From positions 4,142 through 68,141 of the forward strand of contig JAZDKE010000013.1 of NCBI GenBank assembly GCA_043803245.1: DNA of 64,000 nucleotides. The letters run 5' to 3'. Positions 1-64,000 of the stretch are shown one piece after another; position 1 is the stretch's first letter, and each line of letters starts with the position of its first letter. Below the pieces are notes generated by a model. That model searched no databases. It was not told the origin of the DNA and saw only the letters and a program-made list of their open reading frames with translations. The DNA is from Chloroflexota bacterium (GTDB lineage: Bacteria; Chloroflexota; Dehalococcoidia; Dehalococcoidales; SURF-40). Both the position numbers and the translations under genes were made by a program.

Positions 1-1
1 C

Positions 2-94
2 CACCTGGAACTCGATTTCTACCGGTCCCACTATCCCCCGGAAATGGTGACCGAAGCGCAAAGACAGCACATGGCAACCTGGCACAGAGAGTAG
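2..94 (+). CDS. 3' end of an unidentified CDS entering from the left edge
   Basis: Frame is open from the window edge to TAG at 92-94 (..HMATWHRE*). No family recognised. Confidence 0.3.
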   Translation, partial: HLELDFYRSHYPPEMVTEAQRQHMATWHRE

Positions 95-133
95 TTGCGG
101 GGAGTGGCTAACGTCCCTAAACCCCGATTAATA

Positions 134-175
134 AACTTCCCACGACCTTACGATCGGGGTATTAGTTGACTTCAA
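134..175 (+). repeat. Degenerate copy of the dispersed hairpin repeat (see 221-270)
   Basis: AACTTC-CCACGACCTTACGATCGGGGTATTAGTTGAC aligns with the 221-270 element at both ends (AACTTC.., ..TCGGGGTAT). Confidence 0.45.
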
Positions 176-183
176 CTCCGTTG

Positions 184-219
184 CCCGGCATCTTTAAGAG
201 CTTTCGGAAAGATGCCGGG
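184..219. terminator. Perfect 12-bp stem hairpin between convergent genes
   Basis: CCCGGCATCTTT (184-195) pairs with AAAGATGCCGGG (208-219) around a 12-nt loop. It lies between the left-edge CDS stop and the gltX stop. Confidence 0.5.
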
Positions 220-220
220 A

Positions 221-270
221 GAACTTCATCCCTCGACCCGATGGTCGGGGTATAGTTTGGTAGTATAATA
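221..270 (+). repeat. Dispersed intergenic hairpin repeat (REP-like), copy 1
   Basis: The 33-nt core GAACTTCATCCCTCGACCCGATGGTCGGGGTAT (221-253) is identical to the reverse complement of 43323-43355. The flank AGTTTGGTAGTATAAT also aligns. Confidence 0.75.
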
Positions 271-271
271 T

Positions 272-1747
272 TCACCCAGCTAATTTGCTGAGGGCAGTAA
301 TGGCCGCCCGGATGCACCCCAGGCACCTTTCCCGCCCGAGCACCGCCATCGTCTCGAAAAGCGGCGGGGCGGCGGCGCGGCCGGTGACCGCCACCCTGAG
401 AGTGCCGAAAAGCTGGCCGGTCTTAAGCCCAAGCTCCTCGGCCAGAGGACGCAGCCCCGCCTCTAATCCCCCGGCCTCAAAAGAGCCCAGCGGACTGAGT
501 CTTTCCAGCGATACTTGAAGGGCACGCAACGTCCCCTGAGCGTCCATTTTCTTTTCGATAAGCGCGCTAGTCTCATATGCCAGTTCACGCTCGAAAAAGA
601 AGCGGCTCAATTCCGCCACCTCGGTAAGGCAGCGCACCCGGTCCTGAATAAGGGGCATGACCCGGCTAACGTAATCCAGCGCAAGCGGGCGTTCTACCGT
701 GGCTGGTAAACCGCTTTCCAGGAAAGGCAGCGCCCGGCGGGTGAACTCGTCGGGACTTAAACCCCGGATATAGACGCCGTTCATCCAGGCCAGCTTCTCG
801 CGGTTAAAGATGGCCGCCGTCTGGCTCACCCGTTCCAGGGAATAATTGCTGACCAAGTCCTTGCGGGAGATAATCTCGGTCTTATCGTCCAGCGACCAGC
901 CCAGCAGCGCCAGGAAGTTCACCATGGTCTCAGGCAAAAATCCCTGTTCCCGGTACTCGGTGATGGAAGTCGCCCCGTGCCGCTTGCTCAGCTTGGCGCG
1001 GTCCGGCCCCAGTATCATCGGCAAATGCGCGAAAAGGGGCGGCTGGTAACCCATCGCCCGGTAGAGCAGGACATGGCGGGGGGTGCTGGAGAGCCACTCC
1101 TCGGCGCGCAGCACGTGGCTGATACGCATGGCATGGTCGTCAACGATGCTGGCCAGGTGATAGGTGGGATAACCATCCGATTTCAAGAGCACGAAGTCAT
1201 CAATGGTGCTGTTCTCGAAGCGCACCTGGCCCCGGATGATATCGTTAAATTCCGTCTGACCACTAAGCGGCATCTTGAAGCGGACCACCGGGGTGATGCC
1301 GGCTACCCTGTTCAGTGTTATTTCCTCGCGGCTAAAGTTGCGGCAGTGGCGGTCATAGCCCGGCGGCTGCTTGCGACGCGCCTGCTCGGCCCGCATCTCG
1401 CTAAGACGCTCGGGAGAGCAAAAGCAGTGGTAGGCGTCCCCCTGGGCTACCAGGCGCTCGGCCGCCTCGCGGTAAAGCCCGAGGCGCTGCGACTGAAAAT
1501 AAGGCCCAAAGTCGCCGCCTACCACCGGCCCCTCGTCCCAGTCCAGTCCCAGCCAGCGCAGCCCGTCCAGGATGGCCTCCAGCGCCCCGGGAACCGTGCG
1601 GGCAACATCGGTATCCTCTACCCGGACAATGAAGCTGCCGCCATAGTGACGGGCAAAGACCCAGTTAAAGAGGGCGGTGCGGATATTACCCACGTGGGGA
1701 AAACCGGTGGGGCTGGGAGCGTAACGTACTCTAACCGGTTCGGCCAT
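272..1747 (-). CDS. gltX: Glutamyl-tRNA synthetase
   Basis: 491-aa ORF with the class I aaRS HIGH-type motif PSPTGFPHVGN and a KLSKR (KMSKS-type) motif. Confidence 0.93.
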   Translation of the reverse strand: MAEPVRVRYAPSPTGFPHVGNIRTALFNWVFARHYGGSFIVRVEDTDVARTVPGALEAILDGLRWLGLDWDEGPVVGGDFGPYFQSQRLGLYREAAERLVAQGDAYHCFCSPERLSEMRAEQARRKQPPGYDRHCRNFSREEITLNRVAGITPVVRFKMPLSGQTEFNDIIRGQVRFENSTIDDFVLLKSDGYPTYHLASIVDDHAMRISHVLRAEEWLSSTPRHVLLYRAMGYQPPLFAHLPMILGPDRAKLSKRHGATSITEYREQGFLPETMVNFLALLGWSLDDKTEIISRKDLVSNYSLERVSQTAAIFNREKLAWMNGVYIRGLSPDEFTRRALPFLESGLPATVERPLALDYVSRVMPLIQDRVRCLTEVAELSRFFFERELAYETSALIEKKMDAQGTLRALQVSLERLSPLGSFEAGGLEAGLRPLAEELGLKTGQLFGTLRVAVTGRAAAPPLFETMAVLGRERCLGCIRAAITALSKLAG

Positions 1748-1916
1748 TCTCTATAACCCTTTCCTGGTCGCCCGCTTAAAGCCGCGGGGCAGACGTTTCG
1801 TATTTTCAAAACTCTGGATGTTGAACCCGAATAGGCGGCGGATAAGGAGCTTTTCCGGTCGGTTCATTTTCATCCCGTAAGCCTTCCCCCATTCTAGCAC
1901 CACCAATTTGATGACG

Positions 1917-2828
1917 CTAGCTAACCGCCGCAAGCGCCCGTTCTAAGTCCGGGGGCAGACCGGCATGGAACTCGCGGTATTCGCCGCTTTTCGGCAGCTT
2001 GAAACCGAGCGAGGCGGCGTGGACAAAGTGTCGTGAAAGGTGCTCCGACTTCACTCCGTAGGTGGCGTCGCCGACCACGGGATAGCCGATGGCCGCCAGA
2101 TGGACACGAATCTGGTGAGTGCGGCCGGTCTCGGGCCTGACCTCAAGCAGGCTGTGGCCGCCGGGATAGCCGATGACCCGGTAGTGGGTGCGCGCCGGAC
2201 GGCCCCGCGGGACTACCGCCATGCGCTGGCGATGGCGCGGGTCCCGCCCGATGTCAGCCTCGATGACCCCCTTCTCCGGCTTAAGATGGCCGCTGACCAG
2301 CACCTTGTAAACTTTGTTCACGGTGCGGGCCTTAAACTGTTTCATCAGATCGGTATGCGCGGCGGCATTTTTTGCGACCACCATCACCCCGGAAGTGTCC
2401 TTATCCAGGCGGTGGACGATGCCCGGCCGCAGCGCGTCGCCGGTATCGGGCAGGCCGGGCAGGTAGGCCAGCAACGCGTTAAGCAGGGTGTGGCCCGGTT
2501 GCCCCGGCGCGGGATGGGTAACCAGGCCCGCCGGTTTGTTGACCACGAGCAGGTCGTCGTCCTGGTATATGATTTCGAGTGGTATTGGTTCCGGGGTAAG
2601 CGGGCTAGGCGGGATGGGCGGCACCGTGACCACGATTTGCTCACCGGGGCTCAAGCGCTGCCCCGCCTTTGCCACCCGACCGTTAACGGTGACCAGACCA
2701 TCGGCAATCAGCTTCTGCAGGTAAGTCCGGGAATACTCGGGATGACGCTTGCTCAGATACCTGTCCAGCCGCTCACCGGAACTGTCGGCCACCAGGCGGA
2801 TAACCTCTTTTGGCGACATCAGGTCCAC
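1917..2828 (-). CDS. rluD: RluA-family 23S rRNA pseudouridine synthase (RluD-like)
   Basis: 303-aa ORF with an N-terminal S4-like segment (RLDRYLSK) and the catalytic HRLDKDTSG motif. Confidence 0.88.
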   Translation of the reverse strand: MDLMSPKEVIRLVADSSGERLDRYLSKRHPEYSRTYLQKLIADGLVTVNGRVAKAGQRLSPGEQIVVTVPPIPPSPLTPEPIPLEIIYQDDDLLVVNKPAGLVTHPAPGQPGHTLLNALLAYLPGLPDTGDALRPGIVHRLDKDTSGVMVVAKNAAAHTDLMKQFKARTVNKVYKVLVSGHLKPEKGVIEADIGRDPRHRQRMAVVPRGRPARTHYRVIGYPGGHSLLEVRPETGRTHQIRVHLAAIGYPVVGDATYGVKSEHLSRHFVHAASLGFKLPKSGEYREFHAGLPPDLERALAAVS

Positions 2829-2855
2829 CTCATCCCAAAGGACCAGCCGTTTCCC

Positions 2856-3365
2856 TTAAACCGTCCGCTTGCCACACCCGAGGGACAGCAGGGAAACCGC
2901 CAGCAGCACCGCGCCCACGGTTATCGCCGAATCTGCCAGATTAAAGGCGGGCCACCAGCCAATGTTGATGAAGTCGGTGACCCCGCCGAGCGAGGTATTC
3001 AAGCGTTCGACCAGGTTGCCCAGCGTGCCGCCCAGAATCAGGCCAAAAGCCAGGTTATGCCAGCGGTTATCCAGGACCGGAAAGCGGCGATAGAAGACGA
3101 AGGCATAGAGTAAAAAGAGGGCAACAAAGACTAAAGAGACTAATATCAAGGCCGCCGTCCCGCCCCGAAAAATCCCGAAAGCCGCCCCGGTATTGGGCGG
3201 TACGCGGCTGATACTGAAGATACCGGATTCGAGTAGCGTTTCCCCGACCGCGAGATGGGACCTCACCCAGACCTTGGTAAGCTGATCAGCGACCAGGACC
3301 AGAGTTGCGGGCAGGAAAATGAGCCCCATCCGCCAGCTAGCCGGCTGAGAGCTTACCTTTGACAT
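2856..3365 (-). CDS. lspA: Lipoprotein signal peptidase (signal peptidase II)
   Basis: 169-aa multi-TM ORF with NTGAAFG and FNLADS motifs. The start is uncertain (3365 or the internal Met at 3329). Confidence 0.88.
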   Translation of the reverse strand: MSKVSSQPASWRMGLIFLPATLVLVADQLTKVWVRSHLAVGETLLESGIFSISRVPPNTGAAFGIFRGGTAALILVSLVFVALFLLYAFVFYRRFPVLDNRWHNLAFGLILGGTLGNLVERLNTSLGGVTDFINIGWWPAFNLADSAITVGAVLLAVSLLSLGCGKRTV

Positions 3366-3714
3366 CCTTCACTTCAGCCTTACATTTCAAGCACAGGCTC
3401 GCCTGGGGCAAGGCTTCCAGCCGGGCGGGGTCGATGGCGACACCACAGCGGTCACAAAAGCCGTAGGTGCCCTTCTCAAATTTAGCCAGAGCATGGTCAA
3501 TTTCCGCAAGCTGGTCGCGGATGCGCTGCTGGAGGGCAAGGCGTTTCTCAAACTCAGCGCTCTCAACCGCCTCTTCTTCACGCTTGCCAAAGGGACTGCC
3601 CTCACGCCGCTCGCCAGCCGGGGACATCTCAGCCTGTAGCTGCTCAAGCTCGACATTCAAGCGTTTCTTCTCACCCTCCAAACGAGACCGCAAAATGGTG
3701 TGCTTGTTGACCAC
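3337..3714 (-). CDS. DksA/TraR-family C4 zinc-finger protein
   Basis: 125-aa ORF with a coiled-coil N-half and a C-terminal finger CDRCG..CLKC. Confidence 0.8.
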   Translation of the reverse strand: MVNKHTILRSRLEGEKKRLNVELEQLQAEMSPAGERREGSPFGKREEEAVESAEFEKRLALQQRIRDQLAEIDHALAKFEKGTYGFCDRCGVAIDPARLEALPQASLCLKCKAEVKDVKGKLSAG

Positions 3715-3920
3715 TTTTAGCCTCCTTGACCACCTGACTTTCTGCGGCAGGTTGCTGGCCTAGCTGTGGGGCGCTAATAACGATACTATGAAATACCAGA
3801 TGAGCAACCGCTAAAAACGGATACCTGGTAAAAAGCCCCTAATGAAGTACCATCAGGGTGTAAGTTCAGTGTAGCCTATTTCTCCCCATCCGTCAACCCT
3901 TGATGCGGGAAAGTGCCCGT

Positions 3921-3950
3921 TTGACAATAAATTCCCCTTTGGAGTAGAGT
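3921..3950 (+). promoter_or_regulatory. Sigma70-like promoter
   Basis: TTGACA (3921-3926), an 18-nt spacer, then TAGAGT (3945-3950). It lies upstream of the 4108 gene with a leader of about 150 nt. Confidence 0.4.
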
Positions 3951-4107
3951 AAAAAGGCCGCTTACCGCTTCCGGATTAAACCGTTCTCAAGGATATTGCT
4001 TAAGGCTGGCATTATGGAAATACTCGGGCAATTAGGTTATACCGAAGAATCGATAAGCCACTTTTACCGGGATAAAATCGTAGCCTAGTATCCAGGAGGT
4101 GATTAGT

Positions 4108-4338
4108 ATGTCAGCCAGAGCTTACGTCTTGGTTGAGACCACGGTGGGCCGTGCCAGGGAGGTCACCAACGTTATCGGAAGCCTTGCCGGCGTAAAATCA
4201 GTGGACCAGGTTACCGGCCCCTACGACATCATCGTCGTCATCGAGGCAGCCAGCCTGAACGAAATCGGAGACCTGGTTACCGGTAAGATTCACCCTATCC
4301 CGGGTATCTCCCGCACCGTCACCTGCCTGGCGATTTAA
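4108..4338 (+). CDS. Stand-alone Lrp/AsnC ligand-binding-domain protein
   Basis: AGGAGG lies 8 nt upstream of ATG 4108. The 76-aa product matches the AsnC C-terminal domain pattern (AYVLV..GVKSV..VTGPYDIIVVIEA). Confidence 0.7.
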   Translation: MSARAYVLVETTVGRAREVTNVIGSLAGVKSVDQVTGPYDIIVVIEAASLNEIGDLVTGKIHPIPGISRTVTCLAI

Positions 4339-5206
4339 CCGGTGAACCGGAACCAGCAGTTAGCTCCCTGAGCCTGGCCAGTACCTCTGCCAGAGACGAC
4401 TGGGGCGTGGAGGCGCCGCCGGCAACCCCGATGTGCCGGTGCCCCCGAAGCCACGAGGGCCGGATTTCCCTAGCTTCAGCCACCCGGTGGGTCCTGGTTA
4501 TCCGGGAGCAGAGACGGGCCAGGTGACGGGTGTTGGCGCTTTCGCGACCGCCGACGATAATCATCAGGTCAACCCGGGCCGCAAGGTCGGCGGCCTGCGC
4601 CTGGCGTTCCCTGATATCATAACAGATGGTATCGACCAGGCGAAACTCGGAATTCTGGGTAAAGGCCTCGCTAACCAGCTTTTTGATAAAGCGCTGAAAC
4701 CGGGCCGGCATCTGGGTCGTCTGGGAGACCACCCCCAGGCGGCGCGGCAGCGGCTGGAGCGATGCGAGAAAACGGGTGTCCAGTGCGGCCAGCCCCCGCC
4801 CACCAGCCCAGCCGAGAATGCCTTTGACCTCGGTGTGCGCCGCTTCACCGTAAACCACCACGAAAAACCCGGCCCGGGCCAGTTTCCTGGCCGCCGTCTG
4901 GGCACGGCGCACGAAGGGGCAGGTGGTATCAATCACCTCTATCCCGCGCTCTTTGAACTCCCTAAGCAGCTCCGGGGTAATACCGTGGGCACTGGTCACC
5001 ACGGCAGCACCCCGAATATCATCCGGGGCGCGGGCAACCCGGCAGCCGAGATTCTCAAGCTCCGCCATCACCCGGTCGTTGTGAACCACTGACCCCAGCA
5101 TCTCGACGCCACCACGCTCGCGGGCGGCCTTCTCCACGATTTCGAGGGCGCGTCCGACCCCGAAGCAGAAACCGCTTTGCCCCGCTTTTTCAATTTTTAT
5201 ACCCAT
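4319..5206 (-). CDS. ispH: 4-hydroxy-3-methylbut-2-enyl diphosphate reductase
   Basis: IspH/LytB pattern (GFCFGV near the N-terminus, VVHN, SANT). GAGGTG RBS precedes ATG 5206; an upstream in-frame ATG at 5224 is possible. Confidence 0.9.
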   Translation of the reverse strand: MGIKIEKAGQSGFCFGVGRALEIVEKAARERGGVEMLGSVVHNDRVMAELENLGCRVARAPDDIRGAAVVTSAHGITPELLREFKERGIEVIDTTCPFVRRAQTAARKLARAGFFVVVYGEAAHTEVKGILGWAGGRGLAALDTRFLASLQPLPRRLGVVSQTTQMPARFQRFIKKLVSEAFTQNSEFRLVDTICYDIRERQAQAADLAARVDLMIIVGGRESANTRHLARLCSRITRTHRVAEAREIRPSWLRGHRHIGVAGGASTPQSSLAEVLARLRELTAGSGSPVKSPGR

Positions 5207-5828
5207 AATCACCTCGATAGGCACCAGGTAAAAGTCCGGCGACGGCAGACATTATCAGATTGGTAAGCTCGTCCAGTTCCTGGCGAGAGACCGGGCCGTT
5301 TGCCCGTGGCAAATAAAACGGGCAACCGATGTTGACCGTGACTTTGGGGCGGCTAAACAGCCCAAAAGGGCGCTCCAGTGCCTCGGTACCGGAAATGGCC
5401 ACCGGTAGAACGGGAACTCTTGCCCGCACCGCAATCTGCGCCGCCCCCCGGAAGGCGGTCTGCAACCTGCCGGTACGGCTCCGCCTGCCCTCCGGAAATA
5501 TCGCCAGAGCATTGCCATCACCCAGCACCCGGTACGCCCGGCGCAAGGCATCGAGGTCCATGTGACCCCGGTTTACCGGAAAACTCCCCAGCCTCTTCAG
5601 GAAAAAGCCGATTACCGGGAAGCGAAACAGCTCCCGCTTGGCCATGAAAGCGACGGGACGCCCCAGGCTCACCCCAAGCAGCGGCGGGTCGGCCAGGCTT
5701 AAGTGGTTGGCGACCACGAGAAGCGGCCCCCGCTGCGGGACATTCTCCAGGCCATGCACCCGGCAGCGGGTCGTTACCCGAAAAAAGACTACCAGCAGCG
5801 CTCGAATGACACTGTGTAAACCGGGCAT
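5190..5828 (-). CDS. plsC: 1-acyl-sn-glycerol-3-phosphate acyltransferase
   Basis: 212-aa ORF with the HX4D motif NHLSLAD and an FPEGRRS block. Confidence 0.88.
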   Translation of the reverse strand: MPGLHSVIRALLVVFFRVTTRCRVHGLENVPQRGPLLVVANHLSLADPPLLGVSLGRPVAFMAKRELFRFPVIGFFLKRLGSFPVNRGHMDLDALRRAYRVLGDGNALAIFPEGRRSRTGRLQTAFRGAAQIAVRARVPVLPVAISGTEALERPFGLFSRPKVTVNIGCPFYLPRANGPVSRQELDELTNLIMSAVAGLLPGAYRGDYGYKN

Positions 5829-5870
5829 CAGTTTACCCCGTTAAAATGATTACGCACATTATAACTCTAA

Positions 5871-6107
5871 CGTAATCGCACCGACAAACCGGCACAAATC
5901 CGGAAAAATATGCCGCCCTTGATTACCCGACCCCGGGGTAAGACGCTCATGGAAGCCTGCCGCCTGGCGGTCGCCATGGGCACCGCCGCAGTATTAAACC
6001 GGGGTAGCGAGCTCTGCAACCGCCATGACGTAGAAAACCTGCTGCCGCAGGTCACGGTATACCCGCCGGGAGCTAAAAACGGGCTTAACCAGCGAGACCT
6101 CGCTTAA
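5871..6107 (+). pseudogene. Possible C-terminal remnant of a PfkB-family sugar kinase
   Basis: GKTLMEACRLAVAMGTAAVLNRGSELCNRHDVENLLPQVTV resembles the last ~45 residues of PfkB/1-phosphofructokinase proteins. No upstream kinase body is present and the ORF overlaps the patatin gene 3' end. Confidence 0.3.
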
Positions 6108-6915
6108 TGTCGCCAACGGCAGCCATAGCCGCCGCCTCACCCGCAAGGGAAAGCTCACGGGCCCGGAGAAACTCACCCGCCCCGATGTGCCCGACCCGGG
6201 GCTGAATCACGCAGTCGGCCCCCTCAAGGGAAGTTTGAATGTGCTGATGAGTGGTGATATAGATTGCCTGCATCACCACGCTAAAGATGTTGTGCACCGC
6301 CCGGTGCGCCGCGGCTTTGTCGGCTGTCCCGGGCAGGGCTTCCAGCTTTTCGGGCAGAACATTCACCGCGATGACGTAATCGGCTCCCATCTCACGGGCC
6401 AACTTGACCGGCACCGGGTTGGTGAGGCTGCCGTCAACCAGACGCCGGCCCTGATAATCGGCCACGGCAAAGATGACCGGAATGGAAATGCTGGCCCGGA
6501 TTGCCTCCGCCACCGAACCCTGCTTAAGAACGACTGCCTCGCCGGTGTCGATATCGGTGGCGGCACAGGCGAAAGGGATATTTAAGTCGGCAAAATCCAG
6601 GTCGCCGCCGATAATTTTCTTTATCAGGTCTATGAGACGCCGGCCGGCGATGAAACCCGTCCGGGGCAGCGTCAGGTCGAGAAGGCGGGGCAGTTTCTTC
6701 CAGTCTACCTGCTCCAGGACCAGCGCTTCAATCTGGTCGATGCTCCTCCCGCGGGCGTAAAGGGCGCCGATGAGGGCTCCGGCGCTGGTACCGGCGATGA
6801 GACTAACGGGCACCTCAGCCTTTTCCAGAGCTTTAAGCACCCCGACGTGAGCCAGCCCCAGGGCCGCGCCGCTTCCCAGAGCCAGGCCGACCTTTTTACC
6901 GGTTTTCAGCCCCAT
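6085..6915 (-). CDS. Patatin-like phospholipase
   Basis: 276-aa ORF with GSGAALG (oxyanion GxGxxG), GTSAGA (GxSxG) and VDGS (Asp of the dyad). Its start overlaps the HerA-like stop by 10 nt. Confidence 0.85.
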   Translation of the reverse strand: MGLKTGKKVGLALGSGAALGLAHVGVLKALEKAEVPVSLIAGTSAGALIGALYARGRSIDQIEALVLEQVDWKKLPRLLDLTLPRTGFIAGRRLIDLIKKIIGGDLDFADLNIPFACAATDIDTGEAVVLKQGSVAEAIRASISIPVIFAVADYQGRRLVDGSLTNPVPVKLAREMGADYVIAVNVLPEKLEALPGTADKAAAHRAVHNIFSVVMQAIYITTHQHIQTSLEGADCVIQPRVGHIGAGEFLRARELSLAGEAAAMAAVGDIKRGLAG

Positions 6916-8525
6916 AGCTCCTCGATGTCCTTTTGCACCTGCCGCTTCAAGTCTCCCCGGTCACCCTGGACGAAACTGCGGTAGGACTCCGCCGAACCGT
7001 ATTCCCGAATTTTTATGGGTGCCGGCATGGGCACGGCGTGGCCGAATATCAGCGCCTGCTGCCGCGATTCAAGCCGGGAAAGCACCGATTTCAGCTCGGC
7101 TTTACCGGGGACACCGGCCAGGACACTATCGACGTCACGCTCGTTATCCAGCAGACAGGCGACCTTGGTGCCGAGCTGCGAGAGCACCTCCTCATCAATG
7201 CCGCTGGGGCGCTGGTCAATGACGAGCAGGGTCACGTTATACTTGCGCATCTCGCGGGCGATGGTGCCGAAGATGGTCTGAGAGGCCACCTCGGGAGAGA
7301 GGAACTTATGCGCTTCCTCAATGGTAATGACCAGCGGCTGGGGCCGGGCGCTATCGGCGCCCAGGGCCTTCTCCATCCGCGCCTGGTACTGAGCATATAT
7401 GCGCCGGCTGAGTATGTTGGCTACCAGGACATAAGCGGTGACATCGCGGAACCGCCCGAACTCCAGCACGACGTTGATACCGCGGTCAAGGTATTCCAGG
7501 ATACGCGCCACCGCCTTCTCGGTTACCTGGGGCACCATGAAGGGCAAACGCCGGATGACACCTAACCCCCTTCGAAGATTTTGGAAAGTGCCTTCGTGGA
7601 TATTAAGTTCCTTAAGCAGGTCTTTGATTACCTGGTCATCATCAAGCTCAATCACTTCCTTGAGCCAGTTCCGGCCAAAGCGTCGGGCTATCTGATAGAC
7701 TGCCTCCACCGCCGGTTCGGTAAGTCCCAGTGTCTGCCGGAGCAGCGCGATATCTTCCGGCTCAAGCTCGTCATAGCCAATCCTGACCACGAAATCGGTG
7801 CTTACCCGGCGGACTTTCGAGTTCTCCTCGTCCAGGGTGAAAACCGCCACCCGGGAAGGGAAAAGCTGCTTGAGACCCTTGACCTTATGTCCCCGCTCGC
7901 TTGAGCCTTCCCAGCCGTACTCATTGTGCATATCGAATATCAGGTTGACCGCCCGGCTTTTCTGGAGCATGCCGATGAGCAACAGCCGCGTCAGGAAAGT
8001 CTTGCCGGTGCCGCTTTTGCCGAAGATGCCGTTGGAGCGCTTGACCAGCTCTTCCAGGTCAAGGCAGATTTTGGTCTCCATATCCAGGGGAGTGCCGATG
8101 TAAAACCTTTTTTCGTCCTCGGGGCCGAAGACCAGTTCTATATCCTGCTGTGAGGCCAAGCGCACTACCGAAAAATGACCGGGCACCGTCTTTACCGGCT
8201 GCGGCCCGTCCGCAAGGCTGCCAACGCCCCCGATGCTGAGCAGCGGCAGCACGTGCCCCAGGCCGTAGGTGCCCGTGCCCGCCAGCACCTCGGCGGTGAA
8301 GGGGTCGGCGCTGTCCGGCGGGGAAAAGGCGATTTCCTGGTCGGCGACCTCCAGGCTGATATCGGTCAGCATGCCGAAGAAACGCTGCTTTTTGCCGGTA
8401 ATGACAACGTAACGCCCCACCACCATATCCTCCACCGAGACCGCGCCATCCAGCCTGACCTCGACCCCCTTGTTTAAGGAGCCGGAGACGACAATGCCCA
8501 GTCTGGGAGAAACATCCTCGGTCAT
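6906..8525 (-). CDS. HerA-like (DUF87/FtsK-superfamily) ATPase
   Basis: 539-aa ORF with a beta-barrel-like N-terminus, Walker A GKSGTGKT and Walker B-like LVITIEEAH. Confidence 0.75.
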   Translation of the reverse strand: MTEDVSPRLGIVVSGSLNKGVEVRLDGAVSVEDMVVGRYVVITGKKQRFFGMLTDISLEVADQEIAFSPPDSADPFTAEVLAGTGTYGLGHVLPLLSIGGVGSLADGPQPVKTVPGHFSVVRLASQQDIELVFGPEDEKRFYIGTPLDMETKICLDLEELVKRSNGIFGKSGTGKTFLTRLLLIGMLQKSRAVNLIFDMHNEYGWEGSSERGHKVKGLKQLFPSRVAVFTLDEENSKVRRVSTDFVVRIGYDELEPEDIALLRQTLGLTEPAVEAVYQIARRFGRNWLKEVIELDDDQVIKDLLKELNIHEGTFQNLRRGLGVIRRLPFMVPQVTEKAVARILEYLDRGINVVLEFGRFRDVTAYVLVANILSRRIYAQYQARMEKALGADSARPQPLVITIEEAHKFLSPEVASQTIFGTIAREMRKYNVTLLVIDQRPSGIDEEVLSQLGTKVACLLDNERDVDSVLAGVPGKAELKSVLSRLESRQQALIFGHAVPMPAPIKIREYGSAESYRSFVQGDRGDLKRQVQKDIEELWG

Positions 8526-9115
8526 TCTCTAATCCTCTCCAGGACACTCCTGAGACGGCCATACTCGCCGCCGAGCAGCACCGCCAGCTCACGGCCGGCC
8601 TTTACCAGAAAAGCCCGGCGGTCATCATAGACCCCGGCCATCTGCCTCAAAGTGGCGGCGGCAAGCTCTTCAGGCGGCACCGCCAGGCGGCTTGAGAGCA
8701 GGAGCTTCAGGAAGCCGAACTCCCGGCTGAAATCTCTCACTTCATCAGGGGAGCAGTGGTAAACGAAAGCGTGTATCCGGGCCGGCTGGGGCGCAAGGTA
8801 GTGGCAGACCCGGCCCCCCTGCCGGTTGCCCACCATCAGCGCGCTGAACTCGCTGCGCAGCAGCTCAAGGAGCTGCGGGCTGGAGCGGTAAACACCCTCC
8901 TCGCTGACCTCATCCCGGCCCCGGGCGATAGGACGCCGCCCCGGCTCGATACCCCGGGTGGTGGCACCGCAGACAATGGCGTAAAGCGCCGTCTCCCCGT
9001 CACCGGTCTTAACCAGGCTGCCCAATGGTGGAATCCGGTAAAGCTCGTAGCACTGGGCGATGAACTCGGTGGTGCTGGCCTCGATGACCTCACCGACTCT
9101 TAAGTCTTGCGTCAC
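8522..9115 (-). CDS. Hypothetical protein, possible barrel-domain partner of the HerA-like ATPase
   Basis: 197-aa ORF whose stop overlaps the ATPase start (ATGA). Its N-terminus (VGEVIEASTTEFIAQ..LGSLVKT..LYAIVCG) resembles the N-terminal barrel pattern of the ATPase. Confidence 0.5.
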   Translation of the reverse strand: MTQDLRVGEVIEASTTEFIAQCYELYRIPPLGSLVKTGDGETALYAIVCGATTRGIEPGRRPIARGRDEVSEEGVYRSSPQLLELLRSEFSALMVGNRQGGRVCHYLAPQPARIHAFVYHCSPDEVRDFSREFGFLKLLLSSRLAVPPEELAAATLRQMAGVYDDRRAFLVKAGRELAVLLGGEYGRLRSVLERIRE

Positions 9116-9180
9116 CCTCTCCCCCTCTCTCTATAAGGGTTTTACCTTAAAACTGGTACTTGCACCAAAAGTACAACAGG

Positions 9181-9603
9181 TTACGGGTGTTTCCCATAAA
9201 CATGCTCCGCTATCCTGTCTCTCAGGTGTCCTAGTGAGTCGACTCTGTCTTCAAACAACGTAGCCTGTCGCATTTTCCCACAGAATTTGGCAATAGTCTT
9301 ATCTATATCGTCGTCCCATAGAGGATTCATTTTGAGGTAATCACTAGGTGTTGCGAGGCGGAAGTTCATTTCCCATTCGTCGCACCGTAAAACAATACCC
9401 CACCCATAGATGCCAGGGTCAATTTTCCCAGACTTCACATAGAAGAGTATCATCATGGCGCCAGGTAGTGGCATTCCTTTAGAAACAGAAGGCCTTATTT
9501 TCCCAACACCCCAATTCTGAATATCGGAACCTTCCCAAACTTCGGCTCTATATCTCTCCACTGGCCACTTTGTGGCATTCATTTGGTACAACCAGAGAGT
9601 CAT
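9181..9603 (-). CDS. Hypothetical protein, EVE/PUA-like fold candidate
   Basis: 140-aa ORF in visibly AT-rich DNA. The pattern WLYQMN..W..(n)..PGAMMILFYVKSG..GIYGWGIV resembles EVE/ASCH-type PUA-like domains. Confidence 0.4.
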   Translation of the reverse strand: MTLWLYQMNATKWPVERYRAEVWEGSDIQNWGVGKIRPSVSKGMPLPGAMMILFYVKSGKIDPGIYGWGIVLRCDEWEMNFRLATPSDYLKMNPLWDDDIDKTIAKFCGKMRQATLFEDRVDSLGHLRDRIAEHVYGKHP

Positions 9604-9623
9604 ATCTTCCTCACTTAACCAGT

Positions 9624-9701
9624 TTACTTCTTCTTTTCTTCCGGTTTCTTAGCCTTGTCCTGTTTGGGTTTCTTGACGTTTTTCCGGCCTTTGCTGCCCA
9701 T
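9624..9701 (-). CDS. Candidate 25-aa lysine-rich micro-ORF
   Basis: MGSKGRKNVKKPKQDKAKKPEEKKK, with GGAGG (9709-9713) 7 nt upstream of the ATG. Not in the ORF track because it is too short. Confidence 0.3.
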   Translation of the reverse strand: MGSKGRKNVKKPKQDKAKKPEEKKK

Positions 9702-9741
9702 TTATAAACCTCCTAATTTAATTTTGAGCTTTTATCCTGAG

Positions 9742-10263
9742 CTAGCTTTCTTCGTTAAGACCTTTCCCTTTTTTCCGAAGGATGCGGTCAATCTCCTGCC
9801 ACATGTCTTTCCCGGCTTTTTTCTCCACAATCTGCACGTCATCGCCCAGGGTGGAAAAATTGGCGTACATCCGCTCAAGACGCTGGTTCAGCTTTTCGGC
9901 AGACTTGGCCGTGGCCGGGAAGCGCTGGTGCATCCCCGCAGCACGGATGGCCATCTTCATGAAAGGGTGTCCGGCATTCATGTCCACCATCTCATTGAAC
10001 TCCTTAACCACCTCCGGCGTGGGCTTACCTTCAATCCGGTTACGCTCGTAAGTCCGGTTAAAGGACTTCTCCAGGACTTCTCGCAGCTCATCGGCATACC
10101 GGGGAAAGGCTACCGGCAGGGCGCGGTAGATTAAACAAATCAACATCACCCGGAAGACATTGGGGAACCGTCTCCTAGCGGCAAAGTCGAACAAAGAGAT
10201 GTCAAGAGTGCGGTAGTCCTTCTCGGTAAGGGGCATGACTACCGCCTGGATGAAAAACATCAC
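9742..10263 (-). CDS. Hypothetical protein
   Basis: 173-aa ORF co-directional with its neighbours. No family recognised. The start may be the internal Met at 10236. Confidence 0.55.
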   Translation of the reverse strand: MMFFIQAVVMPLTEKDYRTLDISLFDFAARRRFPNVFRVMLICLIYRALPVAFPRYADELREVLEKSFNRTYERNRIEGKPTPEVVKEFNEMVDMNAGHPFMKMAIRAAGMHQRFPATAKSAEKLNQRLERMYANFSTLGDDVQIVEKKAGKDMWQEIDRILRKKGKGLNEES

Positions 10264-10294
10264 GACGTCGCCAAGCGTCCTTTCCTTTACGATG

Positions 10295-11551
10295 TTAAAG
10301 CCACCTCGTTTTTTTTCGCTGGCTCTTGGCAGAACGGTGGTCGGGCAGGTGTTCCGAAACCAGCTTTGATTCCACCAGCCGCCAGAAACTCTCCCGGTCG
10401 CCGCCGGTGACCACCGCCTGCTCGTGGGCTTCGCTTAAAGCGGCGGGATAACCGTGCCCGCGCCGGCACTGGTCGAAAACCAGGGCGTGAACCAGACCGA
10501 GCAGAACACCGTCATCGGCCACCCAGGCAGGCACCTCGATCCGGGCAATCTCCGCGCCCACCCCGAGGTAGAAAAACTTAACGCGGTGAGCGCCGTAGTA
10601 TTTACCGACCACCGCCGAGTGACTGGCGAAAAGCTCCGACCTTTCCCCCTCGCCGAGCAGCCGGCTAAACAGCTCACGGTCGCAAATACCAGCCACGGCA
10701 TCACAAGGCCGGCTCTGGCGGGCCGGGCAGAGGTCGCAGTCCGGCTTTTCGTCCGGGCAAAGCGCCACCCGCAGGGTATTGGTCACCTCGGTGCTGCCGG
10801 GCAGGCTGATATAGCTGGCAAGAGCCAGCCGTCGGCCCCCGTTAAGCCGCCTCATAGATTCAAAAACCGGCAGCAGGCCTTCTTCGAGCAGCCGGTAGCT
10901 CACAAAATCGGGGTAGGCTTCAAGACCCCAGAGCACCAGCGTGCCGTCGAGCAAAGCCAGAGCGGTGCTGCCCGCCGCCAGACCGGCCGCAAGTTCCGCA
11001 AGCCCCCGGCATTCCTCAATGCCGCGCTTGATGCCGAGCAAACTGCCATCAATCACCTGCTCCCGCCCCCTCGGGCCGGGCGGGGCGAGCACCAGGTCGG
11101 CTTCGGTAAAATAAAGCCTGGGACGGCTGGCCAGCGCCGCCCCCGGAGAAGAGCCGTAGCGCAGGGCCACCGTGCCAATGTTGACCAGAAAGCAGGGGGG
11201 GCTGCGGTGGCGATCAAGCTCAATGTGAGAGCCGTCAGCCCCAAGAACGGTAAACTCATCGGGCAGGCCAGGTAAAGGATAACGCCCCGAGAGCCCGCCA
11301 AGCAGACCCGCCACCAGCCAGGTGGTGCGGCTCTGGGCGGCTTTAGCTTTCAACTCTTCCAGGCGGCTGTCCTGCTCCATAAACAGGCTGAAAGCCCCAT
11401 CAAGCCGCTGGTGACGCTCATCACGGCCGGAGCTAAACCGGGCGACCATATCAGCCACCTGCTGGGCGACTTCGGCTAAATCAAGCGACAAGCTCAACTC
11501 CTCCCGACTAGGCCAGGTAGAGGACACGCCCGCAGTTGCCACAGTGGACAA
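10295..11551 (-). CDS. NurA-like nuclease domain protein
   Basis: 418-aa ORF with the two NurA-type motifs VLGADGSHIELD and ALLDGTLVLW. The start is uncertain because it overlaps the upstream gene by 44 nt. Confidence 0.6.
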   Translation of the reverse strand: MSTVATAGVSSTWPSREELSLSLDLAEVAQQVADMVARFSSGRDERHQRLDGAFSLFMEQDSRLEELKAKAAQSRTTWLVAGLLGGLSGRYPLPGLPDEFTVLGADGSHIELDRHRSPPCFLVNIGTVALRYGSSPGAALASRPRLYFTEADLVLAPPGPRGREQVIDGSLLGIKRGIEECRGLAELAAGLAAGSTALALLDGTLVLWGLEAYPDFVSYRLLEEGLLPVFESMRRLNGGRRLALASYISLPGSTEVTNTLRVALCPDEKPDCDLCPARQSRPCDAVAGICDRELFSRLLGEGERSELFASHSAVVGKYYGAHRVKFFYLGVGAEIARIEVPAWVADDGVLLGLVHALVFDQCRRGHGYPAALSEAHEQAVVTGGDRESFWRLVESKLVSEHLPDHRSAKSQRKKTRWL

Positions 11552-12224
11552 GACCGCCGGTCCTCACCTGCCGCAGTTGCGCCTGGGACAAAGATATGCG
11601 GCAGCCCTGGCATATCCCCTGCTCAACACTGGCTACGGCTTTACCCTTCTGAGCCCTTAACTTCTCGTATAATTCGCTCAAGGCCGCTTCGAGACCAGCC
11701 TTGAGCTCCTCGCGTCTTCGCTCCAGAGACTCAATCCGGGCGGAAAGCTCCCCGGCCTCCTTCTCAAGCACCGCCTGCTCCGCCCGCCACACTTTCTCCA
11801 TACCGGCCAGCTCATCCCGCCGTGACTTTATACCGGTCGCCGTAAGCTCACGCTGCTCCATAACCTCAAGCGCCCGGTCTTCCGCCTGATGGCGCCGCTT
11901 TTTGATAGCCTCGGCGTCCTGCTGAAGTCCGGCCAGTTCCCTGGGGTTTGAGACCTTACCACCGTAAAGCTTCTTTTCGAGGCCGGCGATTTTACCGGAA
12001 TGGTCATCGATTTCCCACTCCAGCGTTTGCTGCTCGCGGGACATGCCTTCCAGGCGCTCGGCCAAAGCCGCAAGGTCAGCCTTAGCCTTGGTTAAAGCCT
12101 GGCTTGCGCCCAACTGGCCGCAAGTCCTCTGCAAGGACCGGCGGGCTGTCTCAATCTCAAGGTCAAACGCCTGCAGTTGATAAAGCTGTTTTACGGCTCC
12201 GATTTTCTGACCGGGGGCTTCCAT
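11508..12224 (-). CDS. Coiled-coil protein with C-terminal C4 zinc ribbon (COG1579/DUF164-like)
   Basis: 238-aa ORF with a long heptad-like Glu/Leu/Ala-rich region and a C-terminal CQGC..CGNCG motif. Confidence 0.7.
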   Translation of the reverse strand: MEAPGQKIGAVKQLYQLQAFDLEIETARRSLQRTCGQLGASQALTKAKADLAALAERLEGMSREQQTLEWEIDDHSGKIAGLEKKLYGGKVSNPRELAGLQQDAEAIKKRRHQAEDRALEVMEQRELTATGIKSRRDELAGMEKVWRAEQAVLEKEAGELSARIESLERRREELKAGLEAALSELYEKLRAQKGKAVASVEQGICQGCRISLSQAQLRQVRTGGLVHCGNCGRVLYLA

Positions 12225-12290
12225 TACCCGCTATTTTATAACAGCCCGGCGCTGATAGCAATGAAACCTGAAAATAACGACAATATACGC

Positions 12291-12319
12291 TTGGCAATAT
12301 AATACATTTGTGCTAATAT
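12291..12319 (+). promoter_or_regulatory. Sigma70-like promoter ahead of the terS-like gene
   Basis: TTGGCA (12291-12296), a 17-nt spacer, then TAATAT (12314-12319). Confidence 0.5.
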
Positions 12320-12371
12320 GTTTAGCCTAAGGCGGATAGAAACCAGGGAAGCACCCAGGGGGTGAAGCCGA

Positions 12372-12734
12372 ATGGAACTCGTAGAAAAAAGAAAAGGGGG
12401 CGCCCCGGCCGGCAATCAGAATGCCCGAAAACACGGGTTTTATTCCCGGGTGCTCGATGAAGATGAGCGGCTGGACTTTGAGGAGGCTTCAAGCGTGGAG
12501 GGCATTAGCGACGAAATCTGCCTCCTCAGAATAAAAATCAAGTCGCTCTTGCGCCACGACCCCCAGAACATCAAGCTGATAATGGCGGCGACCAACACCC
12601 TGGCCCGGCTGGTACGCACCCATTACAACATCGGCGCCAAGGACAAAAAGGGCCTGATGGAGGCCATCGCCAACGTCCTCAAAGACGTCGCCCTGCCGCT
12701 GGGCATCAGCCTCGGCACCAAGTTGAAACGGTAG
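12372..12734 (+). CDS. Putative terminase small subunit-like protein
   Basis: 120-aa ORF directly upstream of terL. The N-terminal GAPAGNQNARKHGFYS motif is common in small phage proteins found next to large terminases. Confidence 0.5.
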   Translation: MELVEKRKGGAPAGNQNARKHGFYSRVLDEDERLDFEEASSVEGISDEICLLRIKIKSLLRHDPQNIKLIMAATNTLARLVRTHYNIGAKDKKGLMEAIANVLKDVALPLGISLGTKLKR

Positions 12735-12755
12735 CCGGTCTATTTACGTTTTGCT

Positions 12756-14156
12756 ATGGTCACTTCCTCACTGAACCGGCTTTACCCTTACCAGCGTGAA
12801 ATTGCCCTGGCAGTGCTCGACAGCGTTTTTAACCGCCGCGGTCTCACCTTCTCGGTGGAAATCGCCCGGCAGGGAGGCAAGAACGAGCTATCCGCCCAGC
12901 TGGAGCTGCTGCTGCTGACCCTCAATATAAACCGCTCCCGGAACCTGATAAAATGCTCGCCGACCTTCAGCCCCCAGACGGTCATCTCGATGCGGCGTTT
13001 GGAAGACCGTCTGAACGACGCCGGTTTCGGCGGCATCTGGACTTCTGAACTGGGCTACATCATCCGGCTGGGCTATGCCCGGGCCATCTTCCTCTCCGCC
13101 GGGGAGCAGGCCAACGTGGTCGGCAACACCGCCCACCTGCTCCTGGAAATCGACGAAGCGCAGGACGTGAGCCGGGAGAAGTACAACAAAGAATTCAAGC
13201 CCATGGGGGCCACCAGCAACGTCACCACCGTCCACTACGGCACCACCTGGGATGACCGCACCCTGCTGGAAGAGACCAGGCAGACCAACCTGGAATTAGA
13301 GCGCCGGGACGGTATCAAGCGCCATTTCCGCTACGACTGGCAGGAAGTGGCCAAGTTTAACCCCGATTACCAGGCGTACGTGACCGCGGAACGGGCACGG
13401 CTGGGAGAAGACCATCCCCTGTTCTTAACCCAGTACCGGCTCCTGCCGATTTGTGGCGGTGGCCGCTTTCTCTCTCCGCAGCAAAGGGCCCAGCTCCAGG
13501 GGGAACACCCGCGAAGGCACACCCCACTACCCGATAGCATCTGCGTGGCGGGCATCGACCTGGCCGGAGAAGCCGAAGAGGTGGAGGGCAATCAACTGCG
13601 GCAGCTAAAACCACGCCAGGACGCCACCGTGGTCACCATCGCCGAGCTATTGCGCGGTGACGAAATCACCGGCCAGCCCGTAATACGCATCCTGGAGCAC
13701 TACTGGTGGACGGGTAAAAAACACACCGAGGTCTATGCCCGGCTGCTCGACCTGCTTAAGAACGTCTGGCGCTGCCGGCGGATTGCCATTGACGCCACCG
13801 GCGTCGGGCAGCCGGTGAGCTCCTTCCTGCGCCAGGCGCTCGGCTCCCGGGTAAAACCCTTCACCTTCACCGCCGCTTCCAAGTCGGAACTGGGCTTCGA
13901 GCTGCTGGCGGCGATAAACTCGGGCCGCCTCAAGGTCTACACCGGCGACGGCTCTCCCGAATACCAGGAATTCTGGTCCGAGATGGAAAAGGCAAAAAGC
14001 CACTACCGCCCCAACCAGACCTTGAATTTTTACCTCGACGCCGCCGAAGGCCACGATGACTTCCTGATGAGCCTGGCACTGGTGGTCCAGGCTGCCAGCC
14101 ATTATGAGCCCCGGGAGGCTAGAGGCGGGGATATCCCGGTAATACACCCACCTTAG
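12756..14156 (+). CDS. Phage terminase large subunit
   Basis: 466-aa ORF with ATPase motifs ARQGGKNE (Walker A-like) and LLLEIDEAQD (Walker B). The C-terminal nuclease-like segments are AGIDLAGE, DATVVTI and IAIDATGVG. Confidence 0.8.
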   Translation: MVTSSLNRLYPYQREIALAVLDSVFNRRGLTFSVEIARQGGKNELSAQLELLLLTLNINRSRNLIKCSPTFSPQTVISMRRLEDRLNDAGFGGIWTSELGYIIRLGYARAIFLSAGEQANVVGNTAHLLLEIDEAQDVSREKYNKEFKPMGATSNVTTVHYGTTWDDRTLLEETRQTNLELERRDGIKRHFRYDWQEVAKFNPDYQAYVTAERARLGEDHPLFLTQYRLLPICGGGRFLSPQQRAQLQGEHPRRHTPLPDSICVAGIDLAGEAEEVEGNQLRQLKPRQDATVVTIAELLRGDEITGQPVIRILEHYWWTGKKHTEVYARLLDLLKNVWRCRRIAIDATGVGQPVSSFLRQALGSRVKPFTFTAASKSELGFELLAAINSGRLKVYTGDGSPEYQEFWSEMEKAKSHYRPNQTLNFYLDAAEGHDDFLMSLALVVQAASHYEPREARGGDIPVIHPP

Positions 14157-14303
14157 TGTCTATTCTCGTTAACAGGTAAATATTCGACTTTATGAGAAAT
14201 GAGCCGATGTGCTATTCACCGACAGGATTCGGTCGGATGCCCATCCCGATATCATCGGGACTCCCGGATGGCAGACATTCGGAGAGGTTAGATATTATAT
14301 ATA

Positions 14304-16091
14304 TTAATAATAGGCGGTCTTTCGGCCTATCCAGAAACCCAGGAGGCCAATAACCAGGGCACCAACCCCGACCAGTGCGTAAATGCCCCAGGTGGGCAAC
14401 GCGAAAGAAAAGCCGGTATAGAACGAAGACGGTTTGGTCCAGTCGCTCTCATTAAAAGCGCCGTCAACCGCTTTAACCCGCCAGTAGTAAGGCTCTTTCT
14501 TGCTGGCCGTCTCAAGTTTGTCGGCTTCTTCAATACTGAACTCAGAATCAGTCAGCCCTTTCTCATCGTACAGGAGCTTCTTAAAGTCGGGGGCGGTGGC
14601 CAGCTGGAAGTTATAGGTTATATCGCTGGGGTCGGTAACATCCTCCCACTGGAAAGTCAAAACCCGTCCCGCCCTGGCTTTGTCCTTTGGCGATAGCATC
14701 TCCGGCACCGGGGGCGCGGTAGATTCCATGGTAAAAGTGTCGCTGAAGGAGTTGACACTGTCGGTGGCGACTACCTGATAATCGCCGCCTTTTACTGCCG
14801 GGGCTTTAAAACTAGCCTTGAAACCCCCGTTGGCCGCCACTTTTGCCTGGGTCATTTCGACGCCGTCAAAAGTTACCGTCGCCTGGGCATTAGGTACAAA
14901 ACCGGTAGCGTTCACTGATATCGTGGTGCCGACGTTGCCTTCCTTGGGTTCAAAATTACCGGTGACCACCATGGTAAAATTCCTCGATGAGCTTAAGGTG
15001 CCGTCGCTGACCTCAACCAGATAGGCACCAGCGGCACCGGAAACAGTGAAACTGCCGCTGAAGGAGCCGTCGATTGTCGTAGCCATCGGTGATGGCGTAG
15101 TGACCACCAGAGCCCCGCTAAACTTAACGCTGATTTCCCGGTTAAGCCCGAAACCGGTGCCCGAGACGCTGACCACCGTGCCCACCGGTCCGTTGGTCGG
15201 GCGGATGGTTATTTTTTGCCCGACGGTGAAGGTCGCCGTGGCGGAACTATTACCGCCCCGAACTTCAACGGTATGGTTGCCCCGGGTGCTGGGAGGAACG
15301 GTAAAGATGAGGTTATTGAAAACACCCTTGTCGCTGGTCACCGATGGAGCCGCCGGCACGATAACACTATCAAAGTAAATGCCCAAGCTCTGGCCGGCTC
15401 CAAAACCGTTACCGCTTACCGTAACCTGGTCGCCAGCCCCACCCGAGGCCGGCGTGATGGCGATTTTAGACGATACGACATAGCTCAAGGTCGGGGAAAG
15501 AGTATCGCTGCTATCTTTCGCGGAGAACGTGTGAGAGCCACCAGCAGTCTCAGGAACGGTAATCACGGTGTCGGTGAGGGCGCCGGTGCCGCTGGTGTTT
15601 ACCGGGTTGCCCACTATGTTGCCATCAAAGCGGATTCGGGCAGTGGAACTGGGGGTGAAACCGCTGCCGCTAACCGTAACCCGGTCGCCAACGTAGCCCG
15701 ATGCGCTTGAAATCGTGATTTTCGGGTCAATGACCACTTTAATCCTAAAATCTTTGATATTACTGGTATCGCCGGCGGTGGTGGTCACCTTGACCGCATA
15801 CCAGCCGGCGGGCAGGTCGGGGACGATGAAGTAATTCGAGAAAACGCCGGAATCAACCCGGTTATCTGGATTTACCGGGGTTCGAAGACTATTGTTGAAG
15901 AGAATGGTATAGAAACTGCCATCGGTGAAACCGCTGCCCCCAATTCCCACCCTGGTTCCGACGGCCCCTTCGATAGCCGACAGGTTGATTTCGCCGGACA
16001 GGGCAAAGGCCGGCGCTGCCGGTATGACCAGGATACCGAAAACCGCTAACAGGCCTGCCGCCCACAGGTAAAACCGTCGCCAATCTTTCAT
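14304..16091 (-). CDS. Cell-surface protein with repeated IPT/TIG-like Ig domains, an FN3-like domain and a C-terminal TM anchor
   Basis: 595-aa ORF with an N-terminal signal peptide and at least 5 repeats of G..G..V.VSG.GF. A WEDVTDPS..YYWRVKA block resembles FN3, and the C-terminus is a hydrophobic helix followed by RK. Confidence 0.7.
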   Translation of the reverse strand: MKDWRRFYLWAAGLLAVFGILVIPAAPAFALSGEINLSAIEGAVGTRVGIGGSGFTDGSFYTILFNNSLRTPVNPDNRVDSGVFSNYFIVPDLPAGWYAVKVTTTAGDTSNIKDFRIKVVIDPKITISSASGYVGDRVTVSGSGFTPSSTARIRFDGNIVGNPVNTSGTGALTDTVITVPETAGGSHTFSAKDSSDTLSPTLSYVVSSKIAITPASGGAGDQVTVSGNGFGAGQSLGIYFDSVIVPAAPSVTSDKGVFNNLIFTVPPSTRGNHTVEVRGGNSSATATFTVGQKITIRPTNGPVGTVVSVSGTGFGLNREISVKFSGALVVTTPSPMATTIDGSFSGSFTVSGAAGAYLVEVSDGTLSSSRNFTMVVTGNFEPKEGNVGTTISVNATGFVPNAQATVTFDGVEMTQAKVAANGGFKASFKAPAVKGGDYQVVATDSVNSFSDTFTMESTAPPVPEMLSPKDKARAGRVLTFQWEDVTDPSDITYNFQLATAPDFKKLLYDEKGLTDSEFSIEEADKLETASKKEPYYWRVKAVDGAFNESDWTKPSSFYTGFSFALPTWGIYALVGVGALVIGLLGFWIGRKTAYY

Positions 16092-16156
16092 TACACTCCC
16101 CCTTTATCTCCGCTAACCGCGTCACCAAAACAACTTCTAAACCACAATGATACTCT

Positions 16157-16185
16157 TTTATAACAATTACCGCTCGCTGTGTCAA
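16157..16185 (-). promoter_or_regulatory. Sigma70-like promoter for the IPT/TIG gene
   Basis: On the minus strand: TTGACA (16180-16185), a 17-nt spacer, then TATAAA (16157-16162). Confidence 0.5.
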
Positions 16186-16228
16186 CCTTGCCGCCGCACG
16201 CCGTCGCTGGAAGTGTGACAAAAAGGCA

Positions 16229-16258
16229 TTGACATCAATAGAACACTTGTACTATATT
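16229..16258 (+). promoter_or_regulatory. Sigma70-like promoter for the HTH/portal operon
   Basis: TTGACA (16229-16234), an 18-nt spacer, then TATATT (16253-16258). Confidence 0.55.
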
Positions 16259-16290
16259 AGCACCGACACAGGCTTTGCGAGGGTAGGACA

Positions 16291-16614
16291 ATGGCGTTAG
16301 GCGAAAAACACTTAGACCCGGCAACTATCCAGGACACCCCCGACGCGCTGCCGGAATTCTGCCACTACCGGGACGAAGGCTGCGAGCTGGCCACCAGGGA
16401 ACTGGGCCAGCCTTCCCGGTGCGCCCGGTGCCCTTTCCCCGAGTGTCTCTACGCCGAGCCCGCCGGGCAGCGGAAGTGGCTCAAAGGGCTGCGGGACCGC
16501 GAGATACTGGCCCAGTTCCGCCAGGAAGGGAAAACGGTGAAAGAACTGGCCAATTGCTTCCAGATAAGCAAGAGAACGGTACAGCGAGTGCTAAAGAGGA
16601 CGAAAAATGACTGA
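16291..16614 (+). CDS. Cys-rich small protein with C-terminal HTH
   Basis: 107-aa ORF with five Cys in the N-half (C..C..C..C..C) and a C-terminal KTVKELANCFQISKRTVQRVL helix-turn-helix. Its stop overlaps the portal start by 8 nt. Confidence 0.55.
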   Translation: MALGEKHLDPATIQDTPDALPEFCHYRDEGCELATRELGQPSRCARCPFPECLYAEPAGQRKWLKGLRDREILAQFRQEGKTVKELANCFQISKRTVQRVLKRTKND

Positions 16615-17989
16615 AAACTTCATCGCCGAGCTAAACCGCCGGGACACCGAACGAATCAAATCCTACCAGACCCTGCTCAATTTCTACCAGGGGCAGCACT
16701 GGCCGGACCGCCCCCGTTGGGGAGAAAAACGCCTCACCTTCAACTATGCCCGGCTGTTCGTGGACAAGATAACCTCCTACTTAATGTCGGGCGTGAGCTT
16801 CGCCATTGATGCCGCCCAGGACAGCGACCAGGCCAGGCAACAGGCACAGCGGGCCGAAGCCGCCCTGCTCGAGGTCTACCAGCAGAACAGTCTGGAACAG
16901 CTTGACCTCGAAACGGAGACCGACTGCGCCGTGATGGGCGACGCCGCCTACAAGGTAATCTGGGACAGCGCCGCAAAAACGGTGCGGGTGACCGCCCCCG
17001 ATATCCAGGGCATCTACGCCTGGTGGCCGGGCGACGACGCCGCCCAGGTCTGGCGGGTAGCCTCCAAATACCGCCTCTCCCCGGAGGAAAGCGAGCGGCT
17101 CTACCAGCGCAAACCGCGGGGCGAGACCGCAACCGTCATCGAGGTCTGGACAGATGCTAGTTTCGAGCTTTACCTGGATGGCGAGCTGCTCGAAAGCCGG
17201 CCCAACCCCTACCGATGCATACCTTTCGTTATCTACCCTAACATGCGCGAGCCCAAGAAATTATGGGGGGTCTCCGACCTTGTCCCGATTATGGAAGGCC
17301 AGCAGGAACTCAACCGCGCCCTGAGCCAGCTATCGAGAATCCTGGAGCTGTCCGGCAACCCCATCGCGGTGCTGGAGAACGTGGAGGGGTCACAGGACAT
17401 CGCGGTGAGACCCGGCGCCGTCTGGAACCTGCCGGAAGACTCCCGCGCCTATCTGCTCGACCTCCTGCAGGGCGGGGGCCTGAACCTCCACATTGATTAC
17501 ATCAACCTGCTCTACCGGAGCCTGCACGACTTAGCGGAGTCGCCCCGGGCGGCCTTCGGCGGCACGGAACGCGACCTCTCCGGCGTCGCCCTGGAAATTG
17601 AGCTCCAGCCGCTGCTGCAAAAGGTCAGCCGCAAACGCATCATCCGCAGTGCGACTTACAACCGCCGCAACCGCCTCATCCTGGACCTGCTGGAAAAGTA
17701 CCGGGGTGAGGACTTCGGCCCCCTGCGCCTGCGCACCGTCTGGTGCCCGGTAATGCCCCGCGACACCGCACGTCTGGTCTCAAGCGAACAGACGCTCATC
17801 CAGAGCGGCATCCATTCCCGTCGCCGGGCGATGGACGAGCTGGGAGTGGCCGACCCGGAGTTGGAGTTCCGGCGGTGGCTCGAAGAAAGAGCGCAAATCC
17901 TGAAAATGAACCAGGAATTTAATGCCCGAGGCCCCAAGACCTCAAGGGAGAGAGGCACCGAAGGCCGGGCTGACGGCAGCGAAGAATAA
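16607..17989 (+). CDS. Phage portal protein
   Basis: 460-aa ORF between terL and the scaffold/capsid genes. Its size and the N-terminal YQTLLNFYQGQHW pattern are typical of SPP1-gp6-type portals. Confidence 0.7.
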   Translation: MTENFIAELNRRDTERIKSYQTLLNFYQGQHWPDRPRWGEKRLTFNYARLFVDKITSYLMSGVSFAIDAAQDSDQARQQAQRAEAALLEVYQQNSLEQLDLETETDCAVMGDAAYKVIWDSAAKTVRVTAPDIQGIYAWWPGDDAAQVWRVASKYRLSPEESERLYQRKPRGETATVIEVWTDASFELYLDGELLESRPNPYRCIPFVIYPNMREPKKLWGVSDLVPIMEGQQELNRALSQLSRILELSGNPIAVLENVEGSQDIAVRPGAVWNLPEDSRAYLLDLLQGGGLNLHIDYINLLYRSLHDLAESPRAAFGGTERDLSGVALEIELQPLLQKVSRKRIIRSATYNRRNRLILDLLEKYRGEDFGPLRLRTVWCPVMPRDTARLVSSEQTLIQSGIHSRRRAMDELGVADPELEFRRWLEERAQILKMNQEFNARGPKTSRERGTEGRADGSEE

Positions 17990-18010
17990 GCTAAAAAGGA
18001 GGTGAGACTC

Positions 18011-18502
18011 TTGCCCGAGGAAACCGTAATCGTGGAACCAGAGCATAGCCCGGAGCCGGAAGGCAAGCCCCAAGCCAATGCTGAGCGTGAGGAGATGGCC
18101 GGGGCGGCCCAGATTGCCGAGCTCGAAAGCCGGTTAGCCGAAAAAGAAGCGGCTTTATCCGGGGCCAACGAACGCCTGAGCAGGCTGGCGGCGGCCATCG
18201 CCGAGCTGGAGGCCAGACTCGCCCGGGCCGCCGCCAGCTACCGGACGCTCATCATTGCGGCCCATCCCGAAATTCCCGAAGACCTGATAAGCGGCCAGAG
18301 CGTCGAGGAAATCGAGGCCTCCCTGGAGAAAGCCCGCAGCCTGGTGAGCCGGGTGAGACAGGGGCTGGAGATGGCTGCGACCCAGGGCCGGGTGCCCCCC
18401 GGCGCACCCCCGAGGACGGTACCTGACCTGTCGAGCCTGTCCCCGCGCGAAAAAATTCAATACGGCATAGGAGGTAAGAAAAATGGCATTAACTCTTTCT
18501 GA
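18011..18502 (+). CDS. Scaffold-like coiled-coil protein
   Basis: Ala/Glu/Leu-rich ORF in the canonical position between portal and capsid genes. AAGGAGG lies 8 nt upstream of TTG 18011; the track ORF starts at 18002. Confidence 0.5.
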   Translation: MPEETVIVEPEHSPEPEGKPQANAEREEMAGAAQIAELESRLAEKEAALSGANERLSRLAAAIAELEARLARAAASYRTLIIAAHPEIPEDLISGQSVEEIEASLEKARSLVSRVRQGLEMAATQGRVPPGAPPRTVPDLSSLSPREKIQYGIGGKKNGINSF

Positions 18503-19403
18503 AGCGAGCAAGCTCGCTAACGACGTCCTGCTTCAGGGTGTGGTCGAGACCATCGTCAAGGAGTCCCCGGTGCTCCAGCGGCTGCCCTTCATCGAAATCG
18601 CCGGCAACGGTCTCACCTACAACCAGGAGAAGACCCTGCCCGGCATCGACTTCTACGATGTCGGCGATACCTGGGTGGAATCCACTCCGACCTTCGAGCA
18701 GAAAACCGCCCATCTCAAGATTATGGGTGGCGACGCCGACGTGGACAACTTCCTGAAGTCCACCCGGAACAATATCCAGGATTTGGAGACGGCGGTGGTC
18801 GAACTCAAGGCCAAGGCCCTCAAGGACAAGTTCGAGGAGTCTTTCATCTACGGTAACGCCACCGCCAATCCCAAGCAGTTCGACGGCCTGAGACTGCTCA
18901 TCGGCACCACCAGCTCAGGCGGCCAGGTAGTTGCCGCCGGCGCCACTGGCGCCACCCTGACCCTTTCCATGCTCGACCAGCTCATTGACACCGTAAAAGG
19001 CGGCAAGCCCGACATGCTGCTCATGAGCCGGCGCTCGCGAAGGAAAATCAACGCCCTGGTGCGCGCTTCCGGCAGTATGCTGGACACCGACCGCGACCGC
19101 TGGGGCAACTTCGTCCAGTACTGGGACGGCATCCCCATCGGGGTTAACGACTGGATACTGGACACCCACAACGTCGCCGGCAGCGTGGAAACGGCCACCA
19201 CCGGCGGTGACAGCTCCACCATCTACGCTGTCCAGCTAGGAGAAGGTGCCCTTGCGGGACTGACCAGCCCGGGACACATGGTCGCCGAGCACATCGGCAA
19301 CCTTGAGTCCAAAGACGCCAGCCGCACCCGGGTCAAGTGGTACGTCTCGCTGGCGCTCTTCAGCACGGTCAAGGCCGCCGCATTAATCGGCGTGCAGGAC
19401 TAA
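18483..19403 (+). CDS. Phage major capsid protein (HK97-fold type)
   Basis: 306-aa ORF preceded by a GGAGG RBS. Its position and sequence pattern (..FIYGNATANPKQFDGL..) are typical of major capsid proteins. Confidence 0.75.
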   Translation: MALTLSEASKLANDVLLQGVVETIVKESPVLQRLPFIEIAGNGLTYNQEKTLPGIDFYDVGDTWVESTPTFEQKTAHLKIMGGDADVDNFLKSTRNNIQDLETAVVELKAKALKDKFEESFIYGNATANPKQFDGLRLLIGTTSSGGQVVAAGATGATLTLSMLDQLIDTVKGGKPDMLLMSRRSRRKINALVRASGSMLDTDRDRWGNFVQYWDGIPIGVNDWILDTHNVAGSVETATTGGDSSTIYAVQLGEGALAGLTSPGHMVAEHIGNLESKDASRTRVKWYVSLALFSTVKAAALIGVQD

Positions 19404-19465
19404 AGGAAATGCCTTTCAGGAGGACTTAAAATAGCCCCCGTTCTACGCCTGAAAATAAAACCTGA

Positions 19466-19489
19466 GGGGGGAGGCAGCTGCCTCCCCCC
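19466..19489. terminator. Perfect 24-nt GC-rich palindrome after the capsid gene
   Basis: GGGGGGAGGCAG/CTGCCTCCCCCC. An A-tract lies upstream on the + strand, which equals a T-tract downstream on the - strand. Confidence 0.4.
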
Positions 19490-19507
19490 CCGATGAGGAG
19501 GATTAAT

Positions 19508-19972
19508 ATGGCACTGAGCGTAATCGAACACACCGAGCATCCCTTCGCCAGGGGGAGCCTGACCGCCGACGGCATCCAGTGGTCGGCGGAGAAGACCACC
19601 AGCACCGATGACTACGAGACCGTCGAGCAAGCTACGGTGAAGCCGCCGGCCCTGGGCACCATCCTGGAGTTCGAGTTCGGGCTTACCTGCGCCATAAAGT
19701 CAAGCGGAGCCACCGAAGCTGCCAAGTTCAAATGGCAGGCGTGCAACAAAGGCGGCACCTGGGTTGACCTCCACGACGAGGTGACCTACGCCGCCGATGC
19801 CTCAAGCTACCGCGGATATACCTACAGCGGTCGCCGCGGCACAGCGGCCAACTTCAACACCGTGCCTTTCGAAGTCCGGCTGGTAATCAAGTCCGGCGGG
19901 GCCGGAGGTGAGAATGCCACTAGCAAGACCAAAAACTCAAGCTACGTCAAGGTAATCTACGCTGCTGCGTGA
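19508..19972 (+). CDS. Hypothetical structural protein
   Basis: A GAGGAGG RBS precedes ATG 19508. The 154-aa product is beta-rich and sits downstream of the capsid gene. Confidence 0.5.
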   Translation: MALSVIEHTEHPFARGSLTADGIQWSAEKTTSTDDYETVEQATVKPPALGTILEFEFGLTCAIKSSGATEAAKFKWQACNKGGTWVDLHDEVTYAADASSYRGYTYSGRRGTAANFNTVPFEVRLVIKSGGAGGENATSKTKNSSYVKVIYAAA

Positions 19973-19980
19973 GGTGCGCT

Positions 19981-20619
19981 ATGGACTTTATCCGCGATAC
20001 CAACCTCATCCTCTACCTGCCGCTCTATGAACTCGATGGCGCTTCCATCCAGGACAGGTCGGCCTATGGCCACCTATCTGTGGTCACCGGTGCTTTGTGG
20101 ACTCCGCAGGGCAGGAGTTTTGACGGGGTAGATGACCAGATAGCCATCGCCACCAGTACAGTCTTTGATATACCTGATACCATCACGCTTGAAGGTTGGA
20201 TAAACATAGCAAGTGTTGTCAGTATGGCGGGCTTTATCGCTCGGTCTACTGGATGGGAACTCCGGCAAAGTGCCAGTGGCCAAATAATATTCCTGCCTTT
20301 TATTGATGCTGCTTGGCGAGACGGTGGGGCAAGTAGTGTTTTATCTGCGAGCCAGTGGTTTCATATTGCGTTCACATATTCTAGCGCTACCAGACAGGCA
20401 CTAACGTACCGCGATGCAGTTTTGGAGAGTTCCGTTATATTTTCGGGACTTGCTAGTTACACATTGGGAACTGGCGCAGCTTCAGTACTATTAGGTTACG
20501 ATGTTCTGAACGGCGTGGTTTTCAATGGCAAACTAGGCGAAATCCGCATCTACAATCGTGTTCTATCTGCGGTAGAGATACAGAATAACTACCTCGCTAC
20601 GAAGTGGAGGTATCAATGA
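19981..20619 (+). CDS. LamG/concanavalin-A-like lectin domain protein
   Basis: Laminin_G_3-type pattern: D.S..G......GA.W...G..FDG.DD.I; W.HIAFTY; F.G.LGEIRIYNRVLSAVEI. The DNA is visibly more AT-rich than its neighbours. Confidence 0.7.
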   Translation: MDFIRDTNLILYLPLYELDGASIQDRSAYGHLSVVTGALWTPQGRSFDGVDDQIAIATSTVFDIPDTITLEGWINIASVVSMAGFIARSTGWELRQSASGQIIFLPFIDAAWRDGGASSVLSASQWFHIAFTYSSATRQALTYRDAVLESSVIFSGLASYTLGTGAASVLLGYDVLNGVVFNGKLGEIRIYNRVLSAVEIQNNYLATKWRYQ

Positions 20620-20834
20620 AGTATCGAGTAAAACTGGACTTGTTATTTGACAATGAGGCTCTAGCCCGCAACCTGATGAGCTATGCCAAGTCCCTTACGG
20701 GCAAGGCGACGAGCCTTAACGAAGGCAACGCCAGCGAGGAGATAAGCTTCGCCGATATCCACCTCTGCGGGCACGACGAGTCCCCACCCAAGCCTTGCCA
20801 GCCCATGGAACGGGTCGAGGTGAGAAAGGCGTAA
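20616..20834 (+). CDS. Hypothetical small protein
   Basis: A GGAGG RBS precedes ATG 20616. The product is 72 aa. Confidence 0.45.
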   Translation: MKYRVKLDLLFDNEALARNLMSYAKSLTGKATSLNEGNASEEISFADIHLCGHDESPPKPCQPMERVEVRKA

Positions 20835-20844
20835 GGAGAACGAG

Positions 20845-21477
20845 ATGAACTTGAGCGATATGAGGACCACCGTCCGGCGCGAGCTCCACGATGAGGACTC
20901 TGGCAACTACCGCTGGAGCAACGACGAGCTCGACCGGCACATCGCCCGGGCAGTGGGAGAACTCTCCGAGCACCTTCCCAGCGAGCAGAAAGCGACCAAA
21001 GCCACTACTTCCGGCTCGCGAGAACTGGACATCACCAGCCTCGCCGACCGGGTAATGGTCGAAGCCGTGGAGTACCCGGTGGGCCAGTTTCCCCCCAGAT
21101 ACCAGCGCTTCGCGCTCTGGGGGGAAACCCTGACCCTGCTCGGCGATGAGGTCCCCGGCGGGGGCAACGCCTACGTCTACTACGGCAAACGGCACACTCT
21201 TGACGCCCAGGGCACCACCATCCCCAGCCGCTACCAGGACCTGGTAGCCGGCGGCGCCGCCGGCTACGCCGCCGTCGAATGGGCCGCCTACGCCATCAAC
21301 CGGGTGAACGTTGGCGGCCACCTGACACCCCGCGAATTCCTCGACTGGGGGAAGGAAAAACTGGCTTTCTTCCAGAGCGAGCTCAGGCGGCTGGGGCGGC
21401 GGAACCGGACCAGAGTGAGCACCCTCTACCGTCCCTATTACCCGCCGGTGTCCCAGATCACCGACTACGGGCCATAA
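20845..21477 (+). CDS. Head-tail adaptor-like protein
   Basis: 210-aa ORF with an AAGGAG RBS. The N-terminus (LSDMRTTVRRELHDED..YRWSNDELDRHIARA) resembles phage connector/adaptor proteins. Confidence 0.45.
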   Translation: MNLSDMRTTVRRELHDEDSGNYRWSNDELDRHIARAVGELSEHLPSEQKATKATTSGSRELDITSLADRVMVEAVEYPVGQFPPRYQRFALWGETLTLLGDEVPGGGNAYVYYGKRHTLDAQGTTIPSRYQDLVAGGAAGYAAVEWAAYAINRVNVGGHLTPREFLDWGKEKLAFFQSELRRLGRRNRTRVSTLYRPYYPPVSQITDYGP

Positions 21478-21504
21478 GCAAGTCTGACCAGGGTGAGATG
21501 AAGA

Positions 21505-23508
21505 ATGAGAAGCCTTACACAAACACTAACCAGCGCTCAAAAGGCACCGGCTAAAATACCTTATGTCAAACTGAAAGCCCGGAACACCACCGGCGGCCTG
21601 GTACGTCTCGACTGGAGCCGGCTCTACAGCGGCAGCGAGGACGACTATCTCCACGCCGCGACTATGCCCGCCGACGGCTCACTGATACGGGCCAGGGTCA
21701 CCCCGCTTAGCGACAACCTGAAACTCTACCGCCAGCGGGTAGCCAGCCCCGGCCCGGGTTCCGACTTTAGCCAGTGGAGCTACACCAACCAGTACGGCGT
21801 GCTGGCAGTGGCCGGCGCTTCCCGGGACGCCGAAGCGTCCATTTTCTGGATAAAGAACAACCGTGAAATCCGTCAGATGAAGAGCACCGACTACGGCGCC
21901 AGCTGGGGCAGCCCCACCCTGCTGGACTACTCGCCCACCACCGGGGTGGGCGGCCTGGCAGCCGCCTACAAAAGTAACGGCGACATCGCCCTGTTCTATG
22001 CCGAGCAGGCCACCCTTTACGTAATCAAACGCACCGGCGGTAGCTGGGGCAGCCGCGTTGCCTGGGACAAGTCCACCGGCAACCTGTCGGGCGTGGCTAC
22101 CGCCTATGACGGGGACTGGCACCTGCTGGTGACGGGCCAGGACTCAAGCGGCAACTACCGGCTCTGGTCGCTGGTCTACGGCGACGGCGGTGAGCTGGCA
22201 GCCGGCACCTGGTCAGACCTCAAAACGGTCGCCCAGGCACCCTCGGACGGCGACTATGAATACCACGGCGTCTTCATCGACCTGCCCGACGTCCACCGTA
22301 CCTTCTTCACCGAAAAATATAGCGGCACCGAAGCCTACCAGCGCCCTTTCTGGAGCCACACCATCGCCCAGACCAGCTTCCTGGATAACCTCTGGCGCGA
22401 GCCGGTGCCCTTTAACCTCTCGGCCAGCTACGGTCTGGCCATCACCCATCACGGCGACTGGGCCTGGCTAACCGCCCCCTTTGGCGTCTGGCGAGCCAAG
22501 CTCACCCAGGAGAGCCTTGACCTGGCGGAAGATGTGCTTTCCATCAGGGAGGAACTGGCCACCACCGGCGGCGAGCTTGAGATTGAGTTAAGGAACGATG
22601 ACGGCCGCTACGCCTCGCCGGGGACGGGGGCCATCTCTTTGCTGAACATCGGCGGCGAGCTGGAGTTCAGTCCCGGCTACCGGACGACCGAAGGCAACGA
22701 GGTCAGTGACGGCCAGTTCTTCAGCCTTGAAGCCTGGGAGCACACCAGTTCTCCGGGCAGGGCCACGCTGGTGCTCCATGCCCGCGACGCCTGGCACTGG
22801 CTTGGCAACTTCCGCGCCGGTCACCAGTTCCGCTGGAACAAAGCCAGTGAAGAGCTGAACGTCAAGGGGATGCTCGCCTTCGTGCTGTCCCGGGTGGGGC
22901 TGAGGCTCGAAGTGATATCTCAGTCCAGCACCGCCACCGGGTTCTACCCGGACTTCACCATCAGACCGGGCGACCAGGGCGACGTTATCATAAGCCGGCT
23001 GCTCAGTTTCATACCCGACGTTATCCGGCTGGAAGGCGCTACCGCCTACCTTATTAACCCCCAGACTACCGACAGCGCCGACTACGGCTACGGCGCCGGC
23101 CACGCCATTTTCGAGGGGAGCTACCTCAAAGGCGCCCTCAAGCAAAACCTGGTTGAAGTCGAAGGCTACGACCCGCCAGGCGGCACGCCGATTATCGCCA
23201 GCGTTTTCGACTGGGACGAGATAGGCCGGCTCTACCACCGGCGCCGGCGCATTGAGGACCGCAACCTGAAATCCACCACCCAGGCCCAGGGTCGTGGCGA
23301 GAGCTACCTGAGAGAGGCCGCGATAACGGCCGGGGGCGGCACGCTCCGGGTGCCGGTTAATGCCGGTCAGCAGCTATACGATGTTATCGAAATTACTGAC
23401 CGCCTCGCCGGGCTCGACGCTGAGAAAAAGAGGGTCTTAAAAATCGGCCTGGCCTATCATCCCGCCCGCGCCCGGTACGAGATGAGGCTCGGCCTGGGCA
23501 ATGTCTAA
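21505..23508 (+). CDS. BNR/Asp-box beta-propeller fused to a phage tail/baseplate-hub-like C-terminal half
   Basis: 667-aa ORF with the Asp-box STDYGASW plus related repeats in the N-half. The C-half pattern (ELEIELRNDDGRY..IGGELEFSPGYRT..) is typical of tail hub/late-control-D-like proteins. Confidence 0.5.
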   Translation: MRSLTQTLTSAQKAPAKIPYVKLKARNTTGGLVRLDWSRLYSGSEDDYLHAATMPADGSLIRARVTPLSDNLKLYRQRVASPGPGSDFSQWSYTNQYGVLAVAGASRDAEASIFWIKNNREIRQMKSTDYGASWGSPTLLDYSPTTGVGGLAAAYKSNGDIALFYAEQATLYVIKRTGGSWGSRVAWDKSTGNLSGVATAYDGDWHLLVTGQDSSGNYRLWSLVYGDGGELAAGTWSDLKTVAQAPSDGDYEYHGVFIDLPDVHRTFFTEKYSGTEAYQRPFWSHTIAQTSFLDNLWREPVPFNLSASYGLAITHHGDWAWLTAPFGVWRAKLTQESLDLAEDVLSIREELATTGGELEIELRNDDGRYASPGTGAISLLNIGGELEFSPGYRTTEGNEVSDGQFFSLEAWEHTSSPGRATLVLHARDAWHWLGNFRAGHQFRWNKASEELNVKGMLAFVLSRVGLRLEVISQSSTATGFYPDFTIRPGDQGDVIISRLLSFIPDVIRLEGATAYLINPQTTDSADYGYGAGHAIFEGSYLKGALKQNLVEVEGYDPPGGTPIIASVFDWDEIGRLYHRRRRIEDRNLKSTTQAQGRGESYLREAAITAGGGTLRVPVNAGQQLYDVIEITDRLAGLDAEKKRVLKIGLAYHPARARYEMRLGLGNV

Positions 23509-23538
23509 AAATCGCCGTTACGCCGAAGGAGAGCCGGA

Positions 23539-23751
23539 ATGAACCTGAAAAAAGCCATCCTCAAGAGTTTTAGCCAGAGCGACTACACCGCCACCGTCCA
23601 GCTTAGCGGCAGCCTCAAGGTCTACCTGGAAGATGTCACCGTAGCCCGAAACCTGCCCGCAGGAGAGATGACCGCCGGCCGCAAGGTCGCGGTGCTCTTC
23701 TTCAACGATTTCAATGCCCGAGAAGCCCTGGTAATCGCGGTTTACACCTAG
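23539..23751 (+). CDS. Hypothetical small protein (last gene of the phage-like block)
   Basis: 70-aa ORF with an AAGGAG RBS. Confidence 0.5.
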   Translation: MNLKKAILKSFSQSDYTATVQLSGSLKVYLEDVTVARNLPAGEMTAGRKVAVLFFNDFNAREALVIAVYT

Positions 23752-23777
23752 GTAGATGTAGTAGCGGTAGCCTGTCC

Positions 23778-24878
23778 CTAGCCGGGAGGCCGCTGGTTCC
23801 GCCAGTGCCCGGGGATGGCCAGCTCTTTTTTAACCGTTCGGTCGGGCGTCTTATCCGGCTCAGGCGAAATCCGCGGCTCTACCGGGGGATTTTCCGCCTT
23901 TGTCTTATGGGCGAAATGCATCGGGCTGGTATGGGCGATAACCTCCGGGGAATGGGCGGCGACCCGGGGCCGTCCCGGCGAGACAACCGGCACCGGGGTG
24001 AACCTCATCCGGCCGGGAACCTGGGTGGTCTGGGGCGAGCGATATGAAACCATGGGGGCGCTGGGCGCCACCTTCTCGGCGGGCGGCGTCGGCGGTTTTT
24101 CTTCCATTGATTTATAGAAACGGCCCAGCATCTTCTCCTGCTCGGCGGTGGTTCTGGCCAGGTCCTGAGAAGCGGCGCTAAGACCCTGTATTGCCGAAGT
24201 GTGGCTTTTTAAATGCTCGGCATAAAGCTCGATTGCGGAGCCGAACTTGGCCAGGGTCCGCTCCAGGCCGTCCATCTTTTTCTCGGTGTTGACTACCTTC
24301 TCCGCTACCAGCTCGCTACCATGCTGGCTCTCTTCAATGATGCGCCGGTTAGCCTCAATGACCGGGGCGAAAATGCCCTGCTGCAGCCGCATCCGGCCCC
24401 GGTTAATCTCATCGACGTAGAGGAAAAGACCCATCAGGACCACCGAGATAATCAGGAACATCAATCCCTGGTCGCTCTGGAAGAAGAGCAGGATAAAGCC
24501 TGCGTAAGGGATGCGGCTCGAAGCGACACCCAGTATGTCGTTGGAGCGCACCGTGAACGGGTCGCCGCCGGTGTTGTCGCCCTTGGTGCGGAACCCCTTG
24601 CCCGCCGGCCCCATGTCGCGGACTTCGGTCACACGGTGGGCCACTACCGGCGGGTAGTTGTAAAAATCGCGGACGGCTGAGGGCACGCTGAAAACGATAA
24701 CGTCGCCGGCTTTGACGTCATTAGGATTAATCTCACTAATCATAATCAGGTCGCCGGCCCTGAGTTCCGGCTCCATGCTGACGCCGAAGACGGGCATAAA
24801 GGGCATCGCGCCCCGGATGGATAAGAAGCCCGCGACGCAGACCGCGATTACGATTATCAGCAGGAGTAACCTTTTCAT
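23778..24878 (-). CDS. SipW-like (S26B, ER/archaeal-type) signal peptidase I with a long C-terminal extension
   Basis: 366-aa ORF with an N-terminal TM, Ser box GVSMEP, His box AHRV and a KGDN box. A second TM is followed by ~200 aa of helical then Pro-rich sequence. Confidence 0.78.
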   Translation of the reverse strand: MKRLLLLIIVIAVCVAGFLSIRGAMPFMPVFGVSMEPELRAGDLIMISEINPNDVKAGDVIVFSVPSAVRDFYNYPPVVAHRVTEVRDMGPAGKGFRTKGDNTGGDPFTVRSNDILGVASSRIPYAGFILLFFQSDQGLMFLIISVVLMGLFLYVDEINRGRMRLQQGIFAPVIEANRRIIEESQHGSELVAEKVVNTEKKMDGLERTLAKFGSAIELYAEHLKSHTSAIQGLSAASQDLARTTAEQEKMLGRFYKSMEEKPPTPPAEKVAPSAPMVSYRSPQTTQVPGRMRFTPVPVVSPGRPRVAAHSPEVIAHTSPMHFAHKTKAENPPVEPRISPEPDKTPDRTVKKELAIPGHWRNQRPPG

Positions 24879-24933
24879 GTTCGGCTTAACTCGCCCGGTT
24901 CTGGCCCGCTCCTTTTAGACTTACCTATCTTCA

Positions 24934-25008
24934 AAGATAACACCCCATCATAAAAGCGGCCATAAAGATTATAAAGATTCCATTAAGTTTTTATTAAAGT
25001 TTCGTAAA
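24934..25008 (-). promoter_or_regulatory. Phased six-repeat array plus -10 element upstream of the signal peptidase gene
   Basis: Minus-strand repeats start at 25008, 24997, 24986, 24975, 24966 and 24954 (spacing 11-11-11-9-12). TATCTT lies at 24934-24939. The first repeat is 130 nt from the start codon. Confidence 0.65.
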
Positions 25009-25027
25009 ATCGTGCCCTGGCATACCG

Positions 25028-26062
25028 CTACCGCTGGCTAACCTCCGGATAAAGCTCAGGTGTCACCGTCCAGCCCGCCTCCCAGCTGGTAGTATTGGCC
25101 GAAACCAGCCGGTAGCTGCCTCCCACCACCCTGAGTGCCTGGCTGCCGGGGAGACCACCCGGCAGGTTGAAGACGGCCCCGCCGTTCTCCAGGCTGAGAA
25201 TCTCATAACCGGGTGACCCGGAGGCCTCCACCGAGTCCTGGAGATAGAGATTAAGTCTCAACTCCCGATAAGCCTTGAGCAGGTCGCCGGTATTCATGAG
25301 GTAGACCCGGACCTGCAGGTATTCACTCAGTCCCGGGGCCGGGGTGACGGCAAAGAGGTCACCGGTGGGAGCGCTGCCCGAGATGAGCGTCTGGCGGTAG
25401 CTTGCCGCTACCGTAACCTGGGTCAGGCGTACCGTAGCCTTATTATCATCGGTCTTAATCCTGGCACCAGCCTGCAGGTCATTAAGCTCTGGCACCGTCC
25501 AGGCGGCCCCGGTACGGGGGTTGGTCGGCCAGTGGTATGACCGGGTGACGAAGGCCGGTCCGAGCTGGCTCTCCTCAGCCCCACTATAAACGCTGCCTCC
25601 GGTCTTGATGACCGCGCTGGCGTAGCCGATTATATCCTGGTTACCGCCGGAGAAGCGGAAGCTCACGGTCAAATCGGTTATCGCAACATCAGCTATGTCC
25701 GGGTCACTTAAGTTATAGAGGTCGGTCTGGTAATTCTTGCTATCGGTATAGACGAAGGTCGCAGCATCGTCCGGCGTACTTTCGGCCACCTTGTCAAAGT
25801 GCTCTCCCGACTCCGGCCACTGGTCGGATATCCTGGCCTGGTCGCCGCGGCCAATTACCCAGAGCATCTCCCCGCCCTCAACGGTATAGGGCATCACCTG
25901 TTCCCAGTCGGGCTGGCTTGCGGCCACGGCAATGGTGGCGATATCACCGGTCGGCTCCAGGGTGTTCACCACACTGGAAGATACGCGGTAGGCATAAGCC
26001 GAAGCCCCTCCCACCAGCACCAGGAAGGCCAGAACCTGAAAAATGACCAGACCCTTTCTCAT
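25028..26062 (-). CDS. Secreted fibre-subunit paralog with inserted domain (P4)
   Basis: 344-aa ORF with signal peptide ..LVGGASAYAYR. It shares the blocks GDIATI, TGDLFAVTP..LQVRVYLMNTGDLLKAY, LSLENGGAVF, VVGGSYR and C-terminal PELYPEVSQR with P1-P3. Confidence 0.65.
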   Translation of the reverse strand: MRKGLVIFQVLAFLVLVGGASAYAYRVSSSVVNTLEPTGDIATIAVAASQPDWEQVMPYTVEGGEMLWVIGRGDQARISDQWPESGEHFDKVAESTPDDAATFVYTDSKNYQTDLYNLSDPDIADVAITDLTVSFRFSGGNQDIIGYASAVIKTGGSVYSGAEESQLGPAFVTRSYHWPTNPRTGAAWTVPELNDLQAGARIKTDDNKATVRLTQVTVAASYRQTLISGSAPTGDLFAVTPAPGLSEYLQVRVYLMNTGDLLKAYRELRLNLYLQDSVEASGSPGYEILSLENGGAVFNLPGGLPGSQALRVVGGSYRLVSANTTSWEAGWTVTPELYPEVSQR

Positions 26063-26064
26063 GG

Positions 26065-27516
26065 CTAGCGCTGCACCACTTCGCCGTAAATTTCGGGTAT
26101 GATGCTCCAGCCGCTAGCCCAGTCCTCAGAGTCCCCTGAGACCTTGTGGTAGCTGCCGCCGACCACCGAGAGCCTGGAGTCAGACAGGCCGCCGCCGCCG
26201 CCGATGGTGTAGGTGATGGTAACATCGCTCAGGGTTGGGGTGCGGCTGCCATTACCGGAGAAGACCGCCCGGAACTGAAACCAGCGGTCGCCATCGTGGA
26301 CAGGGTTAATGGCAGTGTTACTTGCGGTGTAGTAGTCACCGGTGCCGGTAGGCCCGTACCAGACCGCGCTGGCAAGCCCACCGGAAGTCGCCGCCGACCT
26401 GAGCTGGAACTTGATATCGGTGCCCGACGGCTCGGTAATGGTGAAACCGATGGTGCCGAAATCGGCGTTGCTACCGCCGTCACGGGCCTGGGAGATAAGG
26501 CTGCCGGATAGTTGGTACTGAGTCCCCCATACCAGCCTGACATTATCCACGTAAAGAAAATCGTTACCCCCCGACATTCCGATGCCATTGAAAGCAATCC
26601 GGAACTCGCCGGACATGGGGAAAGCGGAGAGGTCGATGTCGTAGAAGCGATAGGTGTCATCATCATCACCGTCAGTCCAGCTCCGCACCGTGGTCCAGTT
26701 GGTATCATCAGGGCTGACCCGGGCACTGGCTACGTCTCCAGACTCCAGGGAATCAGCCTTTGCCCAGAACTGGAGACGGACGTTGGTCTTTCCCACGAGG
26801 TTCAGCGCCCGTTCGGCGTAGCCATTCGTCCCCCGGACAAGCAGGTGGTAGCTACCCTGGTAAGGGCCGTCGTCGTCGGTAACATCAGCCAGGCCGGCGT
26901 GGCGCCACCAGGGGTAGAGCCAGCCACTGCCGCCGGACCAGCCGCCGCTTTCGAAGTCATCCGAAGCGATGATACTCGTCGCCGACGCAAGTTTAACGTC
27001 ACCGGGGCTGCTGGTGGTATCCAGGTTCGTAAGTGTGCCCGCCTCAAAATCAGCCTGGGTCGTCTGCGTCCAGCTCACCGGGGAGGGCACGCTGCCGTTC
27101 CCGGTCAGGCTGAAAGTGGCCACGCCGTTATCCAGCGTCAGGACTCGGTAGTCAGGTGTGCTCCCCGCCTCCTCAGAGTTCTCCAGGTACAGCTTGATAT
27201 TGAGGTAGCGGTAGGCTTTGATGAGCGCATTGGTGTTGGTAAGAGAGGCCTTGACCACCAGGTCGCCACTGTAGCCCGGCTGAGGACTGATGTTGTACAG
27301 GTCGCCGGTGGGCACGTCGCCGCTTAAAGTGGCGGTTTGCGAAATGAGCGAGCCCCAGTCCGGCTGGCTAACCGCCTTGCTAACGGTGGCAATATCGCCG
27401 CTGGGTTCCGACACCCCCAGGGTTAAAGCACGGTTGTTATAGGTGTAGGCGAAGCCGCCGCCGCTGACCAGCAGGACAAGCAGTAACACCCCCGCAAACC
27501 ACAACTTCTTCGGCAT
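26065..27516 (-). CDS. Secreted fibre-subunit paralog with large inserted domains (P3)
   Basis: 483-aa ORF with signal peptide ..LVSGGGFAYTY and the same core blocks as P1, P2 and P4. About 300 aa are inserted before the last core strands, and the C-terminus is PEIYGEVVQR. Confidence 0.65.
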   Translation of the reverse strand: MPKKLWFAGVLLLVLLVSGGGFAYTYNNRALTLGVSEPSGDIATVSKAVSQPDWGSLISQTATLSGDVPTGDLYNISPQPGYSGDLVVKASLTNTNALIKAYRYLNIKLYLENSEEAGSTPDYRVLTLDNGVATFSLTGNGSVPSPVSWTQTTQADFEAGTLTNLDTTSSPGDVKLASATSIIASDDFESGGWSGGSGWLYPWWRHAGLADVTDDDGPYQGSYHLLVRGTNGYAERALNLVGKTNVRLQFWAKADSLESGDVASARVSPDDTNWTTVRSWTDGDDDDTYRFYDIDLSAFPMSGEFRIAFNGIGMSGGNDFLYVDNVRLVWGTQYQLSGSLISQARDGGSNADFGTIGFTITEPSGTDIKFQLRSAATSGGLASAVWYGPTGTGDYYTASNTAINPVHDGDRWFQFRAVFSGNGSRTPTLSDVTITYTIGGGGGLSDSRLSVVGGSYHKVSGDSEDWASGWSIIPEIYGEVVQR

Positions 27517-27543
27517 TTGCCTTATCCCACGGCCCAGGGCAGC

Positions 27544-28068
27544 CTATCGCTGGGTAACTTCGAGAAAGAGCTGCGGCTGGACGCTGCCACCGGTGAGCGA
27601 TTTCCAGGGATGAAGTTTGTAGCCGCCGCCCGATAGCTTAACCTTGTAAGGCCCCGTACCGGTGCCGTTGGCCCAGGTGAACAGGACGCTGCCATTCTGG
27701 AGGTTGAGCACCTGAATCTGCCCCTGTTCGTCAACGATGTTGCCGCCGTTATCAACCAGCGTAAGCGACATATTCAGGTGATTATACTGGCGGATGAGCT
27801 GGCCGGCGTTCACCAGGTCAACCCTGACGGCCAGGTCCCCGGTGTAGCTGCCGTTCGGTGTGATGTTGAAAAGCGTGCCCGTTGGCCAGGTGCCGGTGAA
27901 ATTGCCGAAGACGGTGGGCGCGGTGATGTTGCCCGATGTCACCGTGGCGAAGTCCGATTCCGCGGCGTTAACCCCGATGGTCGTGGTCGCCGTGGTGAAA
28001 GTAAAGGCATACATACCCAGGCTACCCACCAGCACCACCGCAAAAATTATGATGATGAGTCTCTTCAT
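27544..28068 (-). CDS. Small secreted fibre-subunit paralog (P2)
   Basis: GGAGG lies 8 nt upstream of ATG 28068. The 174-aa product has signal peptide ..LVGSLGMYAFTF and blocks SDFATV, TGTLFNITP..GDLAVRVDLVN, LNLQNGSVLF, GGGYK and PQLFLEVTQR. Confidence 0.7.
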   Translation of the reverse strand: MKRLIIIIFAVVLVGSLGMYAFTFTTATTTIGVNAAESDFATVTSGNITAPTVFGNFTGTWPTGTLFNITPNGSYTGDLAVRVDLVNAGQLIRQYNHLNMSLTLVDNGGNIVDEQGQIQVLNLQNGSVLFTWANGTGTGPYKVKLSGGGYKLHPWKSLTGGSVQPQLFLEVTQR

Positions 28069-28129
28069 CTTACTGCCCTCCAAGAATATTCCTGTCCCAT
28101 ATCCTACTCTCTTCCCAGCTTTTACTCAA

Positions 28130-28158
28130 ACGGGGCTCTCGTTAGCCGAGAGCCCCGT
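28130..28158 (-). terminator. Strong stem-loop immediately after the P1 gene (attenuator candidate)
   Basis: ACGGGGCTCTCG / CGAGAGCCCCGT form a 12-bp stem with a 5-nt loop. On the minus strand it is followed by TTTGAG. Confidence 0.45.
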
Positions 28159-28185
28159 CTTACCATTCAAGCCATCAAGCTAAAA

Positions 28186-28773
28186 TTAGCCGGCCTGAAC
28201 CACATCCGCGTAAAGCGTCGGACCATAGATGCTGCCGGAGATGAATGCCCAGGGGAAAGCGCGGTAGATGCCGCCGGTGGTCCTGATGTAGTAGGTCGTG
28301 CCGCCGGTCAGGCTGTCGGCGAGGAAGGTAACGACGCCGTTGTTCAGGGTGAGCGGCTTCGTTATCCCCTCGCTGTCAACCGGAGTGCCGTTGAAAGCGG
28401 TCAGTTGGAGCTTCATCAGGAACATGCCGTAGGTCTTGGAAAGCTGGTCAAGGTTGGTGAGATAGACGCTCACCTCAAGGTCTCCGGGGTAACCAGTTGC
28501 CGGGGTGAGGTTAAACAGGTTGCCCGAGCCGATGGCGCCGCGGTAGCTGCCGAACACGCTGTAGCTGGCCACGGTGTTGTTGGCGGCTACACTGGCGAAA
28601 TCATTGCCACCGGAGGTGGCGGTAATGTCCGTGGACGCCGAGGTGTAGGTGAAGGCGAACATGGTAGCGCTGGCCACAAAAGCCAGTGCCAGGGCACCCA
28701 CCAGCACCTGCCGGAACGCGCCCATCTTGGTAAAACTCTGTGCTATTTTCTTTTTTTGCTCCTTGCTAAACAA
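28186..28773 (-). CDS. Small secreted fibre-subunit paralog (P1)
   Basis: 195-aa ORF with a basic n-region, signal peptide ..FVASATMFAFTY and blocks NDFASV, GNLFNLTP..GDLEVSVYLTN, LTLNNGVVTF and TGGIYR. The start is uncertain (TTG 28773 or Met17). Confidence 0.7.
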   Translation of the reverse strand: MFSKEQKKKIAQSFTKMGAFRQVLVGALALAFVASATMFAFTYTSASTDITATSGGNDFASVAANNTVASYSVFGSYRGAIGSGNLFNLTPATGYPGDLEVSVYLTNLDQLSKTYGMFLMKLQLTAFNGTPVDSEGITKPLTLNNGVVTFLADSLTGGTTYYIRTTGGIYRAFPWAFISGSIYGPTLYADVVQAG

Positions 28774-28863
28774 ATTCTTCGGTATAGCTAGTATCTTATG
28801 ATTAAATCAATTGCCCTTTTTCGGGCGCATGACACATTATTCTCCATCACATACTCTCACCTC

Positions 28864-29643
28864 CTATTTCAGCTCGGACATGAACGAGAGGAACCGTTCC
28901 CTGAGGCCGCTCTTAAAGGTATCAAAGTCGCTTTTGGTGATATAGTCACCCTTCGGCCCGCCATCTGAACTCTGAGGCAGGGCGGGGCTGTTCTGTCCCA
29001 CGATTATCAGCCGGCGGTGCCGCTCGTTAGTCACCAGCTTGTAGAGGATAATCTCAAGCTCGTGGCTTATGACATCCTCGGCCAGGGAAAGGGCTTTCGC
29101 CGCCTGTTCCAGGGTACTGCCGCCGGCCAGGTGCCGCATTATCTCCGCCTCGCGGGGCGTGAGACGGGCCATCATATCAGCCAGGCTGCCGCCAATCGAA
29201 CCGAACCGCTCGAACTCGTCGAGCGCCCGCCTGGCGATTTGGGGTTTAAGCAGCGCCCGGCTGATGGGATTAGCGCCCTGGACAACCTCGTTGATGATGT
29301 CAATCAGGTCGCCGGGGTCAATGTCTTTGGTAACACAGGCGCTGGCCCCGCTTTTCAAGGCGAAGTAGAATTTCTCTTCGTTTTCGCTTTCCATCACTAA
29401 AATCACCGAGACCTCGGGCAGGGTCTGCTTGATGCGGCCGGTGGCTTCGCTGCCCGTTAACCGCCCATGTTCGGCGTTCAAAATTGCGATGCGGGGCGGC
29501 TTCTGCTCGATGAAGGCCAGGGCTTCTTCGCTTGAGGTTGTCTCGCCGATAACCTCGATATCCTCTTCTCCGGACAGGGTAAAGTGGATACCTTCCCGGA
29601 AGAGTACCTGCCAATCTGATAAAAATACGGTGACTTTTTCCAT
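28864..29643 (-). CDS. LuxR/NarL-type response-regulator-like protein with a degenerate receiver
   Basis: 259-aa ORF with a C-terminal LuxR HTH (TPREAEIMRHLAGGSTLEQAAKALSLAEDVISHEL). The receiver-like N-half has SD in place of the acidic DD pair and N in place of the phospho-acceptor Asp (..IAILNAE..). Confidence 0.7.
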   Translation of the reverse strand: MEKVTVFLSDWQVLFREGIHFTLSGEEDIEVIGETTSSEEALAFIEQKPPRIAILNAEHGRLTGSEATGRIKQTLPEVSVILVMESENEEKFYFALKSGASACVTKDIDPGDLIDIINEVVQGANPISRALLKPQIARRALDEFERFGSIGGSLADMMARLTPREAEIMRHLAGGSTLEQAAKALSLAEDVISHELEIILYKLVTNERHRRLIIVGQNSPALPQSSDGGPKGDYITKSDFDTFKSGLRERFLSFMSELK

Positions 29644-29698
29644 GCCTGTCTTATTCTGTCTTAGTTACCGGGGTACTTGGTTTTACCCGATTAGTTTA

Positions 29699-29773
29699 AA
29701 ACTAACACACAATCGTAAAGATGCCCATAAAAATCATAAATATTTCATAAAGGTTTCGTTAAGGTTTCGTAAA
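29699..29773 (-). promoter_or_regulatory. Phased six-repeat array plus -10 element upstream of the LuxR-type gene / subunit operon
   Basis: Minus-strand sequence: TTTACGAAACC TTAACGAAACC TTTATGAAATA TTTATGATT TTTATGGGCATC TTTACGATTGT. Repeats start at 29773, 29762, 29751, 29740, 29731 and 29719. TAGTTT lies at 29699-29704. The first repeat is 130 nt from the start codon. Confidence 0.7.
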
Positions 29774-29835
29774 TAATAAAGAGGCGTTCCACCCCACTCG
29801 CCGCCACCCCATCGGGGTCATCCTGGACTACGTAA

Positions 29836-30528
29836 CTATGGACGGATAAACTTGTAGCCCATACCGTGCTCGGTGGTGATGATGGCCGGGACTTCGACGT
29901 TGTCGCCCAGCTTCTGCCGGAGGTGCTGGATATGCACCCGGAGCAGGTCGCGGGAGTCGCCGTAGTCATCCCCCCAGATCCTGGTTAGCAGGGTCTCGTG
30001 GGAGAGCAGGCGACCCTCGTTTTTAATCAATTGATAAAGCAGCTTATACTCGGTGGCGGTGAGTTTGACCGGCTTATCGTGCACCTTTACCTCACCGCTG
30101 GCAAAATCCACCCACAGTTTGCCGCTGGCAAACGGCTCCTGCTCGCTACCGGCCACCACCCGGCCCTGGACGCGGCGCAGGACCGCCTGTACCCGGGCCA
30201 TTAGCTCAACGTGGCTGAACGGCTTGGTGATATAGTCGTCGGCCCCCAGCTCAAGACCGCGGGCGACATCGACATCTTCGCCGCGCACGGTAAGCATGAT
30301 GACCGGCACCTGAGAAAACCGCCTTATCTCGCGCAGCGTCTCGAAACCGTCCATGTCCGGCAGGCCCACGTCAAGAATGACCAGGTCGGGGGTCTCGGCC
30401 TCGACCATTTCCAGTCCGCTCTTGCCCGAACCGGCGGAGACTACCTGGGTGCCACTCCAGCGCATCTTGAAGCACAGCGAGACCACTTCAACGATTTCAC
30501 TCGAGTCGTCAACTACCAGCACCTTCAC
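29836..30528 (-). CDS. OmpR/PhoB-family response regulator
   Basis: 230-aa ORF with a canonical receiver (VVDDS, LVILDVGLPD, KPF) and a winged-helix C-terminus. Confidence 0.88.
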   Translation of the reverse strand: MKVLVVDDSSEIVEVVSLCFKMRWSGTQVVSAGSGKSGLEMVEAETPDLVILDVGLPDMDGFETLREIRRFSQVPVIMLTVRGEDVDVARGLELGADDYITKPFSHVELMARVQAVLRRVQGRVVAGSEQEPFASGKLWVDFASGEVKVHDKPVKLTATEYKLLYQLIKNEGRLLSHETLLTRIWGDDYGDSRDLLRVHIQHLRQKLGDNVEVPAIITTEHGMGYKFIRP

Positions 30529-31271
30529 TTGCTACCAACCTCCGGCGAAGGGTTTTTATCCAGGGGCAAAGAGAAGAAAAAGCTGGAACCTTTGGCCTCC
30601 TCGCTCTCCAGCCACACTTTGCCACCGTGTTTTTCCACCAGCGACCGGGTGATGGTCAGGCCGAGACCACTGCCGACCAGCTTGCCGCTGCCCCGTCCCA
30701 TCTGATAGTAAGGCTTGAAGATGTTCTCCCACTCCCGGCGCGGAATACCGACTCCGGTATCGCTCACCCGGGTAACGAGCGTGTTACCATCCTGCCAGAC
30801 CGAAAGCGCGATACGACCGCCATCCGGGGTGAAATTGCCGGCATTAGACAGCAAATTCTCCAGGATTTGCTCAAGACACCGCCGGTCAGCCCTGACCCTG
30901 GGCAGCGAGTTGGGAATGTCCAGAATTAGCTGCTGACCCCGGCCCTGAAAGATGGCGTAAATTTGAGTGGTGACACTCGAAATCAAGTGCCCCAGGTCAA
31001 GCGTCTCGGGGGACAGATGTACATCCGCCACCAGCCACTGCGTCACTTTAGAAAGGTCGGAAAGTCTCTCTTTGAGACGGTGGGCGTTACGGATGATGCT
31101 GCAAATAAGCCGACCAGTGTTACTTTGCTCATTCTGGTTGAGTTCTTCGCCCAGAAGCTCCGCGGACACGATAATGGCACTGAGCGGGGTCTTGAGCTCG
31201 TGCATGATGGTGGCGGTGTAGTCTACTCCCCGACGGTTAGCAGCCGTGGCGGCTTCTATCGGTTTACCCAT
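30525..31271 (-). CDS. Histidine kinase core without a recognisable sensor or TM domain
   Basis: 248-aa ORF with the H-box IMHELKTPLSAI starting about residue 23, plus N, G1 (DTGVGI) and G2 (GSGLGL) boxes. Its stop overlaps the regulator start (4 nt). Confidence 0.85.
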   Translation of the reverse strand: MGKPIEAATAANRRGVDYTATIMHELKTPLSAIIVSAELLGEELNQNEQSNTGRLICSIIRNAHRLKERLSDLSKVTQWLVADVHLSPETLDLGHLISSVTTQIYAIFQGRGQQLILDIPNSLPRVRADRRCLEQILENLLSNAGNFTPDGGRIALSVWQDGNTLVTRVSDTGVGIPRREWENIFKPYYQMGRGSGKLVGSGLGLTITRSLVEKHGGKVWLESEEAKGSSFFFSLPLDKNPSPEVGSK

Positions 31272-31356
31272 GGCTCGATGTTGCCATTATATCACCTTAC
31301 TGACCGATAACCAAGTCATATAAAGAAGACCGGAGGAAAACCGAACTCAGGTCCCA

Positions 31357-31737
31357 TTAATCACGCAGGCTACGCGCGATATTTTTCAGCATGGTGAGGA
31401 CGCTGACCACCGCCCGCTGCACTTCCGGCGGTTCCTGCCCGAGAACACTGGCCACATAAGGGTCAAGGCGGCCGCCGGTGTAATTATTACCTCTCTCGGC
31501 CACGCCGGCGCTGTGCCGCGAGAGATAGCCGGCCAGGTAAAAAAGCTCGTCTTCATCAAAACCCAGCGGCCCGGCGATACGGTGCAGGATGTGGGCCGAG
31601 GGGAAGCGCTGGCCTCTCTCCACCCGGCCCAGGTGCGAGGGAGAGACCCCGGACTTCGCCGAAAGCTGCTGCAATGTCATATCCCCCGCAACCCGCTGCT
31701 GCTTGATGATTTTGCCCAGTTCCTTTCCTTCCGTCAT
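31357..31737 (-). CDS. XRE-family HTH transcriptional regulator
   Basis: HTH MTLQQLSAKSGVSPSHLGRVERGQR. The start is placed at the Met of MTEGKELGK (31737) because the promoter at 31762-31791 lies inside the longer track ORF. Confidence 0.75.
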   Translation of the reverse strand: MTEGKELGKIIKQQRVAGDMTLQQLSAKSGVSPSHLGRVERGQRFPSAHILHRIAGPLGFDEDELFYLAGYLSRHSAGVAERGNNYTGGRLDPYVASVLGQEPPEVQRAVVSVLTMLKNIARSLRD

Positions 31738-31761
31738 CGCCCCCACCTTTAGTCCTGCCTG

Positions 31762-31791
31762 ATTATAGATTTGCCAAATGGCAAATGTCAA
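31762..31791 (-). promoter_or_regulatory. Consensus promoter with an 18-nt palindromic operator in its spacer
   Basis: On the minus strand: TTGACA (31786-31791), an 18-nt spacer, then TATAAT (31762-31767). The spacer is the near-perfect palindrome ATTTGCCA-AA-TGGCAAAT (31769-31786). Confidence 0.6.
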
Positions 31792-31987
31792 CATAGCCGG
31801 TGATTTTTGCCAGTAAAACCAATATATCGTGCCGGCATGAATTATCCATAAAAAATCCATAAAATAAGTGTATATTTTTAACCGAAGTATGAACCGGCAC
31901 CGACCGAGAGCCTCCCTTTCACCTAATTTATACTTCGGTCAATGTTCCCCCTTCCTTGACGGCCAAACCCGGCGCGGCTAGAATAGC

Positions 31988-33406
31988 ATGGCTAAACGTA
32001 AGATGAGCAAATATTACGACATCATCATCGTTGGCGGCGGGCCGTCGGGCATCTTCGCCGCCCTGGAGCTGGTCAAAGAGAATAACTGTAACATACTGCT
32101 GGTGGAAAAAGGGCGCGATATCGAAGGCCGCCACTGCCCCGCCCACCATACCGAAAGCGCCTGCCGCGCCTGCTCTCCCTGCCACCTGGTCTGCGGCCTG
32201 GGCGGCGCCGGAGCTTACAGCGACGGCAAGCTGACCCTAAGCGGCGAGGTGGGCGGCCGTCTCCCCGACTACCTGGGGATGAAAGACACTCTTGCGCTGA
32301 TTGGCCAGGTCGATGACACCTACCTCAGTTTCGGGGCGCCGACCGAGCTTTTCGGCACCGGCCCGAAAGTCACCGAGTGGCAGCGGAAGGCTAGCCTGGC
32401 CGGTCTGAAGCTTACCGGGGTGCCCATTCGCCACATGGGAACGGAGCGCTCCCGCGCCGTTCTTGGGGCGATGCGGGACTACCTGACTGAAGGTTTGGAA
32501 CTCAAGCTGGAGACCACCGTGAGTTCGGTCGTCACCGATGGCGGTGCGGTAAAAGGCATCGTCACCGAGTCGGGGGAGCAATACACCTGCCGTTACCTGG
32601 TACTGGCCCCGGGCCGCGAAGGGTCTGACTGGCTTTCCCGGGAAACCGGCCGCCTCGGCCTGACCATGCACCAGAACCCGGTTGACGTCGGCGTCCGGGT
32701 GGAAGTCGCCTCGGCGGTGATGGCCGAGCTGACCAACGACCTGTACGAGGCCAAGCTCGAATTCCTGCCCCGGAACTTCCACGACCACATCCGCACCTTC
32801 TGCATGTGTCCCGGCGGCGAGGTCATCATGGAGTCCACCGGCGGCGCTGACCCGGTTATCACCGTAAACGGCCACAGCTACGCTAACCGCCAGAGCGAGA
32901 ACACCAACTTCGCCCTGCTGGTCAGCACCAGCTTCACCATGCCTTTCCACGAGCCAATCGCCTACGGTAAATACCTGGCCCGCCTGGCCAACCTCTTGAG
33001 CGGCGGCATCCTGGTGCAACGCCTGGGCGACCTGCGTGATGGTCACCGGTCAACCCCGGCCCGCATTGAACAGGGAAAGGTTCAGCCTACCCTGAAATGC
33101 GCCACGCCGGGCGACCTCAGCTTCGCTCTGCCCTACCGTCACCTCTCCGGGCTACTGGAAATGCTCGGGGCAATGGAACGGCTGGTGCCCGCCGTAGCTG
33201 CCGACGACACTCTCCTCTACGGACTTGAGGTCAAGTTCTACTCCTCCCGCCCCGAACTGAGCCCGAACCTGGAAACCGAGGTCAAGAACCTTTTCGCGGT
33301 GGGCGATGGCGCGGGTGTGAGCCGCGGTCTCATCCAGGCATCGGCTTCCGGGGTGGTTGCCGCCCGCGAAATTAAGCGTCGCCTTAAAGTCCCCGTCCCC
33401 GGTTGA
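31988..33406 (+). CDS. FAD-dependent oxidoreductase (COG2509-like)
   Basis: 472-aa ORF with the dinucleotide-binding motif YDIIIVGGGPSGIFAA and a C-terminal GDGAG motif. Confidence 0.75.
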   Translation: MAKRKMSKYYDIIIVGGGPSGIFAALELVKENNCNILLVEKGRDIEGRHCPAHHTESACRACSPCHLVCGLGGAGAYSDGKLTLSGEVGGRLPDYLGMKDTLALIGQVDDTYLSFGAPTELFGTGPKVTEWQRKASLAGLKLTGVPIRHMGTERSRAVLGAMRDYLTEGLELKLETTVSSVVTDGGAVKGIVTESGEQYTCRYLVLAPGREGSDWLSRETGRLGLTMHQNPVDVGVRVEVASAVMAELTNDLYEAKLEFLPRNFHDHIRTFCMCPGGEVIMESTGGADPVITVNGHSYANRQSENTNFALLVSTSFTMPFHEPIAYGKYLARLANLLSGGILVQRLGDLRDGHRSTPARIEQGKVQPTLKCATPGDLSFALPYRHLSGLLEMLGAMERLVPAVAADDTLLYGLEVKFYSSRPELSPNLETEVKNLFAVGDGAGVSRGLIQASASGVVAAREIKRRLKVPVPG

Positions 33407-33431
33407 CAACGGCCTCGCAGCGGTTTATCAT
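33403..33431 (+). promoter_or_regulatory. Sigma70-like promoter for rpsU
   Basis: TTGACA (33403-33408), a 17-nt spacer, then TATCAT (33426-33431). A TGCCA-n6-TGGCA hairpin follows in the leader. Confidence 0.45.
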
Positions 33432-33465
33432 TGCCATGGTTTTGGCAAAAAGGGGGGGATGATAT

Positions 33466-33675
33466 TTGAGTGAAGTCAGAGCTCAGGGAAACGAAGGCTT
33501 TGAAAGTTTGCTCAAACGCTTCGCCAAAAAAGTCCAGCAGGACGGCATTTTATCAGAGATAAGGAAAGGGGAACATTACGAGAAACCCAGCGTCCAGAAA
33601 AAGCGCAAAGCTGCCGCCAAAAAACGCAAGAGCATCCGTTCCTCCCGACCAAAAAATAGCGGCGGTGTAAATTGA
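33466..33675 (+). CDS. rpsU: 30S ribosomal protein S21
   Basis: 69-aa basic ORF with a TTG start. The pattern ..ESLLKRFAKKVQQDGILSEIRK.EHYEKPS..KRK.. is typical of S21. Confidence 0.88.
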   Translation: MSEVRAQGNEGFESLLKRFAKKVQQDGILSEIRKGEHYEKPSVQKKRKAAAKKRKSIRSSRPKNSGGVN

Positions 33676-34127
33676 GCACGGATTCTCCGCTAAAACTGAA
33701 GTTCCGGGACGACCTGAAGCAGGCGATGAAGCAGGGCGACAAAGTAAAGGTCGCCACGTTACGCCTGCTGCTTTCGGCCATCGGCAACGCCGAGATTGCC
33801 CGCCAGGCTGATTTAACCGATAGTGACCTTTTGGGCATTGTCGCCAAAGAAGCCCGCCAGCGCGAGGAAAGCATCGCCGCTTTTAAGGCCGGCAACCGCC
33901 CCGACCTGGTCGCCAAAGAAGCGGCGGAACTGGCCATCCTCAAGGCCTATCTACCGGCCGCCGCCAGCCGCGATGAGATTACCGCCCTGGCAAAGAAAGT
34001 GATTGCCGAGGTCGGCGCCCAGGGGATGAGAGATAAGGGCAAGGTCATGCCCCGCCTCATCGCCGAGCTAAAGGGCAAGGCCGACGGGCGCGAGATTAAC
34101 GAAGTAGTGAGCCAGCTACTGGGATAG
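33672..34127 (+). CDS. GatB/YqeY domain protein
   Basis: 151-aa ORF with the typical YqeY pattern (LK..L..AMK..D..KV.TLRLLLSAI.NAEI). Confidence 0.85.
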   Translation: MSTDSPLKLKFRDDLKQAMKQGDKVKVATLRLLLSAIGNAEIARQADLTDSDLLGIVAKEARQREESIAAFKAGNRPDLVAKEAAELAILKAYLPAAASRDEITALAKKVIAEVGAQGMRDKGKVMPRLIAELKGKADGREINEVVSQLLG

Positions 34128-34249
34128 CACTCCTTCATACATATAGTCATCGCAAACAACATGCCCATAAACTCATTCAGCCCGAAACTTACGGCGGAAA
34201 CCCATTATGAAACGGACTTCCACTACGATGTCTGAGGAGAGGTCTTAAA

Positions 34250-35215
34250 ATGACTGTACAAAAAAGGCATCTGGGCAAAACCGAAATAGAGATAACTCCG
34301 ATAGGGTTGGGTTGTTGGCAGTTCGACAGCGCCAAAGGACTTTCAGCCCTGACCTGGAAATCGCCTCCGCAGGACGAACTTGATAAAATCGTTAAGTCGG
34401 CTCTGGAAGGAGGTATAAATTGGTTTGATACCGCAGAGTGGTATGGTAACGGCCGTTCTGAAAGAGCGTTATCTACCGCACTACGGAATGCAGGTAGAGT
34501 TGATGGCGAAGTGGTAATTGCCACCAAGTGGAAACCCTTCTTCAGGACAGCCGGCAATATACCCCGCACTATCGCCGAGCGCCAGAGATGCCTGGCCCAC
34601 TGTAACATCGACCTTTACCAGATCCATGCGCCCTATTCTTTTTCGTCGGTTGAAGCACAGATGAACGCTATGGCTGCTCTGGTTAAAAAGGGGAAGGTCC
34701 GCTCCGTCGGCGTGAGTAACTTCTCCGCCGAACAGATGCGCCGGGCTCACGACGCTCTTGCCAAGCACGGATTACCGTTGGCATCGAACCAGGTGCTGTT
34801 CAACTTATTGAACCGCAATATTGAGAAGAATGGCATATTGGATACGGCTAAAAAACTTAATATTACTGTTATTGCGTATATGCCGCTAGCTTCGGGGTTA
34901 TTAACGGGTAAGTTTCATAAAAACCCAGAATTAGTCAAAAGACTACCGATATTCAGGAGGTTAATGCTGGGTCGTATGATCGAGAAAAGCCGTCCTCTAA
35001 TTACAATGATGGAGGACATTGCCGGTTCGTACAACTGTAGTGCGTCAGAAGTAGCCTTGAGCTGGGCGGTTAACTACCATGGCGATACCATCGTAGCGAT
35101 ACCGGGTGCTACTAAAACAGCCCAGGTACTCCAGAATATCGGCGCGTTATCTTTAAAACTTCCACAGCCGGAGATGGCGAAGCTGGACGAACTATCACGT
35201 AAGATAACGTCATAA
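34250..35215 (+). CDS. Aldo/keto reductase
   Basis: 321-aa ORF with LG.T...I..IGLGCW, FDTAE.YG.G.SE and IDLYQIH motifs. Confidence 0.88.
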   Translation: MTVQKRHLGKTEIEITPIGLGCWQFDSAKGLSALTWKSPPQDELDKIVKSALEGGINWFDTAEWYGNGRSERALSTALRNAGRVDGEVVIATKWKPFFRTAGNIPRTIAERQRCLAHCNIDLYQIHAPYSFSSVEAQMNAMAALVKKGKVRSVGVSNFSAEQMRRAHDALAKHGLPLASNQVLFNLLNRNIEKNGILDTAKKLNITVIAYMPLASGLLTGKFHKNPELVKRLPIFRRLMLGRMIEKSRPLITMMEDIAGSYNCSASEVALSWAVNYHGDTIVAIPGATKTAQVLQNIGALSLKLPQPEMAKLDELSRKITS

Positions 35216-35333
35216 ACATGTACCGGTGTAGATATTCTCAACCCTTAACTGGTCTCCACGCTCATAGAGCCTTGATAATACAACTAATTATAAGGTGGCA
35301 AGCAGCCTCCGTCTTTCTATGGCTATATAGGGT

Positions 35334-36908
35334 TCAACTAGTCTCTGCTTGCCCCACCTCTCTCCTCAGCGCCGCTGTCTCCGCCGCAGAAGTAACCGCC
35401 GCCCAGGGCAGTTTACCGTTGATATCCCAGACCTGGTGGGCGTAGTGGTCTGAGTCCACCCCGCATTTTGCTGAAGCCCGGCGAAAACCGGCCAGCGTCG
35501 CTTCTTCCATACCCGCCAGCACCGGACCAAGCGTCTGGTCGCCCCGGGCCAGCACCGCCTGCACCTCGCTCCAGGCGGGACTTTCCGCCTTGACCTTTAT
35601 CCCCAGCGGCGCTAACCCGGCCTTAAGCTGCCCCAGGCGGCTACCCAGAACGTCAAGCCGGGCCATCGGCTGCCACTGGAAAGGCGTGCCCGCCTTGGGC
35701 ACGAAAGGGGCCACGTTCAGGACAAGACGCCCGCCGCTGCCAGCCGCCAGCACTTCTTTCACACCCCGTGCCAGCCTGATGATTTCCTCAATATCGGCAT
35801 CGGTCTCGGTGGGCAACCCAATCATGAAATAAAGCTTGAGCTGCTTTATCCCGTGTGCCGCCACCAAACCTACCGCCCGGAAGATGTCATCCTCGGAAAT
35901 ACCCTTGTTAATCAACCGGCGCAGGCGCTCCGAGCCCGCCTCGGGAGCGAAGGCCAGCGTCTTGGCGCCGCCTTCCAGCACCGCCCGCAGCACCGTCTCG
36001 GGAAGCGGCTTGATGCGCAGGGAACTCAGTGAGATTCCCGCCCCCAGCTTTCTAAGCTCAAGCACCAGCGGCTCGATATCGGGGTGGGCGGTAACCACCG
36101 CCCCCACCAGGCCCAGCCGCCGCCGGTATTTCAAGCCCTCCCTGGCTTGAGCCAACAGCCGCTCCAGGCTGGCGTAGCGCACCGGGCAGAAGACCCGGGT
36201 CGCCAGGCAAAAGCGGCAGTTCCAGGCACAGCCCCGCGCCACCTCGATGAGATAAAGGTCGCCCAGCTCGGTGTCCGGCGTGATAATTACGGAACTGGCC
36301 AGGTTTTCATCCAGCCGGGCGGCGAACTGGCGCACCACCGGCCCTTGTGGTCTCACCAATGGCACATAGAGGCCGGGGACCTCTGCCAGCGCCTCGAGCA
36401 GCCTGCGGCGGCCAAGTCCCCGGTTGATAACCGCTATCAGCGCCGGCAATATCACCTCGGCCTCGCCGATGGCCAGGCAGTCAAAGAAAGGGGCGAGCGG
36501 CATCGGATTGGCCATAACCGCGGCGCCGCCGTCGATTACCAGCGGATGCTCCTCACCACGCTCAGCGGCGTAAAGCGGCAGGCCACTGGCCTTAAGCAGC
36601 GAGGGAATATTGAAATAGTCCAGCTCGTAAGGGACGGAAAAGGCGAGCACCGCAAAGTCGCCTGGCGGCCGCTGCGACTCTAAAGAGACCACCGGCCCCA
36701 CCCCCTCCCAAAAAACCCGCTCACAGACCAGCTTGCTCTCGCTGTTCAGCAGGCGGTAGATAGCGTGCATGCCCAGGTTGGACATGCCGATGTAGTAGCA
36801 GTTGGGATAGACGAGAGCGATGGGGAGCCGGCCCCCCCAGTCTTTGCCGACCGTGTTCCGCTCGCGCCCGAGCTGCTCCCTGGCTTTCCTTTTCGCATCC
36901 CAGCTCAC
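35334..36908 (-). CDS. Radical SAM protein with an N-terminal B12-binding-like domain
   Basis: 524-aa ORF with the CxxxCxxC cluster motif CAWNCRFC. Confidence 0.75.
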   Translation of the reverse strand: MSWDAKRKAREQLGRERNTVGKDWGGRLPIALVYPNCYYIGMSNLGMHAIYRLLNSESKLVCERVFWEGVGPVVSLESQRPPGDFAVLAFSVPYELDYFNIPSLLKASGLPLYAAERGEEHPLVIDGGAAVMANPMPLAPFFDCLAIGEAEVILPALIAVINRGLGRRRLLEALAEVPGLYVPLVRPQGPVVRQFAARLDENLASSVIITPDTELGDLYLIEVARGCAWNCRFCLATRVFCPVRYASLERLLAQAREGLKYRRRLGLVGAVVTAHPDIEPLVLELRKLGAGISLSSLRIKPLPETVLRAVLEGGAKTLAFAPEAGSERLRRLINKGISEDDIFRAVGLVAAHGIKQLKLYFMIGLPTETDADIEEIIRLARGVKEVLAAGSGGRLVLNVAPFVPKAGTPFQWQPMARLDVLGSRLGQLKAGLAPLGIKVKAESPAWSEVQAVLARGDQTLGPVLAGMEEATLAGFRRASAKCGVDSDHYAHQVWDINGKLPWAAVTSAAETAALRREVGQAETS

Positions 36909-37109
36909 AGGGCTATTATAGCGGTAGGCATTGGGGAAAGGCTAATCAGGGGAGGTTGTTGAATACCGAATAAAACAGAGAGGCAGACTGCGAAACCTAA
37001 TCGCTCTTTGAAGTTTTGGCTTCACTGACAAACTTAACCCGCTTTTCCCAGTCGATACTACCGTTGGGAAAGCAAAACTCATTGAGAAACTCGGCGGTCA
37101 ATTTGTTTT

Positions 37110-37520
37110 TTAACGGCTCAATAGAGATACTATCTCCATGACTTTCGTTTCCTCATAGAATTCCACTGTTACTGTATAATAAATATACGTGTCATAATAT
37201 GTGCTTGTGCCAAAAAGTATCTCTAGTTTCTGTCTCATCCTCTCTGCCTCAGCCGATATTGAAGGTAGTCTGTCAGGTTTTCCTCTTAACTCTAGGTTGA
37301 CCTCCCATTTACCATCACCTAAATATTTTGCATTCCTCGTTATAGTTTCAAAATTAGTTGGAAGGTTGCTAGCCAGTTGCTTGTTAGTTATTGAGTTTAT
37401 TACGAATGCAGAGACCTCTTCTCCAGACAATGACGGCTTATCTTGAGTAGCTAACAGCGTTATTCCGCCCGCAATGATAGCGATTCCTGCCACTGCCAAT
37501 AATATATGCCACAGTTTCAT
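37110..37520 (-). CDS. Hypothetical membrane-anchored protein (AT-rich gene)
   Basis: 136-aa ORF with an N-terminal TM helix. The base composition is clearly more AT-rich than the flanks. Confidence 0.5.
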   Translation of the reverse strand: MKLWHILLAVAGIAIIAGGITLLATQDKPSLSGEEVSAFVINSITNKQLASNLPTNFETITRNAKYLGDGKWEVNLELRGKPDRLPSISAEAERMRQKLEILFGTSTYYDTYIYYTVTVEFYEETKVMEIVSLLSR

Positions 37521-37617
37521 GTTATTTCACTAAAGCTTTTTCTTCAATCTAACGGTGTTTTAGTACCAAGATTATACCACTAATAAATGAGCCTCTTGCA
37601 AAATCACCTTATATTTA

Positions 37618-40194
37618 CTAGCACTTGGTGTAGCCGCAGCCCTGGCAGATGAAGCAGCCTTCCTGGTAAGTCAGGAGGTTGCCGCATTCGGGGCACTGGC
37701 CAGCCAGGTTCTTGGCCAGGCCGTAGTCCTCCAGCCTGGGCTTGCCGTCGTAGCCGGTGGTGTGCCTTTCCAGGACGCTGGCGATGGCATCGGCGCAGGA
37801 GAGGATGGACTTGCCCTCCTCCCAGGCAATCGAGGGGCAGCGGATGCCGCGCAGCTGGCGCACAATCGAAGCGGTGTCAATGCCCGCCCGGAGCGCCAGG
37901 GAAATCAGCCGGCTGAGGGACTCTAATTGGGCCGAAGCGCAGCCGCCGGACTTGCCCAGCGTGGAAAAGACCTCGAAAATACCCCGCTCATCGGAGTTCA
38001 CCGTCACGTAGATGTAGCCGCAGCCGGTGGTCACCCTCTCGGTGACGCCCGAGGTCACCTTGGGCCGCTTTCTCGGGGTGAGCCCGGCATCAACCTTCTT
38101 CTCCGCCTCGGCCTTGCCGGTGGTCAGCACCTGGCCCTCGCGGCTGCCGTCGCGGTAAACGGTGATGCCCTTTAAGCCCGCCTCATAGGCCAGATCATAG
38201 ACCCTGGCCACGTCCTCGGGGGTCGCTTCCCGGGGGAAATTGACCGTCTTGGAAACGGCGTTATCGGTGTGCTTCTGGAAGGCCGCCTGTATTTTGACGT
38301 GCCATTCCGGGCTGATTTCGTGGGCGGTGACAAAGCGACGCTTTGCCTCTTCCGGCACACCCTTGATTTCCGAAAGGTGTTTACCCGAGGCCAGCGCCGC
38401 CATCATCTCCTCGGAGTAGAAGCCGCCGGCCCTGGCCGCCGCCTCGAAATAGGGGTTCACCTCGACCATGCGGGTGCCGTCCAGGATATTGCGGGTGTAG
38501 GAGAGGGCAAAGAGAGGCTCGATGCCGCTGGAGCAGCCGGCGATGAGGCTTAAAGTACCGGTGGGGGCGATGGTGGTGCGGGAGGCGTTCCTGAGAGGTT
38601 TGCCGCCGCGGACATCGAAGACGCTGCCCTCAAAGGCGGGGAAGACGCCGCGCTCAGCGGCCAATGCCTGCGAAGCCTTTAGCGCCTCGCGGTTGATTAA
38701 GGCCATAACTTCACTGGCCGCCGCGATGCCCGCTTCAGAGTCATAGGGAACGCCGAGCTGGACGAGGGCATCGGCGAAGCCCATCACGCCGAGGCCGATT
38801 TTTCTCGTTTGCTTGGTCCTTTCCTCTATCTGGGGCAGCGGGAACCGGTTGACATCGATGACGTTGTCTAAAAACCTCACTGCCACCCTCACCACCCGGG
38901 CCAGCTCATCGTAGTCAATCTCGGCCCGGCCCGAAACGCATGTCACCATCCGGGCCAGGTTGATTGAGCCCAGATTGCAGGACTCGTAGGGCAGTAGCGG
39001 CTGCTCACCGCAGGGGTTGGTGCTCTCGATGCGTCCCAACCTGGGCGTGGGGTTAGCCTGGTTGATACGGTCGATGAAGACCACCCCGGGGTCGCCGGTG
39101 GCCCAGGCCCCATCCACAATCTGCTTGAAGACCTCCCGGGCATCCAGCTTGCCGGTCACCTCTTTGGTCCTGGGGTTAATCAACTGGTACTCGGTGCCGG
39201 CCTTGACCGCTTCCATAAAGGCGTCGGTTACCGCCACCAAGAGGTTAAAATTGGTCAGGACATTCGGGTTGCTCTTGGCCTTGATGAAATCCAGGATATC
39301 GGGGTGGTCTACGCTTAAGATAGCCATGTTGGCCCCCCGGCGCATACCGCCCTGCTTGATAACGTCGGTGGCGGTATCAAAAGCCCTCATAAAAGAAACC
39401 GGGCCACTGGCGACGCCTCCGGTAGAGCCGACCCGGTCCCTTGCCGGCCTCAGGCGGGAAAAGGAGAAGCCGGTGCCCCCGCCGCTCTTATGGATGAGGG
39501 CGGTGTACTTGACGGCGTCAAAGATGGACTCCATGGAGTCTTCCACCGGCAGCACGAAGCAGGCCGAGAGCTGTCCCAGCTCCCGCCCGGCATTCATCAG
39601 GGTGGGTGAGTTAGGCAGGAATTTGAAGGAAGCCATTAGCTGGTAAAACTCCGCTTCCCGGGCCACCGTGTCCGCCTTCGGGTTATAGACCCGCTCGGCC
39701 TCAGCGATGGCCGCCGCCACCCGGCGGAACAGCTCGAGCGGCGTCTCGATGACGTTACCCTGCTTGTCTTTCTTGAGATACCTTCTCTCCAGCACCTGCC
39801 GGGCATTTTCCGTTAGCTCAATGGCGCCATTATTATTTGTAGCCACCTGGGGTTTTACCACGACGCTCTCCATCTCAGGCTCAATTTCCTCCTGCCGGTT
39901 TTCTTTCATGGCCAATATTTCTCTGAGGATACTATCGATTTCCGAACTCATCACCGGCCTGGCCCGGGGTGCTTCCCGGGATACCAGTCCCTCCATGCCG
40001 GGGAAGGGCTGCCGGAGCGTCGCCTGTGCTGGCGGCTTACGCTCCAGCCGGGCGATTACCTGGCCCGCCAGCGTCTCGACGACTTCCCGGTCGGCCATGC
40101 CCATGGACTCGGCGGCGGCAAAGACCATCCTGGCGATGCGACTGCGGTCTAGAATACGTGAGCCGCCGTTTTTCTTTTCGCTATTAGCCACCAC
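37618..40194 (-). CDS. nrdJ: Class II (adenosylcobalamin-dependent) ribonucleotide reductase
   Basis: 858-aa ORF with the RNR thiyl-radical loop TNPCGEQPL and a C-terminal zinc ribbon CPECG..CQGCG. Confidence 0.9.
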
Positions 40195-40215
40195 ACAATT
40201 CTCCAGGTAAAAAGT

Positions 40216-41100
40216 CTACGATTGTCTATCGGAAAAGGCTAGCGATATCACGTATCGCTCGTTACCATATCCAAACCCTTTGGATTGTATAGGTAAGCGT
40301 TTAACGAGTTTATCAACTTTAAATTGTTTTGAAGATTCAACAATTCTATCCCCATTATAGGCTTCAAGCAACGTTGAAGGCGGACTAATATGGGTATGCA
40401 CAGGCATATAGTTATTTCTATCGCCTATTTTTGATAACGTACTGTGACGCCAGACTAAATCAAGCCCTGTTGACTTTGATTTACGGGGTTTCTTCCATTG
40501 AATTACTATGCAAGGTTCTGTGCTAACCTCTGCAACCCTCATAGCCGCAGATGGGATAGATACTTGAAATATTTTGGCAAGACGCTCAATAACAGAGACC
40601 GATAATCCAAAACTGTTTAGATATTTCCTGAATACATTCTCCGGCATAAGCAGTTCGGTTGCCGCAATATCACACAAACGTTCAATGGGCTTTTTTATAA
40701 CTCGATTACGTTTCGGTGTCCCGGCAATCCGGTATGAAGGATTCCCAACGTAGTGCTCATGCCCGAGGGTATATTCTCGCTCTAACTCGTCCAATAATAT
40801 GTGGCCGATTTCATGGGCGCAAGAGAAATTCTGTCTTGTTGGATAATGACTGGCATTCAGCTTAATAATATGAGCGTCAGGCAACCTGAGCAGCATTCCA
40901 CTCGCCTCACCCAAATCAGCCTTTATTATTTTTGTTACACCTTTTAGGGAGGCATATTCTTCCGATCGAAAGGGTGGGGTTTCATTCCCCCTTAGCTCTA
41001 TGGCTTGACCAACAAGCTGCTTTGCTCGCTCAATAATTAAAGTCGAGGATTGCTCAATACTCAAAGACAATCTGTATGCTCCTACTGTATTACCATCCAA
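40216..41100 (-). CDS. ImmA/IrrE-family (COG2856) zinc metallopeptidase-like protein
   Basis: 294-aa ORF with the HEXXH motif HEIGHIL and a C-terminal domain of about 150 aa. The DNA is strongly AT-rich relative to the flanks. Confidence 0.7.
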   Translation of the reverse strand: MDGNTVGAYRLSLSIEQSSTLIIERAKQLVGQAIELRGNETPPFRSEEYASLKGVTKIIKADLGEASGMLLRLPDAHIIKLNASHYPTRQNFSCAHEIGHILLDELEREYTLGHEHYVGNPSYRIAGTPKRNRVIKKPIERLCDIAATELLMPENVFRKYLNSFGLSVSVIERLAKIFQVSIPSAAMRVAEVSTEPCIVIQWKKPRKSKSTGLDLVWRHSTLSKIGDRNNYMPVHTHISPPSTLLEAYNGDRIVESSKQFKVDKLVKRLPIQSKGFGYGNERYVISLAFSDRQS

Positions 41101-41115
41101 TAAAGGTATAAGTAC

Positions 41116-41457
41116 TTAGTCATCTCGTTCCCAGAAATTCCCCGGAAGTGGCGGCATTGCAGGTGGTGGTCTAAGAAGTGCCATACAATCATCGTAAGTT
41201 AGATGATTAATCACATCTTCCTGAGACCTCCCACTCGCTTGAGACAATAAGTTAAAGACCTTAACACAATCACGCAGAAATCTCAAAGTTACTGGGAAAT
41301 CCCTGTCATTTATTCCCCTTAGGATACTAGCTTCCGCTACCCCAGTTCCTTTAGACAGTCCTGCTGGTGTGACTCTATGAGTTTTCATCCGGTCTACGAT
41401 AACCGGCCATTCATCAACACCCGCAAATAATTCATCCTCATTTATTTTCATTTTCAC
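41116..41457 (-). CDS. Small HTH-like protein paired with the ImmA/IrrE-like gene
   Basis: 113-aa ORF, 15 nt upstream of the peptidase gene. The segment TPAGLSKGTGVAEASILRGIN resembles an XRE-type HTH. AT-rich. Confidence 0.45.
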   Translation of the reverse strand: MKMKINEDELFAGVDEWPVIVDRMKTHRVTPAGLSKGTGVAEASILRGINDRDFPVTLRFLRDCVKVFNLLSQASGRSQEDVINHLTYDDCMALLRPPPAMPPLPGNFWERDD

Positions 41458-41473
41458 AACCCCCTAGCTTTTA

Positions 41474-41998
41474 CTAAGCCCCGGATGGCTTCTGTCGCCG
41501 TCTTTTGCTGCCCCTGGCCAGTCCCTCAAACTCGGCTTGCGGGAGCAAGGGTAGCTGGCTCACCAGCGTGTCCACCTCCCGCTTCAGCGCGGTGATATCG
41601 GTAAAATCACGGTAGACGCTGGCGAAGCGGATGTAGGCGATGTAGTCCAGCTTTTTCAGCCGGGCCATAACCATATCGCCAATCACGGTGCTGGGCACCT
41701 CGAGCTTACCCGTCCGGTAAAGCTCAGCTTCGATTTCTTCGGCGACGCCATCGAGCAGACCGGCCGCCAGCGGGCGCTTCTCGCAGGCCTTACGGATACC
41801 CCCGAGCAGCTTGGCACGGTTGAACTCTTCCCGACGCCGGTCTTTTTTGATGACAAAGAGGCCGGGCCTCTGGGGTCTTTCGTAGGTGGTGAAACGGGCG
41901 CTACAGGCCGGGCACTCGCGCCGCCGCCTTACGCCCTGGTTCGCCTGGCGCGAATCAATGACCCTGGAATCCGGCTCGCCGCAATAGGGACACTTCAT
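41474..41998 (-). CDS. nrdR: Transcriptional repressor NrdR
   Basis: MKCPYCG..(n)..CPACSARF zinc ribbon followed by an ATP-cone. The start is set at Met 41998 because the consensus promoter lies inside the longer track ORF. Confidence 0.9.
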   Translation of the reverse strand: MKCPYCGEPDSRVIDSRQANQGVRRRRECPACSARFTTYERPQRPGLFVIKKDRRREEFNRAKLLGGIRKACEKRPLAAGLLDGVAEEIEAELYRTGKLEVPSTVIGDMVMARLKKLDYIAYIRFASVYRDFTDITALKREVDTLVSQLPLLPQAEFEGLARGSKRRRQKPSGA

Positions 41999-42034
41999 AC
42001 CGCCCGCTCCACATCCTATTGTACTGTAGCGGGT

Positions 42035-42063
42035 ATTATAGTACAACATTTAGTGTTTGTCAA
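42035..42063 (-). promoter_or_regulatory. Consensus promoter of nrdR with an NrdR-box-like spacer
   Basis: On the minus strand: TTGACA (42058-42063), a 17-nt spacer, then TATAAT (42035-42040). The spacer ACACTAAATGTTGTAC matches 12 of 16 positions of the NrdR box acaCwAtATaTwGtgt. Confidence 0.6.
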
Positions 42064-42065
42064 CC

Positions 42066-42108
42066 GCTAAAACAAGGAGGCTGCGGGGCTATTCCAGCGC
42101 CCGCAGCC
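42066..42108 (-). terminator. Intrinsic terminator downstream of ftsZ
   Basis: GGCTGCGGG (42079-42087) pairs with CCCGCAGCC (42100-42108). On the minus strand it is followed by TCCTTGTTTT. Confidence 0.55.
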
Positions 42109-42143
42109 TTTAAAATCGTCCTGCGGTAAATATTGGCTGAGCG

Positions 42144-43283
42144 TTACAGCTTCGGACGCTGTAACGGGGCTGACGCCGGTTTTCGCACCGGGGTTGTTAC
42201 CGGGGGCGTTTGCCGCCGCTGGTTGAACATGGGACGACGCAGGAAGGAGGGCATATCCATCCCTTCCTCGCTCTTAATACCCTTGAGGAACTTATTGAAC
42301 TCCTCATCCCGTTTAACGCCCACGCCGCCGACCGCGGAATAGAAACCAGTGGCAATCAGGGTAATCCTGATGTCTTTATCCATTTTGGTGTCCTGGGCCA
42401 CGCCGAAGATGATATTGGCGTCGGGGTCAACGGCTTCCTGAATCACCTTGGCTGCCTGGTTCACTTCCATCAGGCTGAGGCTTTCGCCGCCGACCACGTT
42501 AAAAAGTACCCCCTTGGAGCCTTCAATCGAGACATCCAGCAGCGGGCTGGCCAGAGCGTCGCGGGCGGCGTCGGTGGCCCGGGTCTTACCGGAGCCAAAG
42601 CCGATAGACATCCATGCCGGGCCGGCGTCCTTCATGACCGCCTTGACATCCGCGAAATCAAGATTAATGAGCCCGGGGACGGTGATTACCTCGGAGATAG
42701 CCTGGACACCGTGGCGGAGCACGTCATCAGCCAGCCTGAAGGCGTTGTCCACATTGGTGGTGGCATCACATAGTTTGAGCAGACGGTCATTTGGAATCTG
42801 TATCAGGGTGTCCACATTTTCGAGCAGACGCTTAATGCCTTCCTCGGCCACCTGGGAACGATGGTTTCCCTCAAAGGAGAAAGGCCGGGTGACGATGGCG
42901 ATGGTCAGGGCACCGCTTTTCTTGGCAATCTCGGCGACGACGGGCGCAGCGCCGGTACCGGTACCGCCACCCATCCCGGCGGTGATAAACACCATATCAG
43001 CCCCGACGATAAGCTGGGTCAGTTCGTCGCGGTTCTCCTCGGCGGCTTTAGCACCCATGTTATGGTCCCCACCGACGCCCAGACCCCGGTTTAGCTTTTC
43101 TCCCAGTTGCACTCTGATGGGTGCCTCGGTAATAGCCAGAGCTTGAGCGTCTGAATTCATAGCGATAAATTCGACGCCCCGAATATCCTCCCGGACCATC
43201 CGGGTGATAGCGTTACAACCGCCACCACCAATACCGATGACCTTGATCTTGGCCGGGCTATGCGTAAAACCTGTCTTTGCCAT
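42144..43283 (-). CDS. ftsZ: Cell division protein FtsZ
   Basis: 379-aa ORF with the tubulin signature GGGTGTGAAPVVA. Confidence 0.95.
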   Translation of the reverse strand: MAKTGFTHSPAKIKVIGIGGGGCNAITRMVREDIRGVEFIAMNSDAQALAITEAPIRVQLGEKLNRGLGVGGDHNMGAKAAEENRDELTQLIVGADMVFITAGMGGGTGTGAAPVVAEIAKKSGALTIAIVTRPFSFEGNHRSQVAEEGIKRLLENVDTLIQIPNDRLLKLCDATTNVDNAFRLADDVLRHGVQAISEVITVPGLINLDFADVKAVMKDAGPAWMSIGFGSGKTRATDAARDALASPLLDVSIEGSKGVLFNVVGGESLSLMEVNQAAKVIQEAVDPDANIIFGVAQDTKMDKDIRITLIATGFYSAVGGVGVKRDEEFNKFLKGIKSEEGMDMPSFLRRPMFNQRRQTPPVTTPVRKPASAPLQRPKL

Positions 43284-43300
43284 TTTCCCCTCCTTTCCTA

Positions 43301-43355
43301 ATTTTTTATACTACCTAACTTAATACCCCGACCATCGGGTCGAGGGATGAAGTTC
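43301..43355 (-). repeat. Dispersed intergenic hairpin repeat (REP-like), copy 2, between ftsA and ftsZ
   Basis: The reverse complement of 43323-43355 equals 221-253 exactly (33 nt). The flank TAAGTTAGGTAGTATAAA aligns with the copy 1 flank. Confidence 0.75.
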
Positions 43356-43360
43356 TTTTT

Positions 43361-44581
43361 TTACCCGAAAAGACGTTTCATTCTGGCGGCCAGACGCCAC
43401 AGCTGATAACCAAACAGACTGCCCTTCCAGCTCTGCTTGCGGTCGTTCTTCGTTCCCCAGAGCATGAGACCAACGCTGGTGGCATAGCAGGGGTTAAGCA
43501 ATGTGTCGGAGATGCCGTTCAAGTTGCGAGGGATACCGACACGCACCGGCATTTGCAGCATCTCGCGGCCCAGAGCCGCGATACCGTTCATGTTGGCACC
43601 GCCGCCGGTCAGCACGAGTCCAGCCGGCACCACTGATTCGTAGTCCCCGCTGGGCAACTCCAGATAGATAAGCCTTAAAATCTCCTCGACTCTGGCCCGG
43701 ATGATATCACAGAGGTCATGATAAGATACGCCATGCCCATCCTGTGACATCTCGGGTGGCGGCTCGCTGGCACCATCTTTAACCGGCATAACCGAGGCGT
43801 AACGTTTCTTCATCTCCTCGGCGACATCGAAGGGAAGGCCGAGACCGATGGCCACATCTCTGGTAAGTTGATAACCGGCTACCGGTAATATGGAGGTATG
43901 CCAGATGCTGCCCTCGCGGAAAATGGCGATATCGGTAGTGCCGCCACCGATGTCAGCCATAATTACCCCGATTTGCTTTTCATCCTCAGAAAGAATGGCC
44001 TCGCCTGAAGCCAGCGGTTCCAGAACCAGGTCGTCGATGTCCACGCCGATGCTGCGAACACACTTCACCAGGTTCTGGACCGAAGTCGCCGCCGCGGTTA
44101 TGACGTGGGTCTCGACATCCAGCCGGAAGCCGTGCATGCCCACCGGGTTCTTGACGCCAACCTGCCCATCAACGGTGTAGTTGCGGGGAATTACGTGGAT
44201 CAGCCGGCGGTCAGGGGAGACTTTGACGCTGCGCGCCGAGTCCAGTACCCGCTTAAGGTCATCGGCGCGCACCAGCCGGTCGTTGCGGGTAATAGCCACC
44301 ACCCCCTGGTTATTGGTTGAGGCCACGTGTCTGCCGGTGACCCCGACATAGGCCGATTCAACCCGGCTGCCGCTGGCCTGTTCCGCTCTCTTCACCGATT
44401 CCCGAATCGACTCCCTGGCATCAGCAATATTGACGACCAGACCTTTAGCCAATCCTTTGCTCGGCGTGATTCCGACCCCCAGCACCCGGAGACCACCATT
44501 ACCATCGGTATCAGCGATAATGGTACAGACCTTGGTGGTGCCAACATCGATAGCCGCTACCGTCGTATGATTTCTCATCAT
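43361..44581 (-). CDS. ftsA: Cell division protein FtsA
   Basis: 406-aa actin-like ATPase with AIDVGTTKV and DIGGGTTDIAIF motifs. Confidence 0.92.
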   Translation of the reverse strand: MMRNHTTVAAIDVGTTKVCTIIADTDGNGGLRVLGVGITPSKGLAKGLVVNIADARESIRESVKRAEQASGSRVESAYVGVTGRHVASTNNQGVVAITRNDRLVRADDLKRVLDSARSVKVSPDRRLIHVIPRNYTVDGQVGVKNPVGMHGFRLDVETHVITAAATSVQNLVKCVRSIGVDIDDLVLEPLASGEAILSEDEKQIGVIMADIGGGTTDIAIFREGSIWHTSILPVAGYQLTRDVAIGLGLPFDVAEEMKKRYASVMPVKDGASEPPPEMSQDGHGVSYHDLCDIIRARVEEILRLIYLELPSGDYESVVPAGLVLTGGGANMNGIAALGREMLQMPVRVGIPRNLNGISDTLLNPCYATSVGLMLWGTKNDRKQSWKGSLFGYQLWRLAARMKRLFG

Positions 44582-44671
44582 CCCTCCTTAATTTCCGGAA
44601 TTTCCGGTAATAGATTTATCTCCCGATTGGAGCGATAACTTTTTTGCATTTTTCACATGCTGGCCCCCCTC

Positions 44672-45751
44672 TCACGTCCGGATATTGCTTACCTCGAGAG
44701 CCAGAAACGTCCGCCGCAGTTTTTCCATCAGAACCGGCTTCCGCCAGGCCCTTGAGCCGTTTCCGGCCATGATGTTCAGGTAATCGGCGAAATTTTCCTC
44801 GGCCACCGCAATCCGTTCCGCTGCTCTCAGCCGGGCACTGCGACTCCGCGGATTACGCTTTATCTCAAGCGGTGATGGTCGGAATACCTTCCGGGAAAGC
44901 ATCCTCAGGGTGGCCTGATGGTGACAGACACAATCCAGCACCCGTGGCGGGCAAACACAATCGGCGGCTTCCCGCTGCATAAAGCGTTTCACGATGCGGT
45001 CCTCCAGAGAGTGGTAGCTGATGACCACCAGCCTGCCCTCAAAACCGAGGATTTCGACGGCCTGCTTCAAGGCCTGTTCCAACTGCTCCAGCTCCCGGTT
45101 AACCACGATGCGCAGCGCCTGGAAAGTCCTGGTGGCGGGATGTATGCGACCGCGTCCCGGGCCGACCACCGTCTCAACCAGGCGCGCCAGCTCCAGGGTG
45201 GTGCTCAGGGGACGCTCCGCTACGACCCGATGGGCAATCTGGCGGCTAAAGGTTTCCTCGCCGTATTCCCTGAGGACCCTTTCCAGTTCAGCCTCGGAGC
45301 AGCCGTTAATAATATCGGCGGCGGTAGTTTCCTGGTCGGGATGGCGGCGCATATCCAGCGGGGCAGCCAGCTGGAAACTGAAACCTCGCTGGCGGTCAGC
45401 CAGTTGCAGAGAGGAAAGCCCCAGGTCAAACAGGATGCCGTGCACCGGCAGGAAATCATAGCGCAGGCAGATGTCCTTCAAATTTGCAAAATGGTCGCAG
45501 ACTAAAAGCAGGGAGTCGCGGTAGTTTTTGAGGCTTTCACTGGCGGCGGCGATGGCCCCGGGGTCGGCGTCAATACCGAGCAACTGCCCCCCCGGAGAAC
45601 TGTGCTCCAGGATGGCGGCGGCGTGCCCCCCCATGCCTATGGTGGCGTCAACGTAGCGCCCCCCCGGCAAAACGGCCATCGCCTGTACGGCCTCCTCAAG
45701 CAATACCGGTTCGTGCTTCAACGGTCTTCCAGACCCTCCGCAATCTGCCAT
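44672..45751 (-). CDS. rsmH: 16S rRNA (cytosine1402-N4)-methyltransferase
   Basis: 359-aa ORF with [16 protein letters not shown] and SLEDRIVK motifs. It has a ~45-aa C-terminal extension, and the start is uncertain because it overlaps mraZ. Confidence 0.88.
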
Positions 45752-46143
45752 GCCTGCTCACGAGCCTGGGACTTTTCTTCTTCCCAGCGCTGCCGGTCCC
45801 AAAGCTCAAAGTAATTGTTAGCGCCGGCGATGATGATTTCCTCCTGAATGCCGGCGTGAAGTCTTAAAGAAGCGGGCAGAGCAATCCTGCCCTGACCGTC
45901 AAGGTTGATACTGTAAGCGGAAGCGAACAGGGCACGGCTCAACCTTCTTAGTTTGCTCCGGGAGGGAATCGCGGAAGTGAGCCCCTGGGAGATTCTCTTC
46001 CATTCCGGGATGGTGTAGGCGACGATGCACGGCTCGAAACCGGCGGCCAGCACCACCCCACCCCTGAGCTGAACACGGAACCTGGGCGGAACCGGCACCC
46101 GACCCTTTTCGTCCACCTTGTACTCGAATTCGCCTAAGAACAT
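45718..46143 (-). CDS. mraZ: Transcriptional regulator MraZ
   Basis: [19 protein letters not shown].. and ..DGQGRIALP are the two DXXXR-type repeats. The start is set at 46143, downstream of the promoter and MraZ boxes. Confidence 0.88.
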
Positions 46144-46182
46144 CGCCCGCCCCTTAGCAAACAGCAAATAGTAGATAGGTAT

Positions 46183-46217
46183 CCCACTATCTACCACTTC
46201 CTACCATTTTAGACCAC
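46183..46217 (-). promoter_or_regulatory. Four MraZ-box-like GTGGN repeats at exact 10-bp spacing
   Basis: The plus strand shows CCCAC (46183), ACCAC (46193), ACCAT (46203) and ACCAC (46213). These read as GTGGT/ATGGT/GTGGT/GTGGG on the mraZ strand and overlap the -10 element and 5' UTR. Confidence 0.6.
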
Positions 46218-46233
46218 TTTAGATTTTTGTCAA
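46206..46233 (-). promoter_or_regulatory. Sigma70-like promoter of the mraZ operon
   Basis: On the minus strand: TTGACA (46228-46233), a 16-nt spacer, then TAAAAT (46206-46211). Confidence 0.55.
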
Positions 46234-46284
46234 GTAGTTTTCCCGGGATTTTAAAAAAAAAATGCTTAAATTTGCCGGACATAT

Positions 46285-46313
46285 TTGGCCTGTCGGCCTA
46301 AATGTGCTAAAAT
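46285..46313 (+). promoter_or_regulatory. Sigma70-like promoter (divergent) for the mog-trmD side
   Basis: TTGGCC (46285-46290), a 17-nt spacer, then TGcTAAAAT (extended -10, 46308-46313). Confidence 0.45.
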
Positions 46314-46351
46314 GATTTTCGTTTTGGTGATAATCCGGATTGGTGAACCAG

Positions 46352-46855
46352 ATGCTCAGAATCGGTATCCTTACCATCAGCGACAAAGGGTCGCGGGGCG
46401 AACGCGAGGACTTAAGCGGCCCGGCAATAAAGGAAAGCCTGGCCCAGATAGCCAGCGTCGTCCAGAGCGACATTGTCCCCGATGAAAAGCCAATCATCAG
46501 CCGAAAGCTGGCCCAGTGGGCGGACAGCGCCAGCCTGGACATAATCCTCACCACCGGCGGCACCGGGCTCGCCGAGCGTGACGTTACCCCGGAAGCCACG
46601 ATGGCCATCCTGGACAAAGAGGTGCCGGGAATCGCTGAGGCGATACGCGCCGGCACCCTGCGCCACACCCCGATGGCAATGCTGAGCCGGGCGGTTAGCG
46701 GCGTGCGGGCAAAGTGCCTGATTATCAACCTGCCGGGCAGTCCCCGGGCGGTAAGGGAGTGCCTGGAAGTGGTCCGGCCAGCCCTGTCCCACGCGGTGGA
46801 GATTATCACCGGCAAGGTGACGGAACACGCCCCGCCGTCGAAAGAGAAGGGCTAA
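46352..46855 (+). CDS. Molybdenum cofactor biosynthesis protein (MogA/MoaB family)
   Basis: [14 protein letters not shown].. and the ILTTGGTG motif. The track ORF starts at GTG 46340. Confidence 0.85.
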
Positions 46856-46859
46856 TATT

Positions 46860-47603
46860 TTGCGCATTGATATTTTGACCCTGTTCCCGGAGATGTTCCC
46901 CGGGCCTTTTGGCTCGAGCATCATCAAGCGGGCGCTCGAACAATCTCTGGCGACCATCAAGCTGCATAACCTGCGGGACTACACCCACGACGCCCACCGC
47001 ACCGTGGACGACAGCCCTTACGGCGGCGGCGCCGGCATGGTCTTAAAACCGGAGCCGGTCTTTGAAGCGGTGGCCGCGATAAAGTCCAATATTGAAAAGC
47101 AGGAAACCTCACCGGAAACCAGCGTCATCCTGCTCACCCCCCAGGGCCGTCTCTTCCGTCAGGAAATTGCCCGAGAGCTCGCCGGCCACCGGAACCTGAT
47201 TTTAATTTCGGGCCACTACGAGGGGATTGACGAAAGGGTGCGCTACCTGGCCGATGATGAAATCAGCATCGGCGACTACGTCCTGAGCGGCGGCGAGCTG
47301 CCAGCGATGGTGCTGGTCGATGCCGTGGTCCGGCTCCTGCCCGATGTCCTGGGCTCGCCGTCATCACTGCTCGAAGAATCCCACAACGCCGGCCTGCTGG
47401 AATACCCGCAGTACACCCGCCCGCCCGAGTATCAGGGCTGGAAAGTGCCCGAAGTCCTGCTCTCGGGAAACCACCAGGAAATCGCCCGCTGGCGCCGCAA
47501 GCAGGCCATCGAGCGCACCCTGGAACGCCGGCCGGAGCTGCTTGCCAAAGCCAGTCTCTCTCCCAAAGAAAGGGAGATGTTTAACGGTCAAGTCTTAATT
47601 TAA
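46860..47603 (+). CDS. trmD: tRNA (guanine37-N1)-methyltransferase
   Basis: 247-aa ORF with a TTG start. Patterns [13 protein letters not shown].. and [21 protein letters not shown] match TrmD. Confidence 0.92.
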
Positions 47604-47619
47604 GCCGGAGTTTTAAGAA
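47577..47619 (+). repeat. Direct repeat copy 1 (trmD 3' end)
   Basis: ATGTTTAACGGTCAAGTCTTAATTTAAGCCGGAGTTTTAAGAA aligns with 47657-47701. Confidence 0.55.
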
Positions 47620-47656
47620 TAAGAAAAAGTACTTAACCTCTCGCCCAAAGGAAATA

Positions 47657-47701
47657 ATGTTTAACGGCTAAATCATTACTTAATAGCAGGAGTTTTTAGA
47701 A
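47657..47701 (+). repeat. Direct repeat copy 2 (rplS leader)
   Basis: ATGTTTAACGGCTAAATCATTACTTAATAGCAGGAGTTTTTAGAA is an imperfect copy of the trmD 3' end. It ends at the rplS start codon. Confidence 0.55.
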
Positions 47702-48064
47702 ATGAGTACCGAACCTCAGGCAGAAGTCGCCACAAAACCAGAAATCCCACCCCTCAGCCCGGGCGATACCGTAAAGGTGAGCTCAAGGATTATCGAGGGG
47801 GAAAAGGAACGCGTCCAGGTCTTTCAGGGTGTCGTCATCCGCAGGAAGCAGGGCGGCGTCGGGGCCACCTTCACCGTGAGGCGCGTGTCCCACGGTGTCG
47901 GCGTCGAGCGCACCTTTCCCGTTAACTCGCCCCTGGTGGAAAAGGTTGAGGTGATGCGCCACGGCAAGGTGCGCCGCGCCAAACTCTACTACCTGCGCGG
48001 CTTAAGCGCCAAACGGGCCCGCATCAAGGAAAGACGGGTAGAAAAGGCCCAGGAGCCGGAGTAG
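47702..48064 (+). CDS. rplS: 50S ribosomal protein L19
   Basis: 120-aa ORF with the L19 pattern ..GDTVKV...I.EG.KERVQVF.GVVI.R...G...TFTVR... Confidence 0.93.
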
Positions 48065-48085
48065 CGCCACCCGCAGGAGCGAAGA

Positions 48086-50520
48086 ATGCGGTACGCTGAG
48101 GTCAGCGTTAACTCATCCCTGGCCCAGCGCCGGTCATTCAGCTACGAAATCCCCCCGGGCAGGGACGTTAGCGTCGGCCAGGCGGTGTGGGTGCCTTTCG
48201 GTGAAAGGACCCTCCAGGGCATCGTCATGGCTCTTAGCTTAACCCCGGCGGTCGCCGAAGTCCGCGAGATTATCGCGCCCATGAGCCCGCCGCTGGTGCT
48301 GCCCCAGACACGGGTGGAACTGGCCCGCTGGTTAAGCGAATATTATCTCTGCCCCCTCTTCGAAGCCGTCGCCTTGATGCTGCCGCCGGGCTTCGAACGC
48401 CAGTCCCTTACCTGCCTCTCCTTAAACCCGGATGCCGCCGAATCCCAGCCGGCTTCTTTGAACGAGGCGCAAAGCCAGGTCCTGGAACTGGTCAGGAGCC
48501 GCGGCAAGGTGAGCTTAAGACAGTTGGAGAGAGTTCTGGGTAAGAAAAAAACCCAGAGTGCCGTCTCCCAACTGGTGGCACGGAACCGGCTGGTGCGCAG
48601 CTACGAGATGGAACCGGTAAGGTTAAAAGCCAAAAGCGCGCCTTACCTGGAGCTGATTATCCCGGAAAAAGCCGCCCTTGAGGAAGCCGCCAGGCTTCGC
48701 AGCAAGCGGGCCTTCAAGAGGGCCGCCCTGCTGGAACTCCTGGCCTCGTCGCCCGGCCCGACCGCAGCCAGCGTTGCCCGCAAGAAGCTCGGCATCACCG
48801 GGGCGGTTATCAAAGCGCTGGTAGAACGCAGTCTGGTTACGCTGCGCGAAAAACAGATAATCCGCGACCCGCTGGGGCAAATGGCACCGGCCAGCCAGGA
48901 ACCCCCGGCGCTCACCCCGGCCCAGCAAGCCGCCCTTGAAGTCATCGTTGCCAACCTGCGCGGGACACAGAAGCCGCCGAATATTTTCCTGCTCCATGGG
49001 GTTACCGCCAGCGGCAAGACCGAGGTCTACTTAAGGGCGCTTGCCGAGGCGGTCAAACTGGGAAAACGGGGCATTGCGCTGGTGCCCGAGATTTCCCTTA
49101 CTCCCCAGACCATCGAGCGCTTCGCCGCCCGCTTTCCCCGGCGGGTGGCGGTGCTGCACAGCCAGCTTACCCCCGGAGAGCAGTTCGACGAGTGGCACCG
49201 CATCGAAAAAGGCGAGTTCGACGTCGTCGTCGGGCCCAGGAGCGCCTTATTCGCGCCCCAGCCGGAGCTGGGACTTATCATCATTGATGAAGAACACGAA
49301 TGGAGCTATAAGCAGGACACCTCCCCCCGCTACCATGCCCGCGAGGTCGCCCTGGAAATGGCCCGCCAAACCGGGGCGGTGGTGATACTGGGCAGCGCCA
49401 CTCCGGACACCGCCACTTATTACCATGCCCGGCGAGGAGACTACCGGCTTCTGGAGCTTGCGGAACGGGTCGTCCCGGAGCCGGCAGCCCCCCTGCCCCG
49501 GGTCGAGATTGTCGATATGAGAGAAGAACTGAAGGCCGGCCAGCGCAGCCTCTTCAGCCGGAGCCTGAGTGTTGCCCTTGCCGAGACGGTCGCCCGACGG
49601 GAGCAGGCGATTTTGTTCTTGAACCGTCGGGGTGCCGCCAGCTTTGTGCAGTGCCGGGGCTGCGGCTACACTTTCCGCTGCCGGCGCTGCGATGTCACCC
49701 TCACCCACCACCCGGACAAGGACCGCCTGGTCTGCCACCAGTGCCACTACCAGATGGCAGTACCCCAGGCCTGTCCCAGGTGCCGCAGCCGCAATCTAAA
49801 TTTCCTGGGCACCGGCACCCAGAAACTGGAGCGGGAAACCCACCTCGCCTTCCCCCAGGCCCGGCTCCTACGCTGGGACAGCGACGCCACCAGCACCCGG
49901 GGACAACACCAGGTAATCATCGACCGCTTCCGCAGCCACGAGACAGACATTCTCATCGGGACACAAATGGTCGCCAAGGGCCTCGACCTGCCCGGGGTTA
50001 CCCTGGTGGGGGGGTGATAGACGCCGATACCAGCCTCAACCTGCCGGACTTCCGGGCCGGTGAGAGGACCTTTCAACTCCTGAGCCAGGTGGCCGGGCGG
50101 GCCGGCCGCGGTCCGGGCGGGGGCAGGGTCATCATCCAGACCTATTCCCCGCAGCACTACGCCATCAAAGCGGCCTCAGGGCACGACTACGCCCTGTTCT
50201 ATGAAAAGGAAATCGCTTACCGCCGCCTGCTGGGTAACCCGCCCTTCAACCAGCTTGCCCGACTGGTCTACGGCCACCCTAACGATATCCGGGCGCGGCA
50301 GGAAGCTGAAAATCTGAAACGAAAATTGGTTACGGAAATCGCCGCCAGAGGCATCGAGGCAACAACCGTGCTGGGGCCGGCGCCGGCCTTTATCCCGCGG
50401 CTAAGAGGTAGCTACCTTTGGCAACTGGTACTGCGCGGCCGCCAGCTTTCCCGGTTGCTTGGCCAGTTAGACCCGCCCAGGGGATGGGCGGTGGACATTG
50501 ACCCGGTAGGTCTCACCTGA
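48086..50520 (+). pseudogene. priA: Primosomal protein N' (PriA) interrupted by a frameshift in a G7 run
   Basis: Walker A GVTASGKT, IIIDEEHE and Cys-rich zinc fingers. Frame 1 ends ..VTLVGG* at 50017. The C-terminal part (VIDADTSLNLPDFRAGERTFQLL..) continues in another frame to 50520. Confidence 0.8.
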
Positions 50521-50788
50521 CCCCGGCAGCCTCTTCAGCGTAGGGCGCCTCCCGGTGACTCCTGGCACGACCGCTATCACCCGATTTGGGTTCGAGGTAA
50601 AACAGGTCATCGAGACGCCGCTCGGGGAAAGCCTTGATGGCGCCAATGATGAATTTATGGTTGATGCCGCGCTTGCCGTCCTTCACCCGGTAAATCTGGC
50701 TCACGGAGATACCCATCGCCCTGGCCAGTTCCGACAGGCTGGGGTATTTCGGGCTGCTCAAATCAAAAACCCGAGTTTTAATAATCAT
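50513..50788 (-). CDS. XRE-family HTH protein
   Basis: 91-aa ORF with the HTH LSELARAMGISVSQIYRVKDGKR. Confidence 0.7.
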   Translation of the reverse strand: MIIKTRVFDLSSPKYPSLSELARAMGISVSQIYRVKDGKRGINHKFIIGAIKAFPERRLDDLFYLEPKSGDSGRARSHREAPYAEEAAGVR

Positions 50789-50815
50789 AACCCACTCCAG
50801 AAGACTATAGACGAA

Positions 50816-50844
50816 ATAGTAGCACTATATTTGCCAGTTGTCAA
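50816..50844 (-). promoter_or_regulatory. Sigma70-like promoter for the 50513-50788 gene
   Basis: On the minus strand: TTGACA (50839-50844), a 17-nt spacer, then TACTAT (50816-50821). Confidence 0.4.
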
Positions 50845-51152
50845 TATCCCATTCTAAAAGCTGGCACGCTACGGTATAAACGTTAATTACGCGCAAATCA
50901 TCAGGCACGTTTTCGGGATTTTTTGCATTAGCGCGATTTATCTCTTTTCATAAACCAAGACTACCCCGAAGTCATCAAGTCCATTATCTAACCGAATAGT
51001 AGCCCCAGTAAATAGTACTTTCCTGTATATTGGGTTAGTAATAACCGCTATCTTATCCGGTGAAAACCCGCAAACTCACCCGGCTTTCGCCAAGTTGAAT
51101 AAGGGAAGTCTTTATTATATAGTAGTCCTTGAATATCAGCGCCGCGAGAAAC

Positions 51153-52706
51153 ATGAAGCTTCCCAGCCGTCTCAAAATTCCGCCAGCCCTGAGAGCAATC
51201 AGCGACTTCCTGGCCGAAAGTCGTACCGAGTCCTATCTGGTGGGTGGGGCTTTACGCGACCTGGTGCTGGGGCGCGAGACTTCCGACCTGGACATCGCCG
51301 TTAAGGGCCAGGCACTGGAAATCGCCCGCAAAGCTGCGACAGCTCTCAACGGCAAGTACGTGGCGCTTGATGAGGCCAACGGCACCGCCAGGGTGCTGCT
51401 GCCCGGTAAACCCGAATGGCAAATCGACTTTACCGGATTCGGTGGCACGATTGAGCAGGACCTTGGGCGTCGCGACTTTACGGTCGGTGCCATGGCCGCG
51501 AATTTAGCCCACATGGGAGCCGGCCCGTCCCCGATTATCGACCCCTATCACGGCCTGGAAGACTTAAGTAACGGCATAATACGCGTCGTGTCGGACGGCA
51601 CCTTCCGAGCCGACCCGCTGCGCCTGCTGCGGGCGGTACGTCTGGCCAGCGAGCTGGGTTTCACCATCGAGCGGCACACCGAAGACTTAATCAAACGCGA
51701 GGCACCCCTCATCAGCCAGTCTGCCGGTGAGCGCCTCAGGGAAGAACTGCTCAGGATATTAGCCCTCCCCTCAAGCGGCCAGCGCTGGGCCTACTTTGAC
51801 CGGCTGGGGCTGGTCACCGAGCTGTTCCCGGAACTGAAATCGGCCCGGGGAATCCGCCAGCCCGAAGAACACCACTGGGATGTCCTGCACCACTCCCTGA
51901 TGACCGAGGCCGCCGCCGGTTTCCTGCTGAGGCAGGGGGAGTGGGAATACGCTTCACCGGATGTTCTTGATGTCGTACCCTGGTCAGCCGAGCTGGCGGC
52001 GCATTTCGAAACCGAAGTCAGCCACGGCAGCACCCGCTCAACCCTGCTCAAACTCGCCGGCCTGCTCCACGACGTGGCCAAGCCGGAGACCAGGGTCGTC
52101 ACCGAAAGCGGCCGCACCCGGTTCCTCGGGCACGCCGACCTGGGGGCCACCGTCACCGCTGATATTCTCATCCGGTTGAGATTCAGCACCAGAGAAGTAA
52201 AGCTGGTCGAGACCCTGGTAAAGTACCACCTCAGGCCGACCCAGATGAGCCAGACCGGGCTGCCCAGCCCCCGCGCCATCTATCGCTACTTCCGCGACAC
52301 TGGAGAGGCCGGTCTGGACACTCTCTACCTGAGCCTGGCAGACCACCTGGCGGCCCGCGGCCCCGGCCTTCTTCGGGCCGAGTGGCGCCGGCACAGCGAA
52401 ACGGTGGCCTACGTCACCCGGCAGCACTTTGAGGCAAACACCCCGGCCAAACCGCCCAGGTTACTCACCGGCCACGACCTTATCGGCACCTTCAACTTAA
52501 GCCCGGGGCCCCGCATCGGTGAAATCCTGGAAGCGGTGCGTGAAGCGACTGCCGCCGGCGAGCTTGCCAGCAAAGCACAGGCCATGGAATACGCCGGCGT
52601 TTTACTGGCGGCACCACCGAAGTCCCGCCGCCACGAGAAGGACAACCGGGAAAGCCGGGGAAAAGTCTTACCTCACACTCCAGAGGAGACCAATGACGAA
52701 GAATAA
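51153..52706 (+). CDS. cca: CCA-adding enzyme / poly(A) polymerase-family tRNA nucleotidyltransferase with HD domain
   Basis: GGALRDLVLGRETSDLDIAV nucleotidyltransferase motif and an HD-type LLHDVAKP motif. The track ORF starts at 51129. Confidence 0.85.
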   Translation: MKLPSRLKIPPALRAISDFLAESRTESYLVGGALRDLVLGRETSDLDIAVKGQALEIARKAATALNGKYVALDEANGTARVLLPGKPEWQIDFTGFGGTIEQDLGRRDFTVGAMAANLAHMGAGPSPIIDPYHGLEDLSNGIIRVVSDGTFRADPLRLLRAVRLASELGFTIERHTEDLIKREAPLISQSAGERLREELLRILALPSSGQRWAYFDRLGLVTELFPELKSARGIRQPEEHHWDVLHHSLMTEAAAGFLLRQGEWEYASPDVLDVVPWSAELAAHFETEVSHGSTRSTLLKLAGLLHDVAKPETRVVTESGRTRFLGHADLGATVTADILIRLRFSTREVKLVETLVKYHLRPTQMSQTGLPSPRAIYRYFRDTGEAGLDTLYLSLADHLAARGPGLLRAEWRRHSETVAYVTRQHFEANTPAKPPRLLTGHDLIGTFNLSPGPRIGEILEAVREATAAGELASKAQAMEYAGVLLAAPPKSRRHEKDNRESRGKVLPHTPEETNDEE

Positions 52707-54270
52707 ACTTATCGCTCTCACCTTAATAATTATCATCTTTGGCCTGGCCCTCTGGGTACTCCTGCCCCTCGAAGGCAAAAGGCTCGGGCGCCAGGGAATG
52801 CGTCTGGGCCTCGACCTGGTGGGCGGCGTGCACCTGGTCTACCAGGCCGATTTCCCGGAAGGCACCGCCGAAAGCGAACAGAAAAGCGACACCGCACGCG
52901 CGGTGGATATCATTTCGAGGCGGATTAACGAGCTGGGTGTCACCGGACCCATCATCCAGCAGCAGGGGAACGACCGCATCGTGGTGCGGCTGCCCGGTTA
53001 CACCGATATCGAAGCCGCCAAAGCAGAAGTCGAGAAAACCGCCTTCCTGGAATTCCGGCAGGCGGAACTTAATGAGAGCGGCCTGCCCGTTTACCTGAAG
53101 GACTACCTTGAGGACGGGCGGACCGGTTTTTTTAATACCAAAGAGACGGGGACCCGCTTCTTTATGTCCGGGCCCGGCCAGCCGCTCGTGGCCATCCTCA
53201 CGAAGGCTGCTGCCGGTAATCTGGCCTTTACCGACCGCAACGGGGCAACCCTGGATACCGGGAAACTGAAGGCCCGGATGGACCAGTTGATGCTCGATTT
53301 TCCGGGAGATTACCCGCTGCTTTCCTGGATACCCGCCCGGGGAAATAACGGCGTCCAGCTCACCGGCGACTTTCTTTCAGACGCCCAGCCAAACATCCTC
53401 ACCCAGACGAGCGGGGCGGCCCAGGCCGTGGTGGCTATCTGGTGGAATAAGCAAGGCACCACTATCTTCGACGATATCGCCGGACGCCTGTACTTCGCCG
53501 GGCCTGACAACTCGCCCCAGCGGGCGCTTGGTATTTTCCTGGACCGGTCGCTGATATCCTACCCCCAGATACGGCAGGCCAAGTACGAGGGCAAAGCCCA
53601 AATCGAAGGTAATTTCACATCGGACGAAGCTACCCAACTGGCCCGCCTCCTCAGGTCCGGTTCTCTGCCTCTGCCGCTTGAAAAACCGCCGCTCTACGAA
53701 GAAACGATATCGGCCACGCTGGGCAGCGAGTTCATCGGCACCAGCATCAAAGCCGGTCTCATCGGGATGCTGATGGTCATGCTTTTCATGATTATCTATT
53801 ACCGGTTACCGGGGTTTGTGGCCAGCCTGGCACTGGTATTTTACGGTGCCCTGGTGCTGGCGCTTTTCAAGCTGATACCGGTGACGCTGACCCTGGCCGG
53901 CATCGGCGGTTTCGTGCTGTCCATTGGCCTGGCGGTCGACGCTAACGTGCTCATATTCGAACGCATGCGAGAAGAACTGCGCGCCGGACGCAGCCTCGGG
54001 GCGGCCATCGAAGCCGGCTTCAACCGGGCCTGGACGGCCATCCGGGACTCCAACATCACCACTTTCATCGTCTGCATTATCCTCTACTGGCTGGGGTCGA
54101 GCATCGTGGCCAGCGCCCCGGTGATGGGCTTCGCCCTCACCCTGGCAATCGGCGTGGCGGTGAGCATGTTCACCGCCATTACCGTAACCCGCTCACTGCT
54201 CCGGGTCTTCACCGCCACCGGCCTGGTGCGGCACCACTCACTTTACATTACCGATACGGGGAAGAAATAA
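52693..54270 (+). CDS. secD: Protein translocase subunit SecD
   Basis: An AGAGGAG RBS precedes ATG 52693. The product has an N-terminal TM, a large periplasmic domain and six C-terminal TM segments (..GLAVDANVLIFERMREE..). Confidence 0.9.
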   Translation: MTKNKLIALTLIIIIFGLALWVLLPLEGKRLGRQGMRLGLDLVGGVHLVYQADFPEGTAESEQKSDTARAVDIISRRINELGVTGPIIQQQGNDRIVVRLPGYTDIEAAKAEVEKTAFLEFRQAELNESGLPVYLKDYLEDGRTGFFNTKETGTRFFMSGPGQPLVAILTKAAAGNLAFTDRNGATLDTGKLKARMDQLMLDFPGDYPLLSWIPARGNNGVQLTGDFLSDAQPNILTQTSGAAQAVVAIWWNKQGTTIFDDIAGRLYFAGPDNSPQRALGIFLDRSLISYPQIRQAKYEGKAQIEGNFTSDEATQLARLLRSGSLPLPLEKPPLYEETISATLGSEFIGTSIKAGLIGMLMVMLFMIIYYRLPGFVASLALVFYGALVLALFKLIPVTLTLAGIGGFVLSIGLAVDANVLIFERMREELRAGRSLGAAIEAGFNRAWTAIRDSNITTFIVCIILYWLGSSIVASAPVMGFALTLAIGVAVSMFTAITVTRSLLRVFTATGLVRHHSLYITDTGKK

Positions 54271-55193
54271 TGTTCAATATTACCGGCCACCGATTTAAGT
54301 TCTTTCTGATTTCCGGCATCGTAATCCTGGCGGGCATCATTTCCCTGGCCACCATCGGGCTGCAACTGGGCATCGAGTTCAAGCCCGGCTCGGAGCTCCG
54401 GCTCAGATTCGATGACCCGGCGGTAACCCAGAGCCTGCTAAAGGCGAAACTGGGCAGCCTGGGCCATTCCAACGCCATCATCCAGAGCCAGATTAAACCC
54501 ACGGGAACGGGTGATTTTCTTATCCGCACCCGTGAGATAACCACGGAGGAAAAGGCGGCGCTGGTAGCCGCTTTAGAAGCACGTTTCGGCGCGAGCACGG
54601 AAGAGGGGTTCAGCAATGTCTCACCCGAGGTTGCCACCGAGACGGGGCGCAACGCCATCTACGCCGTACTCGCCGCGGCGGTGGGCATCCTGCTCTACGT
54701 CACCTGGGCTTTCCGCCGCATGCCCAGGCCTTTCCACTACGGCACCTGCGGTCTGCTGGCCCTGGCCCACGATGTGCTGGTGGTGGTGGGCGTCTTTTCC
54801 CTGTTGGGCCCGGTGCTGCACTGGCAGATAAACCTGATGTTTATCACCGGAGTTCTCGCGGTCATCGGTTACAGCATAAACAACACCGTGATCACCTTCG
54901 ACCGGATTCGCGAAAATCTGCTCCGGGGAAACAAACAGGACTTCGAGACGGTAGTCAACAACAGCCTGGTAGAAACGACGGGCCGCTCCTTGAACACCAG
55001 CCTGACCACGCTATTTGCGGTTGTTGCCCTGCTGCTCTTCGTAGGTACCCCCATCCTGAACTTCGCCGCCGTGCTGCTCATCGGTATCATCGCCGGCACC
55101 TACAGCTCGATATTCATCGCGCCGCTGTTTCTGCTGGTCTGGGAGAAAAAGGAATGGCGGCGCTTTATCGTCTGGCGGGCGCAGAAGGGCTAG
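54270..55193 (+). CDS. secF: Protein translocase subunit SecF
   Basis: 307-aa ORF with a TAATG overlap with secD. It has the ..YSINNTVITFDRIREN.. motif. Confidence 0.9.
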   Translation: MFNITGHRFKFFLISGIVILAGIISLATIGLQLGIEFKPGSELRLRFDDPAVTQSLLKAKLGSLGHSNAIIQSQIKPTGTGDFLIRTREITTEEKAALVAALEARFGASTEEGFSNVSPEVATETGRNAIYAVLAAAVGILLYVTWAFRRMPRPFHYGTCGLLALAHDVLVVVGVFSLLGPVLHWQINLMFITGVLAVIGYSINNTVITFDRIRENLLRGNKQDFETVVNNSLVETTGRSLNTSLTTLFAVVALLLFVGTPILNFAAVLLIGIIAGTYSSIFIAPLFLLVWEKKEWRRFIVWRAQKG

Positions 55194-55247
55194 CGCACGG
55201 TACAAGGAACCCCCCTCTACCGGCAGCTTGTAGCGCAATGTTATGTA

Positions 55248-55276
55248 TTGACAACCGTTTTCACGTGGTGTAGAAT
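55248..55276 (+). promoter_or_regulatory. Sigma70-like promoter ahead of the collagen-like genes
   Basis: TTGACA (55248-55253), a 17-nt spacer, then TAGAAT (55271-55276). The leader to ATG 55465 is about 180 nt. Confidence 0.5.
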
Positions 55277-55464
55277 GCCCACACGAGGGCAGTATTCAGG
55301 CTACCATATCATAAATCTACCGAACCCTACCACTCACCAGTCCGGAGTCTGACAGTTATGAGAACTGGCGCGACAACGGCAAAAACGGTGCCGTCTCCCC
55401 CGTTCTCCTTCTTAGCCTGCCAGGTTATGATTGCTTGGTATTCAAAAAAAGGAGGCTCGCAAGT

Positions 55465-56055
55465 ATGAAAACCTGGGGTAAAGCACTGGTCATCATCAGC
55501 GTCATCCTGGCCACCCTGCTCTCATCTGCCTGTGCCGGCCCGCCGGGAGCGCCAGGGCCAGCCGGACCAGCCGGAGCAAAAGGGGAAAGGGGCCCGCAAG
55601 GAACACCCGGGCCGGAAGGACTCCAGGGGACGGTGGGACCTCAAGGGCTGCCGGGACCGGTTAGCAGCGCAACTCCTGGCACGGCGGACAATGCCACCAC
55701 CACGCCACCACCCACGACTCCCGCCGCGGGAGACCCCTACGACAAGCCTGATATTCCAATACTGTGGGTCTCGATAACTCCTCAACCAGCCGTTTTCGGG
55801 CAGGAAGTAACCGTGGTGCTCAAGGTTCCTCCGGGGGCACTGTGCGATATCACTATGATCTACTTCGACGGCTTTCGCAGTGGATACAAGCCTACTCCGG
55901 TAACCTCCGACGCCAACGGCAATGCGACTCTCAAGTGGACCCCGGCGGCAGCTACCAACAAGCCTGGCGAGGGGAATATTGAGCTAACCGTTACCCTCGC
56001 CGGTGCCACGGCTCAATACAAACTAAAGCATCCGCTTACTATTAAAAACCCGTGA
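55465..56055 (+). CDS. Collagen-triple-helix-repeat lipoprotein with a beta-rich C-terminal domain
   Basis: An AAAGGAGG RBS precedes the start. The signal peptide ends in a lipobox-like ..LSSAC, followed by 14 uninterrupted G-X-Y triplets, a Thr/Pro linker and a ~110-aa domain. Confidence 0.75.
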
Positions 56056-56084
56056 TTTGGGTTGATTAAAGGAGGCATGCCGAG

Positions 56085-56318
56085 ATGAAGACCTGGAGTA
56101 AAGCACTGGTCGGCATCAGCGTCATCCTGGCCATCCTGCTCTTATTTGCCTGCGGACCGGCCGGGCCCGCCGGACTGCCGGGGACTGCCGGACCACAGGG
56201 GCCACAGGGAGATAAAGGCCCTGATGGCCCGCAAGGACTGCAAGGGCCTCAAGGCCCGCCAGGGCTAACCGGTCCGCCCGGCGGCAGCACTGCGGGAAAC
56301 AGCACCGGCGGTAGCTAG
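56085..56318 (+). CDS. Short collagen-triple-helix-repeat lipoprotein (paralog)
   Basis: An AAAGGAGG RBS precedes the start. The signal peptide is near-identical to its neighbour ([20 protein letters not shown]). It has 14 G-X-Y triplets and a short Gly/Ser tail. Confidence 0.7.
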
Positions 56319-56641
56319 CAGATAACACCACTGCCGCCACCCCAGACCCATTAGACGACCCTGCTGAACGGTCTGCTGGGGCCAGAATTGACCCCACAGG
56401 AGGGTAGCGGTGACGGCACGGTTGTAACCCTCACGCTCGCTGAGAAATTCCGGGGCTGGTTCCTTTTCGAGATGAGCAATTAGCACATCAAAGATGCGGC
56501 GCCAGCCCCGGCTGAGAAAGCAGACTGATGCGGGCCGGAGCGACCGGGCCAGCCGCCAGAGATACCAGACAGGATGTTCGCGATAGACTTGTCCCCGAGA
56601 ATAATTATTATTGTCCCCGCTAAGGAACCGGTTCGTCGGCA

Positions 56642-57550
56642 ATGCCGGTGAACTGGTTCACCACGGCCCTTCTCAGCGCCGCCCTCCTGGGGGCAGTCAA
56701 TATTTTTGATAGCCACCTCATCACCCGCCGGATGCCCAGCCTGAGGGCATACATGCTGCCAATCAGCCTGCTCGCCCTGTGCCTGGGTGTAATATTTTTA
56801 TTCCTCTTTCCTATGCCCGCCGGACTCGGTGCCGGGACGCTTGCCCTGGCCATTACCTCCGCGATTATCCGCAGCGCAAGCGCCTATCTCCTCCTGGTGG
56901 CACTCAAGCGTGAGGAGGTCTCCCGCGTGATTCCGGTCGCCAGCACCTTCCCCATCTTCGTCGCCCTCGCGGCGGTGCCCCTGCTCGGCGAGACCATCAC
57001 CGGACTCAAGTGGTTCGCCATCACCATCGTCGTTGCCGGCGCGGTGATGGTTTCCCTGCGGGAGCGCCCCGGCCGGAACCTGGCAAGGCTCAGCCCGGCT
57101 TTCTTCCAGCTCATCGGTTCGAGCCTGCTTATGGCCGCAGCCAATGTGACCAGCAAAGACGTGCTCGACCGGCTTTCCTTCTGGAACCTCTACGCCATCA
57201 CCGTCCTATGTATGGGGGCGATGTTTCTCATCATCTCAGCCCGTCCCGCAGTGCTGCGGGAACTGGCCGCCATGCCCCGAAAGGCTAGCTCGCTGGCGCT
57301 GGTTATGGCCAACAACCTGATGGTGGTGGCCGCCATGGTAGCCTTCTTCTGGTCTTTGGAGCACGGGCCGGCTTCTCTGGTCTCAACCATCACCAGCAGC
57401 CGCCCGGTCTTCGTCTTCGTTTACGCCTTCCTGATAAGCCGCTTCTCCCCCTCTTTCCTGGAATGGCAGTACGGCCGGAGAATGCTGGCACTAAGACTTC
57501 TGGCCATCACCATGATTTGCGGTGGCATCATCATCATCTACCTCCCCTAG
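56642..57550 (+). CDS. EamA/DMT-family transporter
   Basis: 302-aa ORF with about 10 hydrophobic segments arranged as two EamA-like halves. Confidence 0.75.
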   Translation: MPVNWFTTALLSAALLGAVNIFDSHLITRRMPSLRAYMLPISLLALCLGVIFLFLFPMPAGLGAGTLALAITSAIIRSASAYLLLVALKREEVSRVIPVASTFPIFVALAAVPLLGETITGLKWFAITIVVAGAVMVSLRERPGRNLARLSPAFFQLIGSSLLMAAANVTSKDVLDRLSFWNLYAITVLCMGAMFLIISARPAVLRELAAMPRKASSLALVMANNLMVVAAMVAFFWSLEHGPASLVSTITSSRPVFVFVYAFLISRFSPSFLEWQYGRRMLALRLLAITMICGGIIIIYLP

Positions 57551-57556
57551 CGCAAC

Positions 57557-57586
57557 TTGACAATCTGTGGCCATTACCGTTAGACT
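57557..57586 (+). promoter_or_regulatory. Sigma70-like promoter of the trp leader
   Basis: TTGACA (57557-57562), an 18-nt spacer, then TAGACT (57581-57586). Confidence 0.5.
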
Positions 57587-57589
57587 TGG

Positions 57590-57883
57590 GACTAGGCTAA
57601 AGGCCAGGAACGAGACTAGTAAGCCCCGGGCGAGGCTATCAGAGAGCCGGGTAAGGTGCGAGCCGGTGCTGGCGCGGGGGACTGAATGGACTCGGGAGCC
57701 GCCGACCGAAAGGTAACTGCCGAGTAGGCTCTGCCGGAGAGGGTACCGTTATCAGAACCCGGGGGTATCGCCCGAAGTAACCGGGGCCGTACCTCACTAA
57801 AGATGATTGCCGGGCGCAATCAACCGGGGTGGCACCGCGGAGGATTTTTCCCCTCGCCCCTGTGGGTGAGGGGATTTTTGTTT
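57590..57883 (+). promoter_or_regulatory. T-box riboswitch leader, Trp (UGG) specifier
   Basis: The elements occur in canonical order: AGAGAG (57641-57646), GGTGCGA distal-loop-like motif, GAA-UGG-A specifier (UGG at 57687-57689), F-box CCGTTA (57746-57751), T-box GGTGGCACCGCG (57828-57839), then a terminator. Confidence 0.85.
57850..57883 (+). terminator. Intrinsic terminator of the T-box leader
   Basis: CCCCTCGCCC-CTGT-GGGTGAGGGG forms a 10-bp stem with one G.T pair, followed by ATTTTTGTTT. Confidence 0.8.
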
Positions 57884-57902
57884 GGTAAAGGTATAGGGGA
57901 AA

Positions 57903-59360
57903 ATGTACTACCCGACACTGGAAGAAGTTAAAAAGCACGCCAGCGAGGGCAACCTGATACCGGTCTACCGGGAAATCGTGGCCGACCTGGAAACGCCGGT
58001 CTCCGCTTTCCTGAAAATCAGCCGGGATGGGCCTTCCTTCCTGCTGGAAAGCGTCGAGGGCGGCCAGCACCTCGCCCGCTACAGCTTCATCGGCACCGAG
58101 CCTTACCGGGTGCTCAAGCTCGGGAAAGACGGCGCTGACCCCCTGCCCCTCATCGCCGAGGAGCTGGGGCAATACCGCCTGGTCAAGCTGGGCGACCTGC
58201 CCCGTTTCTGCGGCGGGGCGGTGGGCTACCTCGGCTACGAGGTGGCCACCCGCTTTGAAGAACTGCCCTCACCTGTCCGCGACCCGCTGGGGCTGCCCGA
58301 ATCGGTATTTATGTTCACCGATACCCTGCTCATCTTCGACCACGTCAGCCACCGCATCAAGGTCTTGAGCCACGTCCGCACCGAAGGCGACATCGAGGCA
58401 GCTTACCGGAAGGCGACCGCTAAAATTGACGATTTGGTCGAACGCCTGCGCCAGCCTCTGAAACCGGGCCAGTTGACCCGGGAGGCGACGCCGGCGGGCA
58501 ACGGCGGCCAGCTCACCTCCAACTTTTCCCGGGTACAGTTCGAGGCCGCGGTCAACCGGGTAAAAAAGTATGTCACCGCCGGCGAGGCCATCCAGGTAGT
58601 GCTTTCACAGCGACTCGCGCAGGCCACCGAGGTCGCCCCCTTCGAAATCTACCGGGCGCTGCGCACCATCAACCCCTCGCCCTACATGTTCTTCCTCGAC
58701 TTTAAGGACTTCCAGATTATCGGGGCCTCGCCCGAAGTCCTGGTGAGAGTCGAAGGCGACACCGTCATGACCCGCCCCCTGGCGGGCACCAGGCCGCGGG
58801 GCAAAGACCCTGCCGAAGACGAGCGCCTCGAACGCGAGCTTAAGAGCGATGAGAAGGAGCGCGCCGAGCACATCATGCTGGTTGACCTGGGGCGCAACGA
58901 CATCGGGCGGGTGAGCCTGCCGGGCACGGTCGAGGTGAGCGAGTTGATGGACGTCGAGCGCTACTCCCACGTGATGCACCTGGTCACCTGTGTCCAGGGG
59001 AAACTAATGCCCGATAAGACCGCCTTCGACGCCCTGCGGGCCTGTTTTCCGGCGGGCACCGTCTCCGGCGCTCCTAAAATCCGGGCCATGCAAATCATTG
59101 CTGAGCTTGAGCCGGAAAAAAGAGGCCCCTACGCCGGGGCCGCCGGCTACTTCTCTTTCTCGCACAACATGGACATGGCCATCGCCATCAGGACGATGGT
59201 GGTGAGTAATGGGACAGCCTACGTCCAGGCGGGCTGCGGCATCGTCTACGACAGCGTACCCTCGCGGGAATATGATGAGTCAATGAACAAAGCCCGGGCG
59301 CTGCTCAAGGCCATCAGCCAGGCCGAGAGCCCGGACTGGACTAACGGGAGAACCCGGTGA
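57903..59360 (+). CDS. trpE: Anthranilate synthase component I
   Basis: 485-aa chorismate-binding enzyme pattern (..FLLESVEGG.., ..GAAGYFSF.., ..QAGCGIV.DS.P..E..E..NKA). Confidence 0.92.
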   Translation: MYYPTLEEVKKHASEGNLIPVYREIVADLETPVSAFLKISRDGPSFLLESVEGGQHLARYSFIGTEPYRVLKLGKDGADPLPLIAEELGQYRLVKLGDLPRFCGGAVGYLGYEVATRFEELPSPVRDPLGLPESVFMFTDTLLIFDHVSHRIKVLSHVRTEGDIEAAYRKATAKIDDLVERLRQPLKPGQLTREATPAGNGGQLTSNFSRVQFEAAVNRVKKYVTAGEAIQVVLSQRLAQATEVAPFEIYRALRTINPSPYMFFLDFKDFQIIGASPEVLVRVEGDTVMTRPLAGTRPRGKDPAEDERLERELKSDEKERAEHIMLVDLGRNDIGRVSLPGTVEVSELMDVERYSHVMHLVTCVQGKLMPDKTAFDALRACFPAGTVSGAPKIRAMQIIAELEPEKRGPYAGAAGYFSFSHNMDMAIAIRTMVVSNGTAYVQAGCGIVYDSVPSREYDESMNKARALLKAISQAESPDWTNGRTR

Positions 59361-59932
59361 TTTTGCTGGTTGATAACTACGACAGCTTCACCTACAACCT
59401 CTTCCAGTACCTTAGCGAGCTGGGAGAAGAGGTGGTGGTGGTGCGCAACGACCGGACGACCCTCGAAGAAATCGAGAAAATGAAGCCGGAGCGCATCGTC
59501 ATCTCGCCCGGCCCGTCGGTGCCGGAGCGGGCGGGCATCTCCAACGATGTCATCCGCCATTTTGGAGCCAGACTACCCATCCTCGGCGTCTGCCTGGGAC
59601 ACCAGTGCCTCGGTTACAGCTACGGCGGCAAGGTGGCGCAGGCCAGGCAAATCATGCACGGCAAGTCATCGCTGATTTACCACCGGGGACAGGGAGTTTT
59701 TGAGGGGCTTAAAAATCCCTTCGCCGCCATCCGCTACCACTCGCTGGTGGTGCTGCGCCGGGGTCTGCCCGACTGTCTTGAGATAACCGCCTGGACCGAG
59801 GACGGCGAGATTATGGGGCTAAAGCACCGCGAGCACCCCGCCCAGGGCATCCAGTTCCACCCCGAGTCTTTCATGACGGAACTGGGCAAAGATTTACTAA
59901 TGAATTTTTTAAAAATAGCCAAACAGAGGTAG
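59357..59932 (+). CDS. trpG: Anthranilate synthase component II (glutamine amidotransferase)
   Basis: 191-aa class I GATase with the GVCLGHQ nucleophile elbow and an FHPES motif. It overlaps trpE by 4 nt. Confidence 0.9.
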   Translation: MILLVDNYDSFTYNLFQYLSELGEEVVVVRNDRTTLEEIEKMKPERIVISPGPSVPERAGISNDVIRHFGARLPILGVCLGHQCLGYSYGGKVAQARQIMHGKSSLIYHRGQGVFEGLKNPFAAIRYHSLVVLRRGLPDCLEITAWTEDGEIMGLKHREHPAQGIQFHPESFMTELGKDLLMNFLKIAKQR

Positions 59933-59938
59933 AGGTAT

Positions 59939-60443
59939 ATGAAGATGACACCAACTGATTGGATTCAAGCAATCTCAATGGTTGTGCTCGTCATAGTAAC
60001 CAGCATTTATGCTTGGCGAACTTTCTCTATAAGCAAAGCTACTCAGAAACAGGCAGACGCCAGCGTTAAAATGGCTGAGGACATGAGGAATGCCAGGTCT
60101 CCATCTCTCACAATACAATGGATAGGTGCTGACCCAAACCAGAAAAGAATCTCGGCTGTTATTAAGAATGAAGGAATTGGGACAGCCCTAAATCTGAAAT
60201 GTTACCTTACACACAATAAATTTACCTTTACCCACACATTTGATGGGTACACCACTTTTGAAGCGGGACAAAAATATCCGTTTTCGCCTCCCTCCGAGAA
60301 TTTTGACTTTGAAACATATGACGGGCTCGCTATCAATTGTGATTATGAAAGTGACCTTGGAGATAAATTTCGTTCAGCTCTAAAGTTCACATCAAAGGAA
60401 AACAGAGTGTTTGAAAAAATCAAACTAACTGGTGGTGATAAGA

Positions 60444-60451
<8 letters not shown>
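59939..60451 (+). CDS. Hypothetical single-pass membrane protein (AT-rich gene inserted in the trp operon)
   Basis: 170-aa ORF, 6 nt after trpG and overlapping the trpD start. It has an N-terminal TM helix and a beta-rich remainder. The DNA is clearly AT-rich. Confidence 0.6.
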
Positions 60452-61451
<1,000 letters not shown>

Positions 61452-61518
61452 AACGTGGTTCAAAAAGAGATTTTGCCAGCGGGGTCAGGCAAAAAGCTGC
61501 CGGCGTAATCGCTGCCGG

Positions 61519-62310
61519 ATGGTGTTATTGATGCTTCTGGACGAAATTTTAACCAGCAGCTCGCGGGAACTGGCGCTCAAGAAAAAGCAGCGGCCGCTGA
61601 AAGAGTTGCAACGCCTGGCAGCCGGTCAGCCGCCGCCGCTCGATTTCGCCGCGGCATTGCGCGGCGAGCGCCTGCGCCTTATCGCTGAATTCAAAAGGGC
61701 ATCACCGTCAAAGGGCGCCATCCGCGCCGGGGCCAGCCCAGAGGAGGTTATCCCTATTTACGCCTCAAGCGGCGCTGCGGCCATCTCGGTACTCACCGAA
61801 ACCGGCTATTTTCGGGGCAGCCCGGGCGACCTGCTGGCCGCAAGGCAGGCGCTGAGAGGAAAGCGGCTGCCCCTGCTCCGAAAAGACTTCATCTTCGACC
61901 CCTACCAGGTATATGAGTCGCGGGCCTACGGCGCCGACGCCCTGCTGCTCATCGTGGCGGTACTCGACGGGGAAAAGCTCGAGGCTCTGCTAAAACTCGC
62001 CCACCAGCTCGGTATGGCCTGCCTGGTGGAAACGCACCACCAGTCCGAAGTAGCCACCGCTCTGGCGAATGGGGCAAAGATTATCGGCATCAATAACCGT
62101 GACCTGGGCACCTTCAAAGTGAACCTGGCCACCACCGCGCGCCTTAAGCCCCTCATCCCCCCTGACCGCATCACCGTCGCCGAAAGCGGCTTAAAAGAGC
62201 GCCGCGACATCGAAAAAATGAGAGAGCTTGGCGTCGATGCCGTGCTCATCGGGGAAGCCCTGATGACCGCACCCGACATCGCCGCCAGGATAAGAGAGCT
62301 GGGCTTTTGA
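61519..62310 (+). CDS. trpC: Indole-3-glycerol phosphate synthase
   Basis: IAEFKRASPSKG motif plus the ..LRKDFI.D.YQ..E.. pattern. Confidence 0.92.
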   Translation: MVLLMLLDEILTSSSRELALKKKQRPLKELQRLAAGQPPPLDFAAALRGERLRLIAEFKRASPSKGAIRAGASPEEVIPIYASSGAAAISVLTETGYFRGSPGDLLAARQALRGKRLPLLRKDFIFDPYQVYESRAYGADALLLIVAVLDGEKLEALLKLAHQLGMACLVETHHQSEVATALANGAKIIGINNRDLGTFKVNLATTARLKPLIPPDRITVAESGLKERRDIEKMRELGVDAVLIGEALMTAPDIAARIRELGF

Positions 62311-62963
62311 CAAGGGTTAAGGTCTGCGGACTATCTCAGACAGAAGACGCCGTGGTGGCCGCCGGGGCGGGCGCTGACTTCCTGGGTCTCGTCTTCGCCC
62401 CGAGCCGCCGCCAGGTGACGCCCGAGCAGGCCAAACCCCTGGTCGAAGCGGTGCGCCGCCTGCAACCCCGGCCTCTTATCGTCGGCGTGTTCGTTAACGA
62501 AAAGGCGAGCAAAGTAAACCGCCTCGCCGAACAGCTCGGGCTGGACTGGGTGCAGCTTAGCGGCGATGAGACCCTGAGCTACTGCCGGGAGATTTCGCGG
62601 CCGGTCATCAAGGTATGCCACATATCCGGGGGAGAGACGGCTGCGCGAGTCCTCGGGGAAATCGCCGCCGGACTTGAGCTTGAGCCGTCCGGCAGGCTGG
62701 CCTACCTGCTAGACACCCGCCTGGGCGAAACCTACGGCGGCACCGGCCAGCCTTTCGACTGGTCTATCGCCAGGGAGGTGGCCGCCCGCTTTCCGGTAAT
62801 CGTCGCCGGCGGCCTTGCCCCGGACAACGTCGCCCGGCTGGTGAAAGAGGCCCGGCCCTGGGGAGTGGACGTATCCTCCGGCGTCGAAAGCGGGGGCCGA
62901 AAAGACCCCGATAAAATCAGGGCTTTCATCAAGGCAGTGAGGGAAGCCGAGGCAACTTCTTAA
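62307..62963 (+). CDS. trpF: Phosphoribosylanthranilate isomerase
   Basis: 218-aa ORF with a TTG start overlapping the trpC stop. Patterns VKVCG.., ..DF.G.VF...S.R.V and ..GGL...NV.. match TrpF. Confidence 0.88.
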   Translation: MTRVKVCGLSQTEDAVVAAGAGADFLGLVFAPSRRQVTPEQAKPLVEAVRRLQPRPLIVGVFVNEKASKVNRLAEQLGLDWVQLSGDETLSYCREISRPVIKVCHISGGETAARVLGEIAAGLELEPSGRLAYLLDTRLGETYGGTGQPFDWSIAREVAARFPVIVAGGLAPDNVARLVKEARPWGVDVSSGVESGGRKDPDKIRAFIKAVREAEATS

Positions 62964-63028
62964 GCGCCCGGACACACAACTTATGAGAAAGGCAACTGCC
63001 TTAAATCACCGGCCTGGGGGACAATGAC

Positions 63029-63658
63029 GTGAAATTGATTTTAGCCCGGCACGGGGAGACCGACGGGAACGTTGCCGAAGTGTTTCGGGGACGGCTCGAT
63101 ATCGAGCTTAACGAGACGGGGCGTAAGCAGGCCCGGCTGATGGCGGATTCCCTTGCCGAATCGAAGATTAGCGCCGTTTTCTCAAGTCCCTTAAAGCGCG
63201 CCCTTGAAACCGCGCAAATTGTGGCCGCCCGCCTTGGCCTGAAAGTGTCACCCGCCCCGGAGCTGGTTGACATGGACTTCGGCGACTGGCAGGGTCTTTC
63301 GATAAAGACGGTGCGGGACGAATACCCGGAGCTTTTTGCCCGATGGCTTGAGAACCCGCACCACGTTAAAGCACCGGGTGGGGAAAGCCTGCTCGATGTC
63401 AGGGAAAGAACGCTCAGCCTGGTAAGCCGGGTTACCGCCCGGGGCGAAGGCGACACCCTGATGGTCTCTCACCGGGTGGTCAACAAGGTCTTAATCTGCG
63501 CCCTGCTTGGCCTGGACGATAGCCACTTCTGGAATATCAAGCTTGACACTTGCGGCCTCTCCGTCTTTGAAATTGAAAACGGGCGGTTTGTCCTCACCGG
63601 GCACAACGACACCTCTTTTCTGAAATCGCTCCGGAAAGCTCCCCTGGCCGACTTTTAA
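63029..63658 (+). CDS. Histidine phosphatase family protein (phosphoglycerate mutase-like)
   Basis: 209-aa ORF with the RHG motif LARHGETDGN and a second catalytic His in ..LMVSHRVV... Confidence 0.82.
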   Translation: MKLILARHGETDGNVAEVFRGRLDIELNETGRKQARLMADSLAESKISAVFSSPLKRALETAQIVAARLGLKVSPAPELVDMDFGDWQGLSIKTVRDEYPELFARWLENPHHVKAPGGESLLDVRERTLSLVSRVTARGEGDTLMVSHRVVNKVLICALLGLDDSHFWNIKLDTCGLSVFEIENGRFVLTGHNDTSFLKSLRKAPLADF

Positions 63659-63691
63659 GACGGCGCTGGCATTTCGCCAAATAGTGCATTC

Positions 63692-63766
63692 TTTATGAAA
63701 TCTTAACGAAACCTTTATGCCATGTTTATTTTCTTTATCCGGGTCTTTATGACGGCGGAGTAGACT
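63692..63766 (+). promoter_or_regulatory. Phased six-repeat array plus -10 element upstream of the right-edge gene
   Basis: TTTATGAAATC TTAACGAAACC TTTATGCCATG TTTATTTTC TTTATCCGGGTC TTTATGACGGC. Repeats start at 63692, 63703, 63714, 63725, 63734 and 63746 (spacing 11-11-11-9-12). TAGACT lies at 63761-63766. The first repeat is 127 nt from GTG 63819. Confidence 0.7.
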
Positions 63767-63818
63767 TGGAGATAAACGGTAAAGGAAATAGTCGTAAAAA
63801 AAGCGGGGGACGCAGCCT

Positions 63819-64000
63819 GTGAAGGTGGTTTTCGGGTTCCTGGGGGGCATCTTTTTCGGCGGGGTACTGATGGTCATGTTATCCTTCGGGCTGCCGGCGC
63901 TCGCCCAGTCCGATAATACCACCAGCGACAACTTTAGCTTGAGCGACCTCTTACCCGATATCGAGAAAATCTACCGCGATGCCCTGCTGACCCCTTTCCT
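63819..64000 (+). CDS. 5' end of a secreted/membrane protein gene running off the right edge
   Basis: GTG 63819 opens a frame that stays open to the window end. The translation VKVVFGFLGGIFFGGVLMVMLSFGLPALAQSDNTT.. looks like a signal peptide with an ALA-Q cleavage-like site. Confidence 0.5.
   Translation, partial: MKVVFGFLGGIFFGGVLMVMLSFGLPALAQSDNTTSDNFSLSDLLPDIEKIYRDALLTPF

Follow-up and report, generated by a model that had tools for sequence, protein, structure and literature searches.

The question raised by the 64-kb window analysed here (Chloroflexota bacterium, GCA_043803245.1, JAZDKE010000013.1:4142-68141) is what purpose is served by a phage-derived island, at 12.3-23.8 kb, that carries packaging and head genes and little else of a phage. 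A sequence-only reading had described it as a phage-like packaging and head island and considered three explanations: a domesticated GTA-like particle, a helper-dependent satellite or a decayed prophage. Most of the description was borne out by profile and structure searches. The island encodes terS, terL, an HTH protein, an SPP1-type portal, a scaffold, an epsilon15/SU10-type capsid, a variable accessory cassette, an SU10-type adaptor, a propeller-plus-hub protein and a 70-aa protein. Its plus strand holds 12 conserved genes, the HTH gene (16291-16614) and a 76-aa gene (20604-20834) among them. These 12 are co-directional, as had been claimed for all ORFs, but the gene of a 595-aa TIG protein runs on the minus strand (14304-16091). 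A 53-aa ORF (14192-14353) lacked conservation across related loci and is probably a spurious call.

The packaging operon starts with terS (12372-12734, plus strand), encoding a small terminase subunit of 120 aa that matched phrog_1889 (E=5e-8) and, below the cutoff, NCBIfam NF040601 TerS (E=8.5e-7). Residues 14-22 form the motif GNQNARKHG; across loci the median identity was 67% and dN/dS 0.16. It is followed by terL (12756-14156, plus strand), whose product of 466 aa, the large terminase subunit, combines an ATPase with an RNaseH-like nuclease (Pfam Terminase_6C, E=4.8e-7, above the cutoff). By eye, a Walker-A-like RQGGKNE, a Walker-B-like LLLEIDEAQD and nuclease Asp motifs were recognised; the profiles agreed with the earlier calls of a GNxNAxKHG terS-like protein and a terL. 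For terL, 228 matching stretches were found in GTDB species representatives, with a dN/dS of 0.12. Between terL and the head operon lies the minus-strand gene mentioned above, which encodes a cell-surface protein with IPT/TIG-Ig repeats (Pfam TIG, E=1.4e-16), a signal peptide and a C-terminal membrane anchor. Related loci have 0-3 copies at the same position, with about 34% identity and a dN/dS of 0.35.

In nearly all loci the head operon is headed by the HTH gene (16291-16614, plus strand). Its product, a small Cys-rich protein of 107 aa with a C-terminal Mor/sigma70-region-4-like HTH, matched Pfam HTH_23 (E=8.4e-6) and Mor (E=6.2e-5) as well as the PHROG 'late transcriptional activator' (E=2.9e-6), which makes it a candidate activator. 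Among the remaining head genes, all on the plus strand, the earlier portal, scaffold-like, capsid-like and LamG calls hold, with a profile match for each. The portal protein (16607-17989, 460 aa) is of the SPP1 Gp6 type (Pfam SPP1_portal, E=3.8e-25; phrog_64, E=4e-37; dN/dS 0.15). The 166-aa Ala/Glu-rich coiled-coil protein (18002-18502) matched phrog_1793 weakly (E=2.3e-4) and was assigned as scaffolding protein because its gene lies between the portal and capsid genes in all loci. The major capsid protein (18483-19403, 306 aa) has the HK97 fold and belongs to the epsilon15 gp7/SU10 family (phrog_212, E=6.5e-69; 203 bits against NCBIfam NF045672 MCP_gp7_epsi_15, cutoff 75). Downstream, a variable accessory cassette (19493-20834) encodes a 159-aa protein (19493-19972), a LamG/concanavalin-like protein (19969-20619; Laminin_G_3, E=5.8e-19) and a 76-aa protein (orf76, 20604-20834), the last conserved in 51-68 loci. 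Across 131 loci the length of this region varied from 62 nt to 3.5 kb, and it was empty in 14 of them; its products are candidate head decoration or adsorption proteins.

The head-to-tail adaptor (20845-21477, plus strand, 210 aa) belongs to the SU10 adaptor family (Pfam PF24175, E=4.6e-8, 34.2 bits against a cutoff of 27), with a median identity of 69% and a dN/dS of 0.18. The next gene (21505-23508, plus strand) encodes a tail-tip protein of 667 aa, earlier called BNR/hub-like, and AlphaFold with Foldseek agreed with that description. An N-terminal BNR/sialidase-like beta-propeller is followed by a gp27/Mu gp44/VgrG-type hub (about residues 310-520) and by a C-terminus for which the models are poor. 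The AF2 models had a mean pLDDT of 62 (80-90 in the propeller, about 70-85 in the hub), so the hub domain is predicted with moderate confidence. In the PDB, the top 33 Foldseek matches of the C-terminal half were all hub proteins, and matches in BFVD include gpD, '43 kDa tail protein' and baseplate hub. More than 1300 homologues were found, nearly fixed in length, with a dN/dS of 0.17. The last gene of the operon (23539-23751, plus strand) encodes a 70-aa protein that is conserved after the hub gene in at least 54 loci (about 66% identity, dN/dS 0.13); profile searches gave no family match, and it is a candidate tip or plug. By these assignments the island encodes all parts of a DNA-packaging head (terS, terL, portal, scaffold and epsilon15-type capsid), together with a minimal tail tip consisting of the SU10-type adaptor, the hub fused to a beta-propeller and the 70-aa protein.

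Other phage modules had been reported as absent, and this was confirmed by domain, tRNA and repeat searches. No integrase, replication or lysis domain was detected within the island or in about 10 kb on each side, and profile searches found no tube or tape-measure gene in the island. The island also has no repressor, contractile sheath, tRNA, att-like flanking repeat or defence-system match. Its composition had been called host-like except for the LamG cassette, and this holds: the LamG gene is the sole odd one, with a GC3 of 0.49 versus about 0.77. The dcw cluster is minimal, as noticed earlier, with mraZ-rsmH-ftsA-ftsZ only, and given this it is plausible that the host has no peptidoglycan.

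Both operons have a promoter at the position given in the sequence-only reading. That of the packaging operon (12291-12319, plus strand) has a -35 TTGGCA, a 17-nt spacer and a -10 TAATAT with an upstream TG; that of the head operon (16229-16258, plus strand) has TTGACA, an 18-nt spacer and TATATT, with 11 of 12 matches in the promoter scan. An operator inside both promoters had been missed in the earlier description. This common 16-bp operator, TAGAACATATGTGCTA, has the form TAGAAC-N4-GTGCTA and lies between -35 and -10. At the head promoter (16239-16254, plus strand) it reads TAGAACACTTGTACTA (PWM 23 bits), takes up the whole spacer and extends into the -10; in 72 of 82 distinct loci it was kept upstream of the HTH gene. 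At the packaging promoter (12300-12315, plus strand) it reads TAATACATTTGTGCTA (PWM 15.6 bits) and is degenerate in this window, ATAC replacing GAAC; the equivalent operator between the CT398 gene and terS was found in about 82 related loci. In the window no more than two sites reached 13 bits with the PWM, both at the operon promoters; the PWM gave 166 matches of at least 14 bits in 1.86 Mb of related loci, 159 of them at the two promoters.

In Bacillus subtilis the LexA box is GAACN4GTTC (PMC4234289). The palindromic form of the operator adjoins lexA in four loci (L166, from Chloroflexota, L232, L201 and L219), and also Y-family polymerase and RecA-like genes. The exact G-variant was found upstream of lexA four times and upstream of recA, dinB and radical-SAM repair genes; in other Chloroflexota and Firmicutes the operator sequence lies directly upstream of lexA, recA, dinB and imuB-type genes. 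The operator is therefore apparently a LexA (SOS) box that would place both operons under DNA-damage control, an identity drawn from lexA loci of other Chloroflexota and Firmicutes. In principle it could instead be bound by the HTH protein of the island.

The island is widespread. In GTDB species-representative genomes 403 stretches matched the capsid gene, of which the best 80 (77-85% identity) were all or nearly all from Dehalococcoidales or other Chloroflexota MAGs; likewise, the best 80 of the 228 terL stretches were nearly all from Dehalococcoid or other Chloroflexota MAGs. A protein collection yielded more than 4984 capsid homologues, the top 120 all being 306 aa long and 81-100% identical. 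The whole capsid family forms one 50% cluster, with the next full-length relatives at 43-54% identity and the nearest deposited phage capsid at 39% at most. Among the best 80 of 212 IMG/VR contigs with a capsid match there was no phage genome carrying this gene; these contigs were pieces of the same island, 4-12.7 kb long and in some cases including host flanks. The island genes are syntenic across hundreds of Dehalococcoidales species and have the same host neighbours across species, with the wider chromosomal context only partly conserved; in dozens of loci the 10-kb flanks consist of ordinary host genes. In a few lineages parts are deleted (L411, L120). In the complete chromosome CP070842.1 a distance of 677 kb separates the packaging and head modules (L023, L109); in CAZBMB010000006 they are inverted and 25 kb from each other (L022, L106), and three further MAGs have them on separate large contigs. 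The split-module genomes have kept the operator at both loci.

The comparison with related loci for selection, as had been suggested, showed saturated synonymous sites (pS about 0.7) and a dN/dS of 0.10-0.18 for the main island genes (capsid 0.098), versus 0.17-0.36 for flanking host genes. Purifying selection on the island is thus at least as strong as on its host neighbours. The capsid gene was intact in 166 of 169 cases, the other three being cut by contig ends, and frameshifts were rare (terL in L067; hub gene in L019, L308 and L354). Divergence of the island correlated with that of the host flanks (Spearman 0.56-0.86, permutation p=0.001).

Synteny, selection, co-divergence with the flanks, split modules and the common LexA-type operator all support the domesticated GTA-like particle among the earlier proposals. 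Several of these facts speak against a decaying short-tailed prophage remnant without current function, which we regard as barely conceivable: most phage modules are indeed missing, and the deletions and frameshifts just mentioned do occur, but genes that are intact in hundreds of species, with saturated synonymous sites, dN/dS values equal to or lower than those of neighbouring host genes and an operator kept at both promoters, do not look like decay. A capsid-forming satellite like the cf-PICIs, or another head-only element borrowing the tails and lysis functions of a helper phage, is very unlikely. Like cf-PICIs the island has its own capsid, portal and terminase, here with an adaptor, and neither a full tail nor lysis genes. 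However, cf-PICIs are mobile elements that vary in presence and carry an integrase, replication genes and att sites, whereas no integrase, excisionase, primase or other replication gene, att repeat or tRNA was found for the island, which has a hub protein of its own and is inherited with constant, co-diverging host neighbours rather than moving between sites. Modules that lie 25-677 kb apart in some genomes could not be excised as a unit, and the best 80 of the 212 IMG/VR contigs included no episomal or larger form. It is also highly improbable that the island belongs to an active temperate phage or to some phage-like element which repeatedly integrates beside the same host gene and has its other modules beyond the sampled flanks. 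True SOS-inducible phages also have conserved LexA-box promoters, and related terL and portal genes adjoin LexA boxes in other Chloroflexota. Against this stand the ordinary host genes in the 10-kb flanks of dozens of loci, the divergence that follows that of the flanks, the upper size of 12.7 kb among the best 80 IMG/VR contigs and the scattering of the modules in a complete chromosome.

PBSX of Bacillus, a defective phage that is fixed in the chromosome throughout the species, responds to SOS induction and packages host DNA, suggests a further alternative, namely a domesticated killer or lysis particle that packages DNA incidentally and is selected for killing competitors, eDNA release or programmed lysis. 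Its comparative signature (conservation, purifying selection, apparent SOS control) would equal that of a GTA, and a tail reduced to a hub may be unable to deliver DNA. We nevertheless consider it unlikely. Conservation is strongest for capsid, portal, terS and terL (dN/dS 0.10-0.16), which argues for selection on DNA packaging itself, and killing particles such as tailocins are usually headless and depend on a tail, whereas a contractile or long tail, a toxin and a lysis gene are all absent from the island. As a system, PBSX also responds through a Gram-positive-type SOS box, GAAC-N4-GTTC. It has an Xre repressor of its own, lysis genes and a contractile tail, and occurs in close relatives only; the island has no sheath, tube, lysis gene or repressor and occurs in hundreds of species with saturated synonymous divergence.

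The proposed GTA-like system resembles RcGTA of Rhodobacter capsulatus (Alphaproteobacteria) in being a chromosomal head and packaging cluster without integrase, replication and lysogeny genes, in being inherited vertically, under purifying selection, throughout a clade of order rank, and in its apparent control by host regulators and its genes at several loci. LexA influences RcGTA production. There is, however, no sequence-family relationship: no RcGTA-specific NCBIfam or Pfam match was found in the island, the capsid is of the epsilon15 gp7 type and the adaptor of the SU10 type, and tail tube, tape measure, distal tail protein and endolysin/holin are lacking. Both promoters directly contain a LexA-type box, where RcGTA is under CtrA/GafA control, and the host phylum is Chloroflexota. 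With Bartonella BaGTA, Brachyspira VSH-1, Desulfovibrio Dd1 and Methanococcus VTA the island would have in common that a tailed phage was independently domesticated and became a DNA-packaging particle under host control. Those are, as far as known, siphovirus-like or long-tailed, whereas the capsid and adaptor families found here are typical of short-tailed phages and the tail is a hub only. Epsilon15/SU10 (Kuravirus)-like phages and the uncultured L361 and L363 share with the island the NF045672 capsid family and the PF24175 adaptor family, both of which the island matched above cutoff, and the same order of scaffold, capsid, small genes, adaptor and a protein of about 620-670 aa. Their capsids are only 44-47% identical to that of the island, and they carry large NlpC/P60, SLT or M23 ejection proteins, an amidase and further tail genes, none of which the island has. 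The 667-aa protein, with its gp27-type hub fold, shows no sequence similarity to their 615-633-aa protein. Since these relatives have genomes of 40-60 kb, the head could hold the 11.5-kb cluster, so that a capacity smaller than the cluster, the classical criterion for GTAs, is not to be assumed.

For the GTA-like particle the following course is proposed. In undamaged cells LexA would occupy both operators and block RNA polymerase; upon DNA damage, RecA-stimulated self-cleavage of LexA would derepress both operons together, and the Zn-ribbon/Mor-like HTH protein, as first product of the head operon, may boost late expression. Procapsids would be built from portal, scaffold and capsid protein and filled by TerS and TerL in a headful-type manner, probably with cellular DNA, after which the adaptor would close the portal. 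A hub trimer, with lectin- or sialidase-like propellers at its periphery, would form a stub tail able to bind glycans on the surface of sibling cells, and the LamG cassette would supply decoration or adsorption functions. As the host apparently has no peptidoglycan, release could proceed without an endolysin; genes for lysis or release and for a tail tube may lie elsewhere, outside the loci sampled; alternatively, the particle may be incomplete. Taken together, the MAG sequences suggest that the island probably encodes a GTA-like particle, domesticated and SOS-induced, which packages DNA, has a minimal tail and is vertically inherited in Dehalococcoidales. It would be a GTA-type element in Chloroflexota, a phylum from which none has so far been reported.

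Genes of the island (12.3-23.8 kb) were assigned by profile searches against Pfam, PHROGs and NCBIfam, with an ORF list and a gene map with GC3. The first operon, for packaging, consists of terS (12372-12734) and terL (12756-14156), both on the plus strand. The second operon, for the head, lies on the same strand and runs from a small Cys-rich HTH protein (16291-16614) through an SPP1-type portal (16607-17989), a coiled-coil scaffold (18002-18502), the major capsid protein (18483-19403), a group of three genes for a 159-aa protein, a LamG protein and a 76-aa protein (19493-20834), an SU10-family adaptor (20845-21477) and a 667-aa protein (21505-23508) to a 70-aa protein (23539-23751). Between the operons a gene on the minus strand (14304-16091) encodes an IPT/TIG-Ig repeat protein of 595 aa, which bears a signal peptide and, at its C-terminus, a membrane anchor; the sequence-only reading, which had described eleven co-directional ORFs, was wrong about this gene.

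The capsid protein scored 203 bits against the NCBIfam model NF045672 (MCP_gp7_epsi_15; curated cutoff 75) and 42.8 bits against PF17236 (cutoff 24.1), and by these curated-cutoff matches it belongs to the gp7-epsilon15/SU10 family. The adaptor scored 34.2 bits against PF24175 (cutoff 27). With an SPP1-type portal and a terminase assigned as well, the head and packaging functions first read from motifs were borne out. Neither Pfam nor NCBIfam gave a family match for the 159-aa, 70-aa and 667-aa proteins, and PDB sequence searches with the capsid, portal, adaptor and 667-aa proteins returned nothing significant.

Ordinary host genes flank the island on both sides, as had been proposed: GluRS, IspH, an acyltransferase, a patatin, HerA, NurA and a CT398-like zinc-ribbon protein on the left, and a SipW-like S26 peptidase with two secreted proteins, response regulators, ribonucleotide reductase, NrdR and mraZ-rsmH-ftsA-ftsZ on the right. 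The absences reported earlier also held. No tRNA or att-like repeat was found in the window, and Pfam, PHROG and NCBIfam searches detected no integrase, replication, repressor or lysogeny gene in the island or its flanks. Domain searches and a scan for small hydrophobic or membrane proteins found no lysin domain and no holin-like protein in the island, and tube, tape measure, sheath and distal tail protein were likewise absent from it. PADLOC gave no defence system apart from one coiled-coil artefact. The GC3 of the core island genes was host-like (0.72-0.82), the LamG gene being the sole deviant (0.49), in agreement with the composition first described. The dcw region (42144-46197, minus strand) proved as minimal as stated, containing mraZ, rsmH (mraW), ftsA and ftsZ only, with no mur, ftsW or ftsI between them; this would fit a peptidoglycan-less Dehalococcoidia host. 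Because the host cluster is minimal, a release gene may be unnecessary or encoded elsewhere.

The homologues of the 667-aa protein, more than 1300 in number, hardly vary in length. An AlphaFold2 model built on a 50-sequence alignment showed a confident N-terminal beta-propeller (pLDDT 80-90) with the Asp-box STDYGASW, followed by a middle domain of moderate confidence. When the whole model was compared by Foldseek with the PDB, it matched propeller lectins and sialidases; the comparison with viral models also gave gpD, a '43 kDa tail protein' and baseplate-hub proteins. The C-terminal 367 residues were modelled separately, and the best 33 PDB matches of this model (E 1e-5 to about 1e-2) were all central hub proteins: Mu gp44, the MuSo2 43-kDa protein, VgrG, the hubs of eCIS, PVC and AFP, the phage 80alpha hub, and the monocin and diffocin tips. 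The island is thus predicted to encode a hub fused to a propeller of the glycan-binding type, directly after the adaptor gene, an assignment that draws on the propeller fold and the hub-only PDB matches of the C-terminal model. It agrees with the BNR/hub-like protein of the sequence-only reading. Homologues of nozzle, needle, fibre or ejection proteins were not found after the SU10-type adaptor, where the next gene has the hub fold. In a related real phage the adaptor is followed by a protein of 633 aa, to which the 667-aa family showed no similarity when profiles were compared; BLASTP likewise gave no alignment between the two adaptors.

Both promoter-like sites proposed earlier, at 12291 and 16229, were real according to a promoter scan. 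Alignment of loci upstream of the HTH gene showed a conserved TTGAC-N4/5-TAGAACATATGTGCTA-aTtT, in which a 16-bp near-palindrome fills the promoter spacer and overlaps the extended -10. This operator, which precedes the HTH gene in 72 of the 82 distinct loci, appears to be a GAAC-N4-GTTC-type box placed to block the promoter. A weight matrix trained only on the HTH-upstream sites was used to scan 1.86 Mb of fetched loci at a threshold of at least 14 bits. Among the 166 matches, 77 preceded the HTH gene and 82 were between CT398 and terS; the remaining seven were inside or beside island genes. The 64-kb window contained only two sites above 13 bits, at 16239-16254 (23 bits) and, in degenerate form, at 12300-12315 (15.6 bits). 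Genomes in which the two operons are split carried the operator at both loci.

The Gram-positive-type LexA box is GAAC-N4-GTTC (PMC4234289). The island operator is this box with one T-to-G change, which makes the TG of the extended -10. All species genomes were searched for the perfect palindrome TAGAACATATGTTCTA. It was present 57 nt upstream of lexA in the Chloroflexota locus L166, adjoined lexA in two further loci (L232 and L201), lay about 630 nt from lexA in another (L219), and in Chloroflexota also adjoined genes for Y-family polymerases and RecA-like proteins. In other bacteria the operator sequence was found upstream of genes of the lexA, recA, dinB and imuB type. The exact island variant was located directly upstream of lexA in four Clostridia, and upstream of recA, dinB and radical-SAM repair genes, some of them in Chloroflexota; about 33 of the 120 matches listed for this variant were island promoters in Dehalococcoid-labelled MAGs. 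LexA of D. ethenogenes reportedly bound GAACN4GTTC. No lexA gene was present at any Dehalococcoidales locus examined, so the case for LexA control is made from other taxa; from the operator sequences we consider such control of both island operons likely. An exact operator was also seen at position 3800 of L369, a contig of the Dehalococcoidia MAG PL25a_bin.1, beside a different pair of capsid-like genes (301 and 293 aa, minus strand) that is unrelated to the island and may be another SOS-linked phage-like element.

The distribution of the island was scanned in one genome per GTDB species. Matching stretches numbered 403 for the capsid gene and 228 for terL in these species-representative genomes. 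Each of the best 80 of the 403 capsid matches belonged to a separate MAG with the label Dehalococcoidales, Dehalococcoidia or Chloroflexota, and their amino-acid identities were 77-85%. A protein collection yielded more than 4984 capsid homologues, of which the top 120 were all 306 aa long and 81-100% identical. Clustering at 50% placed the capsid family in one cluster; the next full-length relatives were only 43-54% identical, and the closest deposited phage capsid at most 39%. Two outgroup capsids were located in genuine short-tailed-phage-like contigs, with large ejection proteins (NlpC/P60 or SLT-M23), an SU10-type adaptor, a 615-633-aa protein and an amidase, and a third outgroup (L362) was a deeper sister version of the same island. 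No complete phage genome with the island genes was found. In IMG/VR, 212 'viral' contigs contained the island capsid gene, and the best 80 of these were 4-12.7 kb long and carried the same island, some with host flanks.

Two MAGs labelled 'Deltaproteobacteria bacterium' (L128 and L130) carried a typical terS-terL pair with 71-72% terL identity, in L128 also with the adjacent CT398 gene, which is probably mis-binning or mislabelling. Distant relatives of terL, portal and capsid (33-44% identity) were present near LexA boxes in five loci from Anaerolineae and Chloroflexia MAGs (L169, L195, L247, L265 and L423); the order in L195 is box, 170-aa ORF, terL. Since these relatives lie near LexA boxes in other Chloroflexota classes, clusters of head and packaging genes with SOS boxes may occur widely across the phylum.

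Gene order was constant across loci from the HTH gene through portal, scaffold, capsid, a variable cassette, adaptor and hub to the 70-aa gene. Most loci also kept the arrangement of a minus-strand CT398 gene followed by terS and terL; of the 68 loci with sufficient flank, 48 have CT398 next to terS in divergent orientation. A distance of at most 7.5 kb between terL and the downstream head operon was seen in only 20 of 37 loci. On the complete chromosome CP070842.1 the packaging and head modules are about 677 kb apart and cannot be co-packaged; in CAZBMB010000006 about 25 kb separates them and they are inverted, and in three further MAGs they are on different large contigs. One clade has a common alternative upstream context, which suggests an inherited rearrangement. 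The hub gene was not found in the two island loci of CP070842.1 (L023 and L109). The 70-aa gene was missing there as well, the adaptor gene being followed by four minus-strand host genes; both genes may be at a third locus or may have been lost in this lineage.

Capsid genes were full-length and intact in 166 of 169 cases, and the other three ended at contig ends. Apparent stops in terL were due to alignment run-on beyond the natural stop codon, and true frameshifts were rare. Deletion derivatives were seen in L411 (JAUWIC010000059), where portal residue 242 is fused to hub residue 582, and in L120 (CAIWTG010000033), where a partial HTH gene runs straight into the hub C-terminus and the portal, capsid and adaptor genes are gone. 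The JAUWIC01 MAG has a second contig (L116) with intact terS-terL, which suggests strain heterogeneity.

Selection was estimated by pairwise Nei-Gojobori comparison, with synonymous sites saturated (pS about 0.7). The dN/dS values were 0.098 for capsid, 0.12 for terL, 0.13 for the 70-aa gene, 0.15 for portal, 0.16 for terS, 0.17 for hub and 0.18 for adaptor, against 0.17-0.36 for flanking host genes, 0.35 for the TIG surface protein and 0.76 for LamG. Island genes and adjacent host genes were correlated in pairwise dN (Mantel, Spearman 0.56-0.86, permutation p=0.001). The 403 capsid-matching stretches in species genomes, the core dN/dS values of 0.10-0.18 and this correlation with the host flanks point to vertical inheritance across the host clade, with purifying selection on the structural genes. 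The strongest conservation fell on capsid, terminase and portal, an argument that selection acts on DNA packaging itself.

The interval between capsid and adaptor ranged from 62 nt to 3.5 kb and was essentially empty in 14 of 131 loci. It contained a LamG family (102 loci), the 159-aa family (60), a family of about 74 aa that includes orf76 of the window (51), a 168-aa family (32) and a 135-aa family (22). LamG was the sole cassette family with a Pfam match; ten other accessory families had none. The interval behaves like a swappable cassette, putatively for decoration or adsorption. Between terL and the head operon, TIG surface genes of opposite orientation were present in 0-3 fast-evolving copies (about 34% identity), with equivalents in L006, L013, L014, L041 and other loci. 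They look like a later insertion of host surface genes, since deeper lineages (L124, L141, L152 and L158-L160) lack them and have terL right next to the HTH gene. Their products could be S-layer proteins, adhesins or the receptor of the particle.

At 23778-27516 (minus strand) is a SipW-like signal peptidase of the S26 family that has a long extension at its C-terminus. Secreted proteins of 344 and 483 aa follow it, both with a signal-anchor motif at the N-terminus and the motif 'VVGGSY..VS...W..GW...PE.Y.EV.QR' at the C-terminus; this set looks like a TasA/SipW-type fibre operon and often adjoins the island in other genomes. A LuxR-type response regulator with receiver and GerE domains (28864-29643, minus strand) lies directly downstream of the island in many loci (e.g. 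L012, L018, L044 and L052), sometimes directly after the 70-aa gene, and is possibly a second regulator of the particle genes or merely a conserved neighbour. Near the left edge are the HerA-NurA double-strand-break resection genes (6906-11551, minus strand), with the CT398-like gene between them and the island; NurA occupies the same position in L012 and L374. Low-GC3 ORFs (0.34-0.48) at 37110-37520, 40216-41457 and 9181-9603 (minus strand), amid high-GC3 host genes, include an IrrE/M78-peptidase-like gene beside ribonucleotide reductase and may be recently acquired small cassettes.

Known here from its genes alone, the set has the genomic features that define a domesticated particle system of phage origin and of the gene transfer agent (GTA) kind: a full head and packaging set with a reduced tail tip and no selfish modules, inherited vertically across the order under purifying selection, in dispersed modules that retain co-regulation and a host SOS operator. 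A particle for GTA-like gene exchange, one of the three hypotheses first put forward, is accordingly the reading we lean towards on the comparative evidence. The other two fared worse. A mobile satellite of the cf-PICI type was set aside, with no integrase, replication module or att site and with conserved host neighbours and co-divergence with the host, and a decaying prophage is at odds with the intact capsid genes, the low dN/dS, the broad distribution and the lack of att remnants. A temperate phage that integrates repeatedly at a specific site was rejected on the split modules and on divergence that follows the host flanks. Satellite, remnant and active phage are each given a very low probability.

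Particles with another role were also weighed. An encapsulin-like compartment does not account for portal and terminase, which are present and among the most strongly conserved genes, and a tailocin is contradicted by the presence of a head and the absence of sheath and tube. A PBSX-like SOS particle with another selected function is unlikely, though it ranks above the satellite, remnant and phage readings; the concentration of conservation on capsid, terminase and portal disfavours a tailocin-like or purely lytic role. Turning back to the GTA-like reading, homology does not place the island in the RcGTA-like family: the best capsid model was MCP_gp7_epsi_15, no RcGTA family came up in NCBIfam or Pfam, and an RcGTA tail terminator appeared only as an insignificant PDB match (E=0.29). 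The capsid family suggests a T=7-sized ancestor, so a small DNA capacity cannot be assumed.

The full-text literature contained no report that we could find of a GTA or a conserved capsid cluster in Dehalococcoidia. A recent preprint on IME1 describes an unrelated non-tailed element and D. mccartyi KBVC1 without a known tailed provirus, so D. mccartyi proper may lack the island. The island seems to have been domesticated independently, in a phylum new for such elements and from structural families of short-tailed phages, with apparent direct LexA control. We give about even chances to the complete proposal, that this is a previously unrecognised GTA of the Dehalococcoidales, and the first in Chloroflexota, that it arose by an independent domestication of a short-tailed phage with an epsilon15/SU10-like capsid, of which a head and a hub-only tail remain, and that LexA would switch it on directly, such that DNA damage leads to packaging of chromosomal DNA and its export to kin.

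Only a handful of GTA domestications are known to us, none of them in Chloroflexota, and we know of no GTA derived from short-tailed-phage structural families or with a LexA-type box directly in its promoters. A new independent domestication would show how generally bacteria turn phages into DNA-export devices, and the apparent tail of adaptor and hub without a tube would be a compact model of minimal DNA-delivery machinery. IMG/VR 'viral' contigs that are fragments of the host-encoded island ought to be left out of virus counts. Aquifers, sediments and the deep subsurface harbour abundant Dehalococcoidia, bacteria with small genomes and no peptidoglycan. A conserved, damage-triggered packaging particle would be a candidate explanation for gene flow in these habitats, for example of reductive dehalogenase islands, and, if the proposal is true, would be a major route of horizontal transfer among subsurface bacteria that are streamlined and wall-less, some of them related to organohalide respirers.

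Follow-up and report, generated by a model that had tools for sequence, protein, structure and literature searches.

What is assembled by a set of related, putatively secreted bacterial proteins that are encoded together with a signal peptidase? The question is posed by five co-directional genes, P1 to P4 and the peptidase gene, on the minus strand at 23778–28773 of the window, the 64,000 nt stretch of DNA analysed here. All five open reading frames listed in the initial annotation were found. The Chloroflexota host that it proposed agrees with the NCBI record, where the contig is labelled 'MAG: Chloroflexota bacterium' with locus tags V1823_017xx, and close relatives are without exception from Dehalococcoidia MAGs. 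With a probability of about 70%, the locus encodes a TasA-superfamily surface fibre (or tube) that has CanA/CanX-like jelly-roll subunits and its own archaeal-type peptidase. The operon appears to represent a bacterial branch, not yet described, of a familiar type of surface-fibre system.

The four subunit genes comprise two small and two large members. P1 (28186–28773) encodes 195 aa from a TTG codon, or 179 aa from the internal ATG used in the NCBI annotation, and is the first structural gene, its product being the likely major subunit. P2 (27544–28083) encodes 179 aa from TTG and 174 aa from ATG. The large subunits, P3 (26065–27516) and P4 (25028–26062), are 483 aa and 344 aa. It had been claimed that these proteins can be aligned with one another, and pairwise BLASTP, with E-values scaled to a 1e8-residue database, bears this out: 5e-24 for P1-P2, 4e-15 for P3-P4, 2e-11 for P2-P4, 7e-11 for P2-P3, 7e-8 for P1-P3 and 2e-4 for P1-P4. 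The common core is 31–37% identical in alignment, and by these sequence comparisons P1 to P4 are taken to be true paralogs. The common blocks described initially are present, with minor deviations. D[IF]A[TS][VI] is in all four, and L.L.NG...F and GG.Y are also found. TG.L[FY]N..P is mostly kept, with SG replacing TG in P1 and FAVTP in P4, while the C-terminal P.[LI][YF]..V.QR is restricted to P2–P4, the end of P1 being QAG.

P3 and P4 are the small core with insertions, each in a different loop of the alignment. The P3 insertion of ~300 aa (about residues 141–442, nt 26191–27096) is in a C-terminal loop and has sub-threshold matches to choice-of-anchor J (28 bits, cutoff 30), CBM_4_9 and MAM. 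In P4, a beta-sandwich of ~165 aa (about residues 57–222, nt 25397–25894) follows the first core strand, giving the order signal peptide, sandwich, common core. The AF2 model of P4 has a pLDDT of 86.8, with residues 18–36 below 50, and its Foldseek matches are all weak multi-domain ones, to CBM22, CBM11, glycan-binding and MAM-type sandwiches.

Among the Pfam and NCBIfam families there is no match for P1–P4, PF12389 (TasA) and TIGR04088 included. The AF2 model of P2 (pLDDT 78.5; residues 23–33 below 50) has a jelly-roll core, for which the best Foldseek match is Hyper2 (9bab, E 5e-6, TM 0.62). The first six matches are donor-strand fibre entries: 9bab, CanX (9h8b), CanA (7uii, 9hdi and 9dlo) and AbpA (7ueg). 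They are followed by FimA/FimG, the Sulfolobus thread 7pnb and Ena, with CBMs and GOLD domains lower. E-values against the cannula proteins Hyper2, CanX and CanA are 5e-6 to 2.5e-5, with moderate TM-scores of 0.46–0.62 for the CanA-type structures; AbpA, 7pnb and FimA/FimG are weaker yet significant (E 6e-4 to 5e-3). When the sequence profile A3, made from 58 subunit members, was run against all PDB sequences, only CanA (E 3.2e-5) and CanX (E 1.3e-3) fell below E = 1. The match spans just 60–73 columns and aligns the motifs V.V.LaNa..L..Y.yL and LtL.Ng. The P2 model and the profile therefore place the subunits within the TasA superfamily, in a CanA-like branch distinct from the TasA family, with the archaeal cannula proteins as nearest relatives. 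The TasA-like character proposed initially thus stands as regards the donor-strand fold of the superfamily, since the P2 model best matches fibre subunits of this kind. Membership in the TasA family proper was rejected, with no PF12389 match and an hhalign probability of 4.6%; in that alignment only the cleavage site is matched, in register with GGGTWA↓AF (the arrow marks the site).

Signal peptides are predicted at about residues 1–40 of P1 (nt 28654–28773, site ATMFA↓FTYTSAST), residues 1–26 of P2 (nt 28006–28083, site LGMYA↓FTFTTATTTI), residues 1–23 of P3, where the type is that of the other subunits, and residues 1–22 of P4. They end in T-G-G-x-[FY]-A, with Ala at -1 in 53 of the 58 members, F or Y at -2 in 55, and Gly-Gly at -5/-4. 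The h-region is canonical, Gly-Gly acts as the breaker and -3/-1 have small residues, although -3 is often Leu or Met. Type I signal peptidases tolerate these two residues at -3, which are not ideal there. Of the suggested SipW-cognate-like signal, the resemblance of the motif to that of TasA holds, but TIGR04088 does not match. Cleavage at this site is inferred from the motif, its co-conservation with the peptidase and the TasA/SipW precedent. The mature proteins would begin with [YF]-x-[YF]-T and a Thr-rich strand. The stretch just after the site is the sole low-confidence part in the models of both P2 and P4. An unstructured Thr-rich strand in AlphaFold models is as expected of a donor strand, for which this segment is the candidate.

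The peptidase gene (23778–24878, minus strand, 366 aa) has a catalytic part, residues 1–157 (24408–24878), made up of TM1, an extracytoplasmic S26B domain and TM2 and supported by TIGR02228, SEC11A/C alignment and hydropathy. Its TIGR02228 score is 85.7 bits, the cutoff being 51.85, and four partner peptidases from other loci are above the cutoff as well. By motif, the catalytic residues are S34 in GVSMEP, H81 in AHRV and D100 in KGDN; when the enzyme is aligned with human SEC11A/C, a catalytic-Ser mutant entry included, these motifs fall opposite the catalytic Ser, His and Asp regions. The S26B assignment made initially is upheld, since sequence places the enzyme in the archaeal/ER type with Ser/His/Asp and not in S26A. 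It was rejected as a SipW ortholog at 54 bits, the equivalog cutoff being 190. Residues 158–366 (23778–24407) form a cytoplasmic C-terminal extension with no match in the family-model search. This has a helical segment with the motif F..AIE.Y.EHL..HT..[IV].GL, common to the partner peptidases of L025 and the Bacillota locus L107, and then a basic Pro-rich tail (extension pI 9.7, 11.7% Pro).

Subunits and this peptidase type are paired in every locus that extends past the subunit genes. The pairing spans two phyla, in Dehalococcoidia MAGs and in the Bacillota genera Paenibacillus and Terrihalobacillus, and versions of two or three genes are found in Paenibacillus darwinianus, Terrihalobacillus insolitus and two metagenome contigs. 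In a survey starting from the peptidase, 3 of 3 loci had the LuxR-type regulator upstream, together with three or four uncharacterised genes that are likened to P1, P2, P3 and P4 by size only. Co-conservation was thus seen from both sides in every assessable locus. The small pair is present at every locus, with P1 orthologs (34–56% identity) consistently more divergent than those of P2 (55–66%). The P3 gene is missing from some loci and elsewhere encodes proteins of 288 to 1587 aa, and P4 is absent at some loci or is without its insert. The proposed division into two small and two large subunits fits these data, with P1/P2 as the core and P3/P4 as variable subunits carrying lectin-like inserts. 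No anchoring protein (TapA-like, sortase substrate or SLH) is evident within the locus. At L108, a type IV pilus gene cluster comes after the fibre locus.

Regulatory genes lie upstream on the same strand. A LuxR/NarL-type response regulator (28864–29643; Response_reg and GerE) is directly upstream of P1, as at every Dehalococcoidia locus that reaches that far. Its receiver is atypical in having Asn for the phospho-acceptor Asp, N56 aligning opposite D59 of NarL. Beyond it is a two-component pair (29836–31271), assigned from the ORFs and the family content of syntenic genes, of an OmpR-type regulator (29836–30528) and a short sensor-less histidine kinase (30525–31271). The pair is syntenic at most loci. 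By synteny, an XRE-type HTH regulator (31357–31860; HTH_3 and HTH_31) heads the conserved block.

Paralogy, kinship with CanA/CanX in fold and sequence, peptidase class, cleavage motif and co-conservation in two phyla are established, and the following scheme is proposed. The XRE, histidine kinase, OmpR-type and atypical LuxR-type products would control transcription, as suggested by their conserved synteny. Sec would insert P1–P4 through the N-terminal signal anchor, and the two-TM Ser/His/Asp peptidase would cut after T-G-G-x-[FY]-A, exposing an aromatic N-terminal residue and a Thr/Ser-rich amphipathic strand. By donor-strand complementation, this strand would occupy the groove left open in the beta-sheet of the following subunit, giving a chaperone-free polymer like those of CanA, Hyper2, AbpA and TasA. 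The proposal of polymerisation draws on this homology and on the N-terminal disorder seen in the models of P2 and P4. P1 and P2 would make up the shaft. P3 and P4, with the same core and donor strand, would display lectin-like sandwich domains and may therefore be variable adhesive, tip or decorating subunits.

The same parts and maturation could instead yield wide hollow tubes, a sheath or a matrix lattice similar to Pyrodictium cannulae or Hyper2, with a different biology (cell-cell connection or matrix). The tube-formers Hyper2, CanX and CanA do outrank the thin-filament AbpA, FimA and thread, but the kinship is distant (13–20% identity), cannula assembly needs Ca2+ sites and acidic residues, in both of which P1/P2 are poor, and cannula loci are without a dedicated peptidase or minor subunits (PMC12518558). 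Tubes in place of thin pili are thus considered unlikely. Slightly less likely again is that P1–P4 are non-polymerising surface proteins, secreted or membrane-anchored (lectins, S-layer-associated), sharing the jelly-roll fold alone and either processed by the peptidase or retaining an uncleaved N-terminal anchor. Jelly-roll and CBM-like folds are common among monomeric binding proteins, CBMs and GOLD domains are among the lower Foldseek matches, and in ~45 of the best-scoring 149 family representatives inspected the helix is preceded by a folded cytoplasmic domain, an arrangement that resembles a type II membrane protein more closely than a classical signal peptide. The top matches are nevertheless specifically donor-strand fibre subunits and the profile matches only CanA/CanX. 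Conservation of the -1 Ala and Gly-Gly breaker, together with the strictly co-conserved dedicated peptidase, favours cleavage, and several paralogs with one N-terminal strand motif are the pattern of a major/minor pilin set.

The capsid module at 12372–23751 is a phage-like neighbour, and many Dehalococcoidia fibre loci are convergent to and directly adjoin such a conserved module. For the P4 insert there are weak matches to two PHROG families, and P4 has a weak match to phrog_6368. That the fibre genes belong to this neighbour, as virion fibres, receptor-binding proteins or a lysogenic-conversion cassette, is nonetheless barely credible. Searched against a viral structure library, the subunit model gave only weak, generic matches with TM about 0.3. 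Fibre genes occur without phage genes nearby at the Bacillota loci and at L108/L109, and the capsid-module loci L097 and L103 are without fibre genes. Sec signal peptides and a membrane signal peptidase are also ill-suited to cytoplasmic virion assembly.

As a putative donor-strand surface fibre, the system can be compared with several that are known. AbpA of Pyrobaculum (PMC9245690), thread 7pnb and FimA/FimG match in fold and all polymerise by donor-strand complementation, but have no sequence-level signal with the present subunits. No dedicated peptidase is encoded at AbpA loci, and the chaperone and usher on which chaperone-usher pili depend are both missing from the present locus. TasA-superfamily loci are described that combine minor and tip subunits with a dedicated SPase I and with two-component regulators, and AbpX homologs are reported in Chloroflexota and Bacillota (bioRxiv 10.64898/2026.01.04.697558). 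The present locus resembles the AbpX loci of archaea and these phyla in its major, minor and tip subunits with extra domains, SPase I and two-component regulators. AbpX is, however, 30–35% identical to TasA-family proteins and acidic (about 15% D+E), and the peptidase of its loci spans the membrane with ten TM helices and is often partnered by DUF5305 (same source). Here the subunits give no TasA-family signal, mature P1/P2 have 5–6% D+E and would start with [YF]-x-[YF]-T, the TM helices of the peptidase number two and no DUF5305 was found.

With tapA-sipW-tasA of B. subtilis (PMC9674648) the locus shares a dedicated archaeal-type peptidase encoded with the fibre subunits, a signal ending Gly-Gly-x-aromatic-Ala and paralogous accessory subunits; by analogy, donor-strand exchange from the N-terminal strand would be expected. 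It differs in having no PF12389 match, no TapA-like gene, and a peptidase that is below the SipW cutoff and extends by ~210 aa into the cytoplasm, where it has a conserved motif of its own. The best structural match is to the cannula proteins CanA/CanX of Pyrodictium abyssi and Hyper2 of Hyperthermus, to be compared along with the CanX-like family of the TasA superfamily (PMC12518558). CanX is reported in Pyrodictiaceae only, with CanX-like proteins mostly in Thermoproteota (PMC12518558), whereas the present family is bacterial (Dehalococcoidia and a few Bacillota) and its locus has a dedicated peptidase and minor subunits. P1/P2 are not acidic, making Ca2+-driven assembly uncertain; as CanA and AbpX rely on Ca2+ bridges, the assembly chemistry may partly differ. 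In both, a Sec/SPase I signal is followed by the N-terminal strand of a mature jelly-roll of ~150 aa.

Five open reading frames on the minus strand lie at exactly the positions that the initial annotation gave for them. These encode the peptidase (23778–24878; 366 aa), the two large subunits P4 (25028–26062; 344 aa) and P3 (26065–27516; 483 aa), and the two small subunits P2 (27544–28083; 179 aa from a TTG) and P1 (28186–28773; 195 aa from a TTG). The four subunits align with one another, as had been claimed, with 31–37% identity across a common core of ~150 residues. Pairwise BLASTP E-values, scaled to a database of 1e8 residues, range from 2e-4 (P1 and P4) to 5e-24 (P1 and P2), and the paralogy is therefore real. 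The motif blocks proposed to be shared by the four are present with minor exceptions: P1 carries SG in place of TG, and its C-terminus is QAG, not QR. P3 and P4 are made up of the shared core with large insertions, which the alignment places in two different loops. A promoter scan found a promoter-like site (24968–24997) inside the 149 bp gap preceding the peptidase gene, and a terminator scan found none that was convincing after P1.

No model in Pfam, NCBIfam or PHROGs covers the shared core of P1–P4, and no Pfam family recurs among the 58 diverse members that were scanned. A word-indexed search returned 37 relatives only, all in Chloroflexota or Dehalococcoidia MAGs; with HMMER, an exhaustive search across 1.84 billion cluster representatives returned 286, with 181 of these below 1e-10. 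P2 was modelled with AlphaFold from 22 homologs (pLDDT 78.5), and the model was compared to the PDB using Foldseek. The top six matches are all donor-strand fibre subunits, these being the Hyper2 tube (9bab; E 5e-6, TM 0.62), CanX (9h8b), CanA (7uii, 9hdi and 9dlo) and the bundling pilin AbpA (7ueg). Matches to the first five of these structures have a probability of 1.00, E-values of 5e-6 to 2.5e-5 and TM of 0.46–0.62, and that to AbpA has an E-value of 6e-4. FimA/FimG, the Sulfolobus thread and Ena follow. By this comparison, the jelly-roll fold predicted for P2 is CanA/CanX-like.

A profile of 58 diverse small subunits (A3) was also searched against 177,635 PDB sequences, where it matches CanA (E 3.2e-5, 26.8 bits) and CanX (E 1.3e-3), all others being at E≥1. 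The match is distant and partial, at 60–73 columns, and its alignment spans the block with the highest conservation in the family (VtVyLaNadeLakaYrylnl against VKLKVTLANAEQLKPYFKYLQI) and a further block (LtLengevsf against VISLDNPSAVI). A narrower profile of the same family (A2) had only chance matches, for example to OMP decarboxylase, and the broader profile was needed for CanA and CanX. Both of these belong to the TasA superfamily (PMC12518558). Since profile and fold match CanA and CanX, P1–P4 are a CanA-like branch of that superfamily. The description of the subunits as TasA-like holds at the level of the superfamily, with kinship to CanA/CanX in fold and sequence, but not for the TasA family itself. 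The TasA/camelysin model PF12389 has no match at E≤1 to P1–P4 or to any of the 58 members. Membership of that family was likewise rejected with hhalign, in which A3 against a 26-member TasA alignment has 4.6% probability and covers only 15 columns around the cleavage site (TgG-FA followed by y, against GGGTWA followed by AF). The mature P1 and P2 contain 5–6% D+E, a composition that does not suggest an acidic, Ca2+-dependent protein.

The N-termini of the 58 members have a basic stretch and a Leu/Ala-rich helix followed by T-G-G-x-[FY]-A, in which the Gly-Gly acts as a helix breaker. Ala occupies position -1 in 53 members (Val, Gly or Ser in the others) and an aromatic residue position -2 in 55; position -3 varies between Leu, Val, Ser, Met, Thr and Ile. 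The likeness to SipW-cognate signals (Gly-Gly, aromatic -2, Ala -1) can be recognised by eye and in the local hhalign alignment only, the SipW-cognate model TIGR04088 having no NCBIfam match at E≤1. The cognate peptidase would cut the subunits at this conserved site. The predicted mature start is [YF]-[TGA]-[YF]-T, after which comes a stretch rich in Thr and Ser whose hydrophobic positions alternate. In the AlphaFold monomers, this post-cleavage stretch is the only part that is of low confidence and unstructured (P2 residues 23–33 and P4 residues 18–36), as would be expected of an N-terminal extension whose groove sits in another subunit. From homology, we infer that P1 and P2 would polymerise via N-terminal donor-strand complementation.

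Both inserts have sub-threshold matches: that of P3 to CBM_4_9, MAM and choice-of-anchor J (28 bits against a cutoff of 30), and that of P4 to phrog_6368. The AlphaFold model of P4 has two beta-sandwich domains (pLDDT 86.8). Its multi-domain Foldseek matches are to tandem CBM22, CBM11, a Bacteroides surface glycan-binding protein and MAM-type structures. Because the TM of these is only about 0.2, 'carbohydrate-binding' is a hint for the P4 insert and not a finding, and glycan binding by the P3 and P4 inserts together is likewise no more than a hint. We read the inserts as putative lectin-like display domains on fibre-compatible cores, and P3 and P4 as minor, tip or decorating subunits.

The peptidase is of the archaeal/ER type (MEROPS S26B), as proposed, with 85.7 bits to TIGR02228 against a curated cutoff of 51.85. 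Partner enzymes in four of the compared loci (L001, L002, L023 and L025) score 86–89 bits with this model. Against the bacterial LepB model TIGR02227 the peptidase scores 29.8 bits, below the cutoff of 47. The catalytic set is Ser/His(/Asp) and not the S26A Ser/Lys dyad, with SMEP, HRV and KGDN in register with human SEC11A/C by phmmer, an alignment that includes an SEC11A entry with the catalytic Ser mutated to Ala. Among solved structures, the peptidase aligns with human SEC11A/C only. On sequence grounds, the enzyme shares the class of SipW without being its ortholog. Orthology to Bacillus SipW was assessed with the NF046067 equivalog and rejected (54.4 bits, cutoff 190).

Two hydrophobic segments are present in the peptidase (residues 1–28 and about 126–156), as is a C-terminal tail of ~210 residues that is basic, helical and then Pro-rich. 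The tail motif F..AIE.Y.EHL..HT..[IV].GL is shared with two partner peptidases, one from a distant metagenome locus and one from a Bacillota locus. Because of this recurrence in distant partner enzymes, the peptidase should be seen as a subfamily of its own. In one IMG/VR fragment (L098), a gene at 10927–11859, between the capsid module and the LuxR-type regulator, resembles a truncated peptidase that keeps both TM segments and the C-terminal tail without the catalytic domain; the subunit genes are absent. Possibly the locus is in decay; alternatively, the tail may have its own function.

A genome scan identified 20 loci, every one from Dehalococcoidia MAGs, in the fixed order XRE-HTH, histidine kinase, OmpR-type regulator, LuxR-type regulator, P1, P2, P3 and P4 where present, and peptidase. 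P1 and P2 are never missing. The gene cluster is co-conserved: the peptidase is present in every locus that reaches beyond the subunits, and the loci without it stop at a contig edge. P3 orthologs are 288 to 1587 aa, or absent. Those of P4 are usually ~345 aa, with a version of 180 aa lacking the insert in one locus (L003) and absence from two (L002 and L007). P1 is consistently more divergent between orthologs (34–56% identity) than P2 (55–66%), which suits an exposed major subunit.

Distant members are found in Paenibacillus darwinianus (WP_036579908.1), Terrihalobacillus insolitus (WP_272437925.1), a Desulfotomaculum MAG and unassigned contigs. A peptidase gene follows the subunit gene in all four of the distant loci examined (Paenibacillus, Terrihalobacillus and two from metagenomes). 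In L106 and in L107, from Bacillota, there is a second subunit-like gene between the two; the enzymes here have Pfam Peptidase_S26 matches, and those of L023 and L025 are above the TIGR02228 cutoff. In the reverse test, which used peptidase homologs on long contigs, a LuxR-type regulator is upstream in three out of three, with three or four uncharacterised upstream genes that are like P1, P2, P3 and P4 by size.

The LuxR/NarL-type response regulator gene (28864–29643, minus strand) is directly upstream of P1. On alignment to NarL, the phospho-acceptor Asp59 is replaced by Asn (..AILNAEHG..) and the D-D of NarL by S-D; the L098 ortholog has Ser at the phospho-acceptor position. This is probably a phosphorylation-independent pseudo-receiver regulator. 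In another Dehalococcoidia sublineage, a type IV pilus cluster follows the fibre locus (L108, 11208–21086), with a prepilin peptidase, a PilS-like kinase, a regulator, several N_methyl pilins, PilM and a T2SSF-type platform protein. This suggests a surface-appendage neighbourhood for the fibre locus.

About 45 of the 149 top-scoring family representatives have, ahead of the signal helix, a conserved domain of ~60 aa at the N-terminus, with the consensus MVEIRYGEH..DLAGKSVAEAREQY..FGIPDKA.AKLNGK...DDDKLSF. Carriers include representatives P0011, P0039, P0043 and P0066 and the genes in the P1 position of five loci (L009, L010, L108, L109 and L110); P1 of the window is without it. The domain has repeated sub-threshold matches to ThiS and ThiS-like (beta-grasp) families. 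It is present in two copies in one protein, and is replaced by a zinc ribbon in two giant members. It is unusual for a signal peptide that is presumably cleaved to carry a folded cytoplasmic domain, and the presence of a ubiquitin-like domain before the signal helix in many family members raises a new question as to its role.

The fibre locus is adjoined by a compact, convergent, phage-like capsid module (12372–23751) on the plus strand, with one gene on the minus strand. It contains a possible TerS (12372–12734), TerL (12756–14156), the minus-strand TIG/Ig-domain gene (14304–16091), a 107-aa ORF, the portal (16607–17989), a scaffold, an HK97-type major capsid protein (18483–19403; phrog_212, 6.5e-69; ≤39% identity to known phages), a 159-aa ORF, a LamG protein, an SU10-type adaptor (20845–21477), a 667-aa protein without a family and, last, a 70-aa ORF (23539–23751). 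The examined ORFs of the module yielded no gene for a tail tube, lysis, replication or an integrase. Gene order downstream of the portal is identical in the examined loci and IMG/VR fragments. The capsid protein is 77–85% identical in 80 IMG/VR fragments, against about 50–70% for neighbouring host genes. From these comparisons, the module looks like a vertically inherited, selected element, possibly yielding a gene-transfer-agent-like particle; no paper substantively linking gene transfer agents with Dehalococcoidia was found in the literature. In the L108-type sublineage, the fibre locus does not adjoin the module. Upstream of the module are HerA-type (DUF87/HAS-barrel) ATPase and NurA nuclease genes (6906–8525 and 10295–11551, minus strand), followed by a CT398-like coiled-coil/zinc-ribbon protein (11508–12224).

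The reading that we prefer, with a probability of roughly 0.7, is that of a fibre assembled in five steps. The locus would be expressed under regulation and Sec would insert the subunits, which the dedicated S26B peptidase would cleave after [FY]-A. P1 and P2 would then polymerise by donor strand, chaperone-free, and P3 and P4 would join as adhesive subunits. The initial interpretation is thus supported overall, with the one refinement of 'CanA-like' for 'TasA-like' and with its central biochemical steps as deductions. It is unlikely that the product is instead a tube, like CanA and Hyper2, rather than a thin pilus. That P1–P4 are surface proteins that do not polymerise is distinctly unlikely, given matches in structure and sequence that point specifically to fibre subunits, a conserved cleavage site and an obligatorily linked peptidase. 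The proximity of the capsid module might suggest phage fibres; however, the viral structure library gives generic jelly-roll matches only, and the fibre locus and capsid module are also found apart, making this extremely improbable.

A broader and decidedly speculative reading is that the CanA-type subunits would have been obtained from Thermoproteota, or be common to both groups, and that Dehalococcoidia use them, coupled to a dedicated archaeal-type peptidase, to make true cannula-like tubes or fibres of a matrix, the beta-grasp domain linking export to a signal. In many lineages the major pre-subunit would bear this cytoplasmic ubiquitin-like domain. Cleavage would leave the domain in the membrane, where it could couple fibre export to an intracellular signal and might have the peptidase's conserved cytoplasmic tail as its partner. 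The Dehalococcoidia envelope is archaeon-like, with an S-layer and no peptidoglycan.

Dehalococcoidia are ecologically important, hard-to-grow, subsurface and dechlorinating bacteria, whose attachment and syntrophic contacts are, to our knowledge, poorly understood. The fibre locus is a concrete, testable appendage candidate for them. It defines a bacterial branch missed by current family models (Pfam 2025, NCBIfam 20.0), with at least 286 50%-identity clusters in metagenomes, that is tied to a SipW-type peptidase, minor subunits with putative lectin-like inserts and a conserved regulatory cassette. Members in the named species P. darwinianus and T. insolitus provide an experimental entry, and the small subunits, as 150-aa proteins, are well suited to in vitro assembly and cryo-EM. 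TasA-superfamily fibres are emerging as a cross-domain route to biofilm matrices and cell-cell connections.

A literature search found no account of the present subunit family, of bacterial CanA homologs or of SipW-type systems in Dehalococcoidia, and the supplement of the AbpX preprint (bioRxiv 10.64898/2026.01.04.697558) has no accession matching the family. The bacterial CanA-like branch is new; the kind of system is itself already known and is not a new category. The locus would work like tapA-sipW-tasA, and the AbpX loci described in that preprint are alike in having major, minor and tip subunits, a dedicated SPase I and two-component regulators. The present locus differs from both in its CanA-like subunit family. 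The AbpX-locus peptidase has ten TM helices, whereas the present one has two and a conserved cytoplasmic tail. The present locus is also without the DUF5305 partner of the AbpX loci and the TapA-like gene of tapA-sipW-tasA, and its P1 and P2 are not acidic. CanX has been reported from Pyrodictiaceae alone and most CanX-like proteins from hyperthermophilic Thermoproteota, with no dedicated peptidase reported for cannula loci (PMC12518558).

Follow-up and report, generated by a model that had tools for sequence, protein, structure and literature searches.

The window analysed here, a stretch of 64,000 nucleotides from a Chloroflexota bacterium of the Dehalococcoidales, carries on its reverse strand a three-gene regulatory operon encoding an XRE-type protein, a histidine kinase and an OmpR/PhoB-type response regulator (hereafter the HTH-HK-RR operon), followed by the gene for an atypical NarL/LuxR-type response regulator (RR*), four genes for secreted subunits and a gene for a SipW-like signal peptidase. 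Three arrays of phased direct repeats, designated A, B and C, precede RR*, a small secreted-protein gene at the right-hand edge of the window and the sipW-like gene, respectively, while a shorter site, designated D, lies upstream of the HTH-HK-RR operon. The features are as follows.

23778..24878, reverse strand: SipW-like (archaeal-type S26) signal peptidase I of 366 aa, Peptidase_S26, predicted to be driven from array C
24934..24942, reverse strand: extended -10 of promoter C, TGT TATCTT
24944..25008, reverse strand: array C, six units spaced 11-11-11-9-12, preceding the sipW-like gene
25028-26062, 26065-27516, 27544-28083 and 28186-28773, reverse strand: four secreted subunit genes, 3' of RR*
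28864..29643, reverse strand: RR*, atypical NarL/LuxR-type response regulator of 259 aa, predicted to be the first gene driven by array A
29699..29707, reverse strand: extended -10 of promoter A, TGT TAGTTT, 8 bp past the unit-6 heptamer
29709..29773, reverse strand: array A, six direct TTTAYR units with hexamers starting at 29773, 29762, 29751, 29740, 29731 and 29719, preceding RR*
29781..29795, reverse strand: weak hairpin resembling a terminator, with a T run, separating the OmpR-type gene from array A
29836..30528, reverse strand: OmpR/PhoB-type response regulator, canonical receiver and KdpE-like DNA-binding domain
30525..31271, reverse strand: soluble histidine kinase of 248 aa, HisKA and HATPase_c, partner of the OmpR-type regulator
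31357..31737, reverse strand: XRE-type HTH_3 protein, first gene of the HTH-HK-RR operon
31762..31791, reverse strand: sigma-70-type consensus promoter of the HTH-HK-RR operon, TTGACA, 18 nt, TATAAT
31836..31863, reverse strand: site D, TTTATG-N5-TTTATG-N5-TTCATG, approximately 45 nt ahead of the operon promoter's -35
63692-63756, forward strand: array B, six units spaced 11-11-11-9-12, preceding the small secreted-protein gene
63761..63766, forward strand: -10 hexamer of promoter B, TAGACT, with GAG in place of TGn
63819..64000, forward strand, cut by the end of the window: small secreted protein with a signal peptide and an LLPDIExIYxxAL motif

Six-unit arrays and the promoter element behind them

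Reading and alignment of the sequences confirmed, to the base, the three arrays described in the first-pass annotation, together with their coordinates, their strands and the spacing of 11-11-11-9-12 nt (mean 10.8) between unit starts. The accompanying measurements were reproduced as well: arrays A and B differ at 2 positions within their first 27 nt; TAGTTT, TAGACT and TATCTT each lie 9 nt past the sixth hexamer of A, B and C, respectively; unit 1 is separated from the downstream start codon by 130, 127 and 130 nt in the same order; and the OmpR-type gene ends (stop codon at 29836) some 62-63 nt from array A. Within array A, units 1-3 are well-conserved 11-mers of the TTTACGAAACC type and units 4-6 are looser, while array C begins 20 nt past the stop codon of the last subunit gene.

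Dinucleotide shuffling of the window (59% G+C) gave an expectation of 0.00 for a relaxed pattern of three consecutive TTWAYR-N5 units, with one mismatch allowed, and the only matches to this pattern in the window itself are arrays A, B and C and the short site at 31836-31874 (site D). Similarly, phased TTWAYG pairs, for which 0.11 (11 nt apart) and 0.06 (22 nt apart) occurrences were expected, were observed only at A, B, C and D. Inside arrays A, B and C, inverted-repeat pairs numbered zero, and direct families at 11-nt spacing were found instead. The reading of the arrays as a structured RNA or riboswitch was rejected, there being no match to any Rfam family anywhere in the 64-kb window. The three arrays are genuine features well outside chance expectation, and are conserved copies of one promoter module.

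The promoter element itself emerges from an alignment of 73 unique arrays, in which the sequence TGnTAnAtT, located behind the arrays and outside the pattern used to search for them, is nevertheless conserved. Specifically, TG (positions 67-68) is present in 64-70 of the 73 arrays, the second and last positions of the -10 (A71 and T75) are each present in 73/73, and T70 and A73 are also conserved, such that the earlier suggestion of TAnnnT as a promoter box is borne out in the form of a conserved extended -10. No -35 hexamer is conserved among the 73 arrays and none is present in promoter A; units 5 and 6 cover the -35 and spacer region, and unit 6, taken as a heptamer, leaves 8 bp between its end and the conserved -10. 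The earlier description had the repeats extending to the -35 position; they do not stop there and run on to about -22, 8-9 bp from the -10. Matches to TATAAT in the window amount to three of six positions for TAGTTT and four of six for both TAGACT and TATCTT. As judged from conservation, the array and TGnTAnAtT form a predicted promoter with an extended -10, in which the repeats would span about -81 to -22 relative to the predicted start.

Distribution of the module and the genes around it

When 185,579 genomes, one per species, were scanned with an exact 59-nt IUPAC pattern describing the six units, 64 stretches were recovered, 62 of which fall within Dehalococcoidia/Chloroflexota MAGs and yield 65 arrays in 44 assemblies, at 1-3 arrays per genome. 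By this exact-pattern count, the module ranges over at least 44 uncultured Dehalococcoidia species, and conservation of the six-unit architecture in related genomes, which the first-pass annotation had named as a check, is found in 44 other Dehalococcoidia/Chloroflexota assemblies. The 11-11-11-9-12 spacing is invariant in the 73 aligned arrays, and positions left free by the pattern are also conserved, including AAA after units 1-3 and the CC closing unit 2. All scanned arrays face a gene start, 82-222 nt away, and on contigs with RR* homologues of 57-88% identity, one array stands in front of RR* and a second before the SipW-like gene. The arrays are not a scattered generic repeat, as copies in the 44 other genomes occur only before genes and in the gene's orientation, and the end of a mobile element was rejected along with a generic repeat in view of copies lying only 5' of genes at a fixed distance to the -10. 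A literature search returned nothing on this array module and no paper combining 'Dehalococcoidia' and 'SipW', and look-ups of two window proteins by exact sequence gave no recorded match.

Matches in Vulcanimicrobiota (L010) and Synergistia (L069) were rejected as low-complexity TTTAT arrays without TGnTAnnnT. These arrays are AT-rich, near-identical in two unrelated MAGs, composed of TTTAT units 9-12 nt apart and followed by genes that differ from those behind the Dehalococcoidia arrays; the shared array may represent a mobile element or a binning artefact.

The genes found behind the arrays fall into recurrent classes comprising RR* (approximately 40 arrays), the SipW-like peptidase (approximately 17), the small secreted protein (4) and a 37-aa peptide (4), while a subunit gene, a NarL-type regulator (L013) and a HisKA_3/GAF kinase (L037) were each encountered once. 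The candidate regulon originally drawn from the window, namely the LuxR-like gene, the SipW-like peptidase and the secreted protein, accordingly recurs downstream of arrays in the other genomes. The small secreted protein, for which no Pfam family match was obtained, has homologues of 88-108 aa that also lie behind arrays in L016, L027 and L030. Peptides of approximately 37 aa (MENFVLAGKAKTVFKLIEL..., with a lysine-rich tail) are encoded directly behind arrays in L017, L039, L042 and L060; this array-driven family has no copy in the window.

The four subunits share N-terminal (FAYTY...SGD) and C-terminal (GGxY...EVxQR) motifs and match no Pfam or NCBIfam model for TasA, the 174-aa subunit having no family match. 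Fold prediction covers this one subunit of 174 aa, for which an AlphaFold2 model built on 46 homologues (pLDDT 77.5) gave as top Foldseek matches the CanA cannula subunits of Pyrodictium, the Hyper2 tube and the AbpA bundling pilus (E 4e-5 to 3e-3; TM-score 0.45-0.6 with CanA). These proteins form donor-strand jelly-roll fibres of the TasA superfamily (PMC9245690). A CanA (cannula)/TasA-type fold is predicted for the fibre subunits, the resemblance of the window subunits to CanA being one of predicted fold alone. The peptidase matches TIGR02228 (2.9e-24) and the SipW model (1.1e-14) and bears a long C-terminal extension. In pairing a predicted jelly-roll subunit with a SipW-type peptidase, the locus has the components of a CanA/TasA fibre locus and is comparable to tapA-sipW-tasA of Bacillus subtilis and to CanA cannulae and AbpA pili; it has the appearance of a bacterial system for CanA/TasA-like fibres or tubes, served by a SipW-type peptidase dedicated to it. 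Regulation of the Bacillus tapA-sipW-tasA operon proceeds through SinR and related regulators and, unlike that proposed for the window locus, involves no repeat array.

Several further elements were observed between RR* and the subunit genes. A Shine-Dalgarno sequence with an ATG-TGA start-stop mini-ORF (gaggtgagagtATGTGA; 28847-28863, reverse strand) lies right after the RR* stop codon in the window, in L003 and approximately 23 other loci, and in nearly all related loci, and may serve as a translational coupling or regulatory device before the subunit genes. Two elements that do not occur in the window are an inverted repeat, GGTGGYAGG...(45-60 nt)...CCTRCCACC, between RR* and the first subunit gene, and a palindrome, TTGACAAnnAATTGTCAA, approximately 25 nt 5' of the subunit ribosome-binding site; both are present in L005, L008, L009, L024, L049, L068, L070 and others. 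The inverted repeat was rejected as an RNA hairpin, since covariation was no better than in shuffles and RNAalifold returned no prediction despite 84% pairing, while the palindrome could be an RR* operator or a second promoter.

Upstream of the HTH-HK-RR operon, sets of two or three TTWAYG units at intervals of 11 or 22 nt occupy the site-D position in 12 of the 15 other distinct HTH-upstream regions, a count made over regions with an adjacent fibre module; TTWAYG units are absent from this site where the fibre module is non-adjacent. The presence of phased units upstream of the operon promoter suggests feedback on the HTH-HK-RR operon. A palindrome of a different kind, TTTGCCATTTGGCAAA (31770-31785, reverse strand), lies inside the spacer of the operon promoter, is conserved in all related loci, and is probably an XRE operator through which the XRE-type first gene is autorepressed; a related motif, ATGGACAAATGGC, is found approximately 30 nt upstream of it in many loci.

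A phage-like head/packaging block occupies 12372-23508 (forward strand) of the window and is seen also in L006, L009, L022, L053, L061, L074-L077 and L079. Its genes encode small and large terminase subunits, a portal, a scaffold, a major head protein, an SU10-type adaptor, a Laminin_G_3 protein and a protein of approximately 665 aa. In 14/14 distinct contigs that reach past the locus, each from a different Dehalococcoidia assembly or metagenome sample, the block is convergent to the fibre locus or directly follows the OmpR-type gene. The HTH-HK-RR operon has constant neighbours, rpsU/yqeY to one side and the convergent block to the other, and in window-type genomes the RR*-fibre-SipW module is positioned between operon and block. 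The major head protein is more conserved than the products of neighbouring genes, being 77-80% identical between genomes whose RR* proteins are only 50-57% identical. No integrase was present among the Pfam matches of called genes beside the block in six related loci, and no arrays were found before the block or near non-adjacent OmpR operons. The block could be a domesticated, GTA-like element.

Candidate readers of the arrays

The first-pass annotation interpreted the arrays as OmpR/PhoB-type sites, and independent, if indirect, support for this reading can be found in the similarity of the window regulator to KdpE, its kept contact residues and the TTTATA/TTTACA half-sites of KdpE. The closest solved homologue of the window OmpR-type regulator is E. 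coli KdpE (4kny, E 3e-40), and residues R193, R200 and T215 of KdpE align to R, R and T in the window protein. In KdpE these three residues are required for DNA binding, R193 being specific to the KdpE group, and the sequence bound is TTTATA-N5-TTTACA, with half-sites 11 bp apart and no effect on binding of T versus C at half-site position 5 (PMC3264566). The array units, too, vary at position 5, their Y. The recognition helix of the window regulator, RDLLRVHIQHLRQKLGD, is essentially invariant in approximately 112 of 120 orthologues listed, whose overall identities range over 71-96%.

The arrays share their architecture with several known operators read by OmpR-type domains. Firstly, OmpR/PhoB operators have head-to-tail half-sites of 6-7 bp that recur every 10-11 bp or a multiple thereof, the promoter-proximal one standing about 8-10 bp from the -10 where the -35 is poor; in the arrays the units likewise run head to tail, with a mean step of 10.8 bp (22 and 11 bp at the operon promoter), and the last lies 8 bp from the predicted -10. 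Secondly, the operator of E. coli kdpFABC has the same TTTA core, 11-bp period and free position 5 (T/C), but consists of one half-site pair upstream of a normal promoter, whereas the arrays consist of six units that run into the spacer and lack a -35. The window system was nonetheless rejected as a KdpE orthologue or KdpDE system: the NCBIfam KdpE model, with a cut-off of 325, scores it at only 159.8, the kinase paired with it is a soluble protein of 248 aa and not KdpD, the targets are fibre genes, and no kdp genes lie near the window locus. Thirdly, Streptomyces PhoP operators are composed of 11-nt direct repeats, up to six per operator, arranged as core and extension units and bound cooperatively (PMC2275107). 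While the arrays resemble these PHO boxes (class III complex) in unit length, number and division into core and extension, they differ in core sequence (TTTAYR versus GTTCAY), in having a fixed unit number and spacing fused to an extended -10, and in serving 1-3 promoters per genome as opposed to a global phosphate regulon. The repeats of Bacillus subtilis PhoP read TT(A/T/C)ACA. Finally, SARP activators, which possess an OmpR-type DNA-binding domain, use repeats 11 or 22 bp apart, the 3' repeat lying over the spacer and a poor -35, at 8 bp from the -10 (PMC10936776). The arrays match SARP promoters, such as the afs box of AfsR, in the spacing and position of the repeats and, as proposed here, in being read by an OmpR-type winged helix, yet SARP sites comprise two or three units and are actinomycete, while the arrays comprise six and are from Chloroflexota; moreover, the window candidate joins its winged helix to a receiver and has no BTA domain.

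The direct 11-bp repeats, the KdpE-like domain, the proximity of the gene and the phased units at its own operon together make the OmpR-type regulator the probable reader of the array, an assignment that we hold with moderate confidence from sequence comparison, and RR* an unlikely one. As regards proximity, the association noted at first pass between the OmpR-type gene and array A extends to approximately 27 loci, in which the stop codon of the gene lies 60-110 nt from the RR* array, but fails in at least 11 loci, in which no OmpR-type gene is present within 3-6 kb upstream of that array. The approximately 27 adjacent loci are not independent, because adjacency may stem from one ancestral arrangement. 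Two genomes with a non-adjacent regulator, CAYVOV01 and CAZBAN01, were checked for co-occurrence, and both carry on another contig an orthologue of 73-74% identity with the same helix. The MAGs are incomplete, so that a gene missing from one need not be missing from the genome.

Several observations count against the OmpR-type regulator. The gene constantly found beside the arrays is RR*, and the HTH-HK-RR operon is linked more tightly to the phage-like block than to the arrays. In addition, CAYXFN01 (L074) has the operon and no array within 10 kb, phased units are absent at the operon promoter in the non-adjacent clade, and KdpE works from about -60, not across the -35 region.

RR* is itself an unusual protein. 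It carries Asn, within an ILNA motif found in at least 90% of 149 sequences, at the position of the NarL acceptor Asp59, and the DD pair of its pseudo-receiver is SD/AD; the LuxR-like protein of the first-pass annotation has no phospho-acceptor Asp. The N-terminal 30 residues (FLADWQVLFREGIHFTLSGEED) are almost invariant in the 149 homologues, a conserved C-terminal extension of approximately 45 aa lies beyond the weak GerE-type HTH, and full-length homologues number in the hundreds, under the names Dehalococcoidales or Chloroflexota. Were RR* to bind the arrays and activate its own promoter, sipW and the secreted-protein gene, array and RR* would constitute a self-contained, positively autoregulated module that could sit beside different appendage gene clusters. 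Consistent with this, RR* is the sole regulator gene beside an array in every clade, and the array-RR* pair is found beside CanA-like fibre genes and, elsewhere, beside a prepilin-peptidase-like gene (the gene after RR* in L012, L020, L044, L051 and L055); in L004, the genes that come after the fibre genes encode a Peptidase_A24 protein, a PilS-like kinase, a NarL-type regulator and pilins. Other array-driven genes include the NarL-type regulator of L013 and the HisKA_3 kinase of L037, the C-terminal extension could mediate oligomerisation, and a protein without the acceptor Asp must depend for its activity on amount. The repeats are, however, direct, with an 11-bp period and no dyad symmetry, and the dyad-symmetric half-sites typical of NarL/LuxR sites are lacking in arrays A-C. 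The solved NarL-, VraR- and DesR-type relatives of RR* act as dimers on inverted repeats. Furthermore, the RR* residues that align with the recognition helix of NarL vary by clade (IRHH, ISHK and, in the window clade, ISHE) while the TTTAYR core stays constant, the GerE match of the window protein falls under the Pfam cut-off, and a pure self-activating loop would be without signal input. On balance, reading of the arrays by RR* appears doubtful.

Rather less probable is that the array serves as a repressor operator, in which a protein, OmpR-type or other, would first occupy units 1-3 and then extend across units 4-6, shutting out RNA polymerase from an extended -10 promoter that fires without an activator. 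Units 5 and 6 do lie over the -35/spacer region, and many orthologous promoters possess a good TGnTAAATT that is perhaps independent of a -35; TG with TAAATT in other genomes may be strong enough without an activator, which would suit repression and speak against an activator. A precedent exists in Streptomyces PhoP, which represses where its repeats overlap core promoter elements (PMC2275107). In the window, however, the -10 hexamers are weak and copy B lacks the TG, the distance of 8 bp from last repeat to -10 is the geometry of SARP activators, and the strongest sites are distal, as they are in activator operators. That no dedicated reader exists, and that the phased T-tracts are intrinsically bent, UP-element-like DNA stimulating a weak promoter, is very improbable: TTT(A) runs do recur every ~10.8 bp and units 4-5 are T-rich at about -48 to -39, but the conservation of non-A/T positions (Y and R of TTTAYR and the CC closing unit 2), the exact 11-11-11-9-12 spacing kept in 44 species and the occurrence of merely 1-3 such promoters per genome amount to a level of sequence specificity indicative of a protein site, not generic curvature.

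A proposed circuit and its meaning

By comparison with the operators discussed above, we infer the reader, its cooperativity, activation over repression, the transcription start and the role of RR* in the following model, in which the OmpR-type regulator is the protein acting at the arrays. The array and TGnTAnnnT would form a single activator-dependent promoter with a weak extended -10, the -35 being replaced by six TTTAYR sites that occupy a single helical face between about -81 and -22. Units 1-3 (11-mers of the form TTTAYGAAAcc) would be the high-affinity core and units 4-6 weaker extension sites. The soluble kinase (30525-31271) would phosphorylate the OmpR-type regulator (29836-30528), which would then bind head to tail as tandem dimers on units 1-2, 3-4 and 5-6, spread cooperatively from the core to the promoter-proximal sites, and recruit or adapt RNA polymerase in lieu of a -35 contact. 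The 248-aa kinase has no sensor or transmembrane domain, and therefore the signal may enter through the XRE-type protein or another partner. We lean, a little beyond even odds, towards the view that the phosphorylated OmpR-type regulator forms oligomers on the array and turns on RR*, sipW and the secreted-protein gene. Activation is favoured over repression because of the weak -10 hexamers of the window and the SARP-like geometry.

Genes switched on in this manner would include RR* with the four fibre subunit genes, the SipW-type peptidase, which would process the fibre subunits, and the small secreted protein. RR* would probably be a second-tier regulator; because it has no acceptor Asp, it should be controllable only by amount, a property that fits a cascade target and a self-activating loop alike. 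As a mechanism, the model extends a known theme, that of tandem OmpR-family sites replacing the -35, and opens no new one. The module is well supported as a new regulon and is most likely a dedicated operator-promoter through which a KdpE-like regulator of the OmpR family would control a small set of fibre genes.

A broader and distinctly speculative proposal, to which we assign little probability, is that the array is the output switch of an XRE/kinase/KdpE-like sensor that ties CanA-type tubes or fibres, via RR*, to the production of GTA-like particles. If true, an uncultured lineage of ecological importance would possess a coupled system by which its cells connect with one another or exchange DNA.

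The Dehalococcoidia are abundant in the subsurface and in marine sediments, and nearly all are uncultured, with little characterised gene regulation. For this group the module offers a testable circuit that joins an operator to a candidate reader, for which KdpE on DNA provides a structural model, and to a small regulon, the last encoding a previously unannotated, predicted extracellular fibre or tube of the CanA/TasA kind together with a signal peptidase of its own. Specific enough to mark the regulon in metagenomes, the 59-nt pattern already flags unannotated members, among them the secreted protein of approximately 90 aa, the 37-aa peptide, and additional kinases and regulators.
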